The translations under genes were made by a program, and so were the position numbers. Source: Candidatus Omnitrophota bacterium (GTDB lineage Bacteria; Omnitrophota; Gorgyraeia; Gygaellales; Profunditerraquicolaceae). From it: a stretch of 33,353 bases of DNA. The DNA is taken from the NCBI GenBank assembly GCA_041651675.1, contig JBAZIT010000002.1, positions 1-33,353 on the forward strand, read 5' to 3'. Below the pieces are notes generated by a model. It saw only the letters and a program-made list of their open reading frames with translations. It had not been told where the DNA came from and ran no database searches. Positions 1-33,353 of the stretch are shown here, piece by piece (the stretch's first letter is position 1; every line of letters starts with the position of its first letter).

Positions 1-744
1 GAAACTATCTCCGGTATGCACGCCCATGGCATCAATATTTTCAATAAAACAGACGGTAATCTTCTGGTTCTTTTCATCGCGCACTACTTCCAATTCCAGC
101 TCTTCCCATCCGATGACCGCTTCTTCAATCAATACCTGGTGAATGAGGCTGGCGTTCAACCCGCGGCTGGTTAATACCCGCAGGTCTTCATTATTGTAAG
201 CGATTCCTCCGCCGGTGCCTCCCAGCGTATAGGCAGGCCGCACGACTACGGGGAAATTTAATTTCTCCGCGACTTTCTGCGCTTCTTCAACCGAAAGGCA
301 AACTTCAGAAAGCGGCACAGGGATCCCCAGCTTCTTCATCGTATCCTTAAATGCCTCGCGGTCTTCTCCCCGTTCAATCGCCTCAGCCTTAACGCCGATA
401 ATCTTTACCTTATACTGATCCAATACTCCTGCCTTATGCAAAGCCGAAGCCAGATTTAAACCGGTTTGACCGCCTAAATTCGGCAAAAGAGCATCGGGCC
501 TTTCCCGGGCAATAACCCTGGCCAGGCTTTCAACCGTAAGCGGCTCGATATAGGTGCGCTCGGCTGTCCCTGGATCAGTCATAATGGTCGCGGGATTTGA
601 GTTGACTAAAACGATTTCATAACCTTCCTCGCGCAGCGCTTTACAAGCCTGTGTCCCGGAATAATCAAACTCGCAGGCTTGTCCTATAATTATGGGCCCG
701 CTCCCGATGATCAGAATTTTTTTAATGTCTTTTCGCCTTGGCAT
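1..744 (-). CDS. carB: carbamoyl-phosphate synthase large subunit, N-terminal part (gene runs off the window at position 1)
   Basis: Reverse-strand translation from ATG at 744..742 reads [58 protein letters not shown]..., the canonical CarB N-terminus and first ATP-grasp region. It is absent from the ORF track because no stop lies inside the window. Confidence 0.93.
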
Positions 745-972
745 ATTTTAACCTTTCTTAAAAAAATAAGCACCCCTCTTCTTTTTTAGAGAGTTGCTTA
801 AGAGAAAAAACGACTTTGTTTTACTCCCGAACCCATTACACTACGCCCTTGTAGCAGTTTTAAATTATTTGTAGTATTGTATTAGGATTGGCTGCGCAAG
901 TCAAGATTAATTTAGCGATAATCCCCCTCTATAGGTAGTACCGAGTTTTGGACATTTCAATTGGTAAAGCCA

Positions 973-1770
973 TTACAGCCCTAATTCCCGGCGCAGGTAT
1001 CTTTCATTCACCGGGCCGAAGTCTTCGGCTTCATCCGGGTTATTCATCAGAGAGGCAATGGTTGGACGGAAATATTTCTTGTTCCCGCAGCAGCCGTTAA
1101 AATAACCTACTCTTTCGCCTTTGGCGGTTAAGTCTCCCCAGAGTCTTTGCGCTTCTTCTTTGGTAAAAGCGCAATTAGGCGGCCCAGGTAAACAAAGCGC
1201 TGCTTCGCCCTGCGGACTCTCATCGCGCAGGCCTAAAGAATGGCCTAATTCATGCAGGAAGCCCTTGCTCAAGCTATCCTTATCTTTATACCTGTTCCTC
1301 CCTATGATTATTAAAGACAGCTTATCTATGGAAGAAAGCTCGGAGCAAGAGACAGAGCCTTGCGCGTCAAGGATAATTAGCTTGTAGGTGGCTTTAAGTT
1401 TAGAGGAAAGACTGCTGATAAAATCCTTGCGCACCCTGATAGGCGGGAAATCCTGGGATGGCTTAAAAACTACGCCTGCCTCTTCTTTTGAGAGATTGAT
1501 ATAGTAAAATGAGATATTGTTTAACTCATTAAACGGCTTGACCTTCCTTAAGCTCCCGATAAGAGCTTGGACATCTTCCTGGAAAGTTTTCTTGTCAGGA
1601 TAATTTAAAGGGCAGAAGACTAGGGTAAGCCGGGTATTTGCTTTAAGGGCAAACTCGCCTGCATAAGGCTTAATATCATAGGCGCTGACTCTAGAATAAA
1701 GCAAAAGAATAAGAAAGAAAAAACCGCCTATCTCTAGGCGCCTTATGCTTTTGCGCATACCCTGATCCAT
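973..1770 (-). CDS. secreted zinc metallopeptidase (HExxH; resembles the M64 IgA-peptidase-like family)
   Basis: 265-aa ORF with a hydrophobic N-terminal signal (GGFFFLILLLYSRVSA) and the motif HELGHSLGLRDE. The 5' end overlaps the avd stop. The start could be ATG 1770 or ATG 1758. Confidence 0.6.
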   Translation of the reverse strand: MDQGMRKSIRRLEIGGFFFLILLLYSRVSAYDIKPYAGEFALKANTRLTLVFCPLNYPDKKTFQEDVQALIGSLRKVKPFNELNNISFYYINLSKEEAGVVFKPSQDFPPIRVRKDFISSLSSKLKATYKLIILDAQGSVSCSELSSIDKLSLIIIGRNRYKDKDSLSKGFLHELGHSLGLRDESPQGEAALCLPGPPNCAFTKEEAQRLWGDLTAKGERVGYFNGCCGNKKYFRPTIASLMNNPDEAEDFGPVNERYLRRELGL

Positions 1771-2084
1771 CCTCCCAGCATCCTGCCTATCTCATCTATC
1801 TTTTTACAGATGATGCCGTATTTATTTATACTTATCAAATAAAAATCATTGGCCAGCCGGATAAATATCCGCAATTTTTCCAACTCCACACTTGCTTTTT
1901 TTAGATGCGGCCCTTTTATGCTTTCTTCATTGGCAGTAATGATATACTCTAAAACCCGTAAAAGAGTATCATAAATCCTCTTGCCTAAAACCGGCTTTTC
2001 GGATTTGGGAAATCCGGCTATCTCCCTATGCAGGTATTGTATTAAATCATAGGTTTTAGCGAATATCTTTAAATCGGCTAACAT
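1743..2084 (-). CDS. avd: DGR accessory variability determinant (Avd; four-helix-bundle / 23S rRNA-IVS-like family)
   Basis: 113 aa with an FPKSEKPVLGKRIYDTLLRVLEYIITANE-type signature typical of the four-helix-bundle (TIGR02436-like) family to which Avd belongs. GGAG lies 7 nt upstream of ATG 2084. The gene is adjacent to TR and RT. Confidence 0.8.
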   Translation of the reverse strand: MLADLKIFAKTYDLIQYLHREIAGFPKSEKPVLGKRIYDTLLRVLEYIITANEESIKGPHLKKASVELEKLRIFIRLANDFYLISINKYGIICKKIDEIGRMLGGWIRVCAKA

Positions 2085-2108
2085 AATCTTGCTCCGGATA
2101 AAAATAGC

Positions 2109-2155
2109 GCCGGCAGGTAGTTTTCATCGTTAAAGATTACTATCTATCTGCCGGC
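2109..2155 (-). promoter_or_regulatory. GC-rich inverted repeat between TR and avd (possible DGR-RNA structural element or attenuator)
   Basis: Arms are gccggcaggtag (2109..2120) and ctatctgccggc (2144..2155). That gives 8 perfect GC-rich bp plus 3 more after one mismatch (A.C on the minus-strand RNA, G.U on the plus), with a 23-nt loop. On the minus strand it is followed by GCGCTATTTTTAT and then the avd RBS. Confidence 0.45.
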
Positions 2156-2276
2156 TGTTTTTTATTCGGCCCTCAATTTCAGGGCGCAGGAATAAGTTTG
2201 TAGTTCTCTTTAGCGCGCGGTCTGCATCTCCTTAAAGACACAGAATATCTGGCGCCTAGAGAAAAATAGAGAACTG

Positions 2277-2397
2277 CTTGCAGCAAAGACAACCCTCGCC
2301 GATATTGTTGCTGTTCCATCCGCTGTTGCAGCCTCCGCCCGGCGGTCGGAAGAAGTTGTTGTTGTCGTTGTTGTTGCAGTTGCCCCAGGAACCGAGA
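2277..2397 (-). repeat. DGR template repeat (TR)
   Basis: 121 nt matching VR 3522..3645. Read in the VR frame it encodes LGSWGNCNNNDNNNFFRPPGGGCNSGWNSNNIGEGCLCCK with 10 AAC codons. It begins 11 nt after the RT stop codon (2411..2409). Confidence 0.9.
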
Positions 2398-2408
2398 GGA
2401 CAACCTTG

Positions 2409-3464
2409 TTATAACCTATCCCTTACAACAGGCATCAATACGAAATCCCTGAAAATCTTCTTTCTCAATCTATATGTATCTCCCTGCCTGGCATGCGCTA
2501 TCCATCCTTTTATAAAACTGCTGATCCGGCTTAGCGCTATTTCTTTTCTTACGAACCGCTCTTTCATATTCTTGAGCCTGCGCGCAAATCTTTTCGCATT
2601 CTCTTTTCGCAGTAAACGGTGGCTGGAAAATATCCTGAATCCCAAGAAATCTATGCCGCATTTTAAGGGGGTAACTGTTTGTTTCTTGGGATGGAGGCTC
2701 AATCGCAGCTTATCTTCCAGGAATCGCGCTATCCCTGCCTTGGCCTCCCGAAGCCTCCCCTTGGATAAATCCATCAGCACAAAGTCATCCATATAACGGA
2801 CATAATATTTTATTCTTAAATCATGCTTAACAAACTGGTCAAGGGGGTTTAAATACAGATTGGCAAAAAACTGACTGGTAAGATTCCCTATCGGGATTCC
2901 TTTTGTCTGTGGACTAAATAAACTTTCACCGGCAAGTATTCTCTTTATCAGCCAGATTACCTCTTCATCTTTTATTCTTTCGTTAATCAGGCCAAGCAGG
3001 ATACAATGGTTTATATTTTCAAAATACCTCCGGATATCCGCCTTAAATACATATATTTCGTTTTCATTCCCGCGGGATAATAATTCATGCTTAAACTCCT
3101 CAAGCCTTTTAATCGCCGCTAGTGTCCCCTTGTTTAACCTGCAGGCATAAGTGTCATAAATAAGCCTCTTATCAAAAATCGGCTCAATAACCCGGCATAA
3201 GGCATGGTGCACTACTCTGTCCCGGACAACCGCCGCAACTATTTCCCTCTTTTTAGGTTCATACACAAAAAACCTGTGTGGAGGCAAAGGAGTATAAGTA
3301 TGCTCAATAAGTTCATCCTGCAATTTGAGAAACTCTATTTCATAATTATACTCAAACTTAAGGACATCATCTTTAAATCGCTTGCCTTTGCGGAATGTTT
3401 TATAGGCGGCTAAAAGATTCTCAAACGAAACAACCCTCTCAAACAAATGCTTATACGTTTTCAT
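2409..3464 (-). CDS. DGR-type reverse transcriptase
   Basis: 351 aa carrying the RT motifs, including IGNLTSQFFANLYL (the [I/L]GxxxSQ motif characteristic of DGR RTs) and the YMDD catalytic box (YVRYMDDFVLM). It has no group II intron maturase or endonuclease-like tail. Confidence 0.93.
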   Translation of the reverse strand: MKTYKHLFERVVSFENLLAAYKTFRKGKRFKDDVLKFEYNYEIEFLKLQDELIEHTYTPLPPHRFFVYEPKKREIVAAVVRDRVVHHALCRVIEPIFDKRLIYDTYACRLNKGTLAAIKRLEEFKHELLSRGNENEIYVFKADIRRYFENINHCILLGLINERIKDEEVIWLIKRILAGESLFSPQTKGIPIGNLTSQFFANLYLNPLDQFVKHDLRIKYYVRYMDDFVLMDLSKGRLREAKAGIARFLEDKLRLSLHPKKQTVTPLKCGIDFLGFRIFSSHRLLRKENAKRFARRLKNMKERFVRKEIALSRISSFIKGWIAHARQGDTYRLRKKIFRDFVLMPVVRDRL

Positions 3465-3518
3465 TCAAAAACCAAAAGATTTCAGATTCTCAGATACCAG
3501 ATACCAAAAAAACCTTAA

Positions 3519-4199
<681 letters not shown>

Positions 4200-4269
4200 T
4201 CCTTAATTTAGGCACGGTGGACCTCCGATTTAACGTTTTAATATTGCTATTAATCTATGGTTAATATTC

Positions 4270-4296
4270 ATTATACCGGATATTTAAAATTATACC
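4270..4296 (-). promoter_or_regulatory. two GGTATAAT boxes upstream of the DGR target gene (candidate -10 elements)
   Basis: The minus strand reads GGTATAAT at 4296..4289 and again at 4277..4270. I found no convincing -35 hexamer. Confidence 0.3.
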
Positions 4297-4312
4297 ATAG
4301 TAAAAATCAGAA

Positions 4313-5593
4313 TCAGCGGTAGAATTTCTTATTCCCGTTCCTTGGCCGGTTGAATTTATGCCGGTCCGTATTGTGGCGCTGCTGCGGCTTAGCCTGAAAA
4401 GAGGATCCCCGGGATTCAATAAATTGCTCATGCGGAACTTCAGGATGCTTGGATATAGGAAGAGTGGAACGGATGATCTTTTCTATATCGCGGACATCCC
4501 GGCTCTGGTCAGGCGTGGCAAAAGAAACCGCATGCCCCTGCTTTCCGGCCCGGGCAGTGCGGCCGATACGGTGCACATAATTCTCCGCGTCCTCCGGAAG
4601 GTCGAAATTCACCACCAGCTCTATCCCGGTCACGTCAATACCCCTGGCAGCAATATCCGTCGCAACAAGTACCTTATACCTTCCGGATTTAAAACCGTCT
4701 AAGGCCTCTCTTCTCTGGCTCAGGGAGCGATTAGAATGAATTTCGGAAGCGCTATAGCCCATATCTTTGATTGAGCGCGTGATCTTCCTGGCGTTAAACT
4801 TGGTGCGGGAAAATAAAAGGACCGCGCCTTTATATTGGGCCAGCAGCTTACTCAAAAGGCGCAGCTTAGCTTCTTTCTTGACGATAAATAATTCCTGGGT
4901 AACATGCTCTGCGGTTGTTCCGGAAGGAGCGATCTCTACGGAAATAGGGAGTTTCATATACCTGGAGGCTATTTCCATAATTTCTTTGGGGATAGTCGCC
5001 GAAAATAACATAGTCTGCCGTGCCGCCGGCAAAAAACGCAAGATCTTATTGATCTGCGGAGCAAACCCCATATCCAGCATGCGGTCGGCCTCATCCAGCA
5101 CAAGCATCACTACCTGTTCCGGAAGAAAATTCCATTGCCCCATATGGTCAATGAGCCTGCCGGGAGTAGCCACCACTATCCGGGGGTTCCTGCGCAGGGC
5201 CATAACCTGCGGCTGCATCGGAGCCCCACCGATAAGGCAGGCTGTTTTCATCCCGAAGGCCCGGGCCAAGTCCTGGAAAGCCTCGTCGATCTGGATAGCC
5301 AGTTCGCGGGTCGGGGCAAGCACCAGGCCGATCCCTTTTTTCTGCTCAAGCAGCTGGACCATAGGTATAGCGAATGAATGCGTCTTGCCGGTCCCGGTCT
5401 GGGCCACCCCGATAAGGTCCTTACCCTGGATAGCTAAAGGAATGGCCTTAGATTGTATCGGCGTGGGCGTCTTGAATTTTATATGCTCCAGGATCTCCAG
5501 TATCTTCGGGGCAATACCCAAACCGTAAAAACTAGCGGCGCCGTTTTTATTCTCAGCCATATCGGTTTTATTAATCGCTTTATGGGGCATCAT
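4313..5593 (-). CDS. DEAD-box ATP-dependent RNA helicase (RhlE/CsdA-like)
   Basis: Motifs present: PTPIQ, AQTGTGKT, PTRELA, DEAD, SAT, HRIGRTARAG, and a basic C-terminal tail. The track starts at GTG 5596. I prefer ATG 5593, which overlaps the TGA of the upstream small ORF. Confidence 0.93.
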   Translation of the reverse strand: MMPHKAINKTDMAENKNGAASFYGLGIAPKILEILEHIKFKTPTPIQSKAIPLAIQGKDLIGVAQTGTGKTHSFAIPMVQLLEQKKGIGLVLAPTRELAIQIDEAFQDLARAFGMKTACLIGGAPMQPQVMALRRNPRIVVATPGRLIDHMGQWNFLPEQVVMLVLDEADRMLDMGFAPQINKILRFLPAARQTMLFSATIPKEIMEIASRYMKLPISVEIAPSGTTAEHVTQELFIVKKEAKLRLLSKLLAQYKGAVLLFSRTKFNARKITRSIKDMGYSASEIHSNRSLSQRREALDGFKSGRYKVLVATDIAARGIDVTGIELVVNFDLPEDAENYVHRIGRTARAGKQGHAVSFATPDQSRDVRDIEKIIRSTLPISKHPEVPHEQFIESRGSSFQAKPQQRHNTDRHKFNRPRNGNKKFYR

Positions 5594-5739
5594 CACTTGT
5601 GAATTACCTTTCGGTGCTCCTCATCGACCTGGCCCAGATGGACATGGCAATAGGCCTCATGGTTATAGATACTCAATATATGCTTGCAGTGAGGAAATTT
5701 GCATTTTCTTCCTTTAAGCGAAGTCCGGATTTTTTTCAT
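5593..5739 (-). CDS. small Cys/His-rich ORF (48 aa), possible zinc-binding protein
   Basis: Not in the ORF track. Sequence is MKKIRTSLKGRKCKFPHCKHILSIYNHEAYCHVHLGQVDEEHRKVIHK. AAGG lies about 6 nt upstream of ATG 5739. Its TGA (5595..5593) overlaps the helicase ATG in a TGATG arrangement, and it fills the csp-helicase gap. Confidence 0.4.
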   Translation of the reverse strand: MKKIRTSLKGRKCKFPHCKHILSIYNHEAYCHVHLGQVDEEHRKVIHK

Positions 5740-5749
5740 AATACCTTGC

Positions 5750-5956
5750 TTATTCTTTAGCGATAGAGATGCTCACCGCGCGCGGGCCTTTGGGAGAATC
5801 TTCGATCTCAAATTCCACCTTATCTTCTTCCTTCAAAGAATCGAACTGCGCGTTGACCAGGCCGCTCTGATGAAAAAATACTTCTCTTCCGTCATTATCG
5901 CTGATAAAACCGAATCCTCTTTCGCGCACGACTTTCTTGATTTTTCCGGTATGCAT
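5750..5956 (-). CDS. cold-shock domain protein (CspA family)
   Basis: 68 aa with the RNP1-like GFGFI and VFFH motifs. AAGGAGG RBS lies upstream of ATG 5956. Confidence 0.88.
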   Translation of the reverse strand: MHTGKIKKVVRERGFGFISDNDGREVFFHQSGLVNAQFDSLKEEDKVEFEIEDSPKGPRAVSISIAKE

Positions 5957-5991
5957 TGCTGCCTCCTTTGGTTTTGCTACTCTCTATGAAT

Positions 5992-6044
5992 AAAAAGCCG
6001 TAAAGGTTAGAGCCTCCCTTACGGCTTAAGATTTTCTAATCTTT
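5992..6044 (-). promoter_or_regulatory. csp leader element: AAGATT..AATCTT palindrome, then a 10-bp hairpin and U-tract (terminator/attenuator-like)
   Basis: Minus strand reads AAAGATTAGAAAATCTTAAGCCGTAAGGGAGGCTCTAACCTTTACGGCTTTTTATTC. The stem is 5997..6025, the U-run is 5996..5992, and it lies 36 nt upstream of the csp ATG. A near-identical element sits at 21436..21492. Confidence 0.6.
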
Positions 6045-6063
6045 GATGTTCGGTATTTAATAT

Positions 6064-6091
6064 ATTATACCTCTTTATGAAAAAAAGTCAA
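6064..6091 (-). promoter_or_regulatory. sigma70-like promoter of csp (TTGACT - 16 nt - TATAAT)
   Basis: On the minus strand, TTGACT is at 6091..6086 and TATAAT at 6069..6064, separated by a 16-nt spacer. Confidence 0.55.
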
Positions 6092-6115
6092 AACAAACTT
6101 ACGCTAAATATAATC

Positions 6116-7069
6116 TTATTTCAGCTGCTCTTTCAGGCGGTACATGACCCCCGAAGCTATCTCTGCCTGAGGAAACCCGAACTTACGCGCGGAAATGGTT
6201 ACCTGCGTTGATCTTTCCGTTAATTTCTTTAGCCGTAAAGTTACCGAGGCTCCGTCAACCTCTGCGTTGATAACTCCGCTGTCCCTGTTTTCACCTTTAA
6301 CCTTACCGGCTATTTTAATAGCCCGTAAACCAGCTTCATAAGCCCTTTCCACTGTAATTCCGAAAGTTTCCTGAGCGTGATCTTTGGCAGCAAAGGTAAA
6401 CGCAGCCATAACCGGCAAAGCTGCCACACCGGCAAGCATAGAGACTCCATACACCTGAAGCCCCTGGATCCCCGCTGCTTTTAAAGGCTCCGAAATGATC
6501 AAGGCAGCCAGTTGCTGAGCGCTGGTAATATTCTTATAGGTCTTGCTTAAATTAATATCGTATACCTTTACCACCGGCTGGCCGGCAACGCTGTAATCCT
6601 TACTGATCACCCTGCCCATTTCCAGATTTACAATGTCTATCTGCATGGCCATCTGCTTAGCGGGTTTCTTCTTCTTTTTTTCTTCGGATTTTTCCGAGGC
6701 AAATTTCAGCGAATCAACATTTAACTTACCTTCCTTATTTTTCACCATTATTATTTCTTTAATGTGCAATACTAACTCCCGGAGATGGATTTTACCGGTG
6801 ATCAGCGCTCCCAGATTACAGGAAACGCTCATTCTGGGAATATCCACCAGAATCCCCCTGGGGAATCCTTTGGGATTATACATCCTGAAGTTAGTTATCT
6901 TTACTGACTGCTTTATTATACTCAAAGAGAGTCCGCCTACGCGGGTAGGAGCTCCGGTAATATTAGTAGCCACGGTCCCGATCAACGATTTAATGAAGAA
7001 ATCCCTGACCAGGCAAAACCCAAAGAGGAGAACGACTGCCAGAATGATAATTTTGATTTTTTTCTGCAT
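6116..7069 (-). CDS. hypothetical membrane-anchored protein
   Basis: 317 aa with an N-terminal TM helix (IIILAVVLLFGFCLV), a Lys-rich linker (EKSEEKKKKKPAKQ) and a second hydrophobic segment. I do not confidently recognise a family. Confidence 0.6.
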   Translation of the reverse strand: MQKKIKIIILAVVLLFGFCLVRDFFIKSLIGTVATNITGAPTRVGGLSLSIIKQSVKITNFRMYNPKGFPRGILVDIPRMSVSCNLGALITGKIHLRELVLHIKEIIMVKNKEGKLNVDSLKFASEKSEEKKKKKPAKQMAMQIDIVNLEMGRVISKDYSVAGQPVVKVYDINLSKTYKNITSAQQLAALIISEPLKAAGIQGLQVYGVSMLAGVAALPVMAAFTFAAKDHAQETFGITVERAYEAGLRAIKIAGKVKGENRDSGVINAEVDGASVTLRLKKLTERSTQVTISARKFGFPQAEIASGVMYRLKEQLK

Positions 7070-7079
7070 TTAGCCCTCC

Positions 7080-7406
7080 TTATATACCGCATCTTTCTTT
7101 TATATGCTTAATCTTATCATCTATGGCCTGATTATATTCTCCGCTGGCTACCTGTTCCCGGTCAAGATAATCTCCGTGCAATACTGCCCGGGCTGCGGCA
7201 GCCGGGACAAACATTTTTACTCCTGCCTTAGCCTGCTCCATAACTTCTGCCTTTTCCTTTCCCAGGGTCTCTATATCTTCTTTAGCCCGGCTGCAGTCAA
7301 TAGGCCTGGCCAGGTCATCTTTAGCCTGATCCGAAATAGGCGGGGTATAACCGCGGCATCCCGCAATAAAAACAAAAATAAAAGCCATCGCCAGCCATCT
7401 TCCCAT
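7080..7406 (-). CDS. small lipoprotein, function unknown
   Basis: Lipobox FIAGC. AAGGAGG lies 6 nt upstream of ATG 7406; the track's start at 7412 is a GTG two codons upstream. Confidence 0.6.
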   Translation of the reverse strand: MGRWLAMAFIFVFIAGCRGYTPPISDQAKDDLARPIDCSRAKEDIETLGKEKAEVMEQAKAGVKMFVPAAAARAVLHGDYLDREQVASGEYNQAIDDKIKHIKERCGI

Positions 7407-7420
7407 CTTCACCCTCCTTA

Positions 7421-7466
7421 TAAAGCAAAAGGGATAGCTGCCTGCCTTAACAGGCGCTATCCCTTT
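7421..7466 (-). terminator. hairpin with T-rich tail after the 7503..7895 gene
   Basis: Arms 7428..7444 and 7451..7466 form 16 bp with a 1-nt bulge and a 6-nt loop. On the minus strand the hairpin runs into TTTTGCTTTAT. Confidence 0.5.
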
Positions 7467-7502
7467 ATGTTTTAGCTTATGCGCGAACCGGTATCTCCGG
7501 CA

Positions 7503-7895
7503 TTATTTTTTAATACTCTGTAAAAATTCTTTTCCCCAGCCCATAAGTTTATCATTTTCAAAAACTAAAGGCATCAGGCCATCTTCGTTTACTGTGCAGT
7601 CATCCTTGATATCGATCGCATAATAGACCACTTCAAATCTCCTATCGGCGCTCTGGACAGTCTCCGTGCGGTAAGGATTGGGTATAATAACCTCTTTAGT
7701 CTGCTTGCCGGGCGCTACAGCACAATCCAGGGTTACCGGGCAGCTACCCATGGTTGACAAGGCATTGGAGCGGGTCTGGCCAACATATAATTTCACCAGG
7801 TTTTCCCTATTCTTGGAAGTTACCTCTGAGACCGTCAAAGAAGCGCAACCAGCCAGAAAGATTGCCGAACAAAAAAACAGAACAAACTTTTTCAT
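7503..7895 (-). CDS. lipoprotein, function unknown
   Basis: 130 aa with a signal peptide and lipobox (MKKFVLFFCSAIFLAGC). Confidence 0.6.
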   Translation of the reverse strand: MKKFVLFFCSAIFLAGCASLTVSEVTSKNRENLVKLYVGQTRSNALSTMGSCPVTLDCAVAPGKQTKEVIIPNPYRTETVQSADRRFEVVYYAIDIKDDCTVNEDGLMPLVFENDKLMGWGKEFLQSIKK

Positions 7896-7994
7896 AACTT
7901 AACTTCTCCTTTCTCAAAAAACTTACGTTTTAACTATATGCCTTTTATTATTATATTCAAATTTAGCAAAAAATTCAACGAAAATATCGCTGGA

Positions 7995-9230
7995 TCAGCT
8001 CATAGCGCATGTCCCGCCGCCGAGTTTCGTTTTATACAAATTCCTGTTATAAGGCAGTTTCATCAGCAGCATGGCCATAAGGCAGGCATCGGTCAAGCCG
8101 GCAAAAATAAGGCCGCCGCTGACAAATAACGGAATAAAAATAAATGCCCAATGCACGAGCCAGGATAAAAGGATCCCCGACAACACCAGGCCGCCGGCAA
8201 TGATTCTGACCTGGCGCTCTAGCGATATGCCGCCTCCTCCCTTAATAACGGCTAGTCCCTCTTTTTTCCAGCGGGTTAAGCCTCCCTGCATCACCTTTAC
8301 CCCCTGCATCCCTGACTGTATCAGCATATCAGCTGCCATAGGAGAACGGTTACCAGTGCGGCAGAAGACGATAAAATTTTGTTTAGCTTGCACCAGCTCA
8401 TTAATTTTGGCGGAAAGCATGTCAATCGGGATATTGATCGCATCCTGGATATGTTCCTGGTTGAATTCCAGGGCTGAGCGCACATCTAAAAGCTTAGTTT
8501 GAGCGTCCTGCTCGATAAGCGCCAAGGCGTCTTTAGGAAAGACCATTTCTATTGCCAGGGCCTGGCCATTCTGGTTCACCCGCACTATGTTATCGATATT
8601 AAAAGGCTTGGGAATGATTTTAGAGCGCATATCCCGGACAAACCTCTCTTTATCGGATTCTCGCAAGTAGGGATTTGTCTTTTTCTCCTGAGCGATGTTC
8701 GAGGAAAACTTCCCGTGATAATCATGCCCGGGGAACACTACGGTCTCATCGCCAAGGGCCTTTAACCTCTGCAACGTATCAAACATTGATTCCGGAGAGC
8801 CGTTCTGGAAATCCGTGCGGCCGACACTGCCGATCAGAAGCACATCAGCCGTAAATAATTTTCCCTGAGCGTATAAACTTATAGCGTCATCAGTATGCCC
8901 CGGAGTATAAATAACCTTAACCCGGCTCGAACCCAGGAGGATCTCTTCGTTATCCTTTAAGCGCCTGTCGGCTACGCTGGAGATGGCTTTTTCGTGCATT
9001 AATACCGGCACCCCGAATTTCTTCTTTAATATCGCCGCCAGAGAAAAATGGTCGGCATGGGTATGCGTATCAACTATAAATCTGAGGTTTAGCTTTTTTT
9101 TCTTCAAGTAGCCCTCATACTCCTCCTGCAGGCTGATATGCGGATCAATAATCAGGGCCTCGCTTCCGGAGTTCAAAATATAAGAATAACAGCTTCCGGC
9201 TGAGAATTGTTTGGTTATCAGATTTTCCAT
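7995..9230 (-). CDS. MBL-fold (persulfide-dioxygenase-like) - rhodanese - YgaP-like membrane tail fusion protein
   Basis: An HTHADH metal motif and later GHD mark the MBL part. The rhodanese active-site loop is FCRTGNRS. The C-terminus has two hydrophobic helices (DUF2892/YgaP-like). Confidence 0.8.
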   Translation of the reverse strand: MENLITKQFSAGSCYSYILNSGSEALIIDPHISLQEEYEGYLKKKKLNLRFIVDTHTHADHFSLAAILKKKFGVPVLMHEKAISSVADRRLKDNEEILLGSSRVKVIYTPGHTDDAISLYAQGKLFTADVLLIGSVGRTDFQNGSPESMFDTLQRLKALGDETVVFPGHDYHGKFSSNIAQEKKTNPYLRESDKERFVRDMRSKIIPKPFNIDNIVRVNQNGQALAIEMVFPKDALALIEQDAQTKLLDVRSALEFNQEHIQDAINIPIDMLSAKINELVQAKQNFIVFCRTGNRSPMAADMLIQSGMQGVKVMQGGLTRWKKEGLAVIKGGGGISLERQVRIIAGGLVLSGILLSWLVHWAFIFIPLFVSGGLIFAGLTDACLMAMLLMKLPYNRNLYKTKLGGGTCAMS

Positions 9231-9233
9231 AAG

Positions 9234-9617
9234 CTATCCTCCTAACTTTATTTCTACTTCCGGGTCCTGTTTCAGAGTTTTATGCACCGGGCAATTTTTA
9301 ATAAACTCCAGCATAGCCTTAAGCCTGCGCTCATCCAATCCCAGGCCTTTTAAATCTATTTTTACATCTATCTTCCTGAAACAAACCGGCTCCTCCCTGC
9401 TAAAATCCGCGTCCACGCTTACCTGGAATTCCGGCAGAGCCAATTTTGCTCCTTCCGCGTACTTGCGCAAATATACTCCTATGCAGGAGCCGAGGCTGGC
9501 AAGCAATACCTCCGGCGGAGTAGCCCCCTGGCCTTTTGTGTCAATAATAAACTCGTAATCCCTGGCCTTAACTTTAAAAGAATAATCCCCGGCGTTGGTT
9601 ATATCTACGTGGTACAT
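9234..9617 (-). CDS. OsmC/Ohr-family peroxiredoxin-like protein
   Basis: 127 aa with LLASLGSCIG and NCPVHKTL, the two conserved Cys contexts of the OsmC family. Confidence 0.75.
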   Translation of the reverse strand: MYHVDITNAGDYSFKVKARDYEFIIDTKGQGATPPEVLLASLGSCIGVYLRKYAEGAKLALPEFQVSVDADFSREEPVCFRKIDVKIDLKGLGLDERRLKAMLEFIKNCPVHKTLKQDPEVEIKLGG

Positions 9618-9651
9618 TATCTACTCCTTCCGCTGTTTGCGTTACTCAGCA

Positions 9652-10755
9652 CTACTTAATATGGCAGGTTGACTTAATACCCTGTTTTTCATAATAACCC
9701 TGATGGTATTCTTCTGCTTTATAAAATTCCCTGGCCGGCATAATCTCCGTTACAACAGCTTTTTTAAATTTCCCCGACTTTTCTAATTTTTCCTTAGATC
9801 GGCGCGCAGCCTTTTCCTGGACAGAAGTAGAATAGAAAATCAAAGAGCGGTACTGGCTGCCTATATCCGGACCCTGCCTGTTGGGTGTAGTCGGGTCATG
9901 AATATCCCAAAAAACATCCAGCAGTTTTTCATAAGAGACTTGGTCCGGATCATATTCTACCTGCACTACCTCAGCGTGGCCGGTCTTGTCTGTGCCTACC
10001 TCTTTATAGGTGGGATTTTTTAATGTTCCGCCCATAAAACCAACGGTTGTGTTTACCACGCCTTTTACCTGGCGGAAAGCAGACTCTACTCCCCAAAAAC
10101 ATCCGGCCCCGAACACGGCGGTCTCGGTCTTAGGCTGGGTAGTAATATCCTTATTAAACAGGTATAGATATTCAGCGTAACCTTCTTTTTCCATATCCTC
10201 GGCCGGGACAAAACGCAAGCTTGCGGAATTAAGGCAATAACGTAATCCGGTAGGCTGAGGGCCATCTTCGAAGATATGCCCTAAATGAGAATCGCTGCTT
10301 TTAGAGCGCACTTCAGTCCTCTGCATTCCCTGGCTTTTATCCGTTTTTTCAACCACCTCATCTTTTCTGATAGGCCTGGTAAAGCTTGGCCAACCGGTCC
10401 CGGAATCAAACTTATCAATCGAACTAAAGAGCGGCTCTCCGGTAATCACATCCACATAAATCCCCGGGTGTTTATTATCCCAGTATTTGTTCTTAAAAGG
10501 GGCTTCCGTGCCGTTCTGACGCATAATCCGGTACTGCTCAGGAGTAAGAATTTTTTTCAACTCCTCATCTTTCAATGGAAGGCTGCAACCAGGTGCCGGG
10601 TTCCGCTTTTCTCGATTATTCTTGTCAGGCATAGGGAGGACCTCCATAGCTTGCGTTATTAACGCTAACCCAAAAGAGAATATTAAGGTAAATATAATAA
10701 TGCCTATGACCTTAGGCGTTATCTTGGGCATATCCTGTTTCCTCTCCGGCAACAC
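9652..10755 (-). CDS. msrAB: membrane-anchored bifunctional methionine sulfoxide reductase (MsrB domain then MsrA domain)
   Basis: The MsrB part shows [17 protein letters not shown] and [11 protein letters not shown]. The MsrA part shows GAGCFWGVE and [13 protein letters not shown]. There is an N-terminal TM helix. The true start may be the internal MPKITPK. Confidence 0.9.
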
Positions 10756-10921
10756 ACTCCCTCGCTGTAAATCATCATTAGCTATCGATTATAGCCCGGT
10801 TTTTTTATTATACACCCTTCTCCTCAACGCATAAACTAAATTTATCTTTATAGGGCAGGCAATTCAACATTGGGATAATTAACGGGAAGATTCTGGGATA
10901 ATTTGGAGAGCAGGGGGTAAA

Positions 10922-11434
10922 CTAAAATTTCTTTAAAAAACCGGATAGAGTTTCGATGATTGCCAGCGGGCTGGGCGGGCATCCCGGAATATGCAACATT
11001 ACCGGCAGGATACTGCTCACCGGGCCTTCCACATAATAAGAATCTTTGAATAAACCGCAGTTTAAAGCGCAATCTCCGCAAGTAATCACAAATTTAGGCT
11101 CGGGCATAGCGGCGTAGGTCTTTTTTAAAGCAATAAGCATGTTCTTCGATACCGGGCCGGTAACTAAAAGCGCATCGGCGTGGCGCGGGGAAGCCACGAA
11201 ATTGACGCCGAATCTCTGCAAGTCATAAATGGGATTATTCGACGCGATAATTTCCGATTCGCAAGCTCCGCAGGAACCTGTATCCACTTCGCGGATAGCC
11301 AGCGACCGGCCGAATTTCTTGCGGACTAGGAATCTCAACTCCGAGCCCGCGGAATCTATATCTCGGGCCAATTCCGGATGGATATGCCTGGTAACTATGC
11401 CTTTTAAAATCCTGCTTTTGAGTACCTCGATCAT
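10922..11434 (-). CDS. NuoB/HycG-like small subunit of a group-4-hydrogenase-related complex ([4Fe-4S] ligands retained)
   Basis: GSCGACESE, ASPRHADALLVTGPV, TCGDCALNCG and PGCPPSP are present, so all four cluster cysteines are there. Confidence 0.85.
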   Translation of the reverse strand: MIEVLKSRILKGIVTRHIHPELARDIDSAGSELRFLVRKKFGRSLAIREVDTGSCGACESEIIASNNPIYDLQRFGVNFVASPRHADALLVTGPVSKNMLIALKKTYAAMPEPKFVITCGDCALNCGLFKDSYYVEGPVSSILPVMLHIPGCPPSPLAIIETLSGFLKKF

Positions 11435-11437
11435 AAT

Positions 11438-13015
11438 TTATAAGTCATTCCCTGGATACGACAGATCAAAACTTTTATTACACAGCGGAAAATCCGGGAT
11501 AATATTCCCCAGGACAGCGTAAGCAAGCCCCTGCCAGTTAAGAAAAGAAGGGTCCGCGATCTTGCACCTGGCAATTAAACCATCGGGATTTATCTTTAAC
11601 CAGTATAAAACCGGGCCGCGCCAGGCCTCCGCATAACCCAGGCCGCTGCCTCCTTTTATCCCAGATGCAGCCATTGATTTTTCTCCCTGTTTAAGCCTGG
11701 CCGTAAACCCTTCGATCAGACGGCAGGATTCTGCGAATTCCAGGATCCTTAAATTCAAACGGGCCAAAACATCTCCGGATTGCCGGGTGATCATTTCAAA
11801 GTTGGCTTCCCTGTATACGCCAGGGAAATACTTCCGTAAATCAGCGGGAATGCCGCTGGCGCGGGCAACCAACCCGGACACGCCCAGGTCTTCGGCTGTC
11901 TTTCTTTTTAAAACTCCGGTACTATCCACTCTGTCCATAAAAGAAACGCTGGAGTTTAATATTTTAGCCAGTTCATCAAAATCCTGTTTTATACGCTTAA
12001 GAGAATCCCGGAGCTCCTTTTTCCCAGCTTCGTCAATATCCGTTAAAACTCCTCCTGCAGCATTAACTCTCCGCAAGTATCTATCCCCGGTAAGCCGGTC
12101 ATTCAATTGCAGGATCGCCTCTTTAATGATCGAGGCATAGGCAGAAGGAAAACTGAATCCTGCGTCAAGGGCTATACCGCCGATATCATTCACATGGTTA
12201 TACATACGCTCGAGCTCTAAAAAGATACCTCTTAAATAAGCTGCCTGCTTAGGAATCAATATGCCGGAGATCTTCTCTTGCGCCTGGATAAAGGCGAGGC
12301 TGTGCGCAAAACTTGCATCTCCGGAAACAGATTCGGACAGCCGAACAGCCTCCGAACAGAGCTTACCCTCAAAAAGCTTCTCTATGCCCCGATGCGTAAA
12401 ACCCAGCCTGGCCTCTAAGTTTATGATCGGCTCTCCGGCAACACTAAAACGAAAATGTCCCGGCCCGATAATACCGGCGTGCACCGGTCCCACCGGTACC
12501 TCAAATATCCCTTCTCCCTCTACCCGGTTAAAAACATAATCACTCAACTCCCCGGCTGGTATTTTCCGGAAATCCTTGCGTAAAGGATAATTCCCTTTTG
12601 GCCAAACCTCATCATGCAGCCTTAATCTCCTTAAATCCGGATTATCTTTAGGCTTTATGCCGAACATCTCCCAGATCTCTCTCTCAAAAAGACTGGCTGA
12701 ATACATGTTCCTGGCCAAAGAATCAAACTCCGGGCTTTCCCCCTGAATATCCCTGCTTACGGTGATCCAGCGGCTGTTTTGAAGATCCGCAAATACACAA
12801 TTAAGTAAAAATTTTCCGCTCTCTTCCCGTTCATCCAGCGCAAAAAGCAGCATTACCGGGGAAGCAAGGTTCTTATGCAAAATAAGGCAGATATCTTTAA
12901 AATCCTGGGGCCTGACCCTGATAGTAAGCTCATCCGGATAAGCCTCACCGATGGAGAGCGCCTCAAAACCAGGAAGTTCTCTTTTTATACTTGAAATAAT
13001 TTCTGAGCCAACCAT
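11438..13015 (-). CDS. fused NuoC-NuoD / HycE-like large subunit lacking the [NiFe] cysteine ligands
   Basis: Homology signatures are RLHDEVWPKGNYPLRKDF, VGPVHAGIIGPGHFRF and LGFTHRGIEKL. Where the CxxC motif should be, the sequence is ESVSGDASFAHS (12299..12334). The C-terminus is KSFDLSYPGNDL (11441..11476) instead of DPCxxCxxR. Confidence 0.85.
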   Translation of the reverse strand: MVGSEIISSIKRELPGFEALSIGEAYPDELTIRVRPQDFKDICLILHKNLASPVMLLFALDEREESGKFLLNCVFADLQNSRWITVSRDIQGESPEFDSLARNMYSASLFEREIWEMFGIKPKDNPDLRRLRLHDEVWPKGNYPLRKDFRKIPAGELSDYVFNRVEGEGIFEVPVGPVHAGIIGPGHFRFSVAGEPIINLEARLGFTHRGIEKLFEGKLCSEAVRLSESVSGDASFAHSLAFIQAQEKISGILIPKQAAYLRGIFLELERMYNHVNDIGGIALDAGFSFPSAYASIIKEAILQLNDRLTGDRYLRRVNAAGGVLTDIDEAGKKELRDSLKRIKQDFDELAKILNSSVSFMDRVDSTGVLKRKTAEDLGVSGLVARASGIPADLRKYFPGVYREANFEMITRQSGDVLARLNLRILEFAESCRLIEGFTARLKQGEKSMAASGIKGGSGLGYAEAWRGPVLYWLKINPDGLIARCKIADPSFLNWQGLAYAVLGNIIPDFPLCNKSFDLSYPGNDL

Positions 13016-14442
13016 ATTAAATCCTTTCCCGCATAAATCAATAACGCCCCTGAAACACAGACCAGGGAAAATAAGAACAAAAATGCCATTTTCCCGCTGA
13101 GCGGCTCCCCGCCTGCCTTCATCTCATTAGGGATATTGCCGAAAAGCATTTTCCCAAAATGATAAATGAATGCGGCAAAGATAACCGCCAGGAACAATAA
13201 TAATAAACCCGCCACAAGGTAAGAGCTGCTGGTAAAAGCAGCGATGATGATCATGATCTCGCTGAAGAATATGGAAAAAGGCGGCAAACCCGCCAGCGCA
13301 AAACAACCCAGGAGCACCATTATCCCCGTAAAAGGAAGCGCCTTAATTACTCCCCGGATAACATTCATATTATGTTCCCTGTAGACATTGACAATATTAC
13401 CCGCCCCGAAAAACATCAAGGATTTCGTTACCGCGTGGTTAAAAATATGGAACAGCGCTCCGGCTATGGCTAAAGGCGTTCCCAGGCCAAATCCGATCGA
13501 GATTATGCCGATATGCTCAATGCTGCTATAGGCCAGCAGGCGTTTTAAGTCTTTCTGGACCAGGATAAAACCGCTGGACACAATCAAAGAAATCACTCCC
13601 AGGAGGATCATTAAATGCGCGAAATACGCAAAACCCACTCCCTTGATCACAATAATGCCGAATCTCAAGATCGCGTAAATCGCGGTCTTTAGTAAAACTC
13701 CCGATAAGAGCGCGCTGATAGGAGCTACTGCCTGGCTGTGGGCATCCGGCAGCCAGGTATGCATAGGCGCTAAGCCCGCTTTTGTCCCGTAACCGACTAA
13801 AATAAAGATGAAAGCTGCCTTCAAGATATTCTTATCCAGGATATGGGCAACCGGGGCCATATCTGACCAGTTCAGGCTCTTAGAAAGACCGGAGATCGCA
13901 AAAGCGTAGGAAAAAAGGATCGTGCCCAGAAGCGCGAAGATTATCCCTACTGAACAGATAATGATATATTTCCAGGCGGCTTCCACAGATTCCTTCTTAT
14001 TGTAAAATCCCACCAGGAGCGCGGAAATAAGCGTGGTCATTTCAATCGCCACCCAGAGCATTCCCAGATTATTTACCGCCGGGACAAAAAACATTGAACA
14101 GCAGAATAAATTAAAAAAGAGATAATAGGCCCCGGCTTTCTTCTCCGAGATGACCCCCCTTCCCATCTCTCTTTTCAGATAACCGATGGAATATAATGCC
14201 GAGGCAAACGCAACAACGGAAATGACAAAAATAAAAAATACGCTCAAAGCATCCAGATAAATAAAGCTAAAACAGGCAATATCCCTTTTTAAAAATACAG
14301 CCTGTCTTAACAGTCCCGAGCTTAAACATAGAACTATCAGGTACCCGGCGCTATTAACAGCCCCGAACACATCCTTCTTTCGGACAACTAAGGCTGCCAG
14401 CGCAAGCAAGAGCGGGATCCCTAAAATAAAAAATATCGTCAT
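12985..14442 (-). CDS. NuoM/NuoN/HyfF-like antiporter-type membrane subunit
   Basis: 485 aa, polytopic, with conserved motifs of the Mrp/complex I antiporter-like family (GTKAGLAPMHTWLPDAH, LLAYSSIEHIG). It overlaps the next gene by 31 nt. Confidence 0.85.
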   Translation of the reverse strand: MTIFFILGIPLLLALAALVVRKKDVFGAVNSAGYLIVLCLSSGLLRQAVFLKRDIACFSFIYLDALSVFFIFVISVVAFASALYSIGYLKREMGRGVISEKKAGAYYLFFNLFCCSMFFVPAVNNLGMLWVAIEMTTLISALLVGFYNKKESVEAAWKYIIICSVGIIFALLGTILFSYAFAISGLSKSLNWSDMAPVAHILDKNILKAAFIFILVGYGTKAGLAPMHTWLPDAHSQAVAPISALLSGVLLKTAIYAILRFGIIVIKGVGFAYFAHLMILLGVISLIVSSGFILVQKDLKRLLAYSSIEHIGIISIGFGLGTPLAIAGALFHIFNHAVTKSLMFFGAGNIVNVYREHNMNVIRGVIKALPFTGIMVLLGCFALAGLPPFSIFFSEIMIIIAAFTSSSYLVAGLLLLFLAVIFAAFIYHFGKMLFGNIPNEMKAGGEPLSGKMAFLFLFSLVCVSGALLIYAGKDLIWLAQKLFQV

Positions 14443-14445
14443 AGT

Positions 14446-15081
14446 TTATCCTTTTAACTGCGAAAGCTTATTTACGTCAATGTGCGTAAAAAGCTTATTT
14501 ATCCGGTAGACAAAAATACCCATAATCAGCACGCTGATGAATACGTCCAGGAATATGGCGATCTCCACAAAAAAAGGCATTCCTCCGGTAACCGCCGAAG
14601 CAAAAAGAAAGATCCCGTTTTCCATCACCAGTATCCCGATTACCTGCGTAAATGCCCTCATCCGGGAGATCATCAGGAACGCGCCGATAAAAATAACCGA
14701 AAAAGCCACGCTCACCGCAGCTAACTGCAAAGGCCTCTGGCCAAATCCCAAATTCCCGGAGAGTACCCAGGAACAGTAAGTAAGCGCAAGCGCGCAAATA
14801 AGCGACAACTGGGGATTAACCAGCAGGCCCAGGTTCTCGTCAACCTTGATCTTTCTGGCAGTCAAATTCAGGAAATGCGGGATTAGAAAGAACTTCACCA
14901 GAAGGATCAACCCTGAGATAAAATATAACTCCATCTGCTTCTCTTTAAACGCGGCCAGGCCCGTTGCCAGGAAAAGGAATAACGATTGAAAGCGAAAACC
15001 GCGGATTAAAGCCGGGACCCTCTTAGCGATAACCATAAGATAAGTCAGGACTAAAACCGCAAATAATATCATTACCTGCAT
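14446..15081 (-). CDS. HyfE-like small membrane subunit
   Basis: 211 aa with about 6-7 TM helices, sitting between the NuoH-like and antiporter-like genes as in hyf operons. Confidence 0.65.
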   Translation of the reverse strand: MQVMILFAVLVLTYLMVIAKRVPALIRGFRFQSLFLFLATGLAAFKEKQMELYFISGLILLVKFFLIPHFLNLTARKIKVDENLGLLVNPQLSLICALALTYCSWVLSGNLGFGQRPLQLAAVSVAFSVIFIGAFLMISRMRAFTQVIGILVMENGIFLFASAVTGGMPFFVEIAIFLDVFISVLIMGIFVYRINKLFTHIDVNKLSQLKG

Positions 15082-15082
15082 A

Positions 15083-16006
15083 TTAAACTCCCAAGATCGC
15101 GCAGATGCTCGCGATTATTCCCAGCACAAAAGCAAAACCCAGGAAATCCGCTACCCTGAATAAGCGCATTTTGGCTACCGAAACCTCGACTACTGCCACG
15201 ATAGCCGCGACAATGACCAAACGCCCCAGATACCATGAGGACCAGAAAACTATCTCCGCCAGGCTTCCGGATACCGGCAGGCCAACCGGAAAAACGATCT
15301 GGGCGATAAGAAGAAAGAAGATCGTCTGCTTAACGTAAGCAGCCATTTCGATGAGAGCCAACGGCCTTCCCGAATATTCCAAAACCATTGCTTCATGCAC
15401 CATCGTCAATTCCAGGTGCGTTTCCTGATTATCCACCGGAATGCGCGCGGTTTCCGCCAGCGCGATCAGGAATAAAGCCGCTCCCGCGATAATCGAAGAA
15501 GCCTGCACCCCGGAAACAGCGCCGAATGCCGCCAGACTGGTTGAGCCGCTCCTTAAAGATATGGAAAATACCACTAAACAAAGCGCAGGTTCAACCAGGC
15601 TGGAGATGAACATCTCTCTTGATGAGCCCAGTCCGCCGAAAGAACTCCCCGTATCTAACGCTGCCAGCGCCAGGAAAAAGCGGCCTAAAGCCAGGATAAA
15701 TATCAAAGCCAGAAGATCTCCCAGGTAATTCAGGGGAGTATAAAATATGAACACCGGAATAAGTAAAGCAGCGCACAAAGTAGAACCAAGAACGACAAAA
15801 GGAGCAGCCTGGAATATCCAGGAAGCGGTATCGGAAACCACCTCCTCTTTCAAGAATAACTTGGACAGGTTATAATAAGGTTGCCAGATGCTCTGGCCTT
15901 TGCGCAGGCGCAGGGAATTTTTTATTTTAGTAATCAGCCCGCTCAACAAAGGGGCAGCAGCCATAAAGAAAACCAGCTGCAATAATATAAAATATATTTT
16001 ATTCAT
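15083..16006 (-). CDS. NuoH/HycD-like membrane subunit
   Basis: 307 aa, polytopic, with the motif context ETARIPVDNQETHLELTMVHEAMVLEYSG typical of HycD/NuoH. Confidence 0.8.
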   Translation of the reverse strand: MNKIYFILLQLVFFMAAAPLLSGLITKIKNSLRLRKGQSIWQPYYNLSKLFLKEEVVSDTASWIFQAAPFVVLGSTLCAALLIPVFIFYTPLNYLGDLLALIFILALGRFFLALAALDTGSSFGGLGSSREMFISSLVEPALCLVVFSISLRSGSTSLAAFGAVSGVQASSIIAGAALFLIALAETARIPVDNQETHLELTMVHEAMVLEYSGRPLALIEMAAYVKQTIFFLLIAQIVFPVGLPVSGSLAEIVFWSSWYLGRLVIVAAIVAVVEVSVAKMRLFRVADFLGFAFVLGIIASICAILGV

Positions 16007-16007
16007 T

Positions 16008-17843
16008 TTAAAATTTAGGCATAAAAATTATCAATAATAATACTGTCGCGAATATATACGCCAGGTACAGATGGATACTGCCCGGCTGGATCCGGCGCAT
16101 AAACTTAGCCGCCCTGATCACCAGGCCTACCAGCGGCTGATAAATGTATTTTCTGAATACCGGCGTAGTATGCGTTTCATAGGTAAAAGACTTAACATGG
16201 TAAAATGATTCCCGGACCTTCTGGGTCTTACGGTAAGGCAAAAGAAAAAAACTAAAGGCGATACGGAACGGCTTGGAAAAGGCTGTCGCGGTATATTCAT
16301 TGCGCGCATTCAGTTTGTAATAACCGCAATCCCAGGTGTTCAACATTACCGCTTTTTTACGGCCGGTTAACCGGTACACAACCAGGCCCGCAATACCCAG
16401 CGCGATCAAAGCCAAAGCCAACCAGGGAGTAGAAAGATAAACGCCTTGTCCGGCTTGCGGGCTTAAGATGAAATTGTTCAGGGAGAATTTCATACTGCTT
16501 ATATCAATGCCGGTTACGCTCCCGGTAATCTTTGCTAACAATTTTATAATCCAGGCGGCTAGTAACCCGAAAATAACGGCCAAAAGCGCTAAGAAAAACA
16601 TGCCTGCCCGCATAGATAAAGGGACTTCCTGCGCGGATCTGGCGTAATTACTCCTGGGGAGAGCCAGGAAGGTTACCCCAAAAGCTTTGACAAAACAAGC
16701 AGCTGCCAAGCCGCTGGTTAAAGCTAACAAGCTGGCGCAAACTCCCAGAAAAAGCTTGGTCCCCCCGGCCACTTGAAAAGCCCCCAAAAAGAAAGCCTGT
16801 AAAGTCAGCCATTCGCTGACAAAGCCATTTAAAGGCGGCAAAGCTGAAATGGCCATTGCGCCGATCAGAAAATAAAGCGCGGTCTGCGGCATTTTTTTGA
16901 TCAGGCCTCCTAATTTTTCAATATCGCGCGTGCCGGTCGCCTTGTAAACGCTTCCAGCGCATAAAAACAAAAGGCCTTTAAAGATCGCGTGATTTACTAA
17001 GTGGTACAAACCGGCAATCAGGGAAAAAACCGCCAGGTACGGTAAATTTAAACTGATAAAGAACATGGCCAGCCCTACCCCTAACAAAATTATTCCTATA
17101 TTTTCCACGCTGTGATAGGCCAGGAGTTTTTTAAGGTCATGCTCCATAAGCGCATAAATAACACCTACCAGGCAGGAAATCAGCGCGAGGATGAGAACTA
17201 AGATCCCCCACCAGGAAGAATTTACTCCGAGGATGAAGATCACAAACCGGATTATCCCGTAAATGGCGGTTTTGATCATTACGCCGGACATAAGGCTTGA
17301 GATATGGCTCGGCGCCTGCGGATGAGCATAAGGCAGCCAGATATGCAACGGGACTATACCGGCTTTAGTCCCGAAACCGATCAGGAGCAGCAGGAATACG
17401 ATATTTCTAACCTGAAGAGGCATTGACCGGCAGGCCTCTTTAATCGCCAGGAAATCAAATGCCTGCGCGTATTGATACATAATCATGAATGCCGCTATTA
17501 AAAAAGCTGTTCCAATATGCGTCATGATTATATAAATCGCTCCGGCCTGAATGGATTTGTCGTGCGCGGTATCAAAAACCACCAGAAAATAAGAAACCAG
17601 GGACATTATCTCCCAGACAATAAGAAAAATTAAGGCGTTAGCCGCGGTAACCACCGCCGCCATGGATAAAACAAAAATAATCAACAGAAACCAGGCCAGG
17701 ATTATCTTGGCAGGCGAATATTCCCCCTTGAGATAACTGAAAGAATAAACAGCTGAAGGCAGTGAAACAATGAAGATAACGGAAAGGAAAAATACGGCGA
17801 GCGGATCGAATAAAAAAAACTGTTTGGGGAAAAGATTTAACAT
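16008..17843 (-). CDS. NuoL/HyfB/HycC-like antiporter-type membrane subunit
   Basis: 611 aa with GTKAGIVPLHIWLPYAHPQAPS and LLAYHSVENIG motifs. It is the first gene of the cluster. Confidence 0.85.
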   Translation of the reverse strand: MLNLFPKQFFLFDPLAVFFLSVIFIVSLPSAVYSFSYLKGEYSPAKIILAWFLLIIFVLSMAAVVTAANALIFLIVWEIMSLVSYFLVVFDTAHDKSIQAGAIYIIMTHIGTAFLIAAFMIMYQYAQAFDFLAIKEACRSMPLQVRNIVFLLLLIGFGTKAGIVPLHIWLPYAHPQAPSHISSLMSGVMIKTAIYGIIRFVIFILGVNSSWWGILVLILALISCLVGVIYALMEHDLKKLLAYHSVENIGIILLGVGLAMFFISLNLPYLAVFSLIAGLYHLVNHAIFKGLLFLCAGSVYKATGTRDIEKLGGLIKKMPQTALYFLIGAMAISALPPLNGFVSEWLTLQAFFLGAFQVAGGTKLFLGVCASLLALTSGLAAACFVKAFGVTFLALPRSNYARSAQEVPLSMRAGMFFLALLAVIFGLLAAWIIKLLAKITGSVTGIDISSMKFSLNNFILSPQAGQGVYLSTPWLALALIALGIAGLVVYRLTGRKKAVMLNTWDCGYYKLNARNEYTATAFSKPFRIAFSFFLLPYRKTQKVRESFYHVKSFTYETHTTPVFRKYIYQPLVGLVIRAAKFMRRIQPGSIHLYLAYIFATVLLLIIFMPKF

Positions 17844-17863
17844 TTAAAGGGTTTAGCCTCTAT

Positions 17864-17912
17864 AAAAAAAAGAAACCTTCATTGGCCAGTAAAATAACCA
17901 ATAAAGGTTTCT
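17864..17912 (-). terminator. hairpin plus U-tract between rubrerythrin and the complex operon
   Basis: Arms 17871..17885 and 17898..17912 form 15 bp with one mismatch and a 12-nt loop. On the minus strand 8 T follow. The element ends only about 20 nt upstream of ATG 17843. Confidence 0.5.
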
Positions 17913-18009
17913 CGTTGTTTTTTTAGCCCAGACCCACCTTAAAACTCGGAACTAAATTTTACAAAAATAGTATACCACTTCTTCCGTTAAAATCAAGCTA
18001 TTCTGTATT

Positions 18010-18588
18010 TTAATAATTCTCCGCCAGTAATTCGTAAAACGACTGCGGGTGTTTGCAGGCAGGGCATTGCTTCGGAGCTTCGCTGCCTTCGGAAACATAG
18101 CCGCAGTTAAGGCAGTGCCATTTTACCGGCGCCTTTTTCTTGAACACCTCTGCTTTGGCGACATTATTAATCAATTTTCTGTATCTGGCTTCATGGAACT
18201 TCTCTACCTTGGATATCTGCTCAAAAGAACTCGCTACCTCGGGGAACCCCTCAATTTCCGCGGTCTTGCCAAAGTCCGAATAAAGAGTAGTCCACTCCAT
18301 ATTTTCTCCGGCAGCAGCCTCTTCCAGGTTGGTCTTGGTATCTTTGATCATCCCTGCAGGGTAGGAAGCAGTAATCTCCACGTCTCCGCCTTCAAGATAC
18401 TTAAAAAATACCTTAGCGTGCTCTTTCTCGTTCTCCGCGGTCTCCATAAAGATATTGGCGATCTGCTCAAAGCCTTCTTTGCGCGCGGCGCTGGCAAAAT
18501 ACGTATAGCGATTGCGCGCCTGCGCTTCTCCGGCAAACGCCGCCAGGAGATTCTTTTCTGTCTTAGTGCCCTTAATTGATTTACCCAT
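18010..18588 (-). CDS. rbr: rubrerythrin
   Basis: The ferritin-like di-iron region reads [23 protein letters not shown]...[10 protein letters not shown]. The C-terminal rubredoxin-like domain has CLNCGY...CPACKHP. GGAGGA RBS precedes ATG 18588, so the track's 15-aa N-terminal extension is unlikely. Confidence 0.92.
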
Positions 18589-18601
18589 CAGCCCTTCCTC
18601 C

Positions 18602-18727
18602 TTATCCTTCGATTTTTTCCATAGGCTTCTCACAACAAACTAATTCACCTCCGCCTACTTTAGTCACCACTACCTCATTCCCGCATACGCTGCAACGGTA
18701 TTTTTCGCCTGTATTTTTAACACCCAT
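18602..18727 (-). CDS. desulforedoxin-like small iron protein (41 aa)
   Basis: Not in the ORF track. Sequence is [41 protein letters not shown], which has the CxxCGN...CC pattern of desulforedoxin. AAGGAG lies 6 nt upstream of ATG 18727. Confidence 0.75.
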
Positions 18728-18755
18728 TTTTATCTCCTTATCCTCGGTTCCGGCT

Positions 18756-19103
18756 TTAAATTGTCTCGATAATCAAATAGCTCAATAAACAACTGATGAT
18801 GCTAAAAAGTATGTACCCCCAGAAAGCCGGCCAGAAACCCGTAATCACAAAACCTTTGACGATTTTGGACACCAGGTAAAAAAGCGCGCCGTTAATAAAA
18901 AGCGTGAAAATCCCTAAAGTCAGGATATTGATCGGTAGAGTGACCAAGATAATCAGCGGCCTTAAAAAAGCATTAATGATCCCCAGGACCAGGGCGATTA
19001 CCAGTACAACCGCCGTACTGGACACTTCTATGCCTTTGACAATGTGGGCGACAATAAAAATTGCCAGAGCGTTAATTAACCACTTCACCAGAAAATATAC
19101 CAT
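18756..19103 (-). CDS. DUF360 / phage-holin-family-4-like small membrane protein
   Basis: MVYFLVKWLINALAIFIVAHIV..., about 4 TM helices. GAGGAGGG RBS precedes ATG 19103. Confidence 0.7.
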   Translation of the reverse strand: MVYFLVKWLINALAIFIVAHIVKGIEVSSTAVVLVIALVLGIINAFLRPLIILVTLPINILTLGIFTLFINGALFYLVSKIVKGFVITGFWPAFWGYILFSIISCLLSYLIIETI

Positions 19104-19104
19104 T

Positions 19105-20034
19105 TTAAACCCTCCTCTCACCTTTTTTTGACCAGATCTCTGCTAAACCAGCAGCGCTGATAATACACCAGGTCGCGAAAAGCGCGTTGGGAATGGCGGC
19201 TTCCGCGGAAATATGTTTAATCGCCAGCACCGCGCCCATTCCGGCATTCTGCATCCCGACATTGATTGCTAGGGTGCGCCTCTGCCGGAGGTTAAACCCG
19301 AATCCTTTGCCGGTAAGATAACCCAGGAGAAGGCCAAAAACATTCAGGCTGATTACGGCGATAAAGATCATGCCGGTAACCTTGCCCAGGGCGTCTTTAT
19401 TCAACGCCACGACTAAACCGCAGATAAAAGCGATAAACAGAGTTGAAAGCGCCGGAAATACCGGCTTGATCCTGGATGTAATTTTATGAAAACGGTGCTG
19501 CACCCACAAACCGAACATAAGAGGCAAAATAACCATCAGCACGATGCTCTTAACCATAGGCCAGAATTGTATCGGAATATACTCTTTCCCTAAAAAATAA
19601 GTTAAAGCCGGCGTGATTAAGGGAGATACCAGCGTCGTAGCTGTTGTTAATGCTACGGATAGCGCTACATCAGCTTCGGCCAGGTAAGACATAACTCCCG
19701 CAGCCATGGCATCCGGAACAGACGCAGCCAGGATCAGCCCTATAGCCAAAGCCGGAGCCAGGCCTAAGGTTTTTATAATAATAAAAGCTAAAAGGGGCAT
19801 GATAATGAATTGCGCAGCCGTCCCCAGAAAAATCAATTTTGGCTTTTCCAGGATCGGTTTAAAATCTTTTATCGAAAGTAAGCAGCCGATACCGAACATA
19901 GTAACGCCGAACAACCAGTCAATAAAAGGCTTTAGCGGCACCAGCGCCTGTGGAAAAACATATCCTACAACCGCAGCCAAAACTACCCATACGACTAACA
20001 ACCTGGAGAATCTTTCTAAAATCCTCTTCAACAT
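19105..20034 (-). CDS. bile acid:sodium symporter (BASS) family transporter
   Basis: Polytopic protein with a typical BASS core. The start is set at ATG 20034 (MLKRILERF) because the track's upstream extension overlaps the RRM gene in another frame. Confidence 0.75.
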   Translation of the reverse strand: MLKRILERFSRLLVVWVVLAAVVGYVFPQALVPLKPFIDWLFGVTMFGIGCLLSIKDFKPILEKPKLIFLGTAAQFIIMPLLAFIIIKTLGLAPALAIGLILAASVPDAMAAGVMSYLAEADVALSVALTTATTLVSPLITPALTYFLGKEYIPIQFWPMVKSIVLMVILPLMFGLWVQHRFHKITSRIKPVFPALSTLFIAFICGLVVALNKDALGKVTGMIFIAVISLNVFGLLLGYLTGKGFGFNLRQRRTLAINVGMQNAGMGAVLAIKHISAEAAIPNALFATWCIISAAGLAEIWSKKGERRV

Positions 20035-20068
20035 AAATATACTCTCTGCCCTTAAAAAGTCAAAAGGA

Positions 20069-20683
20069 TCAGCTATTTTTATAGCTTTCCCGTTTTTTAC
20101 TGACCTTGAGCTTGGATTTTTGGGCCAGCCGGATACTCTTTTTCCAGGGCTTAGCTTCCCCTTCTGTCTTCTTCCAGGGTTTCTGCTCACCCGAGCCCTT
20201 TTGCCAGGGCTTAGCCTGATCTTTTCTTTTACGCCAGCGCATCGGATTATCCTGGAACCCCTTACGCGGCTTAGCTTCCTCCTGCATCCCGATTAACCCC
20301 TTACGCTTCATATAACTTCGCGTGCGCCTTCCACCCTTGTATGTACCTGGCAGCCTAGAGAAACGTACTTGTGGCAGTTGCGGTTTAGGTTTCGGCTTAT
20401 TTTTTTCTTTTAACTTGCGGCTGGCCTGAGCTTCTTCTTTGGTGCGCGCCGGGCCCACATTAAGCAAACGGCCCATGAATTCTTTAGCATTAAGTCCGGC
20501 TATCGCGGCGAGTGCCTGCGCTTCATCCGGAATATCCACAAAACCAAAACCCCTGGACTTGGGCGCGGTTTTTTGCTTCTCCATTACAATTACTACGGAA
20601 AGAACATCTCCAAAGCCTTCAAACAGCTTCTTTACATCCTCCTCATTAGCTTCAAACGGTAAATTACCCACGAAAATATTCAT
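20069..20683 (-). CDS. RRM-type RNA-binding protein with a basic repeat tail
   Basis: RNP2 is IFVGNL and RNP1 is RGFGFV. The C-terminal Lys/Arg-rich tail contains three KPW(Q/K)K repeats. Confidence 0.85.
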   Translation of the reverse strand: MNIFVGNLPFEANEEDVKKLFEGFGDVLSVVIVMEKQKTAPKSRGFGFVDIPDEAQALAAIAGLNAKEFMGRLLNVGPARTKEEAQASRKLKEKNKPKPKPQLPQVRFSRLPGTYKGGRRTRSYMKRKGLIGMQEEAKPRKGFQDNPMRWRKRKDQAKPWQKGSGEQKPWKKTEGEAKPWKKSIRLAQKSKLKVSKKRESYKNS

Positions 20684-20684
20684 T

Positions 20685-21059
20685 TTAAATTTCTCTGTTC
20701 TTCTTTCTTTTTTTTGATTTAACTACTGAACATAATACATCCGCAAACGGAGACAATTTTCCGCCTTCGTAAGGGAATTCTTTACAGTGGGCAGGCTTCA
20801 AATCATAATTGACCTTATGGATCGAGCACAGGCCTTTAGGGGTAAGAAAAGAACAGCGGTTGTCCTCAACGCTCGTGCCCACCCGGTAGCCGGAAGGATA
20901 ATCTCCATCCTTTTCCAGATGGTAAAAATCCCCTTTTAGCCCAAGGGCTAATATTTTTTTAGCTTCATCCAGGTCTACCCAGGCTCCAAAATTACAACAG
21001 GAATGCTGTTCCCTGCATTTCAGGCAATCAATCTTCTGTGTTCCTTTTTTCGGTTTCAT
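20685..21059 (-). CDS. YkgJ-family (UPF0153) cysteine-cluster protein
   Basis: CLKCREQHSCC (the CxxCxxxxxCC context) and CSFLTPKGLCSIH...HCKEFPY are present. Confidence 0.65.
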   Translation of the reverse strand: MKPKKGTQKIDCLKCREQHSCCNFGAWVDLDEAKKILALGLKGDFYHLEKDGDYPSGYRVGTSVEDNRCSFLTPKGLCSIHKVNYDLKPAHCKEFPYEGGKLSPFADVLCSVVKSKKRKKNREI

Positions 21060-21076
21060 TTTGCCTCTTTATAGGT

Positions 21077-21115
21077 AAAAAAATAGGGCTCGGCACAAAT
21101 AATGCCGGGCCCTAT
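21077..21115 (-). terminator. rho-independent terminator after the cspA-like gene
   Basis: Minus strand reads ATAGGGCCCGGCA-ttatttg-TGCCGAGCCCTAT, 13 bp with one mismatch, followed by TTTTTTT. Confidence 0.8.
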
Positions 21116-21127
21116 CGGTTTTTCAGG

Positions 21128-21328
21128 TTATAACTTGACGACCTTAGTCGCCTGTTCGCCTTTAGGGCCCTGTTCGATCTCAAATTCGACCTGCTGGCCT
21201 TCAGCTAAAGACTTGTATCCTTCGCCCTGAATAGACGAATGATGCACAAATACATCCTTTCCGTTCTCCGGGGTGATAAAACCATAACCTTTTTGGTCAC
21301 TGAACCACTTTACTGATCCTTTTACCAT
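21128..21328 (-). CDS. cspA: cold-shock protein CspA family
   Basis: [33 protein letters not shown]..., with canonical RNP1/RNP2. AAGGAGG RBS. Confidence 0.95.
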
Positions 21329-21435
21329 TGTTTGCTACCTCCTTTTCTCAAGAATTATAGTAAACCTGTCAGAAATCTGCCTCACTCTTACCTGATAGAT
21401 ACTATAACTCTAACCGGGCAAACAATGACAGCGAT

Positions 21436-21492
21436 AAAAAAAACCGCAAGGTTAGTTTCCTAATCCTCACGGCCTAAGACTTCTAATCTTTT
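21436..21492 (-). promoter_or_regulatory. second copy of the csp leader element (palindrome plus hairpin plus U8)
   Basis: Minus strand reads AAAAGATTAGAAGTCTTAGGCCGTGAGGATTAGGAAACTAACCTTGCGGTTTTTTTTATC. With csp leader 5992..6044 it shares AAAGATTAGAA, TCTTA, GCCGT, CTAACCTT and the U-run. Confidence 0.6.
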
Positions 21493-21503
21493 ACTACAGG
21501 CTT

Positions 21504-21531
21504 ATATTACCACAATTCCGCAATTAGTCAA
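21504..21531 (-). promoter_or_regulatory. sigma70-like promoter (TTGACT - 16 nt - TAATAT)
   Basis: On the minus strand, TTGACT is at 21531..21526 and TAATAT at 21509..21504. The -35 hexamer and spacer length match the other csp promoter. Confidence 0.45.
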
Positions 21532-21558
21532 GCAGAATAAAATAAAAATTGGAATCCT

Positions 21559-22971
21559 CTAGGTTATCCTCCTGGCCCTTTGGTATTGGTTATGCTCCTT
21601 GATCCCTCTTAAGAAAGTGTATGTCCCTACTAACTTAGCCGCGGAGATTACCCATCTGTACCACAAATATTCAGTAAGGCTCAGGAACATAAGATACGCC
21701 GTATAACCCAACGGAAACAACCTCTGGACGCGGACGAAGGAAAATATGGAAAAGATCGAAGTGACCGCCTGGGTCAGGGTCATAAGCAAAGCAAATAAAA
21801 GAAAAACCTTTATGTCGAGCAAGCCGGACAGCCACCCCAGGCCGATAAAAAATATCCCGGCGAGCTCAAAAAACACCCCCAAGACCTCGTAAAGAAGAAA
21901 GTACGGCAGAGTAAGGAAGGCGAAAACGCCAAAACGCGGATTAAGGATCATGTATTTATAGTGGGCCACGGTCTCGTTGGTGACCCTCTGCCAGCGGCTG
22001 CGCTGCGAGATAATTGAAGAAACGCTGCTTGGGCCTTCAGTCCAGCCTACCGAATACGGCAGCATGACTATGCGGTAATCTTTATCTTTGTTCTTTACCA
22101 AATAGTCGTGGGCGCGGAAAGTAAATTCAATGTCTTCGCAGGTAAAATCCGCCGAGAAACCTCCTAACTCGTATAAAATATCCCGGCGCCACATGCTGAA
22201 TCCGCCCGCCACAACCGGCATAGCGTTATACTTGCTTAGACCGATGCGGTTGCCGATGAACGAACGGATATACTCCAGGTTTTGATAAGCGATCAGGGGA
22301 TTGAGGGAAAAACGCTTCTCCAGGATCCTGCCGTCCTTGATCCTTAGGTCGTTGGAAAGCCCGAAATAGCTGCCTATTCCTATAATCTTGTCCGGATCCC
22401 TGCCGACATGCGCCATTACTTTAAGCAGCGCGTTCTGCTCTAAGACGGTATCAGCATCCACCACGCACACATATTCATTTCTGGCAAAATTAAGCCCGGC
22501 ATTAACCGCTCCCGCCTTCTTTAAACCCTTATCCTTGCTGATCACCGTAACATTGGGGTATTTCGTGCTTTTAAATATAGTGCGGATAACGCCGTCTTTA
22601 TAATGCTTTATATACGGCATATCCAGGGGCTTTGACTCCAAGATCTTATTCACAATCTCCAGGGTATTATCCTGCGAATCATCATCAACGATAATTACCT
22701 CAAATTTAGGATAATTAAGGTTAAGGATGGATAATAAGGCGTCGGCGATCCAGCCCTCCTCATTTCTGGCTGGCATGATAATACTGACGGATAAAGCGTT
22801 ACTGGCCAGGTAGGCCAGGGGATAATCTTCTGTCCGGCTCTCCCAGGACCTTTTCCTGCCTTCGATATAACCAAGAGCCGCTAGAAAAAGATAAAAAGCG
22901 CTAAGGAACAAAAAATAAGCGAAGAAAAAAATAAAAATAAAATAAGTAAAATTAGCGATAAATACAGCCAT
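21559..22971 (-). CDS. processive family-2 glycosyltransferase (PgaC/YaiP/cellulose-synthase-like polysaccharide synthase)
   Basis: N-terminal TM helices, then VDDDSQD, VVDADT, GGFSMWRR and the QRSRWQRV (QxxRW) motif, followed by C-terminal TM helices. Confidence 0.85.
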   Translation of the reverse strand: MAVFIANFTYFIFIFFFAYFLFLSAFYLFLAALGYIEGRKRSWESRTEDYPLAYLASNALSVSIIMPARNEEGWIADALLSILNLNYPKFEVIIVDDDSQDNTLEIVNKILESKPLDMPYIKHYKDGVIRTIFKSTKYPNVTVISKDKGLKKAGAVNAGLNFARNEYVCVVDADTVLEQNALLKVMAHVGRDPDKIIGIGSYFGLSNDLRIKDGRILEKRFSLNPLIAYQNLEYIRSFIGNRIGLSKYNAMPVVAGGFSMWRRDILYELGGFSADFTCEDIEFTFRAHDYLVKNKDKDYRIVMLPYSVGWTEGPSSVSSIISQRSRWQRVTNETVAHYKYMILNPRFGVFAFLTLPYFLLYEVLGVFFELAGIFFIGLGWLSGLLDIKVFLLFALLMTLTQAVTSIFSIFSFVRVQRLFPLGYTAYLMFLSLTEYLWYRWVISAAKLVGTYTFLRGIKEHNQYQRARRIT

Positions 22972-22976
22972 ATTAA

Positions 22977-24260
22977 TCAGTCCTTGCGGCCGGCGATACC
23001 TCGTTCCAAAGTATCCGCCGCCTGCTCGTCTATATTCCTTATGATGTCCAGCATCTTGCCCTGTTCCTCTCCCGGTAGGCCTAATAACGCTGCTCCGAGC
23101 CCAGCATAAGCGCAGGAGACGATTAACCCCTTTAACAGGAACTCTGCCGCCTCTTTTTCCTTCTTGGATCTGGACAAGATCTCCTTAAACAGCTTAATGA
23201 TGTAGCCGGATTCCTCCAGCGCCTCAACGGATATCCTCCTGGCCATTTCATCGTCACCATACAGAAAATCCTCCGCATAAGAAAGGCATATTTCTATGTT
23301 CGCGGCCATCAGGAATTTAACGCTTTCTATGACCGAAAGAGAACCGTCATTGATCCTGCCCATGATCTGAGGCAGACCTTCTTTACCTAAAACTTTAAAA
23401 AGGGACTTGACTGCGCAAACCCTGACCTTCCAAAAATCATCGGTAAGGCATTTCGTAATAATGCTCGCTGAATCTCGGCTGCCGAACTCCCCCAAACAAT
23501 CGCAGGCTGAAGCGCGCACTTCCGCGGATTTATCCCCGGTCAGCTCCTCAATCTTTTGGCGATACTGCAAGGCCTTAAGCCTTCCGATGAGCTTGACTGC
23601 CCAACTCCTGACCTCCGGGTCAGGGCTGGCGGTTAATCCAATGGCCTTGACCGCTATTTCCGGCGGGAATGATTCTAAGAGCGAAAATATCCGGTAGCGG
23701 TAAAAAGAACGCTTTTCTATAAAATCCAAAAGGATGCCGGCAGACAGAGCACTCCTGATCTGCCCAAGCGCAAGGATCGAAAAATATGCGATATCAGCGT
23801 CCCTATCGTTAATTGTTCTTTGAAGGGTATCTAAAGATGCGGCGGCCTGCGCATACCCCAGAGTTAAAATGGCTTCGATACGGCGCCATTTATTCCAGGA
23901 GAATAGAGCTGTTTTTTCTATCTTTGCGATCTTTTCGGCTGAAACAAAACAACTCTTCAGGATTTCCTGCTCTGATTCATTAAAAAAAACTATCTCCCTG
24001 TTCCTGTTGGTAGTCACATCGAGGAATTGCTGCGGAGTAACTCCGGAGACTGACGCTAAGCAGGCCTCATTATCCGCTTCTTTCCCGGAGAGCACCAGCT
24101 CATAAACATTGCTCTTTATATTCAGTAAGGCGCGGTTACGCCTTTTCCAGGAGTATTCTCTGGCCAGCGAATAAAAAATAGTCAATAACCCCGCCGCGGC
24201 GACCAGATAAAGAAGTATTTTATCAATAGCCCAGATTAATTCCGGATAATAGTTGTGCAT
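22977..24260 (-). CDS. membrane-anchored HEAT-repeat protein
   Basis: N-terminal TM helix. Repeated PDPEVRSWAVKLIG, SAEVRASACDCLG and DDFWKVRVCAVKSL units are of the HEAT/PBS-lyase type. Confidence 0.7.
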   Translation of the reverse strand: MHNYYPELIWAIDKILLYLVAAAGLLTIFYSLAREYSWKRRNRALLNIKSNVYELVLSGKEADNEACLASVSGVTPQQFLDVTTNRNREIVFFNESEQEILKSCFVSAEKIAKIEKTALFSWNKWRRIEAILTLGYAQAAASLDTLQRTINDRDADIAYFSILALGQIRSALSAGILLDFIEKRSFYRYRIFSLLESFPPEIAVKAIGLTASPDPEVRSWAVKLIGRLKALQYRQKIEELTGDKSAEVRASACDCLGEFGSRDSASIITKCLTDDFWKVRVCAVKSLFKVLGKEGLPQIMGRINDGSLSVIESVKFLMAANIEICLSYAEDFLYGDDEMARRISVEALEESGYIIKLFKEILSRSKKEKEAAEFLLKGLIVSCAYAGLGAALLGLPGEEQGKMLDIIRNIDEQAADTLERGIAGRKD

Positions 24261-25097
24261 TTAGAATTTCAGCGATAAAGAAGTGTTAATACTGCGTTTA
24301 ATAAAATCGGGTTTTTCTGTTCCGTAGGAATAACCGACCCTGGCAATAGCCCAGGGGCAAACATTGAAGTTCAGCCCCCCAAAAACTATATATCCGGACT
24401 GATCGCGGGACGGAAGCTCAAAGATATCGTAAAGCCGCTCTCCTACCGCTGCCCCTAAAGAAAGGGCAAGGCGCTTGGTTAGCGCGAAGTTCCCCTTGAC
24501 CGTGCCGAATTGCGCCGTGCCCCGGCTTTCAGTAAGAGATAAACCGTAATCAACGCTGATATAATTATCCCCGAAATAATAGATCAACCCCGGATAAACC
24601 ATATGCGTATCGTTCTCAGAGTAATCCCGGTAATTATACCCTACCTGCCAAAAAAGATTTTTATGGAGGCGATGTCCGTATTCAATTATCGACTGGAGCT
24701 TATACATATAAGTAATATCCCAACCCCAGCCTCCTTCGATATGCGCATAAGAATTCGGGAAATTCATATAAGCCCCAAAGTTAGCGGTATAATTATTAAC
24801 ACTAAACCGGTTCCATTGAGAAATAGTACCGTACGCCTGGATATTGCGGTATTTATAGCCTATGCGGTTGGTAATCTCTCTCCATCTCCCGGGCCGCGAA
24901 CCCTGGATCACCTTGCTTCCTTCATAGTAAGAATCCCAAAAGAACTCCCCCTTTTCCCTGGCCTTCTCTTCCGGCACAACCTCAGGCCTCGGGATAGGGG
25001 CCCTTAATAGCTGTTCGGTCTGGGCTTCGCCGGCCGCATAAATCAGCGCAGGCCACCAGAGTATCGCAATAAAAATAAAGCTGATACATTTCTTCAT
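24261..25097 (-). CDS. outer-membrane beta-barrel protein (YaiO-like)
   Basis: Signal peptide, alternating aromatic/Gly-rich beta-strand pattern, and a C-terminal ...SLSLKF with terminal Phe. Confidence 0.65.
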   Translation of the reverse strand: MKKCISFIFIAILWWPALIYAAGEAQTEQLLRAPIPRPEVVPEEKAREKGEFFWDSYYEGSKVIQGSRPGRWREITNRIGYKYRNIQAYGTISQWNRFSVNNYTANFGAYMNFPNSYAHIEGGWGWDITYMYKLQSIIEYGHRLHKNLFWQVGYNYRDYSENDTHMVYPGLIYYFGDNYISVDYGLSLTESRGTAQFGTVKGNFALTKRLALSLGAAVGERLYDIFELPSRDQSGYIVFGGLNFNVCPWAIARVGYSYGTEKPDFIKRSINTSLSLKF

Positions 25098-25477
25098 TTC
25101 TTGTACTTCTCCGCTATCCCCAGGGTCACATTGATATTATCTATTTCGGACTGTAGATCGCCGGTCTTCAGGATAAATCCGGAGGCGTTAAATTGATTCG
25201 CCGCCTTAAACCGCTCTTCATTGCTGAAAGCCGTGATGATGAATATGGGTATTTTCTGGTCTTCTTTTCTTATCTCCCTTAAAACCTCCAGGCCGTTTAT
25301 CTCCGGCATCATTACGTCCAGGATAAGCGCGTCGGGTTTTTCCCGCCGGAATTTTTCCAAAGCCTCCCGGCCGTTCATCGCGGTGACCACGTTATAGCTG
25401 TTAGCCTCTAACCGCGCCTTCAATAACTGCAAAAAATCTATCTCGTCATCTACCAGCAATACTTTTTTCTTTGCCAT
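25094..25477 (-). CDS. single-domain response regulator (CheY-like receiver)
   Basis: VLLVDDE, LILDVMMP, IITAF and FILKT are present, so all receiver signature residues are there. Confidence 0.9.
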   Translation of the reverse strand: MAKKKVLLVDDEIDFLQLLKARLEANSYNVVTAMNGREALEKFRREKPDALILDVMMPEINGLEVLREIRKEDQKIPIFIITAFSNEERFKAANQFNASGFILKTGDLQSEIDNINVTLGIAEKYKK

Positions 25478-25494
25478 AAAAAATCCTTATCCAC

Positions 25495-26883
25495 CTATAT
25501 CCTATCCAGTTCTTTAGGATTCTCTTCAAAATAGCGCTTCATCTTTTTAAGTATATCCACCATGCTGGTCTTAGGGATAACTCCGGCAATCCTCTTAAGC
25601 TTAGCCAGGTCCGGGAACCGCTTTTTTACATCCTCAAACCTGTTCCCGTAATATTTCTGGTAGGGCTCAAAAACTATTTTCGAAGAGCTGTTGGTAATCT
25701 TTTTTATCTTCCGGGCAAGTTCTCTGATCGAAACCAGGTTTTTAGAGCCCAGGTTGATAACCTCTCCTACCGCCTCCCGGCTCTCTGAAAGTTTCAACAT
25801 TATATCTATAGCGTCGTCTATGTAGGTAAAACAGCGCGCCTGTTTTCCGTCGCCATATACGTAGAGCGGCTGATTCTGCCAAGCGGCCTTAAAAAACCGC
25901 GGGATGACCATTCCGTAGCGGCCTACCTGCCCAGGCCCCACTATATTAAAGAACCTGATAATCACAACCGGCAGGCCCCTTTCACGGTAATAACCGATAG
26001 CGAAAAATTCATCCAGCAGCTTTGAGCAGGCATAGCTCCACCTGTTCACATCCGGCGGGCCGAGCACCACATCATCGTCTTCCTGGAAAGGAAATTTCCT
26101 GGATTTCCCGTATACTTCAGAAGTTGATGTCAAGATCACTTTAACCCCTTTTGCCGAAGCGTATTTCAGGACGATACTGGTGCCGATAGTATCGTAGATA
26201 ACGGTATCCAGGGGCTTTTCGATAACATGTTTGACCCCTACCGTGGCAGCTAAATGATAGATAAGGTCACTCTCTTCCACAGCCTTGCTCAATATCGTAT
26301 CATCCGTTATTGAGCCGACGATCAGGCTAAAATTTTTGTTATTCAGCATATCCTGGATATTTTCCCTGCTCCCGGTAGAAAGATCATCGATGACAGTGAC
26401 CTTATAGCCCTGGGCCAAAAGACGCCTGGCCAGAGCCGAGCCGATGAATCCGGCTCCGCCGGTAATCAATATATTCTTGATTTTCTTAACGGCCGCCTCA
26501 TGGCTTGCCCCCTCCAGCGCGACCTTGATCCTGGCTAGGAACTCCTCCGGTTCATAAGGCTTGGTAATGTAATCCTGCGCGCCTAAATTAAAGGCATTTA
26601 CCTTATCCGATTGGTCCAATTTTGCGGTCAGCACGATCACGGGGATTCCCCGGGTTTGCTTATCCATCCGGATCTTGCGTAAAACCTCATAGCCGTCTAT
26701 TCCCGGCATGATTAAATCCAGGATTATCAGGTCCGGTCTATTGTCTTTAAGGAGCTTAAACGCGTCATCCGTAATATTGGCGACCGATACATTATAAGCA
26801 TGGCTTTTTAACCTGGCCGAGATCAGGTCTGTCGCGTCTTTATCGTCATCAATGATCAAAATATGTTTCCTATCCATAGTCAA
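25495..26883 (-). CDS. receiver domain fused to an NAD-dependent sugar-nucleotide epimerase/dehydratase (extended SDR, UXS/GalE-like)
   Basis: The REC part shows ILIIDDD, IILDLIMP, VLTAK and ITKP. The SDR part shows ILITGGAGFIGS (Rossmann fold) and the YACSK catalytic YxxxK. Confidence 0.88.
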   Translation of the reverse strand: MTMDRKHILIIDDDKDATDLISARLKSHAYNVSVANITDDAFKLLKDNRPDLIILDLIMPGIDGYEVLRKIRMDKQTRGIPVIVLTAKLDQSDKVNAFNLGAQDYITKPYEPEEFLARIKVALEGASHEAAVKKIKNILITGGAGFIGSALARRLLAQGYKVTVIDDLSTGSRENIQDMLNNKNFSLIVGSITDDTILSKAVEESDLIYHLAATVGVKHVIEKPLDTVIYDTIGTSIVLKYASAKGVKVILTSTSEVYGKSRKFPFQEDDDVVLGPPDVNRWSYACSKLLDEFFAIGYYRERGLPVVIIRFFNIVGPGQVGRYGMVIPRFFKAAWQNQPLYVYGDGKQARCFTYIDDAIDIMLKLSESREAVGEVINLGSKNLVSIRELARKIKKITNSSSKIVFEPYQKYYGNRFEDVKKRFPDLAKLKRIAGVIPKTSMVDILKKMKRYFEENPKELDRI

Positions 26884-28205
26884 GCTCTCCCTTTAATGAT
26901 CCTGGCGATCTGCTCTTTTATCTTCTGGCTGTCGTGGCGGATCAATTCCTGCTCGTGGGACAGATCCGCGATCACAATCCTGGCCTTAGTAAGCCTTCTT
27001 ATCCTGGTTAAATCTCCCGTTGGAACAGGGAACTGCCTTTTCTGGGCATACCTGGAAAGGGCATCCCTGCGCAGCTTCTGGTTATCCGCGAGGATAATAT
27101 AATCCAGGCAATCTCTCTTCAAATAGCGCAGTATTTCGCTGATATGATCAAAAGCATCATAGCCGAAAGTTTCTCCCGGCTTAGTCATGAGATTGCAGAT
27201 ATAGATCTTTTTTGCCCGGCTCTTAACTATAGCCTCGCGAATATCTTTGATCAAAAGATTGGTAATAACACTGGTATACAGGTCGCCCGGGCCGATAGTA
27301 ATGATATCGGAATTAATAATGGCGGAATAAGCATTGATGTCGCATTGCGCAACCGGCTTATGCCAGCATTCCCTGATCCGCAGTTCCGGGGAACGCCCCT
27401 TGCACAGGTCGATATTGGTTTCACCCTTGACGATACTGCCGTCTTCAAGCCTGGCATACAAAACCGACTCCGTGGAAGCAATAGGATAGACTAAACCGTT
27501 AATATTCAATATATCTCCAGCGCCCCTTACGGCACTGGACATTGAGCCTTCTATATCGCTGAGCACGGTCAGAAGAAGGTTGCCGAAGCTATGCCCCCGG
27601 AAACCTTTCCCCTTATTAAAGCGGTATTGGACGATCTTATTCATTATCTCAGGGGCATTGGACAGCGCAACCAAGCTTCTACGGATGTCCCCCGGAGGTA
27701 AAATTCCAAAAGAATCCCTTAACCTCCCGGAGGACCCTCCATCATCGGTTGTGCTGACAATAGAAATGGGCAGGATAGCCGGAATACTCTTAATGCCCAG
27801 AAGGAGGTTGAATAACCCCGTCCCTCCTCCGATACAAGAGATCCTGGTCTTCCTATTCAAGACCGCGCTTAGCCTGAGGTTAAGTTCACGAACATTATAG
27901 GGTTTAAAGATATAATCTGCCGCACCGGCCTGTTTGGCCGCTAAAATCGCGGAAGTCGATTTTTGACTCGATAATACCACAAAATATTTTTTTGACCGGG
28001 TAAGGATTCCCAGGACATTTCTTAGCAGGCGGGAATTTGCGGCATAAGAATCTTTATCCAGAATAACTATCTCGGATTTTTTCAGCCGCGGGGCTATTTC
28101 ACTATAGGCATTAGCTACCTCAATCTCCAGGGCCAGGCCGGATAACTCCTCTTTGAACCCGCGGACAAAAAGCCCCGAACCTATGAGCAGGAATTTTTTA
28201 TACAT
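26880..28205 (-). CDS. receiver-like domain fused to a YvcK/CofD-family (UPF0052) domain
   Basis: The C-terminal 320 aa show CIGGGTGL, STTDDGGSSGRLR and ILPPGDIRR, the YvcK/CofD signatures. The N-terminal ~118 aa have receiver topology (VILDKD, VVLSS, IFKPY), but the N-terminal acidic pair is replaced by GSG. Confidence 0.8.
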   Translation of the reverse strand: MYKKFLLIGSGLFVRGFKEELSGLALEIEVANAYSEIAPRLKKSEIVILDKDSYAANSRLLRNVLGILTRSKKYFVVLSSQKSTSAILAAKQAGAADYIFKPYNVRELNLRLSAVLNRKTRISCIGGGTGLFNLLLGIKSIPAILPISIVSTTDDGGSSGRLRDSFGILPPGDIRRSLVALSNAPEIMNKIVQYRFNKGKGFRGHSFGNLLLTVLSDIEGSMSSAVRGAGDILNINGLVYPIASTESVLYARLEDGSIVKGETNIDLCKGRSPELRIRECWHKPVAQCDINAYSAIINSDIITIGPGDLYTSVITNLLIKDIREAIVKSRAKKIYICNLMTKPGETFGYDAFDHISEILRYLKRDCLDYIILADNQKLRRDALSRYAQKRQFPVPTGDLTRIRRLTKARIVIADLSHEQELIRHDSQKIKEQIARIIKGRA

Positions 28206-28568
28206 TTAAGGAATAAATTCTCTTATCTTATTGAACAATTCTTCACCCGAAAAAGGCTTCAGAAGATATCCTTGCGCCCCGCAGGATCCTACTTTTTCAA
28301 CGATATTCTGGGTGCTGGCCGTAAAAAGGACTATCGGTATATGTTTTAATTTCTCGTCTTTTTTTATCCGCGAACATACTTCCGGGCCGTCTACTAAAGG
28401 CAGCCGGACATCCAGAAGCATAAGATCCGGCGATTCCCGGGCGGCTATTTCTAATGCCTGTTGACCATTCACTGCTGATAAAACCTGGTAACCTATCTTT
28501 TCCAGGCGGAAACAGACGACTCTTAACAAATCCGCTTCATCGTCAACGATCAAAATCTTTTTACCCAT
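28206..28568 (-). CDS. single-domain response regulator (CheY-like receiver)
   Basis: ILIVDDE, MLLDVRLP, LFTAS and LLKPF are present. Confidence 0.9.
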   Translation of the reverse strand: MGKKILIVDDEADLLRVVCFRLEKIGYQVLSAVNGQQALEIAARESPDLMLLDVRLPLVDGPEVCSRIKKDEKLKHIPIVLFTASTQNIVEKVGSCGAQGYLLKPFSGEELFNKIREFIP

Positions 28569-28583
28569 CTTGGCCCCTTTGCT

Positions 28584-31500
28584 TTAACTTAACGGTAAGC
28601 TAAAATTAAAAATACTCCCTTCGCCGGGCTGAGACTCTACCCAGATCTTCCCCCCATGCTTTTCAATTATATCCTTACATATGGATAAACCTAAACCGGT
28701 ACTCCCGGTTTTCCGGGTCATCCCCGAATCCAGCTGCCTGAATCTTTCAAATAAAAGAGGGATATCCGATTCTTTTATACCGATGCCTGTATCCTTCACC
28801 GACACGGTTATAAAATTACCGGCTTTGCCTGTCCGGATCTTAATGCCCCCTTTTTCCGTAAATTTGACCGCGTTATTCAACAAATTAATAAACACCTGGA
28901 TGATCCTATCCCTGTCAAATTGTATCTTAGGAAGTTTGCTATCGAATTCGAATTTCAAAGATAAACCCTTCTTCTCAATCACCCCGCGCATGATCTTTTC
29001 CACTTCTTTAGCTACCTCATTTATATCGTTAACCTGCATATTAAAGACCATCTTTCCGGATTCCAGCTTCTGAAAATCCAGTATATCGTTGATCAACCTG
29101 GCCAGCCTATCTACATTTCTCTTGGCGATATCCAAAAATTCCTTTTGATCTTTGCTTATCGCCCCGGAAGTCCCGTCCAAAACAATACTGATCCCTTCTT
29201 TTATCGCTGCCAGAGGCGTCCTTAATTCATGCGAGACCATAGAAGTAAAATCTGTTTTCATATTGATTACCTCCCGGAGCGCGTTTTCCACTTTTTTACG
29301 CTCGGAGATATCCCGGGCCACGTGGACTGAACCAATAAATTCACCCTTGGCGTTAAATATAGGCGATACGGTTACCAATAAAGGCACACCGATACGGGGA
29401 TCATCGACTTCTTCCGTATGAGGAGCAAGATCCTCCTGGGCCTTAACCGTAGGGCAGCTGGGCCAGGGATGATCCAAGCCGTGGAACATCTCATAGCACC
29501 TTTTACCGATGATCTCTTCGGGTTTAAGTTTTAACGCTTCAGAGCAGGACCGGTTAACCTTAACTACGTTAAAGTTTTTATCCTGGATAAAGATCAAGTC
29601 CGAGATAGAATTAAAGGTCCTCTCCCATTCTTTGACGGCCATCTCTATCTGCTCTTCGGCTTGCGAAGCCTTAACCACCCGGATAGTTATATTGCTGATA
29701 ATCTCCAGTAAGGCGTACTCCTCAGAGGAAATAACCTGCTTTGAAAAAAGCGCTAAGACTCCGATTGTTTCGCCTCCGGATAACCCAAGCCTAAAACCGG
29801 CAAAAGAAACCAGGCCCAATTCAGCTGCCCACTCATGGTTATGCACTCGCGGGTCGTGCACTACGTCATTAGTCAGAAATGACGGGTACTCTCCCGAAGC
29901 AATACCGCCGATCTTATAACTGCCAAAAGGAACCCGAGCGTGTACTCCTCCGTCAATGTGCATATAACGGCCTGAGCTGGAAACTAAATGCAGGCACTTA
30001 TCCCGTTTAACGCACATATGCGGACCTTCCTTAATTGCGGCATGCAGGCATGTTGAATTGCACCGGTCTCCCGGCCCCATCAGCCAAATACGGCAGAAAT
30101 CAGCCCCGAAGATATCTACTACGCCATCCGTGATTATTTTAAGCTTCTCCCCCATCTCTCCCGGATTAAGCAAAGCATTCTGCATTCTATTGAGTTTCTT
30201 TATGCGGGTTTCTGCTTTTACGCGCTCGGTGATATCCCGAAAAGTCCAGATACGCCCGAAATATTTTCCGTCTTTATCTATGATCGGCGAGGAATACCTG
30301 TCAAAAACCGTCCCGTCCCTGAATTCAACCTCGTCCTTACTGGTCTCCTCCCTGTGAGCATAGAGATAATTAACTTTGTCCAAAAACTGCTGCGGCTCTT
30401 TTACTCTGCTTAATACGTATTGCAAAAGTGCTTCGTCACTCTCATCATCAACAATATGCTGCGGGATTTGCCATAGTTCAATCAACCGCTTATTGGTCAG
30501 GATCTTCTTGCCATTTTCATCAACCACCAGTAATCCGTCAAGTGAAGCTTCATTTTGGGCTTCCAGAAATTCCGTTTTCCGTTTTAATTCATTCTCCATT
30601 GCCTTGCGCCCGGTGATATCGCGGGCAATAGTCGAAGCCCCAATGATCCTGCCCGAATCATCTTTAAGCGGGGATATAGTCAAAGACATACTCAGGCGCT
30701 TCCCCTCTTTAGTTATGCGCACTGTTTCATAATGCTCTATGTGTTCGCCATCTTTGATTTTATTGAATATGAAAACAGTTTCATTCTCTAACTCCGGAGG
30801 GACAATCAGGCTAATTGAACGGCCGATAGCCTCTCCGGCGGAATAACCGTAGATCTTTTGCGCGCCGTAATTCCAGCTGGTTATTGTTCCGTTAATGTCC
30901 TTGCCGATGATCGCGTCATCCGATGATTCTACGATCGCCGCCAGACGGCGCAGCGAGGCCTCTGTGCGTTTTCTCTCTGTGATATCGATAATTACTCCCA
31001 CCAGGCCCGCAACCTTACCATCCGGCCCCGGATAAGTGGACCGGTTAAAAATTACATCGTGATCAGTGCCGTCGGCATGACACAATTTACTTTCATAGAC
31101 CTGGACGCCGGGTTGTTTAAAAAGCGCTTCATCCATTTCACGGTATTTCTGAGCGATTGTTTTGTCCGAAAAAATATCAAATACAGTCCTGCCGACAATC
31201 TGATCTTTGCTGAGCCCTAAGAATTGTTCAACGGCTATATTAGAGCCCAGATAAACACCTTCTTTATTTTTATAGTAAACAGGGGTGGGGATATTATCGA
31301 TCAGGACCTGCAGGCGCTTCTGTGCGTAAGACACTTTGTCCACTGCCGCCCTGTTCAATTCTACGATTATGAATGTGCTGACGAGCAAGATAAACAAACC
31401 AAAAGCTATAAGAATGCCGATTACGCGGTGATGATATAATTTATCCTGGAGAACCGAGATACTTATATCCATTCCTATGCGCGAAATAACATTTTTCGTC

Positions 31501-32687
31501 TCAAAGTCGATGATCGGCCCATATACCGAGACCCAACTGCCCCACCTGTCTGTGTAGGGGCCCAAAATAAAAGCTTCGGGCTTAAAGAAATCCTCCTTTA
31601 GCCCGCCGGGGGCTTCACTATAAACCTGGCCGGGCGGCGAATAATCCGGAGAATCCTGCGGATCAGAATCCGCCAAGATCAGGATTTTATCTCCCTGCAG
31701 ACGCATAAGGTATACAAACCGGAGATCGATATTTGCCTTTTTTATCTCTTTTAGCTGTTCTTTAAGGCGCAGATAGTCGGGATTATTCAGATCATCCGCC
31801 GAGGCGCTCAGGGTTACCAGGCGCCGGGGATTAACTGCGGCAGCTGCAGTGTCGACTTTCGCGATAAATTCCTGATTGGTTATTTCTTTATAGTATTCAC
31901 CCACGCCCTGAGTAATGATCCAGCCCAAGATAATAAAACCGATACCTGAAAATAGCACTCTGGAGATATGGGCCTTTCTTCTAACTAGTGATAGATTAAG
32001 ATCAATCGCATACCGGGAAGAATACCAATACATCCATAGAGCGAAAGCAGACAGCATCGCTAAGATGCAGCGTAAGAGTTGTATCGGAAAACTAAATATC
32101 CTGAAAAAGACATCCTGATTGAAGAGTGTAGCGGAAAGAAAATAAGGAGGCTGGGAAGTTACTAACTTAGTTAAAGCATAGCAGCCAAAAGCCAGGCCTG
32201 CCAAGAAGAGCCAGGGCTTATACTCCGGCTTGGATCTGGAAGACCGCAAAAAAAAGATAATGGAAGCGCTTAAGCCCGCGCCAAAACCTAAAAAAGAATG
32301 CGCGGCAATACTGGCACCGTGAAGGCCGCTTCGCAGCCATCCTAAATATACTAATGAGAGTATGAGTATATGCGCCCAAACGCCTATGGGCTTTACGTCC
32401 AAGCCACTGAGGCTTTTACGGCTGAACTCGATAAGCAAGGCGAAAGAAACAATGAGAACGATTAAACGGATAACCTGGAAAATAAACGAATCAGCTATTA
32501 TAAAGGCGATAAGATCCAGCCACTCGTTCAGCGCATGGACCAGGCCGAATAAACCCAGCCAAAGCCAGGGATTGCCTTTTTTTTCGCCCTTAGCTAATAA
32601 AAAACAGGCTCCGGCAAGAATAAAAAAACTCAGGCCGTATAGAAAAAAAATATAATCTATCTGGGACCTGAGGAAATTAAATATCAT
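28584..32687 (-). CDS. large membrane sensor histidine kinase (multi-TM N-terminus, extracytoplasmic Cache-like domain, several PAS, GAF, HisKA, HATPase_c)
   Basis: About 8 N-terminal TM helices. Repeated PAS-type blocks end in ..DITERK/..DITGRK/..DISERK. The H-box is SHELRTPL, the N-box LLNNAVKFT, G1 DTGIGI and G2 GSTGLGLSI. There is no C-terminal receiver. Confidence 0.9.
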   Translation of the reverse strand: MIFNFLRSQIDYIFFLYGLSFFILAGACFLLAKGEKKGNPWLWLGLFGLVHALNEWLDLIAFIIADSFIFQVIRLIVLIVSFALLIEFSRKSLSGLDVKPIGVWAHILILSLVYLGWLRSGLHGASIAAHSFLGFGAGLSASIIFFLRSSRSKPEYKPWLFLAGLAFGCYALTKLVTSQPPYFLSATLFNQDVFFRIFSFPIQLLRCILAMLSAFALWMYWYSSRYAIDLNLSLVRRKAHISRVLFSGIGFIILGWIITQGVGEYYKEITNQEFIAKVDTAAAAVNPRRLVTLSASADDLNNPDYLRLKEQLKEIKKANIDLRFVYLMRLQGDKILILADSDPQDSPDYSPPGQVYSEAPGGLKEDFFKPEAFILGPYTDRWGSWVSVYGPIIDFETKNVISRIGMDISISVLQDKLYHHRVIGILIAFGLFILLVSTFIIVELNRAAVDKVSYAQKRLQVLIDNIPTPVYYKNKEGVYLGSNIAVEQFLGLSKDQIVGRTVFDIFSDKTIAQKYREMDEALFKQPGVQVYESKLCHADGTDHDVIFNRSTYPGPDGKVAGLVGVIIDITERKRTEASLRRLAAIVESSDDAIIGKDINGTITSWNYGAQKIYGYSAGEAIGRSISLIVPPELENETVFIFNKIKDGEHIEHYETVRITKEGKRLSMSLTISPLKDDSGRIIGASTIARDITGRKAMENELKRKTEFLEAQNEASLDGLLVVDENGKKILTNKRLIELWQIPQHIVDDESDEALLQYVLSRVKEPQQFLDKVNYLYAHREETSKDEVEFRDGTVFDRYSSPIIDKDGKYFGRIWTFRDITERVKAETRIKKLNRMQNALLNPGEMGEKLKIITDGVVDIFGADFCRIWLMGPGDRCNSTCLHAAIKEGPHMCVKRDKCLHLVSSSGRYMHIDGGVHARVPFGSYKIGGIASGEYPSFLTNDVVHDPRVHNHEWAAELGLVSFAGFRLGLSGGETIGVLALFSKQVISSEEYALLEIISNITIRVVKASQAEEQIEMAVKEWERTFNSISDLIFIQDKNFNVVKVNRSCSEALKLKPEEIIGKRCYEMFHGLDHPWPSCPTVKAQEDLAPHTEEVDDPRIGVPLLVTVSPIFNAKGEFIGSVHVARDISERKKVENALREVINMKTDFTSMVSHELRTPLAAIKEGISIVLDGTSGAISKDQKEFLDIAKRNVDRLARLINDILDFQKLESGKMVFNMQVNDINEVAKEVEKIMRGVIEKKGLSLKFEFDSKLPKIQFDRDRIIQVFINLLNNAVKFTEKGGIKIRTGKAGNFITVSVKDTGIGIKESDIPLLFERFRQLDSGMTRKTGSTGLGLSICKDIIEKHGGKIWVESQPGEGSIFNFSLPLS

Positions 32688-32862
32688 ATTCTTGCGTCTC
32701 CAGCGGGCTTCCGGTTTTTATAAGGCATGTATCCCCCTCCAAGAGATACTGTTTCTTTAAAGGCTCGGGGCGCAAACAGCTATGACTATTAATTATTATA
32801 AAGAAAATTCCGGAAGTAGCAAGAATTAAAACTGCAGTTAGGGTAAGCTGGAGGAGGCTTGT

Positions 32863-33353
32863 TTATGCCGCTTCCGGAGGCACCGGTAGGATATCCGCGT
32901 AAATATCAAAGATATCTATCTGCTCCATATGCAGAAAATGCCCTGCGCCTTTGACGATCCTGACCTCGCAGCCGGGGATCTGGGAAGCCAGCGACTTGAC
33001 ATCGTCAAGGTCGATAATCGTATCTTTTTCTCCGTAGATCAGGAATGTCTTCTCCCGGATATTGGGAAGCTTGATCAAATCACCTATTTTTTTCGCCGAT
33101 ACCACTGCCAACCCGTGCTCATAAAAGGATTTCAGGTTCTCCGGGCTCATCGCATGGAACTGCTTGACGATCTTATTCTTAATGTTTTTTGAAAGGTTCT
33201 GGCCGAAGCTGCCGATCAATATATCCGCCATTTTCTGCCTGTTGTCCGGGTCTACTGCTAAACCTTCCCGGATTGTCTCAACCATCTTAGGATTAGCTTT
33301 TGTTCCCAGGCTCGCCAGGCATAATTGTTTTACCTGTCCGGGATACTTCGCGG
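32863..33353 (-). CDS. alpha/beta-fold hydrolase, C-terminal part (5' end lies beyond the window)
   Basis: The reading frame stays open from 33285 to the window edge (..AKYPGQVKQLCLASLGTKANPKMVETI..). The C-terminal GAGHFLHMEQ is the catalytic-His context of alpha/beta hydrolases. Confidence 0.7.
   Translation of the reverse strand, partial: AKYPGQVKQLCLASLGTKANPKMVETIREGLAVDPDNRQKMADILIGSFGQNLSKNIKNKIVKQFHAMSPENLKSFYEHGLAVVSAKKIGDLIKLPNIREKTFLIYGEKDTIIDLDDVKSLASQIPGCEVRIVKGAGHFLHMEQIDIFDIYADILPVPPEAA

What the first reader, a model, noticed from the sequence alone, without database searches (positions are those of the whole stretch)
2277..2397. TR-to-VR differences are adenine-only, the TR is built from AAC codons, and VR carries one extra codon
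I aligned TR 2277..2397 to VR 3522..3645 by hand and count 14 substitutions. All of them are at plus-strand T, which is A on the coding strand; no C, G or T position differs. In the VR frame the TR contains 10 AAC codons (LGSWGNCNNNDNNNFF...CNSGWNSNN...), the design that avoids stop codons during A-mutagenesis. If only those codons vary as NNC (15 amino acids each), the ceiling is about 15^10, or about 6e11 variants. Unexpectedly, VR has four codons (tac tac ggc ccc) where TR has three (aac aac aac), a 3-nt length difference. Faithful cDNA replacement should not produce that. It could reflect RT slippage on the AAC tract, drift after homing, or a consensus built from mixed VR alleles.
Basis: seen in the sequence. 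Interest (0 to 1): 0.7.

Follow-up and report, generated by a model that had tools for sequence, protein, structure and literature searches.

The report
DGR that also varies loop length
This is a working diversity-generating retroelement in an Omnitrophota chromosome. Its extra codon is real and is one case of a pattern across its close relatives, in which the retroelement changes the length as well as the sequence of a Tyr/Ser/Gly-rich loop; that behaviour is already described for a minority of DGRs.

Summary
All fall on TR adenines (chance about 4e-9). There is also one 3-nt gap in an AAC AAC AAC run, and the TR has 10 AAC codons.

The surroundings form a complete DGR: target gene, RT, TR, Rfam RT-14 RNA, then avd.

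The extra codon is not an artefact. Other assemblies that are 98.9-99.9% identical to the window outside the VR carry the same TR but four different VR alleles: +1, +1, +5 and +6 codons. In relatives with 74-89% RT identity, 18 of 20 distinct VR alleles differ in length from their own TR. Every difference is a net multiple of 3, 21 of 22 indels lie in the (AAC)3-GAC-(AAC)3 tract, and 94% of tract codons are NNC. Only 1 of 59 more distant DGRs shows a gap.

The likeliest cause is register slippage of the RT on the AAC tract during mutagenic cDNA synthesis. Wu et al. 2018 already reported TR/VR indels next to AAC in 7% of DGRs and proposed this model. The indel is therefore a known non-canonical DGR behaviour. 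What is new is how common it is in this clade, and that it is seen across populations with an unchanged TR.

The parts
3519..4199 (-). DGR target gene (226 aa from ATG 4199; alternative GTG start at 4215 with a GGAGG Shine-Dalgarno). It has a signal peptide, a conserved fibre-like N-terminal part, and a small Cys-rich C-terminal module that carries the VR.
   Evidence: ORF list. Named homologues are all Candidatus Omnitrophota proteins. Weak Mtd_N hit. AF2 model with the C-terminal 120-226 at pLDDT 74-90.
3517..3645 (-). Variable repeat (VR): the last 41 codons of the target plus the stop codon and 2 more bases of homology.
   Evidence: Repeat family D1/D2. Exact alignment. Four different alleles in near-identical genomes.
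3600..3623 (-). Variable-length tract of the VR: TAC TAC GGC CCC GAC AAC GCC AAC (YYGPDNAN). It has 8 codons against 7 in the TR.
   Evidence: It lies between two predicted beta strands (E181-194 and E199-203).
2409..3464 (-). DGR reverse transcriptase (351 aa), with IGNLTSQ and YMDD motifs.
   Evidence: RVT_1 E = 1.9e-17. Closest solved structure 8ub7_A, E = 1.1e-51. Motifs read in the translation.
2272..2397 (-). Template repeat (TR), non-coding, 11 nt downstream of the RT stop codon. It contains 10 AAC codons in the VR frame.
   Evidence: The TR has the same length in all 13 copies of this lineage (window plus 12 loci) and is identical in sequence except for 1-2 point differences in L003 and L008. 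It is the only TR-like sequence in the 33 kb window.
2355..2375 (-). TR slippage-prone tract (AAC)3 GAC (AAC)3: seven xAC triplets.
   Evidence: 21 of 22 indel events in 20 TR/VR pairs map here.
2109..2265 (-). Structured RNA directly 3' of the TR (Rfam RT-14, RF02921). It is the likely counterpart of the Sp (spacer) segment of the DGR RNA that positions and primes the RT.
   Evidence: cmscan 50.9 bits, above the gathering score. The same family lies next to the TR and RT in distant DGR loci. TR plus RT-14 RNA folds with z = -2.66. The priming role is inferred, not shown.
1743..2084 (-). avd accessory gene (113 aa).
   Evidence: Pfam bAvd E = 8.6e-23. NCBIfam DivGenRetAVD 106 bits, above the cut-off of 80.
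4147..4190 (-). (CT)22 dinucleotide repeat inside the signal-peptide coding part of the target gene. Its copy number varies between assemblies.
   Evidence: 22, 21, 19 and 17 copies in otherwise near-identical loci.

Best explanation
The region is an active, chromosomally encoded diversity-generating retroelement of a Candidatus Omnitrophota bacterium. On the minus strand the order is target gene (VR at its 3' end), RT, TR, RT-14 structured RNA, avd.

Proposed mechanism:
1. The TR is transcribed together with the RT-14 RNA.
2. The RT-Avd complex copies it into cDNA and misincorporates opposite adenines.
3. The cDNA replaces the VR.

The extra codon in the VR arises in this same transfer. In the (AAC)3-GAC-(AAC)3 tract, two of every three template bases are adenines that are often miscopied. 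The growing cDNA end is then held mainly by the G:C pair of each triplet and can re-anneal one or more triplets out of register. Slipping back re-copies AAC units, giving extra NNC codons. Slipping forward skips units.

Selection keeps the in-frame products. The tract appears to encode the connection between two predicted strands (a moderate-confidence model) in a small Cys-rich head domain, and loop lengths of 5 to 13 residues are observed among the alleles.

What is shown: the anatomy, the adenine specificity, the position and phase of the indels, a constant TR with variable VR length in near-isogenic genomes, and restriction of the pattern to this clade.

What is inferred: that the slip happens at the reverse-transcription step, and that RT-14 RNA plays the Sp/priming role.
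For: - DGR parts: RVT_1 and bAvd, DivGenRetAVD above cut-off, closest solved RT 8ub7_A at E = 1e-51, RT-14 RNA next to the TR.
- Adenine-only differences: 13 of 13, p = 3.5e-9.
- Activity: L001-L004 and L007 are 98.9-99.9% identical to the window over 2-4 kb. Differences fall almost only in the VR (13-28 alignment columns) and the (CT)n repeat (6-10 columns), with 0-2 elsewhere. The TR keeps its length in all 13 copies of this lineage and its sequence in 11 of them.
- Length variation: VRs of this lineage are +1, +1, +5 and +6 codons. Across 20 distinct TR/VR pairs from 6 TR lineages, 18 differ in length: +3 nt twelve times, then +9, +12, +15, +18 twice, and -6. All are net multiples of 3; chance for 18 is 2.6e-9. 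21 of 22 indels lie in the AAC tract. A seventh lineage (L126) is again +1 codon.
- 161 of 171 tract codons are NNC, so inserted codons look AAC-templated and independently mutagenised.
- The +1-codon alleles have the insertion before GAC (3 alleles), after GAC (4), or in more complex arrangements (5), so no single longer TR explains them.
- L018-L025 share one TR but have VR lengths of 0, +3, +9 and -6 nt.
- Controls: 1 of 59 more distant DGRs has a gapped TR/VR pair, Fisher p = 1e-14. Among 15 control loci with (AAC)3-4 runs, only that one has an indel.
- The slippage model for AAC-adjacent indels is published (PMC5758913; restated in PMC12875486).
Against: - No read-level or experimental data were available, so the step at which the length change arises is not observed.
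- The window's own allele (TAC TAC ...) could be a simple duplication in the DNA after homing.
- Some alleles need extra events. Three +1 alleles have lost the G of the TR's GAC codon. L016 and L018 carry compensated non-triplet indels. L001 has a 12-nt insertion outside the pure AAC tract. L027's insert contains non-NNC codons (GAG CTC TGG) that resemble upstream VR sequence.
- Exact 6-nt tandem duplications (L020 TACTCC x2, L002 GGCACC x2) are not what independent re-copying predicts, although Tyr/Ser/Gly bias makes chance repeats likely.
- Insertions greatly outnumber deletions (about 20 to 2), and +1 codon is the commonest state. Plain slippage does not predict either.
- In the one DGR studied biochemically (BPP-1), cDNA indels are rare: 0.1% and 'negligible'.
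- The clade's excess of indels could reflect a loop that tolerates length change rather than a slip-prone RT.
Confidence: 0.72

Rival explanations
1. The length change is DGR-dependent but arises at integration, not synthesis. The 3' end of the cDNA must pair with only about 16-22 nt of VR homology just upstream of the tract. Pairing or repair in the wrong register within the mutagenised, repeat-like tract creates indels, and selection keeps the in-frame ones.
For: The tract lies next to the 5' boundary of TR/VR homology, which starts at 2397/3645. Non-triplet compensated indels (L016, L018), loss of the GAC guanine in three alleles, and exact 6-nt duplications (L020, L002) fit messy junction repair better than clean triplet slippage. 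Wu et al. also list 'cDNA integration and resolution' as a possible source of non-canonical changes.
Against: Insertions occur both before and after the central GAC, and up to 18 nt are added with correct NNC phase. This looks like repeated templated copying rather than a single junction error. L001 also has a 12-nt insertion far from the junction, equal to the spacing of the AACAGC...AACAGC direct repeat in the TR.
Confidence: 0.17
2. The extra codon in this window arose after homing, by ordinary replication slippage or duplication in the VR DNA (TAC duplicated to TAC TAC). It has nothing to do with the retroelement.
For: The window's VR has an exact tandem TAC TAC at the indel site. 7 of the 12 +1-codon alleles contain some adjacent identical codon pair.
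Against: With 29% Tyr codons, about 61% of 8-codon tracts should contain an adjacent identical pair by chance, and 58% is observed (my own estimate from the codon counts, not a tool result), so there is no enrichment. L014, L025, L026 and L028 have +1 codon with no duplicated codon. The TR tract, a far better slippage substrate, has the same seven-triplet length in all six TR lineages of the 20-pair analysis and in L126, and the same sequence apart from AAC or TAC as the seventh triplet. Only the decaying L127/L128 cassette has a shortened TR. In near-isogenic genomes, length changes occur only in the VR and the (CT)n repeat.
Confidence: 0.07
3. The TR lost one AAC codon after the last homing event, so the VR preserves the older, longer template.
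For: This seems to have happened in a control gut DGR. The L088 TR has (AAC)3 and its VR has +3 nt, while the sister element L089 has (AAC)4. A decaying cassette (L127/L128) has a shortened TR.
Against: The 7-triplet TR tract is conserved across seven TR lineages with RT identity down to 74%. VR alleles attached to one and the same TR differ from each other in length and in where the insertion sits. A single TR deletion cannot give +1, +5 and +6 codons, or 0, +1, +3 and -2 codons, on the same TR.
Confidence: 0.02
4. The indel is an assembly artefact: a consensus or chimera built from a mixed population of VR alleles.
For: VRs are hypervariable in populations, and assemblies do break near this gene. 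Contig k141_2769166 ends just upstream of the target gene. No reads could be inspected.
Against: The window's VR allele is found base for base in another assembly (L007). The L003 allele is found in L004, in a different flanking context and with a TR that differs by one base. All 18 length-variant alleles keep the reading frame (p = 2.6e-9) and the NNC phase. Control DGRs from the same kinds of assemblies show gaps in 1 of 59.
Confidence: 0.02

Closest known systems
Bordetella phage BPP-1 DGR (mtd-avd-TR-brt), the prototype
   Same: Same parts: RT of the DGR type (closest solved structure 8ub7_A, E = 1e-51; from memory I believe this is bRT, but I could not verify it), Avd, a TR/VR pair with adenine-only differences, AAC-rich TR, VR at the 3' end of a surface-protein gene, and a structured RNA 3' of the TR.
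   Different: The gene order is target-RT-TR-RNA-avd. The element is chromosomal, not in a phage. No hairpin is detectable downstream of the VR. The target head is a small Cys-rich module with no significant match to Mtd or the CLec fold. VR length differs from the TR in most alleles, whereas BPP-1 cDNA indels are about 0.1%.
Non-canonical DGR mutagenesis with TR/VR indels (Wu et al. 2018, NAR 46:11, PMC5758913)
   Same: This is exactly the phenomenon they describe. TR and VR differ in length in 7% of their DGRs. 74% of those indels lie next to AAC. Multiples of 3 are commoner, frameshift cases also exist, and template slippage of the RT is proposed.
   Different: Their evidence is one TR/VR pair per genome. 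Here the same TR is seen with several VR lengths in near-identical genomes, and the incidence in the clade is 18 of 20 alleles rather than 7%. Their 3n-indel cases cluster near a cyanobacterial lineage (Lineage 4). This clade is from Omnitrophota. I did not place this RT in their tree.
Antibody CDR-H3 (junctional length and sequence diversity)
   Same: Functional analogy only: a Tyr/Ser/Gly-rich loop (Y 29%, S 15%, G 13% of tract codons) varies in both sequence and length (5-13 residues here) on a constant scaffold.
   Different: The mechanism is unrelated: reverse transcription from a template, not V(D)J joining with N-nucleotide addition. There is no homology.
Simple-sequence contingency loci (slipped-strand phase variation, e.g. 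Neisseria and Haemophilus surface genes)
   Same: The (CT)n tract in the 5' coding region of the target gene varies in copy number between near-identical genomes and shifts the frame relative to the two candidate start codons.
   Different: ON/OFF switching is not shown. Copy numbers come from short-read assemblies. I am not aware of earlier reports of such a repeat stacked on a DGR target (my own knowledge, not searched).

Membership tests
Diversity-generating retroelement (DGR) | Reverse transcriptase of the DGR type (RT domain with [LIV]GxxxSQ motif and YxDD box), encoded close to the TR | tested here: met
   RVT_1 E = 1.9e-17. IGNLTSQ and YMDD are present in the translation. Best solved-structure match is 8ub7_A at E = 1.1e-51, well ahead of group II intron RTs at 2e-28. 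The TR starts 11 nt after the RT stop. No NCBIfam DGR-RT model matched; only a below-cut-off group II hit was found.
Diversity-generating retroelement (DGR) | Imperfect repeat pair (TR/VR) whose differences fall on adenines of the TR | tested here: met
   13 of 13 substitutions at TR adenines, p = 3.5e-9. The same bias holds in 20 related pairs: 10-19 A-site changes against 0-3 others per pair.
Diversity-generating retroelement (DGR) | VR lies inside a protein-coding target gene (usually at its 3' end); TR is non-coding and invariant | tested here: met
   The VR is the last 41 codons of ORF 3519..4199. The TR is intergenic. It keeps its length in all 13 copies of this lineage and its sequence in 11 of them, while the VR differs.
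Diversity-generating retroelement (DGR) | Accessory protein (Avd or equivalent) | tested here: met
   bAvd E = 8.6e-23. NCBIfam DivGenRetAVD 106 bits against a cut-off of 80.
Diversity-generating retroelement (DGR) | IMH/IMH* asymmetry at the 3' end of VR and TR, which fixes the direction of transfer | tested here: inconclusive
   After TGCTGC, the VR reads CAGTAGTTAAGG and the TR reads AAGCAGTTCTCT. The CAG/AAG difference is the same in all alleles of the lineage, which is what an IMH/IMH* pair would show. Function is not testable here.
Diversity-generating retroelement (DGR) | Hairpin or cruciform downstream of the VR (needed in BPP-1; present in only some DGRs) | tested here: not met
   The 91 nt spanning the 3' end of the VR and the sequence downstream fold no better than shuffled sequence (z = 0.29). 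No inverted repeat was reported there. This is not a universal DGR feature (Wu et al.).
Diversity-generating retroelement (DGR) | Structured RNA flanking the TR (Sp-like) that supports priming | tested here: inconclusive
   Rfam RT-14 lies directly 3' of the TR. In distant DGR loci the same RNA lies between the TR (coordinates) and the RT. The fold has z = -2.66. A priming role is inferred only.
Diversity-generating retroelement (DGR) | Variable protein with a C-type-lectin (or Ig) fold that displays the VR | tested here: inconclusive
   AF2 model: C-terminal part at pLDDT 74-90, whole model 61.5. Foldseek against the PDB finds no match with E < 0.48; short Mtd hits have probability below 0.35. 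This is possibly a different small Cys-rich scaffold.
DGRs with non-canonical indel mutagenesis (Wu et al. 2018) | TR and VR differ in length, with the indel adjacent to AAC repeats of the TR | tested here: met
   A 3-nt gap inside AAC AAC AAC. 21 of 22 indels in the clade lie inside (AAC)3GAC(AAC)3.
DGRs with non-canonical indel mutagenesis (Wu et al. 2018) | The indel is produced by RT template slippage | not testable with these tools
   This needs cDNA sequencing or read-level data. Indirect support: NNC phase of the inserts, constant TR, several lengths per TR.

The most novel reading that the evidence does not exclude
In this Omnitrophota DGR clade, length diversification is a regular, evolved output rather than an occasional error. 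On this reading, the seven-triplet (AAC)3-GAC-(AAC)3 design and/or a slip-prone RT make most homing events add or drop triplets. The element would then explore loop length (5-13 residues) as well as sequence, a retroelement counterpart of CDR3 length diversity, on a small Cys-rich scaffold that is not a recognisable C-type lectin. The same gene also carries a (CT)n repeat that may switch it on and off.
Probability: 0.35. Interest if true: 0.65.

Novelty: new member of a known kind. Interest (0 to 1): 0.45.

Why it matters
DGRs are usually described, and detected by software, as substituting adenines at fixed length. The slippage idea for AAC-adjacent indels has stood as a proposal since 2018, and the 2026 paper read here (PMC12875486) still describes it as 'previously posited'.

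This clade offers a natural system in which nearly every VR allele is length-shifted against an unchanged TR. That makes the question directly testable with public reads or with a reconstituted RT-Avd/TR RNA. If the RT itself stutters, diversity estimates based on 4^A or 15^n understate what such DGRs can make. Gap-free TR/VR detection would miss or mis-score them. Engineered DGR mutagenesis systems could borrow the tract design to vary loop length. If instead the excess only reflects a loop that tolerates indels, the finding is a well-documented but ordinary example.

Tried and rejected
- A second TR or VR in the window: none found. An adenine-wildcard scan of both strands found only the known pair.
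- tRNA or phage context: no tRNAs, and the neighbouring genes are housekeeping, so this is not a prophage DGR.
- More VR alleles through the upstream helicase gene: only one contig, which ends before the target gene.
- Fold assignment of the target: no significant PDB match, so I do not call it a C-type lectin. The viral structure library was not searched.
- Solved-structure relative of Avd by sequence: none.
- Checking the identity of PDB entry 8ub7 in the literature: the term was not found.
- Hairpin downstream of the VR: none.
- Possible pairing between the TR-downstream CCAGATA and the VR-downstream TATCTGG: dropped, because L018 changes one side without the other.
- TR-deletion, assembly-artefact and plain DNA-slippage explanations: considered and ranked low for the reasons given under the rivals.
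- Homologous target genes without an adjacent RT or avd (L129, L130, L132) and a decaying cassette (L127/L128) were found. They gave no usable active TR/VR pairs.

Full report
**1. What is at the coordinates**

On the minus strand, 2277..2397 and 3522..3645 form an imperfect direct repeat. An exact alignment gives 121 nt against 124 nt. There is one 3-nt gap, which can be placed anywhere in the run AAC AAC AAC.

Every substituted TR base is an adenine. With 32 adenines in 121 nt, the chance of that is 3.5e-9. In the reading frame of ORF 3519..4199, the TR has 10 AAC codons. The VR reads TAC TAC GGC CCC where the TR reads AAC AAC AAC.

Three details qualify it:
Homology runs on to 2272/3517.
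- The final AAG to CAG change is the same in every VR allele of the lineage. It therefore looks like a fixed IMH/IMH*-type difference, not a mutagenesis product.
- The ceiling of 15^10 ignores seven other adenine-containing codons. The fixed-length ceiling is about 1e17.

**2. The surrounding element**

The repeat pair belongs to a complete DGR cassette:
- The ORF that ends in the VR is followed by a 351-aa reverse transcriptase. It hits RVT_1 and carries IGNLTSQ and YMDD motifs. Its closest solved structure is 8ub7_A at E = 1e-51, well ahead of group II intron RTs.
- The TR comes next, then a match to the Rfam family RT-14 directly 3' of the TR.
- An avd gene follows. It matches bAvd and scores above the cut-off of the NCBIfam Avd model.

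RT-14 also lies between TR and RT in distant DGR loci with the usual TR-RT order. The TR plus structured RNA module is therefore conserved while the gene order here is permuted. TR plus RT-14 folds better than shuffled sequence (z = -2.66). I found no hairpin downstream of the VR.

The rest of the window carries housekeeping genes. All named homologues of the target protein come from Candidatus Omnitrophota. This is a chromosomal DGR of an Omnitrophota bacterium.

The target has a signal peptide and a conserved N-terminal part, which it shares with 'tail fiber domain-containing' proteins that carry different C-terminal heads. Its own head is a small Cys-rich C-terminal module. An AlphaFold model of that module is moderately confident (pLDDT 74-90). 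It places the variable tract between two predicted beta strands. Foldseek finds no significant PDB match, so I cannot say that it is a C-type lectin fold.

**3. Is the extra codon real?**

Look-ups of the exact RT and Avd proteins returned twelve locus entries (eleven different contigs) from other assemblies.
- Five of the contigs cover the VR. They are 98.9-99.9% identical to the window over 2-4 kb.
- Almost all differences fall in the VR, or in a (CT)n repeat further upstream. Only 0-2 lie elsewhere.
- The TR has the same length in all thirteen copies. Its sequence differs only by one or two point changes in L003 and L008.
- The VR occurs as four alleles: the window's allele (also in L007), a different +1-codon allele (L003 and L004, which have different flanks and a one-base TR difference), a +5-codon allele (L002), and a +6-codon allele (L001).

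The window's 8-codon tract is therefore reproduced independently. None of the four alleles has the TR's length.

**4. The pattern in relatives**

A scan of metagenome contigs with the RT found cassettes of the same architecture with 74-89% RT identity. I aligned each VR to its own TR, treating adenines as wildcards. This gave 20 distinct TR/VR pairs from six TR lineages.

*Length differences*
- 18 of the 20 VRs differ in length from their TR: +3 nt twelve times, then +9, +12, +15, +18 twice, and -6.
- All net differences are multiples of three (chance 2.6e-9). Two alleles (L016, L018) reach this through compensating non-triplet indels.

*Position and codon phase*
- 21 of 22 indel events fall inside the tract (AAC)3 GAC (AAC)2-3.
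- 161 of 171 tract codons in the VRs are NNC. The added codons therefore look like adenine-mutagenised copies of AAC.

*Several lengths on one TR*
- Eight loci (L018-L025) share one identical TR yet have VR lengths of 0, +3, +9 and -6 nt.
- Among the +1-codon alleles, the insertion lies before the central GAC in three and after it in four. The other five are more complex. No single longer template explains them.
- A seventh lineage (L126) again shows +1 codon.

*Controls*
- The same scans returned 59 more distant DGRs with an adenine-biased TR/VR pair. Only one has a gapped alignment (Fisher p = 1e-14).
- Fifteen of these control loci have runs of three or four AAC in their TR, and only that one has an indel. 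In that case the sister element has a longer TR, which points to a TR-side change.

**5. Mechanism**

The data fit a transfer-coupled origin. The TR is constant, the VR varies in length, the inserts carry the AAC-derived phase, and events are confined to the triplet repeat.

The simplest mechanism is the one proposed by Wu et al. 2018. When the RT copies AAC repeats, two of every three incorporations may be mismatches. The primer end can then re-pair out of register. Selection then removes out-of-frame products.

Several features do not follow from plain slippage:
- the strong excess of insertions, and the +1-codon mode;
- the loss of the GAC guanine in three alleles;
- the compensated frameshifts;
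- exact 6-nt duplications in L002 and L020;
- non-NNC codons in the L027 insert;
- the 12-nt insertion in L001. Its length matches the spacing of an AACAGC direct repeat in the TR, but its sequence needs extra changes.

Mis-registered integration at the nearby 5' homology boundary is a real alternative for the step involved. I cannot separate the two without cDNA or read data.

Post-homing DNA duplication cannot be excluded for the window's TAC TAC alone. Adjacent identical codons occur at about the rate that the 29% Tyr bias predicts (my own estimate from the counts). Four +1 alleles have no duplicated codon. The TR tract would be a much better slippage substrate, yet it never varies.

TR deletion and assembly artefact are contradicted.

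**6. Comparison with what is known**

Wu et al. (PMC5758913) reported the following:
- length differences between TR and VR in 7% of 372 DGRs;
- 74% of the indels adjacent to AAC;
- multiples of 3 as the commoner class, with some frameshift cases;
- a template-slippage explanation;
- the suggestion that this is an additional mutagenic capability of some lineages.

A 2026 study still refers to that model as 'previously posited'. In the BPP-1 system, indels in cDNA are rare: 0.1% single-base events and 'negligible'.

This element is a new member of that kind.

What the present analysis adds:
- several VR lengths on one unchanged TR in near-isogenic genomes;
- an incidence near 90% in one Omnitrophota clade;
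- a target head that is not recognisably a C-type lectin.

Whether the high incidence reflects a slip-prone RT or tract design, or only a loop that tolerates length change, remains open.

**7. Verdict**

- Novelty: new member of a known kind.
- Interest is moderate (0.45). The DGR and the AAC-adjacent indel are textbook or published. The clade-wide length variation gives a direct natural test bed for a mechanism that has so far only been proposed.

Noticed in passing
window 4147..4190 (minus-strand CT repeat), starts at 4199 (ATG) and 4215 (GTG): A (CT)22 dinucleotide repeat lies inside the signal-peptide coding part of the DGR target gene. Near-identical loci have 21, 19 and 17 copies. With 22 or 19 copies the ATG is in frame. 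With 17 the GTG (which has a good GGAGG Shine-Dalgarno) is in frame. With 21 (L007) neither is, and the gene was called from an internal Met. This looks like slipped-strand phase variation stacked on a DGR target. The caveat is that copy numbers come from short-read assemblies.
   Followed up: partly
window 2109..2265 (-); L033, L035, L036, L042, L093 at about 2313-2479: The Rfam RT-14 RNA (RF02921) lies directly 3' of the TR here. In distant DGRs with the usual TR-RT order it lies between the TR and the RT. It appears to be a DGR-associated structured RNA, probably the Sp-like part of the DGR RNA. L030 instead carries RT-16 upstream of its RT.
   Followed up: partly
window 1743..4199 (-): The cassette order is target - RT - TR - RT-14 RNA - avd. 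avd lies downstream of the TR rather than upstream, unlike the avd-TR-RT and avd-RT-TR cores shown as major architectures by Wu et al.. All close relatives found share this order.
   Followed up: partly
window 973..1770 (-): A 265-aa ORF with an HELGH zinc-protease motif and a weak Peptidase_M64 hit overlaps the end of avd by 28 nt. It follows avd in every related cassette, including more distant ones (261-265 aa in L001-L010, L126, L127). It could be a conserved passenger or an accessory gene of this DGR lineage.
   Followed up: no
L016 510..632 and L018 82..204: Two VR alleles carry compensating non-triplet indels inside the tract (-1/+4 and +2/+1). A short stretch is therefore read in another frame, while the underlying DNA keeps the NNC phase of the TR. 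This suggests the raw events are not restricted to triplets.
   Followed up: partly
L027 513..647: The 18-nt insert of this VR contains GAG CTC TGG, which is not NNC-phased. It resembles the VR's own upstream GGC CTC TGC, including the already mutagenised CTC codon. This hints at re-copying of mutagenised sequence rather than of the TR.
   Followed up: no
L088 vs L089 (human gut DGRs): Sister elements differ in the TR itself. L088 has (AAC)3 and a VR 3 nt longer; L089 has (AAC)4 and no gap. Here the TR side appears to have changed, the opposite of the window's clade.
   Followed up: no
L127 3661..4326 and 4356..4500; L128: A decaying cassette. The ORF in the RT position is 221 aa with no RT domain hit. 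The TR is shortened to (AAC)3 TTC TTC TTC with a damaged 3' end, while the VR keeps a 7-codon NNC tract. A separate 489-aa RT gene (RVT_1 hit, not classified further) lies upstream.
   Followed up: no
P0012, P0013, P0016, P0017 against window 3900..4199: Other Omnitrophota proteins share a nearly identical N-terminal part with the target (81-95% identity over the first 90 residues or so for P0012 and P0013). They carry quite different C-terminal heads (C1q-like, Peptidase_S74/tail-fibre, others), which suggests a common stalk with exchangeable heads. No second such gene is present in the window.
   Followed up: partly
L129, L130, L132: Homologues of the target with the same Cys-rich head but no RT, TR or avd nearby. 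They lie next to radC and an HTH gene. They may be remote DGR targets or undiversified paralogues.
   Followed up: no
L125 (ERZ27247363 k141_2769166): In another assembly, the contig carrying the upstream helicase ends just before the target gene. The assembly breaks at or near the (CT)n/VR region, as expected for a population that is heterogeneous there.
   Followed up: no

Follow-up and report, generated by a model that had tools for sequence, protein, structure and literature searches.

A probable Ehr/Hyq-type membrane complex without [NiFe] ligands, and its conserved leader, in a Candidatus Omnitrophota bacterium

The window analyzed here, a stretch of 33,353 nucleotides from a Candidatus Omnitrophota bacterium, carries six closely spaced genes on its reverse strand (10922-17843), which encode HyfB-, HyfC/NuoH-, HyfE-, HyfF-, fused NuoC-NuoD/HycE- and NuoB/HycG-like proteins. 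Pfam and NCBIfam searches assigned all six subunits and agree with a preliminary description of this DNA in the coordinates, the gene content and the hydrogenase-4/formate hydrogenlyase-like gene order. From the promoter to the last gene, the features are:

17862-17996 (-), promoter-like site and conserved 5' leader, from a promoter/terminator scan
16008-17843 (-), HyfB/NuoL-like protein, 611 aa, the operon's first gene; NCBIfam HyfB NF005086, E 1e-192, profile positions 76-666
15083-16006 (-), NuoH/HycD-like membrane subunit, 307 aa; Pfam NADHdh, E 4e-34
14446-15081 (-), HyfE-like membrane subunit, 211 aa; NCBIfam hydrogenase-4 membrane subunit NF008556, E 9e-21, below the cut-off
12985-14442 (-), HyfF/NuoM-N-like antiporter-like subunit, 485 aa; NCBIfam HyfF NF005044, E 7e-134
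11438-13015 (-), large subunit, 525 aa, a NuoC-like domain (about residues 1-155) fused to a NuoD/HycE-like domain
10922-11434 (-), NuoB/HycG/MbhJ-like small subunit, 170 aa; Pfam Oxidored_q6, E 6e-27

The HyfB-like protein has HycC (7z0s_C, E 1e-78) as its closest PDB match and retains the NuoL-type C-terminal extension. Compared with HyfB, some 65-75 residues are missing from its N-terminus, as its match to the HyfB profile begins only around position 76; its Omnitrophota orthologs mostly measure 610-618 aa (some ORF calls reach 635 aa), those of more distant relatives 640-694 aa. Alignment to solved structures locates the channel residues both in this protein (TM5 Glu in WEIMSL, TM7 Lys in GTKAG, TM8 Lys in IKTAIY, TM11 Lys in HAIFK, TM12 Glu in FVSEW) and in the HyfF-like protein (TM5 Glu in AIEMTT, TM7 Lys in GTKAG, TM8 Lys in LKTAIY, TM11 Lys in HAVTK, TM12 Glu in FFSEI), whose PDB matches are MbsH and MbhH. 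Both antiporter-like subunits thus have an intact set of Lys/Glu channel residues. The NuoH/HycD-like subunit, which joins the peripheral arm to the membrane arm, matches HycD first (7z0s_D, E 4e-33) and MbhM second, and in the structural alignment retains the acidic residues of the stretch ETARIPVD...HE...EYSG. The HyfE-like protein is NuoK-like in its C-terminal half (a weak Pfam Oxidored_q2 match, residues 125-211), and its gene occupies the same position in all related loci.

The large subunit, whose gene begins within the last 31 nt of hyfF, matches the Pfam families Complex1_30kDa, Complex1_49kDa and the N-terminus of NiFeSe_Hases. In sequence and predicted fold it is nearest to HycE: the HMMER match to E. 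coli HycE (7z0s_E, E 1e-61) is much stronger than that to MbsL (E 1e-22), and the AlphaFold2 model (pLDDT 94.9, disordered only in the beta1-beta2 loop, residues 178-183) matches the same structure in Foldseek with a TM-score of 0.95 and an rmsd of 2.1 Å. The HMMER alignment sets SESVSGDASFAHS opposite SDRVCGICGFAHS and KSFDLSYP opposite GSLDPCYS. None of the four [NiFe] cysteines remains, their places being taken by Ser231, Ala234, Ser519 and Gly522, while Asp233 is conserved. This loss had initially been read from an alignment made by hand, in which the CxxC motifs might have been mis-registered; HMMER arrives at the same register, and MAFFT, applied with 20 true hydrogenase relatives, independently gives C to S, C to A, C to S and C to G at the ligand positions. 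Furthermore, the protein stops at the L2 position and has no cleavable tail.

The altered pocket is well conserved. Across 120 close relatives, 110 of the 525 columns are invariant, among them Ser519, Tyr520, Gly522 and Asp524, and Gly232 and Asp233 are each retained in 119. Among 100 representatives of cysteine-less proteins clustered at 50% identity, Asp233 is found in 85%, Ser519 in 89% and Gly522 in 91%; the hydrogenase scaffold residues are otherwise nearly all common to these representatives and to 20 relatives with all four cysteines (CCCC). As the cysteine-less proteins share a conserved replacement motif (E-R-I-S-G-D ... K-S-F-N-L-S-Y-x-G-x-D-L), the pocket has been remodelled rather than decayed. 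The whole cassette, together with this pocket (Ser231-Gly-Asp233 ... Ser519-Tyr-x-Gly522-x-Asp524), is under strong purifying selection.

The small subunit has cysteines at positions 55, 58, 119, 122, 126 and 152. In alignments with MbhJ, HycG and NDUFS7, Cys55, Cys58, Cys122 and Cys152 match the cluster ligands, which gives the protein the ligand set for one [4Fe-4S] cluster, as the preliminary description had proposed. These four cysteines are retained in 97 of the 102 small subunits of the family and in every Omnitrophota locus examined; the five exceptions include no Omnitrophota genome locus. The window protein lacks the 2x[4Fe-4S] domain that is fused to the small subunit in true hydrogenases and in some members of the energy-converting hydrogenase-related (Ehr) class. 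A search of all six frames of the whole 33-kb window revealed no CxxCxxCxxxC ferredoxin motif, and Pfam scans of its other ORFs found none of the Hyp, HycI, HycB, FdhF and NuoI families. Hence the view that the window holds no NuoI/HycF-type subunit, no HycB/FdhF-type input module and no hyp or hycI maturation genes stands; nor does the operon include a NuoI-like subunit or an input module in any of 46 related genomes. The same 46 close loci encode no electron donor, acceptor or relay alongside the operon, and oxidoreductase turnover is therefore unsupported by genomic context.

An identical six-gene order is found in these 46 Omnitrophota/Margulisiibacteriota genome loci (56-82% identity per subunit, unrelated flanks), and the cassette recurs in 80 further metagenome loci as well as in Nitrososphaerota (archaea), Paraburkholderia (Proteobacteria) and Rhodococcus (Actinomycetota). 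The nearest relatives found outside Omnitrophota, at 57% identity, are from Margulisbacteria, for which Ehr has been reported (PMC6349859). Public annotations of the type 'NADH-quinone oxidoreductase subunit C/B/H' imply complex I. SulP transporter genes adjoin the cassette in six diverse loci and in some of them follow it immediately, in the same orientation; HydABC/NuoEF-like genes follow it in only a few; and NtrC-type sigma-54 activators adjoin diverse Ehr cassettes (14 loci), with none in the window.

In a phylogenetic tree, the cysteine-less large subunits form one superclade, which includes the window protein and is sister to CCCC hydrogenases of the same gene order, probably HydDB group 4f. 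This sister clade and E. coli formate hydrogenlyase/hydrogenase-4 share with the window the gene order, all membrane subunits, the large-subunit fold and nearly all scaffold residues, among them Arg312, Arg362, Asp415, Arg419, Glu463 and Asp524, but the window lacks the NiFe ligands, the HycB/FdhF module and the maturation genes. With their B-C-E-F-G order and Fer4-NuoB fusion, the nearest true hydrogenases show what was lost: their small subunits (240-265 aa) include the 2x[4Fe-4S] module as a domain, whereas the window has neither the domain nor a separate subunit. The absence of a NuoI-type protein is thus more than a missing gene, as the fused domain was lost in this lineage, and a few relatives have lost every cluster. 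The family as a whole forms a series, from NiFe plus three clusters, through three clusters (the Fer4 fusion of locus L059) and one (the window), to none (L058, L061, L089 and L107).

Ehr proteins are defined as NiFe-less relatives of group 4 hydrogenases, near group 4f, in which a cytoplasmic redox reaction is presumed to be coupled to charge translocation and whose function is unexplained (PMC6349859, PMC10284858, PMC10432482, PMC4758237, PMC7304191). They were first noted in Geobacter sulfurreducens (GSU0739-0745), and PMC4758237 and PMC6349859 credit the definition of the class to Marreiros et al. 2013. Ehr complexes likewise have a group-4-like large subunit without CxxC NiFe motifs, accompanied by NuoB-like small, NuoH-like, HyfE-like and NuoL/M-like antiporter subunits (PMC7894505). 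The Omnitrophota clade differs from other Ehr in its shortened HyfB N-terminus, in its own conserved leader and in two residues of the large subunit: residue 184 is Gly instead of the beta1-beta2-loop Glu retained by 96% of Ehr and 95% of hydrogenases, a residue that by alignment would be the proton-transfer Glu of [NiFe] enzymes, and motif position Arg229 is mostly Cys (Ser in the window). A pairing with formate dehydrogenase, as proposed for Riflemargulisbacteria, does not extend to the Omnitrophota cassette, which has neither formate dehydrogenase nor NuoE/F genes linked to it.

Based on the similarity to HycE, the loss of the four NiFe cysteines, the placement in the cysteine-less clade and the published class definition, the earlier assignment as Ehr-type rather than hydrogenase is supported. 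We consider it reasonably probable (about 60%) that the operon encodes an Ehr/Hyq-type, six-subunit complex-I-like membrane complex, derived from a group-4 [NiFe] hydrogenase of Hyf/4f architecture, that carries out redox-linked translocation of H+ or Na+. As the NiFe cofactor cannot bind, the complex neither makes nor consumes H2; its best reading is an ion translocator, redox-linked or possibly redox-independent. In the redox-linked case, a soluble low-potential carrier such as ferredoxin would dock where the HycF-like domain used to be and hand electrons directly to the single cluster, from which they might pass to an acceptor sitting in the cavity that the large, small and NuoH-like subunits enclose. 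By analogy to complex I and membrane-bound hydrogenases, the flexible beta1-beta2 loop of the large subunit could relay this event to the membrane arm, where H+ or Na+ would cross via HyfB, HyfF, HyfE and HyfC, driving or driven by the redox change at the cluster. We know of no precedent among characterized relatives for a lone cluster without a wire; Gly184 of this clade and the lack of the complex I quinone ligands also speak against the redox-linked case.

A considerably less probable reading is a redox-independent ion machine, whose peripheral arm would act as a structural or regulatory cap and whose FeS cluster would be a structural element or redox sensor. It could be a secondary cation/proton antiporter, or link an ion gradient to non-redox chemistry in the remodelled Ser/Asp pocket, such as vectorial CO2 hydration by analogy to DabAB and cyanobacterial NDH-1 with CupA. 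The intact channel residues, the loss of Glu184 and the stepwise loss of cofactors down to the cluster-free forms are consistent with it. Three of these four forms have suggestive neighbors: DabA/DabB, two SulP transporters and Mrp (L058), two beta-carbonic-anhydrase-like genes, SatP and CLC (L061), and F-type ATP synthase genes (L107). From the cluster-free forms it follows that at least a part of the family operates without redox chemistry, and the six SulP loci also favor the redox-independent reading. However, this neighborhood signal is a tentative one from a handful of loci, and none of the 46 Omnitrophota/Margulisiibacteriota loci has inorganic-carbon or ion genes beside the cassette. 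In addition, no Zn-type ligand set is conserved in the large-subunit pocket, and a dispensable cluster is hard to reconcile with cysteines so widely retained.

It is very improbable that the complex has remained a hydrogenase that uses a non-canonical active site, the proposal made for the HyqBCEFGI 'endo-hydrogenase' of Azorhizobium caulinodans. To our knowledge, the NiFe(CO)(CN)2 center is held in every known [NiFe] hydrogenase by the four cysteines replaced here, the cleavable tail is missing as well, and the window has no hyp or hycI genes. Nevertheless, the systems are alike: Hyq of A. caulinodans and of rhizobial, Cupriavidus, Burkholderia/Paraburkholderia and Rhodococcus replicons has the same six proteins in the same order, with a NuoC::NuoD fusion of about 505-525 aa and a small subunit of about 170-180 aa with CxxC...C...C cluster ligands (PMC3357923). 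Three of the four quoted HyqI cysteines (55, 58 and 152) match, the fourth being quoted as cys-112 as opposed to Cys122 here. Homologs from cultured organisms (37-41% identity) are also cysteine-less, with SGD and LSYxGxD-type motifs; proteobacterial and actinobacterial forms differ in retaining Glu184. Their hosts are quinone-containing aerobes or microaerophiles, whereas the window organism was sampled from anoxic wastewater, landfill and groundwater. Hyq also comes with a transcriptional activator of its own, HyqR (PMC3357923), and deletion of hyqRBCEFGI reportedly altered microaerobic H2 evolution and the recycling of H2 released by nitrogenase (PMC2650096, PMC3357923). This evidence is genetic and physiological rather than enzymatic, the catalytic site 'remains speculative' in the words of the Hyq authors, and a later publication counts both hyq and ehr among the systems that have no NiFe ligands (PMC4758237). 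Applied to the window sequence, the claimed hydrogenase activity is not credible.

Complex I (Q and P modules) and the archaeal MBS/MBX resemble the window complex: their NuoD-like subunit is NiFe-free and lies beside an N2-type cluster, a NuoH-like subunit provides the coupling, the antiporter-like pumps share the Lys/Glu pattern and the beta1-beta2 loop is disordered; however, complex I has 11-14 subunits as opposed to six, and both possess the NuoI-like relay missing here. MBS has 13 subunits (6U8Y structure). Least probable of all is a partial or degenerate complex I or a decaying hydrogenase remnant, despite ortholog names such as 'NADH-quinone oxidoreductase subunit C' (NCBI) and 'Ni,Fe-hydrogenase III large subunit' (JGI) and the presence of PF00346, a complex I marker in one Omnitrophota survey (PMC10066038): NuoA, J, N, I, E, F and G are missing, all equivalog-level NCBIfam Nuo models score far below cut-offs, the best matches are HycE, HycD, HycC and MbhJ, and these are nearer in sequence and fold than Nuo subunits. 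Decay is excluded because the ORFs are intact, more than 100 relatives show 67-80% identity and pocket residues are invariant. The residues also give no support to the notion, part of the preliminary description, of an intermediate between hydrogenases and complex I, as the equivalents of the quinone-binding Tyr87/His38 of Nqo4 align with Gly/Ile in the large subunit and the small subunit has the hydrogenase-type CxxC, not the CC of complex I.

Upstream of the operon, a promoter-like site (TTGATT-16-TATACT with a TG ahead of the second hexamer; 17996-17969, reverse strand) is followed by the invariant box GTTCCGAGTTTTAAGGTGGGTCTGG (17952-17928), a 19-bp hairpin (17913-17870), a T-run, an RBS and the ATG at 17843. 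Each of 18 Omnitrophota loci, which differ in their upstream genes, has a single copy of the box about 95 nt ahead of the hyfB-like start, and seven pairs of the hairpin show compensatory changes. The leader, which matches no Rfam family, is a candidate attenuator or riboswitch-like element. The Ehr class is already described and well known, and the window operon adds one member to it; the conserved, terminator-containing leader is a new lead.

The cassette comprises six head-to-tail open reading frames on the minus strand (10922-17843), spaced by 1-4 nt apart from a single 31-nt overlap, whose products are identified by Pfam and NCBIfam models as follows:

16008-17843, minus strand: HyfB/NuoL-like antiporter-like subunit, 611 aa, transcribed first
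15083-16006, minus strand: NuoH/HycD-like subunit
14446-15081, minus strand: HyfE-like subunit, its C-terminal part a weak NuoK match
12985-14442, minus strand: HyfF/NuoM-N-like subunit
11438-13015, minus strand: NuoC-NuoD fusion resembling HycE/HyfG, the large subunit, 525 aa
10922-11434, minus strand: NuoB/HycG-like small subunit, 170 aa, last in transcription order

Coordinates and domain assignments agree with the six-subunit Hyf/Hyc-like gene set proposed in a preliminary description of this DNA. All scores against equivalog-level NCBIfam models lie under the curated cut-offs, with only a NuoB 'subfamily' model barely passed (117 vs 116 bits), and we therefore regard the six proteins as relatives, not orthologues, of the named enzymes.

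The large subunit shows homology to PF00346, PF00329 and the N-terminus of PF00374 in Pfam, and aligns end to end with HycE of the E. coli formate hydrogenlyase (7z0s_E; HMMER, E 1e-61). In this alignment, SESVSGDASFAHS lies opposite SDRVCGICGFAHS, and KSFDLSYP opposite GSLDPCYS. The four ligand positions fall on Ser231, Ala234, Ser519 and Gly522, both here and in a MAFFT alignment with 130 cluster representatives, 20 of which are true hydrogenases with all four [NiFe] cysteines (CCCC). In place of the group 4 motifs L1 (R-x-C-G-x-C-x-x-x-H) and L2 (D-P-C-x-x-C), the window protein reads ESVSGDASFAHS and FDLSYPGNDL, and since it stops three residues past the last ligand position, Gly522, it has no cleavable tail. 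The preliminary description was thus right in claiming that all [NiFe] cysteines and the C-terminal tail are missing; on these alignments, the large subunit cannot hold a NiFe centre.

The former NiFe site nevertheless bears a conserved signature of its own. Among 120 close relatives, 110 of the 525 columns are invariant, including Ser519, Tyr520, Gly522 and Asp524, while Gly232 and Asp233 are each present in 119; these invariant columns and the kept pocket residues reflect purifying selection on a working protein rather than decay. Throughout the cysteine-less family, the hydrogenase motif E-R-x-C-G-x-C-x-x-x-H is replaced by E-R-[IV]-S-G-D-x-[ST]-x-x-H, and K-S-F-E-L-C-Y-x-C-x-D-R by K-S-F-N-L-S-Y-x-G-x-D-L, with Asp233 found in 85%, Ser519 in 89% and Gly522 in 91% of about 100 cysteine-less representatives. 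The conservation of this replacement motif indicates that the pocket is functional. The remaining conserved residues of the hydrogenase scaffold are nearly all common to the CCCC and cysteine-less groups.

Some positions are specific to the close Omnitrophota-type relatives (hereafter, the clade). Residue 184 is a glycine in 118 of 120 clade members; the loop glutamate found there in 96% of Ehr (energy-converting hydrogenase-related) proteins and 95% of related hydrogenases probably corresponds to the proton-transfer glutamate of the [NiFe] 'L0' motif. Cys229 and Cys512 are frequent within the clade: position 229 is a cysteine in 104 of 120 members, an arginine in most of the family and, uniquely, a serine in the window protein. 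We also considered a β-carbonic-anhydrase-type Zn site in the pocket and rejected it, given Ser229 in the window protein and a spacing unlike CxDxR.

An AlphaFold2 model of the large subunit has a mean pLDDT of 94.9, its sole low-confidence segment being the β1-β2 loop (residues 178-183), which is the mobile coupling element of complex I. In a Foldseek search with this model, HycE (7z0s_E) ranked first (TM 0.95/0.94, rmsd 2.1 Å, 30% identity), followed by E. coli NuoCD (TM 0.89/0.80, 20% identity).

The small subunit, with Oxidored_q6 as its sole Pfam domain, has Cys55, Cys58, Cys122 and Cys152 at the positions of the cluster-binding residues in MbhJ, HycG and mitochondrial NDUFS7, as expected from the earlier claim that the four [4Fe-4S] cysteines are retained. 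It has a C-x-x-C, whereas NuoB of complex I has the tandem-cysteine N2 motif. A 2x[4Fe-4S] relay, be it a HycF/HyfH subunit or a fused Fer4 domain, is absent from the window: the CxxCxxCxxxC motif is missing from all reading frames of the 33 kb, and Pfam scans of the remaining open reading frames revealed no member of the Hyp, HycI, HycB, FdhF or NuoI families. The same absences (NuoI/HycF, HycB/FdhF, hyp and hycI) had been noted by eye, and they stand.

Comparison with true hydrogenases offers an origin for the missing relay. The two closest ones with known gene context, from a Planctomycetota MAG and a metagenome contig, share the B-C-E-F-G order of the window, and in their small subunits (240-263 aa), a ferredoxin domain of the 2x[4Fe-4S] type is joined to the NuoB-like domain, so that the 'missing NuoI/HycF' of the window is a lost fusion domain. 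Such fusions, of 240-355 aa and in place of a separate HycF/NuoI, characterize the nearest true hydrogenases as well as some Ehr members. Three forms of the small subunit exist within the cysteine-less family: with the ferredoxin domain (e.g. in the related loci L059, L075 and L077), long but without the canonical motif, and short (about 170-180 aa), as in the window. The four N2-type cysteines are present in 97 of 102 small subunits and gone in four relatives (L058, L061, L089 and L107), in all of which the small-subunit gene comes first; these four should therefore be cofactor-free. The family shows a graded loss of cofactors, from NiFe plus three FeS clusters to three clusters, to one (window) and to none. 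Examples of the fused and of the cluster-free small subunit are:

L056, 12080-12871: Fer4-NuoB fusion
L057, 8773-9495: Fer4-NuoB fusion
L059, 11561-12373: Fer4-NuoB fusion, as in further loci
L058, 3993-4517: cluster-free, TCDD at the cluster site
L061, 4434-4946: cluster-free, NCGD at the cluster site
L089, 1068-1607: cluster-free, SCDD at the cluster site
L107, 1143-1679: cluster-free, TEGD at the cluster site

In the membrane arm, the two antiporter-like subunits conserve the ion-path residues of complex I, Mrp and MBH: the glutamate of TM5 (WEIMSL in the HyfB-like, AIEMTT in the HyfF-like subunit), the lysines of TM7 (GTKAG in both), TM8 (IKTAIY and LKTAIY) and TM11 (HAIFK and HAVTK), and the glutamate of TM12 (FVSEW and FFSEI). 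Both appear to be competent ion channels. In the clade, the HyfB-like subunit lacks the first 65-75 residues. The NuoH-like subunit is nearest to HycD (E 4e-33) and retains the acidic stretch ETARIPVD...HE...EYSG. Mrp-type antiporters consist of seven subunits, MrpA-G, and have no peripheral redox subunits; the window has MrpA/D-like and MrpC(NuoK)-like parts, but neither MrpB, E, F nor G, and has NuoH-, NuoCD- and NuoB-like subunits in addition.

A HMMER search of 1.84 billion cluster representatives (50% identity clusters) matched 904 clusters at E-values up to 1e-30, a count that takes in true hydrogenases and NuoD relatives; about 100 of the best 130 full-length representatives are cysteine-less. 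Names for the distant relatives, sought among cluster members, came almost solely from one Nitrososphaerota and one Planctomycetota cluster. In a neighbour-joining tree of 125 cluster representatives, a distance method giving no support values, the CCCC sequences form one clade, and the window protein lies apart from them inside a cysteine-less superclade. The window complex hence combines all features of the Ehr/Hyq class, namely group-4/NuoD homology, the absence of both CxxC motifs, co-encoded NuoB-, NuoH- and Mrp/NuoL-M-like subunits, and grouping with cysteine-less sequences. Its assignment to the Ehr class, already made in the preliminary description, is therefore very probably correct.

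Ehr complexes ('energy-converting (or Ech-) hydrogenase-related') are NiFe-less relatives of group 4 hydrogenases (PMC6349859, PMC10284858, PMC10432482). They have been described in Margulisbacteria, Saganbacteria and Melainabacteria, along with speculation about an FDH-Ehr pairing (PMC6349859), in CPR bacteria (PMC7304191), in comammox Nitrospira, near group 4f (PMC10284858), in ammonia-oxidising archaea (PMC10432482), and in Geobacter, where EhrA, C, L and S show higher abundance on formate (PMC7894505). Each of these papers gives the function as unknown (PMC7894505, PMC6349859, PMC7304191, PMC10284858, PMC10432482). The definition as a class dates to 2013, as relayed in PMC4758237 and PMC6349859. 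The literature searched yielded no work on the structure or enzymology of an Ehr complex, the matches to 'EhrL' being mostly Ehrlichia papers. The class was reportedly first noted in the mid-2000s, in work on Geobacter.

The Hyq system of Azorhizobium caulinodans (hyqRBCEFGI) encodes the six structural proteins of the window cassette in identical order (PMC2650096; PMC3357923), and the cysteines of HyqI are quoted as Cys-55, 58, 112 and 152 (PMC3357923). The claim of an 'endo-hydrogenase' rests on genetics, and the catalytic site is speculative in the words of the authors themselves (PMC2650096; PMC3357923); in a later analysis, ehr and hyq are both listed as lacking NiFe ligands (PMC4758237). 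The window system is the short-small-subunit, single-cluster form of this known Ehr/Hyq class, with some clade-specific changes.

The best database relatives of the large subunit (67-80% identity over the full length) all come from Candidatus Omnitrophota MAGs, followed by Margulisiibacteriota at 57%. Metagenomes from wastewater, landfill, groundwater and anaerobic digesters contain near-identical DNA; the window sequence was absent from the RNA runs examined. Across 46 genome loci from Omnitrophota and Margulisiibacteriota, the six genes occur in identical order with 48-82% identity per subunit. In the window, the operon is flanked on the same strand by genes related to oxidative and sulfur stress (7995-10755 and 18010-18633), with a rubrerythrin upstream and an MsrB-MsrA fusion, OsmC and an MBL-fold/rhodanese/YgaP-like protein downstream. 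Since neither these nor other flanking genes are conserved across the 46 loci, the cassette is a self-contained unit; a rubrerythrin lies within 10 kb of it in only two other loci. We rejected conserved neighbours as a clue to a partner, as nothing beyond the six genes recurs in the 46 loci save a DMT_6/DUF486 membrane protein after the small subunit, found in 13 of them and not in the window.

The cassette is also found in Nitrososphaerota, in the great majority of 80 diverse metagenome loci, and, among cultured bacteria, on replicons from Paraburkholderia, Rhodococcus, Cupriavidus, Sinorhizobium, Rhizobium and Azospirillum; a direct check of the proteins from Paraburkholderia and Rhodococcus showed, in both, a cysteine-less large and a short, four-cysteine small subunit. 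Recurrent neighbours over the diverse loci are NtrC-type sigma-54 activators (14), ArsR-type regulators (7) and SulP transporters (6; all raw counts). In one Omnitrophota genome (loci L007/L054, 12205-21578), a Rex-like redox-sensing repressor and two NuoE/NuoF/[FeFe]-hydrogenase (HydABC-type) sets come after the cassette, and NuoF- or GltD-like genes lie near it in four further loci. A link to formate dehydrogenase or NuoEF, as proposed for Margulisbacteria, was not retained, as NuoE/F- or HydABC-like genes follow the cassette in few loci and are absent from the window.

Elsewhere on its minus strand, the window encodes a block of signalling and polysaccharide genes (21559-32687), with a 1367-aa PAS/GAF histidine kinase, three receiver-domain proteins, one of them fused to a NAD-dependent epimerase/dehydratase, a CofD-family protein, a YaiO-like beta-barrel, a HEAT-repeat protein and a family-2 glycosyltransferase. 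It also contains a diversity-generating retroelement (1743-4199, minus strand), whose template and variable repeats differ by T-to-C/G changes on the plus strand, i.e. adenine-specifically on the coding strand:

1743-2084, minus strand: bAvd accessory gene
2109-2265, minus strand: RT-14 RNA (RF02921)
about 2272-2397, minus strand: template repeat
2409-3464, minus strand: reverse transcriptase
about 3517-3645, minus strand: variable repeat, at the C-terminal end of an unannotated 226-aa open reading frame (3519-4199)

The interval from the rubrerythrin stop codon (18010) to the operon start (17843) holds a structured leader:

17862-17996, minus strand: leader of the operon, with promoter-like site, box and hairpin, next to the ribosome-binding site
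17996-17969, minus strand: predicted sigma-70-like promoter match with extended -10
17952-17928, minus strand: invariant 25-nt box, GTTCCGAGTTTTAAGGTGGGTCTGG, next to an A-rich linker
17913 to about 17863, minus strand: 19-bp hairpin and T-run, followed by the ribosome-binding site and ATG

In each of 18 Omnitrophota loci (the window, L001, L002, L004-L007, L011, L012, L015, L017, L018, L021, L024, L027, L037, L044 and L132), the box is present exactly once, about 95 nt 5' of the hyfB-like start. As the upstream genes differ between these loci, the element belongs to the operon and is not merely a rubrerythrin terminator. The hairpin has an invariant base; higher up it is variable, with seven pairs showing compensatory changes. 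The leader looks like a transcription-attenuation element and is a candidate attenuator or riboswitch-like sensor. Rfam has no family for it, yielding only sub-threshold, chance-level hits (best PyrR, E 0.029). An antiterminator pairing of box and terminator was discarded, with at most five complementary bases by eye and no consistent alternative structure in RNAfold predictions of truncated leaders.

As read from its gene products, the complex keeps one [4Fe-4S] site, has no electron relay, possesses a HycD-like coupling subunit and has its former active-site pocket under selection. We propose that it belongs to the Ehr class and, taking the most cautious mechanism, works as a stripped-down ferredoxin-type oxidoreductase, a joint statement to which we assign a probability of roughly 0.6. 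A soluble carrier would reduce the [4Fe-4S] cluster directly, at the face bared by the lost ferredoxin domain, and the cluster would hand its electrons to an acceptor in the interface cavity. The event at the cluster or in the pocket would be coupled to the movement of H+ or Na+, making the complex an ion-translocating machine.

Alternatively, the complex may have abandoned redox turnover and act as an ion-gradient device with non-redox pocket chemistry or none, its cluster being structural or a sensor. The graded cluster loss across the family speaks for this, as do the neighbours of the cluster-free cassettes, which adjoin DabA/DabB, two SulP transporters and Mrp genes in L058, two β-carbonic-anhydrase-like genes, SatP and a CLC channel in L061, and F-type ATP synthase genes in L107. 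The four cysteines are, however, strictly retained in the Omnitrophota clade, and we consider such a device unlikely, if well worth keeping in mind. More speculatively, Ehr complexes might not be oxidoreductases at all. The Ser-Gly-Asp / Ser-Tyr-x-Gly-x-Asp pocket would then be a new catalytic or ion-binding site, serving, for example, vectorial CO2 hydration or cation handling; in the Omnitrophota form, the single cluster would act as a redox gate, not as a conduit for electrons, and the terminator-containing leader would be a riboswitch-like sensor of the transported or converted species. We regard this combination as rather improbable.

A non-canonical hydrogenase is contradicted by the features tested and is highly improbable. 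The same applies, if anything more strongly, to a partial or decaying complex I: complex I has a core of 11 or more subunits, with NuoA, J, K, N and I among them, whereas the cassette has only six genes and neither the window nor the flanking regions of related loci contain the others; in the HMMER alignment to Nqo4, the quinone ligands Tyr87 and His38 (T. thermophilus numbering) lie opposite Gly232 and Ile183, in a loop whose register is uncertain by 1-2 residues, with no His or Tyr near these positions.

These distinctions matter for annotation. Orthologues of the large subunit are publicly named 'NADH-quinone oxidoreductase subunit C' or 'Ni,Fe-hydrogenase III large subunit', and a survey of Omnitrophota used PF00346 as a marker of respiratory complex I (PMC10066038). 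Since the window protein carries this domain, such cassettes could be counted as complex I, and respiration or H2 metabolism may be wrongly inferred in uncultured lineages.

The Ehr/Hyq class is widespread, in Omnitrophota, Margulisbacteria, ammonia-oxidising archaea, rhizobia, Cupriavidus and Rhodococcus. It is a genuine, long-standing puzzle, in which the window instance is unsurprising to a specialist. Our analysis adds a conserved replacement motif at the NiFe site, a lost fusion domain together with graded FeS loss, and a leader shared among Omnitrophota. While the organism of the window is uncultured, cultured carriers of close architectural equivalents exist, candidates being Paraburkholderia aromaticivorans (pBN1, CJU94_RS33270-33295), Cupriavidus metallidurans CH34, Geobacter sulfurreducens (GSU0739-0745) and Azorhizobium caulinodans (AZC_4355-4360). 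The shared leader may report what the complex responds to; should it be a sensor, finding its signal would be the least costly way to learn what the complex does.

Follow-up and report, generated by a model that had tools for sequence, protein, structure and literature searches.

A putative polysaccharide secretion machine of undescribed composition and its proposed layered two-component control in Candidatus Omnitrophota

Introduction

The Pga system of E. coli (PgaABCD), which makes poly-beta-1,6-GlcNAc, is among the described systems closest to the locus reported here, and the two share a processive inner-membrane GT2 flanked by N- and C-terminal transmembrane (TM) helices, a small partner protein in the membrane and an outer-membrane barrel as exit. 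The Bcs cellulose and Alg alginate systems share with it a QxxRW GT2 that couples polymerisation to translocation, together with a regulator encoded in or beside the synthase. A further parallel is found in the uncharacterised yaiS-yaiP-yaiX-yaiO cluster of E. coli K-12, in which the YaiO barrel is co-directional with YaiP, a multi-TM GT2 bearing DAD, ED and ExxRW motifs. On the regulatory side, fusions of a receiver (REC) to an enzyme form an established class, as in PleD, CheB and PorX, and GlmR/YvcK is established in the Firmicutes.

Two further systems concern the control of such machines. [quoted passage not shown] Nfr of E. coli, made up of NfrB (a GT2-MshEN protein), NfrA and YbcH, is described as a minimal synthase-dependent system with local control of the GT2 by a dedicated signalling domain (bioRxiv 10.1101/2021.10.01.462733); the GT2 described below, in contrast, has no MshEN, which was seen only on a T2SSE ATPase beside distant homologues of its locus.

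Here we describe a locus within a 33,353-nucleotide stretch of DNA (the window) from a Candidatus Omnitrophota bacterium (GCA_041651675.1), which apparently encodes synthase-dependent polysaccharide secretion of undescribed composition. In the literature searched, no description was found of its barrel-HEAT-GT2 module, nor of a REC-YvcK or REC-SDR fusion.

Results

Gene arrangement and conservation

The locus consists of eight tightly packed ORFs, all on one strand, and ORF calls together with Pfam and NCBIfam profile searches of the eight proteins confirmed the abutting or overlapping genes, the coordinates and the domains of the initial annotation (Table 1). From the kinase to the GT2, the first gap is 15 nt and the second 0 nt; a 4-nt overlap follows, then a gap of 17 nt, a second 4-nt overlap and gaps of 0 and 5 nt. 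An ATG two codons into the REC-SDR ORF gives a protein of 460 aa, as long as its orthologues, and this ATG, at 26877, is the probable true start. Sigma-70-like matches are no commoner in the region than in shuffles, and the one ahead of the kinase is weak.

Table 1. Features of the locus at 21559-32687 of the window
Feature	Coordinates	Strand	Length or description
Sensor histidine kinase	28584-32687	-	1367 aa
REC1	28206-28568	-	120 aa
Pseudo-REC-YvcK	26880-28205	-	441 aa
REC-SDR	25495-26883	-	462 aa, TTG start
REC2	25094-25477	-	127 aa
YaiO-family barrel	24261-25097	-	278 aa
HEAT protein	22977-24260	-	427 aa
GT2 synthase	21559-22971	-	470 aa
Sigma-70-like promoter match	32795-32822	-	TTGCTA-16-TATAAT, 10/12, 5' of kinase start; consensus match only

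Gene neighbourhoods were compared across 74 non-redundant related loci. The order barrel-HEAT-GT2 is identical in every assessable Omnitrophota-type lineage (barrel upstream of HEAT in 43/43, GT2 in 62/62), and it is found in four of the six lineages that could be assessed in a distant clade, where GT2 identity is 38-40%. This order, repeated in dozens of independent metagenomic lineages, is far beyond chance, and the synteny among relatives that the initial annotation presupposed was found. The complete eight-gene set, however, recurs only in close relatives (L005, L020 and L021); the tight packing of the proposed eight-gene operon stands, but not its status as a fixed unit, the core being smaller and the rest lineage-specific. 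Judged by conserved gene order, the unit under selection is the four-gene core REC2-barrel-HEAT-GT2, within which the barrel-HEAT-GT2 triad is invariant, and by the same comparison the lineage-specific add-ons are the kinase, REC1, the pseudo-REC-YvcK and the receiver fused to the SDR; the SDR itself, fused or not, belongs to the accessory part. The genes flanking the core are housekeeping genes that differ between lineages.

The barrel-HEAT-GT2 triad

The GT2 comprises one or more N-terminal TM helices, a GT-A domain, about four TM helices at the C-terminal end and then a short basic tail that is conserved; only about 25 residues follow the last helix. It carries the motifs DDDS, DAD, CED and QRSRW; in an alignment of 25 homologues, Q323, R324, R326 and W327 are invariant, as are Y463 and R465 of the tail, in which K467 and R468 are near-invariant. 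Mean column identity is 71%, and a search at E<1e-10 gave 854 homologues, of which the best 120 are at least 57% identical. The nearest curated family, PgaC_IcaA (TIGR03937), scores below its cut-off (106.1 against 422.3 bits), as does the cellulose synthase model BcsA/CelA (TIGR03030; 43.6 against 699.1 bits), the C-terminal PilZ being absent; the PDB sequence matches, BcsA and hyaluronan synthase, are both weak, and YaiP is 25% identical over the GT-A core. The processive QxxRW assignment made earlier is nevertheless borne out by the D, DAD, ED and QRSRW motifs and the flanking TM helices, nothing placed the protein in a non-processive family, and on these sequence features the GT2 is of the membrane-embedded, processive QxxRW type.

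The barrel protein has a signal peptide, a disordered linker of roughly 30 aa and roughly 14 strands, compared with 16 in Pga, and no TPR domain was found in it. Its membership of the YaiO family is supported by two models above their cut-offs (PF19413, 32.4 against 23.9; TIGR04390, 39.2 against 32), though it has no pairwise similarity to E. coli YaiO itself. An AF2 model (pLDDT 84.8) is similar to OmpG and to the exopolysaccharide porins PgaA and PelB, with Foldseek matches to OmpG (TMq 0.62), the PgaA barrel (4y25, TMq 0.58) and PelBC (9h80). The barrel is small and generic, without a periplasmic domain. From this analogy, and from the parallel with yaiO-yaiP, we infer that polymer may be exported through the barrel; the yai cluster differs in having a deacetylase and an acyltransferase, and in lacking a HEAT protein and a receiver.

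The HEAT protein is a single-pass inner-membrane protein with a predicted cytoplasmic HEAT/ARM solenoid (HEAT_2, 94 bits in Pfam). The predicted topology is N-out/C-in, with a K/R cluster past the TM helix, and a juxtamembrane motif at aa 74-100, FLDVxTNRNRExVFFNExEQ, is conserved. The AF2 model (pLDDT 89.4) places a long N-terminal helix at residues 4-58, followed by an all-alpha solenoid, for which Foldseek returned generic HEAT scaffolds only. One homologue (P0055) has a lipobox signal and a second TM helix, and those family members with a source name come from Omnitrophota MAGs. As the solenoid is predicted to be cytoplasmic, the protein would be an adaptor rather than the periplasmic scaffold that the earlier comparison with synthase systems implied, and in this it is unlike the periplasmic TPR parts of PgaA, BcsC, AlgK and PelB; neither a TPR nor a periplasmic scaffold bridging inner and outer membranes was found among the eight proteins. 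The locus differs from Pga in its cytoplasmic HEAT partner, in a receiver that would take the place of c-di-GMP and in the lack of the PgaB deacetylase, PgaD and a TPR porin domain, and from Bcs and Alg in lacking PilZ on or beside the GT2, a periplasmic partner of the BcsB or Alg44 type and a TPR porin (BcsC, AlgK/AlgE).

Receivers and kinase

REC2 is a stand-alone receiver (99 bits in Pfam) that, in an alignment of 14 orthologues, keeps the DD pair, acceptor D, T, the aromatic switch F and K, along with a family signature, TAFSNEERFKxANxFNASGFIxKT, on the alpha4-beta5-alpha5 face. In 33 of the 43 Omnitrophota-type lineages that could be assessed, its gene is the one immediately upstream of the barrel; as the other ten lack it there, REC2 is not obligatory. 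The orthologues, about 50-60% identical, still adjoin the barrel gene where no kinase is nearby. HEAT residues 81-97 and GT2 H123, D126 and Y267 are conserved only in loci containing REC2, a weak lead that is confounded by phylogeny because the loci without REC2 form a more divergent subclade.

REC1, REC-SDR and REC2 all score above the Pfam cut-off (92-101 bits) and, aligned with CheY and 13 orthologues, all have the acidic pair, acceptor Asp, Thr/Ser and Lys. Of the four receivers originally counted, these three look phosphorylatable; that of the YvcK protein lacks the acidic DD pair and is a degenerate pseudo-receiver, which leaves three rather than four. REC1 has the canonical DD, D, T and K (Response_reg, 92 bits), and its orthologues (185-219 bits) were confined to loci carrying the long kinase. 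The EpsW-type model NF041866 scores 54.8 bits on REC1, below its cut-off of 200, and is absent from the 25 best NCBIfam families of REC2.

The kinase consists of about seven N-terminal TM helices, an extracytoplasmic segment at ~265-420, three to four PAS domains, GAF, a further PAS, HisKA and HATPase_c, of which Pfam and NCBIfam recognised three PAS, GAF, HisKA and HATPase_c. A near-identical architecture (1368 aa) is confined to the three loci with the complete gene set, and in part to L024; other relatives have kinases of 761-1056 aa with different sensor parts, or none adjacent. Pfam and NCBIfam detected neither an HPt nor a receiver domain in the kinase, and no free-standing HPt protein among the operon's products, so that the arrangement is a branched two-component system and the term phosphorelay, used at first, is wrong: there is no HPt and no hybrid kinase.

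The YvcK protein joins the pseudo-receiver (aa 1-118) to a YvcK/GlmR-type CofD domain (aa 119-441; TIGR01826, 295.2 bits against a cut-off of 196; PDB 2o2z/2hzb at 1e-62). The pseudo-receiver reaches 19 bits against the 30.2 of Pfam, GS replaces DD, and one related locus (L008) has N at the acceptor position. Among 1.84 billion representatives, an N-terminal domain of the REC-YvcK type occurs in only about six clusters (50% identity), one of which (P0302) is a true REC-CofD. Set against GlmR/YvcK and the PleD, CheB and PorX class, the locus has a decayed receiver on YvcK and an intact one on the SDR. The YvcK/GlmR family binds UDP-GlcNAc according to the name of the NCBIfam model (TIGR01826), and it is reported to act as an accessory uridyltransferase (PMC10128056).

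The REC-SDR combines a canonical receiver with an extended-SDR nucleotide-sugar enzyme of the UXS/ArnA-like clade, whose STSEVYG and YACSK motifs align with human UXS1. The best PDB matches are 8vr2 (4e-51), human UXS1 (3e-47) and PelX 6wj9 (4e-40); curated models fall below their equivalog cut-offs (148 against 294; 156 against 475), and PelX, an epimerase, matches nearly as well. About half of the lineages have an adjacent orthologue, which is fused to a REC in some (9/30) and REC-less in others.

The regulator position

In line with the initial annotation, which saw no c-di-GMP or DNA-binding domain in the operon, profile searches detected no PilZ, GGDEF, EAL, MshEN or HTH domain in the eight proteins at E<=0.01, and none in the HEAT protein or GT2 even at E<=10. 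Distant homologues of the triad, however, adjoin REC-PilZ (RRWPR and DIGYGG motifs), HD_5 and MshEN-ATPase-REC proteins; the family of such machines is therefore not inherently free of c-di-GMP. Upstream of the triad in other lineages there lies a REC-PilZ (two genes 5' of the barrel), an MshEN-T2SSE-REC or a Ser/Thr kinase, and from these we argue that this position encodes the regulator of the machine.

Discussion

The reading that we favour, with a probability of about 0.55, is that the locus encodes a polysaccharide secretion machine of undescribed composition under layered two-component control. The inner-membrane processive GT2 would polymerise a UDP-sugar and thread the chain via its own TM channel, with the HEAT protein as its obligate partner and the YaiO-family barrel as the outer-membrane exit. 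REC2 would be phosphorylated by a histidine kinase, here the adjoining 1367-aa kinase, and REC2~P would dock on the HEAT adaptor and/or the GT-A domain and switch polymerisation on, in the role played by PilZ or other c-di-GMP receptors in Bcs, Alg, Pga and Nfr. The same kinase would probably phosphorylate the receiver of the UXS-like SDR, tuning a modified UDP-sugar, whilst the pseudo-receiver-YvcK/GlmR would couple the system to the UDP-GlcNAc pool and REC1 would be a kinase-linked auxiliary receiver, either sink or connector. REC2~P thus probably gates the synthase post-translationally, gene adjacency being what suggests the link from REC2 to the HEAT protein and GT2; the pairing of kinase with receivers is assumed from proximity, many lineages having no kinase adjoining the core. 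We infer control of both precursor supply and export. Of the arrangement first proposed, the synthase-plus-porin logic holds, and so does the lack of c-di-GMP domains in the operon, which does not extend to the machine family as a whole.

The triad could instead make a constitutive structural envelope glycan of the Omnitrophota, with REC2 only fine-tuning the rate. The strong conservation of the GT2 among its best-matching homologues would suit a housekeeping polymer of the envelope no less than a conditional EPS, and the presence of the module in a large number of Omnitrophota MAGs, amongst housekeeping neighbours that change from lineage to lineage, points the same way. However, a dedicated receiver, swappable regulators and adjoining kinases suggest conditional control, and we consider a constitutive role unlikely.

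It is similarly improbable, in our view, that the module is a functional accessory of type IV filament machinery, providing polysaccharide for pilus-dependent adhesion, motility or prey attachment, with REC2 acting in pilus-linked signalling and not as a stand-alone environmental switch. Coupling of type IV pili to polysaccharide secretion is established in Myxococcus (PMC12802240) and cyanobacteria (PMC9239167). In at least five lineages the triad has type IV filament genes as direct neighbours: downstream pilins, PilMNO and a secretin (L001); MshEN-T2SSE, T2SSF, pilins and PilMNO upstream and co-directional (L003, L044 and L084); a PilT-like ATPase immediately downstream (L005, L006 and L020); an MshEN-T2SSE-REC fusion abutting the barrel (L085, L086 and L088); and TadE with RcpC downstream (L093). 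On the other hand, there are no pilus genes in the 33-kb window, most loci have none within 10 kb, and T2SS/T4P genes are reported beside other Omnitrophota loci too, so that some adjacency is expected by chance. A filament role would be compatible with the favoured explanation, but the biological role would change.

We give still less credence to regulation that is not post-translational, in which the kinase would act mainly on an unlinked DNA-binding response regulator, the stand-alone receivers being phosphate sinks and the REC fusions evolutionary leftovers. Single-domain receivers commonly serve as sinks, no more than 33 kb of the genome is in view, and the pseudo-receiver on YvcK indicates that receiver decay occurs here; but REC2 retains every switch residue and a family-specific output face, and it stays beside the barrel gene even with no kinase nearby, whereas a sink would be expected to stay with the kinase, as REC1 does. 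Least probable of all is gating of the synthase by c-di-GMP at an unrecognised site, for example the GT2-HEAT interface or the basic GT2 tail, with the receivers upstream or in parallel, since although PgaCD binds c-di-GMP without a recognisable domain at the PgaC-PgaD interface, the tail residues are strongly conserved and distant triads adjoin REC-PilZ, HD_5 and MshEN-ATPase proteins, the tail holds no known c-di-GMP motif and the profile searches of the eight proteins gave no PilZ, GGDEF, EAL or MshEN signal, even at the relaxed threshold for the HEAT protein and GT2.

Returning to layered two-component control of a secretion machine, a bolder form of it, which we put forward tentatively, is that REC2~P, acting via the cytoplasmic HEAT adaptor, took over the allosteric gate that belongs to c-di-GMP receptors in all characterised synthase-type polysaccharide machines, the distant relatives having kept REC-PilZ, and that the machine is perhaps coupled to type IV filaments. 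The Omnitrophota that carry the module are described as ultra-small, host-dependent bacteria. If this were true, a single synthase chassis would provide a natural series in which gating by second messenger and by phosphorylation can be compared, and the coupling to type IV filaments may serve attachment in these bacteria.

Operon organization and domain content

The eight-gene operon described by the initial annotation was recovered in full, with all eight ORFs on the minus strand and with identical coordinates (see table), neighbouring genes overlapping by up to 4 nt or lying up to 17 nt apart. The window comprises the entire contig, the named relatives which match it best are Candidatus Omnitrophota MAGs, and the operon is bordered on its downstream side by the gene of a cold-shock protein and on its upstream side by a fragment of an alpha/beta-hydrolase. 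As the number of matches in a promoter and terminator scan was not above that in shuffled sequence, the operon boundaries are based on gene spacing and on the downstream cold-shock gene. Domains were assigned to the eight proteins from Pfam and NCBIfam scans; no match to the PilZ, GGDEF, EAL, MshEN or helix-turn-helix families was found in any of them, for the HEAT protein and the GT2 even at E ≤ 10. A rival to control at the protein level is transcriptional control through an unlinked regulator.

Features of the window and of related loci
Feature	Locus	Position	Strand	Remarks
Histidine kinase, 1367 aa	window	28584-32687	-	three PAS matches, GAF, HisKA, HATPase_c
REC1, stand-alone receiver	window	28206-28568	-	Pfam/NCBIfam
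CofD/YvcK protein	window	26880-28205	-	TIGR01826, 295 bits (cut-off 196); N-terminal receiver remnant sub-threshold
Receiver fused to extended SDR (REC-SDR)	window	25495-26883	-	Pfam/NCBIfam
REC2, second stand-alone receiver	window	25094-25477	-	Pfam/NCBIfam
YaiO-family barrel	window	24261-25097	-	both curated cut-offs exceeded
HEAT-repeat protein	window	22977-24260	-	Pfam/NCBIfam
GT2	window	21559-22971	-	Pfam/NCBIfam
CspA-like cold-shock protein	window	21128-21328	-	downstream of operon
Strong 13-bp hairpin	window	21083-21115		downstream of operon
Cys-rich ORF, 124 aa	window	20685-21059	-	no Pfam match; downstream of operon
RRM-domain RNA-binding protein, long basic tail	window	20069-20683	-	downstream of operon
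Rubrerythrin gene	window	18010-18633		follows hydrogenase-like cluster
Hydrogenase-like cluster	window	10922-17843	-
Diversity-generating retroelement (DGR)	window	2109-4199	-
DGR variable repeat	window	3517-3645	-	3' end of 226-aa ORF (3519-4199)
DGR reverse transcriptase	window	2409-3464	-
DGR template repeat	window	2272-2397	-
DGR RT-14 RNA	window	2109-2265	-	Rfam RF02921
DGR bAvd accessory gene	window	1743-2084	-
Ser/Thr kinase-FGE-sulfatase fusion, 1019 aa	L071	4830-7889		upstream of barrel-HEAT-GT2
MshEN-T2SSE-REC ATPase fusion	L085, L086, L088	L088: 5722-7818 (698 aa)		abutting barrel
HD_5, sigma-54 activator, REC-PilZ, SDR, barrel, HEAT, GT2, in this order	L093	regulators 1101-6659

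Conservation of the core and its outer layers

Relatives were gathered from HEAT homologues and their contigs, from a genome scan with the HEAT alignment and from a metagenome scan with the GT2 alignment, and the window domains were mapped by phmmer onto every ORF of 99 loci. Merging at 95% HEAT identity gave 74 lineages, 64 of which constitute the Omnitrophota-type clade. Here the barrel lies upstream of the HEAT gene in all 43 assessable lineages and the GT2 downstream of it in all 62, whilst the gene immediately 5' of the barrel (43 assessable) is a REC2 orthologue in 33, an SDR without a receiver in seven and another gene in three. Where at least 5 kb of upstream sequence was available (30 lineages), REC-SDR was found in nine and a plain SDR in six, the pseudo-REC-YvcK gene in seven, and a histidine kinase, with differing sensor parts, in ten; the identical eight-gene set with a 1368-aa kinase is confined to L005, L020 and L021, and is almost complete in L024. 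These counts show that the region is built in layers, a REC2-barrel-HEAT-GT2 core to which the SDR, YvcK, and kinase with REC1 are added in successively narrower sets of lineages, and in the window lineage the machine is extended by REC-enzyme fusions, which are rare, and by a sensor kinase of large size. A distant clade from soil metagenomes, with GT2s 38-40% identical, keeps the YaiO-type barrel, HEAT and GT2 genes in the same order in four of six assessable lineages. That the product of these three genes is a constitutive envelope glycan is a rival reading.

Two points concern taxonomic labels. A contig binned as Candidatus Margulisiibacteriota (L010) probably owes its label to a binning artefact, since its HEAT protein is at least 95% identical to that on an Omnitrophota MAG contig (L018; L010 was compared with L018 and L031). 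Loci labelled Ratteibacteria (L016) and Elusimicrobia (L017) are members of a REC2-less subclade in which an SDR comes first.

The signalling protein just upstream of the barrel-HEAT-GT2 triad differs by lineage and is REC2 in most; a Ser/Thr kinase fusion or an MshEN-T2SSE-REC ATPase occurs in others, and in L093 a REC-PilZ protein with RRWPR and DIGYGG motifs is encoded two genes upstream of the barrel. Of the indirect evidence, this exchange of signalling proteins speaks most strongly for a regulator of the machine in this position and for REC2 as the functional equivalent of a c-di-GMP receptor. The absence of c-di-GMP domains noted originally holds for the eight window proteins but does not extend to distant triads, which have REC-PilZ and MshEN-T2SSE-REC regulators nearby; judged by domain content, the family of machines taken together is not free of c-di-GMP, and only the Omnitrophota version lacks recognisable c-di-GMP parts. 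Cryptic c-di-GMP binding is a further rival, and has these distant regulators on one side and the empty domain searches of the window proteins on the other.

Genes for type IV filaments directly flank the triad in at least five lineages, although some such adjacency would be expected by chance, and in the window there are none. The loci are L001, L003/L044/L084, L005/L006/L020, L085/L086/L088 and L093, and the genes encode pilins, PilMNO, a secretin, a PilT-like ATPase, the MshEN-T2SSE-REC fusion and TadE/RcpC. A polymer with a functional link to these filaments is another rival reading.

Barrel, HEAT protein and GT2

The AF2 model of the barrel (pLDDT 84.8) comprises about 14 short-looped strands together with a signal peptide and a roughly 30-residue disordered linker. 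Its best Foldseek matches were the 14-stranded OmpG (TMq 0.62), porins of a generic kind, and two from exopolysaccharide systems, PgaA (4y25, TMq 0.58) and PelB; being matches to generic porins, these are informative for strand number and class only.

In the model of the HEAT protein (pLDDT 89.4), a single long helix at the N-terminus leads into an all-alpha solenoid, for which Foldseek returned generic repeat scaffolds only (alphaRep, PP2A-A, importins) and no functional lead. Six K/R residues cluster after the TM helix, and the homologue P0055 carries an additional lipobox signal peptide and a Pro/Glu-rich segment before the corresponding TM helix. From these features the solenoid is predicted to be a cytoplasmic adaptor, on the same membrane side as the GT-A domain and the receivers. 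A periplasmic scaffold was rejected on topology (the positive-inside rule, and the lipobox signal and second TM of P0055).

The GT2 has the motifs DDDS, DAD, CED and QRSRW, the Q, R, R and W of the last being invariant in 25 homologues, and its conservation greatly exceeds that of its partners (of 854 matches, the best 120 are at least 57% identical). Its nearest curated family is PgaC/IcaA, at 106 bits against 422 and hence well under the cut-off, and at the sequence level BcsA and hyaluronan synthase in the PDB are matched only weakly. Membership of the Pga, Bcs or NodC/chitin synthase families was rejected, as all curated scores were far under the cut-offs. The short, cytoplasmic C-terminal tail (aa 457-470; window 21559-21600) ends in a conserved basic motif, with Y463 and R465 invariant and K467 and R468 nearly so in the 25 homologues; it resembles none of the known motifs and may serve as a contact for regulation.

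Receivers, enzyme fusions and kinase

Four receivers in a phosphorelay had been proposed. The acidic pair, acceptor Asp, Thr and Lys are all kept in the alignments of REC1, REC-SDR and REC2, but the N-terminal domain of the YvcK protein has GS in place of DD and a variable acceptor position, and is on these grounds a pseudo-receiver. Nor was the phosphorelay borne out: domain scans found neither a receiver nor an HPt domain in the kinase, whose N-terminal part contains some seven TM helices along with an extracytoplasmic segment, and the system thus reads as a branched two-component pathway. Strong conservation across alpha4-beta5-alpha5 (TAFSNEERFKxANxFNASGFIxKT) is common to the REC2 orthologues.

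When 1.84 billion representatives were searched exhaustively, only about six clusters had the N-terminal domain of the YvcK protein, one of which (P0302) is a genuine REC-CofD with complete catalytic residues; the window copy is thus a decayed derivative of a rare REC-YvcK regulator. The best alignments of the SDR are to 8vr2, human UXS1 and enzymes related to them, with which it has the STSEVYG and YxxxK motifs in common; only slightly more distant is the C4-epimerase PelX, enzymes of the Pen/Pal type have scores close to these, and all scores fall below equivalog cut-offs.

Other features of the contig

A diversity-generating retroelement is present (see table), its variable repeat in a 226-aa ORF with no Pfam match. 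Several differences between template and variable repeats fall where the template has T on the plus strand (A on the coding strand), and match what adenine-directed mutagenesis is expected to produce. A further minus-strand cluster, with Oxidored_q6, a fused 30-kDa/49-kDa subunit with a NiFeSe_Hases match, NADHdh and two Proton_antipo_M subunits, resembles a group-4 membrane-bound [NiFe]-hydrogenase or Mrp-type complex.

Discussion

The machine is best read as a phylum-wide polysaccharide system of the synthase type that has novel accessory parts and a two-component receiver of its own. The GT2-HEAT-barrel gene triad is conserved and has the hallmarks of a synthase and porin, and the co-inherited receiver looks phosphorylatable. 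The first interpretation is retained for the synthase/porin-type triad, but not for the phosphorelay or for the HEAT protein as a scaffold.

To our knowledge, c-di-GMP is the activator in every synthase-dependent exopolysaccharide system that has been studied well (those for cellulose, alginate and PNAG, Pel and Nfr). The present module would by analogy work like them, but without a periplasmic TPR scaffold or a c-di-GMP receptor, and family tests place it outside Pga, Bcs and the others. No description of it was found in the literature searched (YaiO, REC-YvcK, HEAT with a synthase, Omnitrophota polysaccharide or pili), nor any mention in the Omnitrophota genomics literature searched. The closest mechanistic precedent for its regulation is that of Myxococcus xanthus, in which EpsW~P activates the phosphoglycosyl transferase EpsZ post-translationally, although this concerns a Wzx/Wzy pathway and another target (PMC12802240).

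The key claim, phospho-gating of the synthase, is inferred. REC2~P would bind to the GT-A domain, to the cytoplasmic HEAT adaptor or to both, and thereby switch on polymerisation, the adjacent kinase would serve as phosphodonor for REC2, and REC-SDR phosphorylation together with the UDP-GlcNAc-linked YvcK module may tune precursor supply. When 30 loci with REC2 were compared with nine without, HEAT residues D81, N85, R86, F92, F93, N94 and E97, all within a single juxtamembrane segment, were 97-100% conserved in the former and 0-33% in the latter, and H123, D126 and Y267 of the GT2 followed the same pattern. These are candidate contact sites, to be considered with caution as the REC2-less loci are also the most divergent and phylogeny therefore confounds the signal.

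Among named proteins, YaiO of E. coli is the barrel's nearest relative. In E. coli K-12 (NC_000913, 380069-384616), yaiS (deacetylase), yaiP (multi-TM synthase-like GT2 with ExxRW), yaiX (IS2-disrupted acyltransferase pseudogene) and yaiO (outer-membrane barrel) are co-directional, and from its gene content this looks like a cryptic synthase-type polysaccharide locus; no functional study of it was found in the literature searched. Pairwise, the window barrel and GT2 resemble YaiO and YaiP at family level only.

A two-component receiver in the regulator position beside a synthase would show that the gate is modular, other lineages having REC-PilZ, ATPase-REC or Ser/Thr kinase proteins there, and the family would make a synthase under phosphorylation control available for comparing mechanisms. 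Two kinds of part that are as yet uncharacterised would join the repertoire, a HEAT adaptor in the cytoplasm and a porin of the YaiO type; the porin leads to a hypothesis on what the orphan yaiO-yaiP cluster of E. coli does. Direct control of nucleotide-sugar pools by signalling is suggested by the REC-SDR and pseudo-REC-YvcK fusions. Omnitrophota is an uncultivated phylum whose cells are mostly ultra-small and probably host-dependent; for these bacteria the finding would mean a widespread, highly conserved predicted surface-polymer machine, possibly linked to pili.
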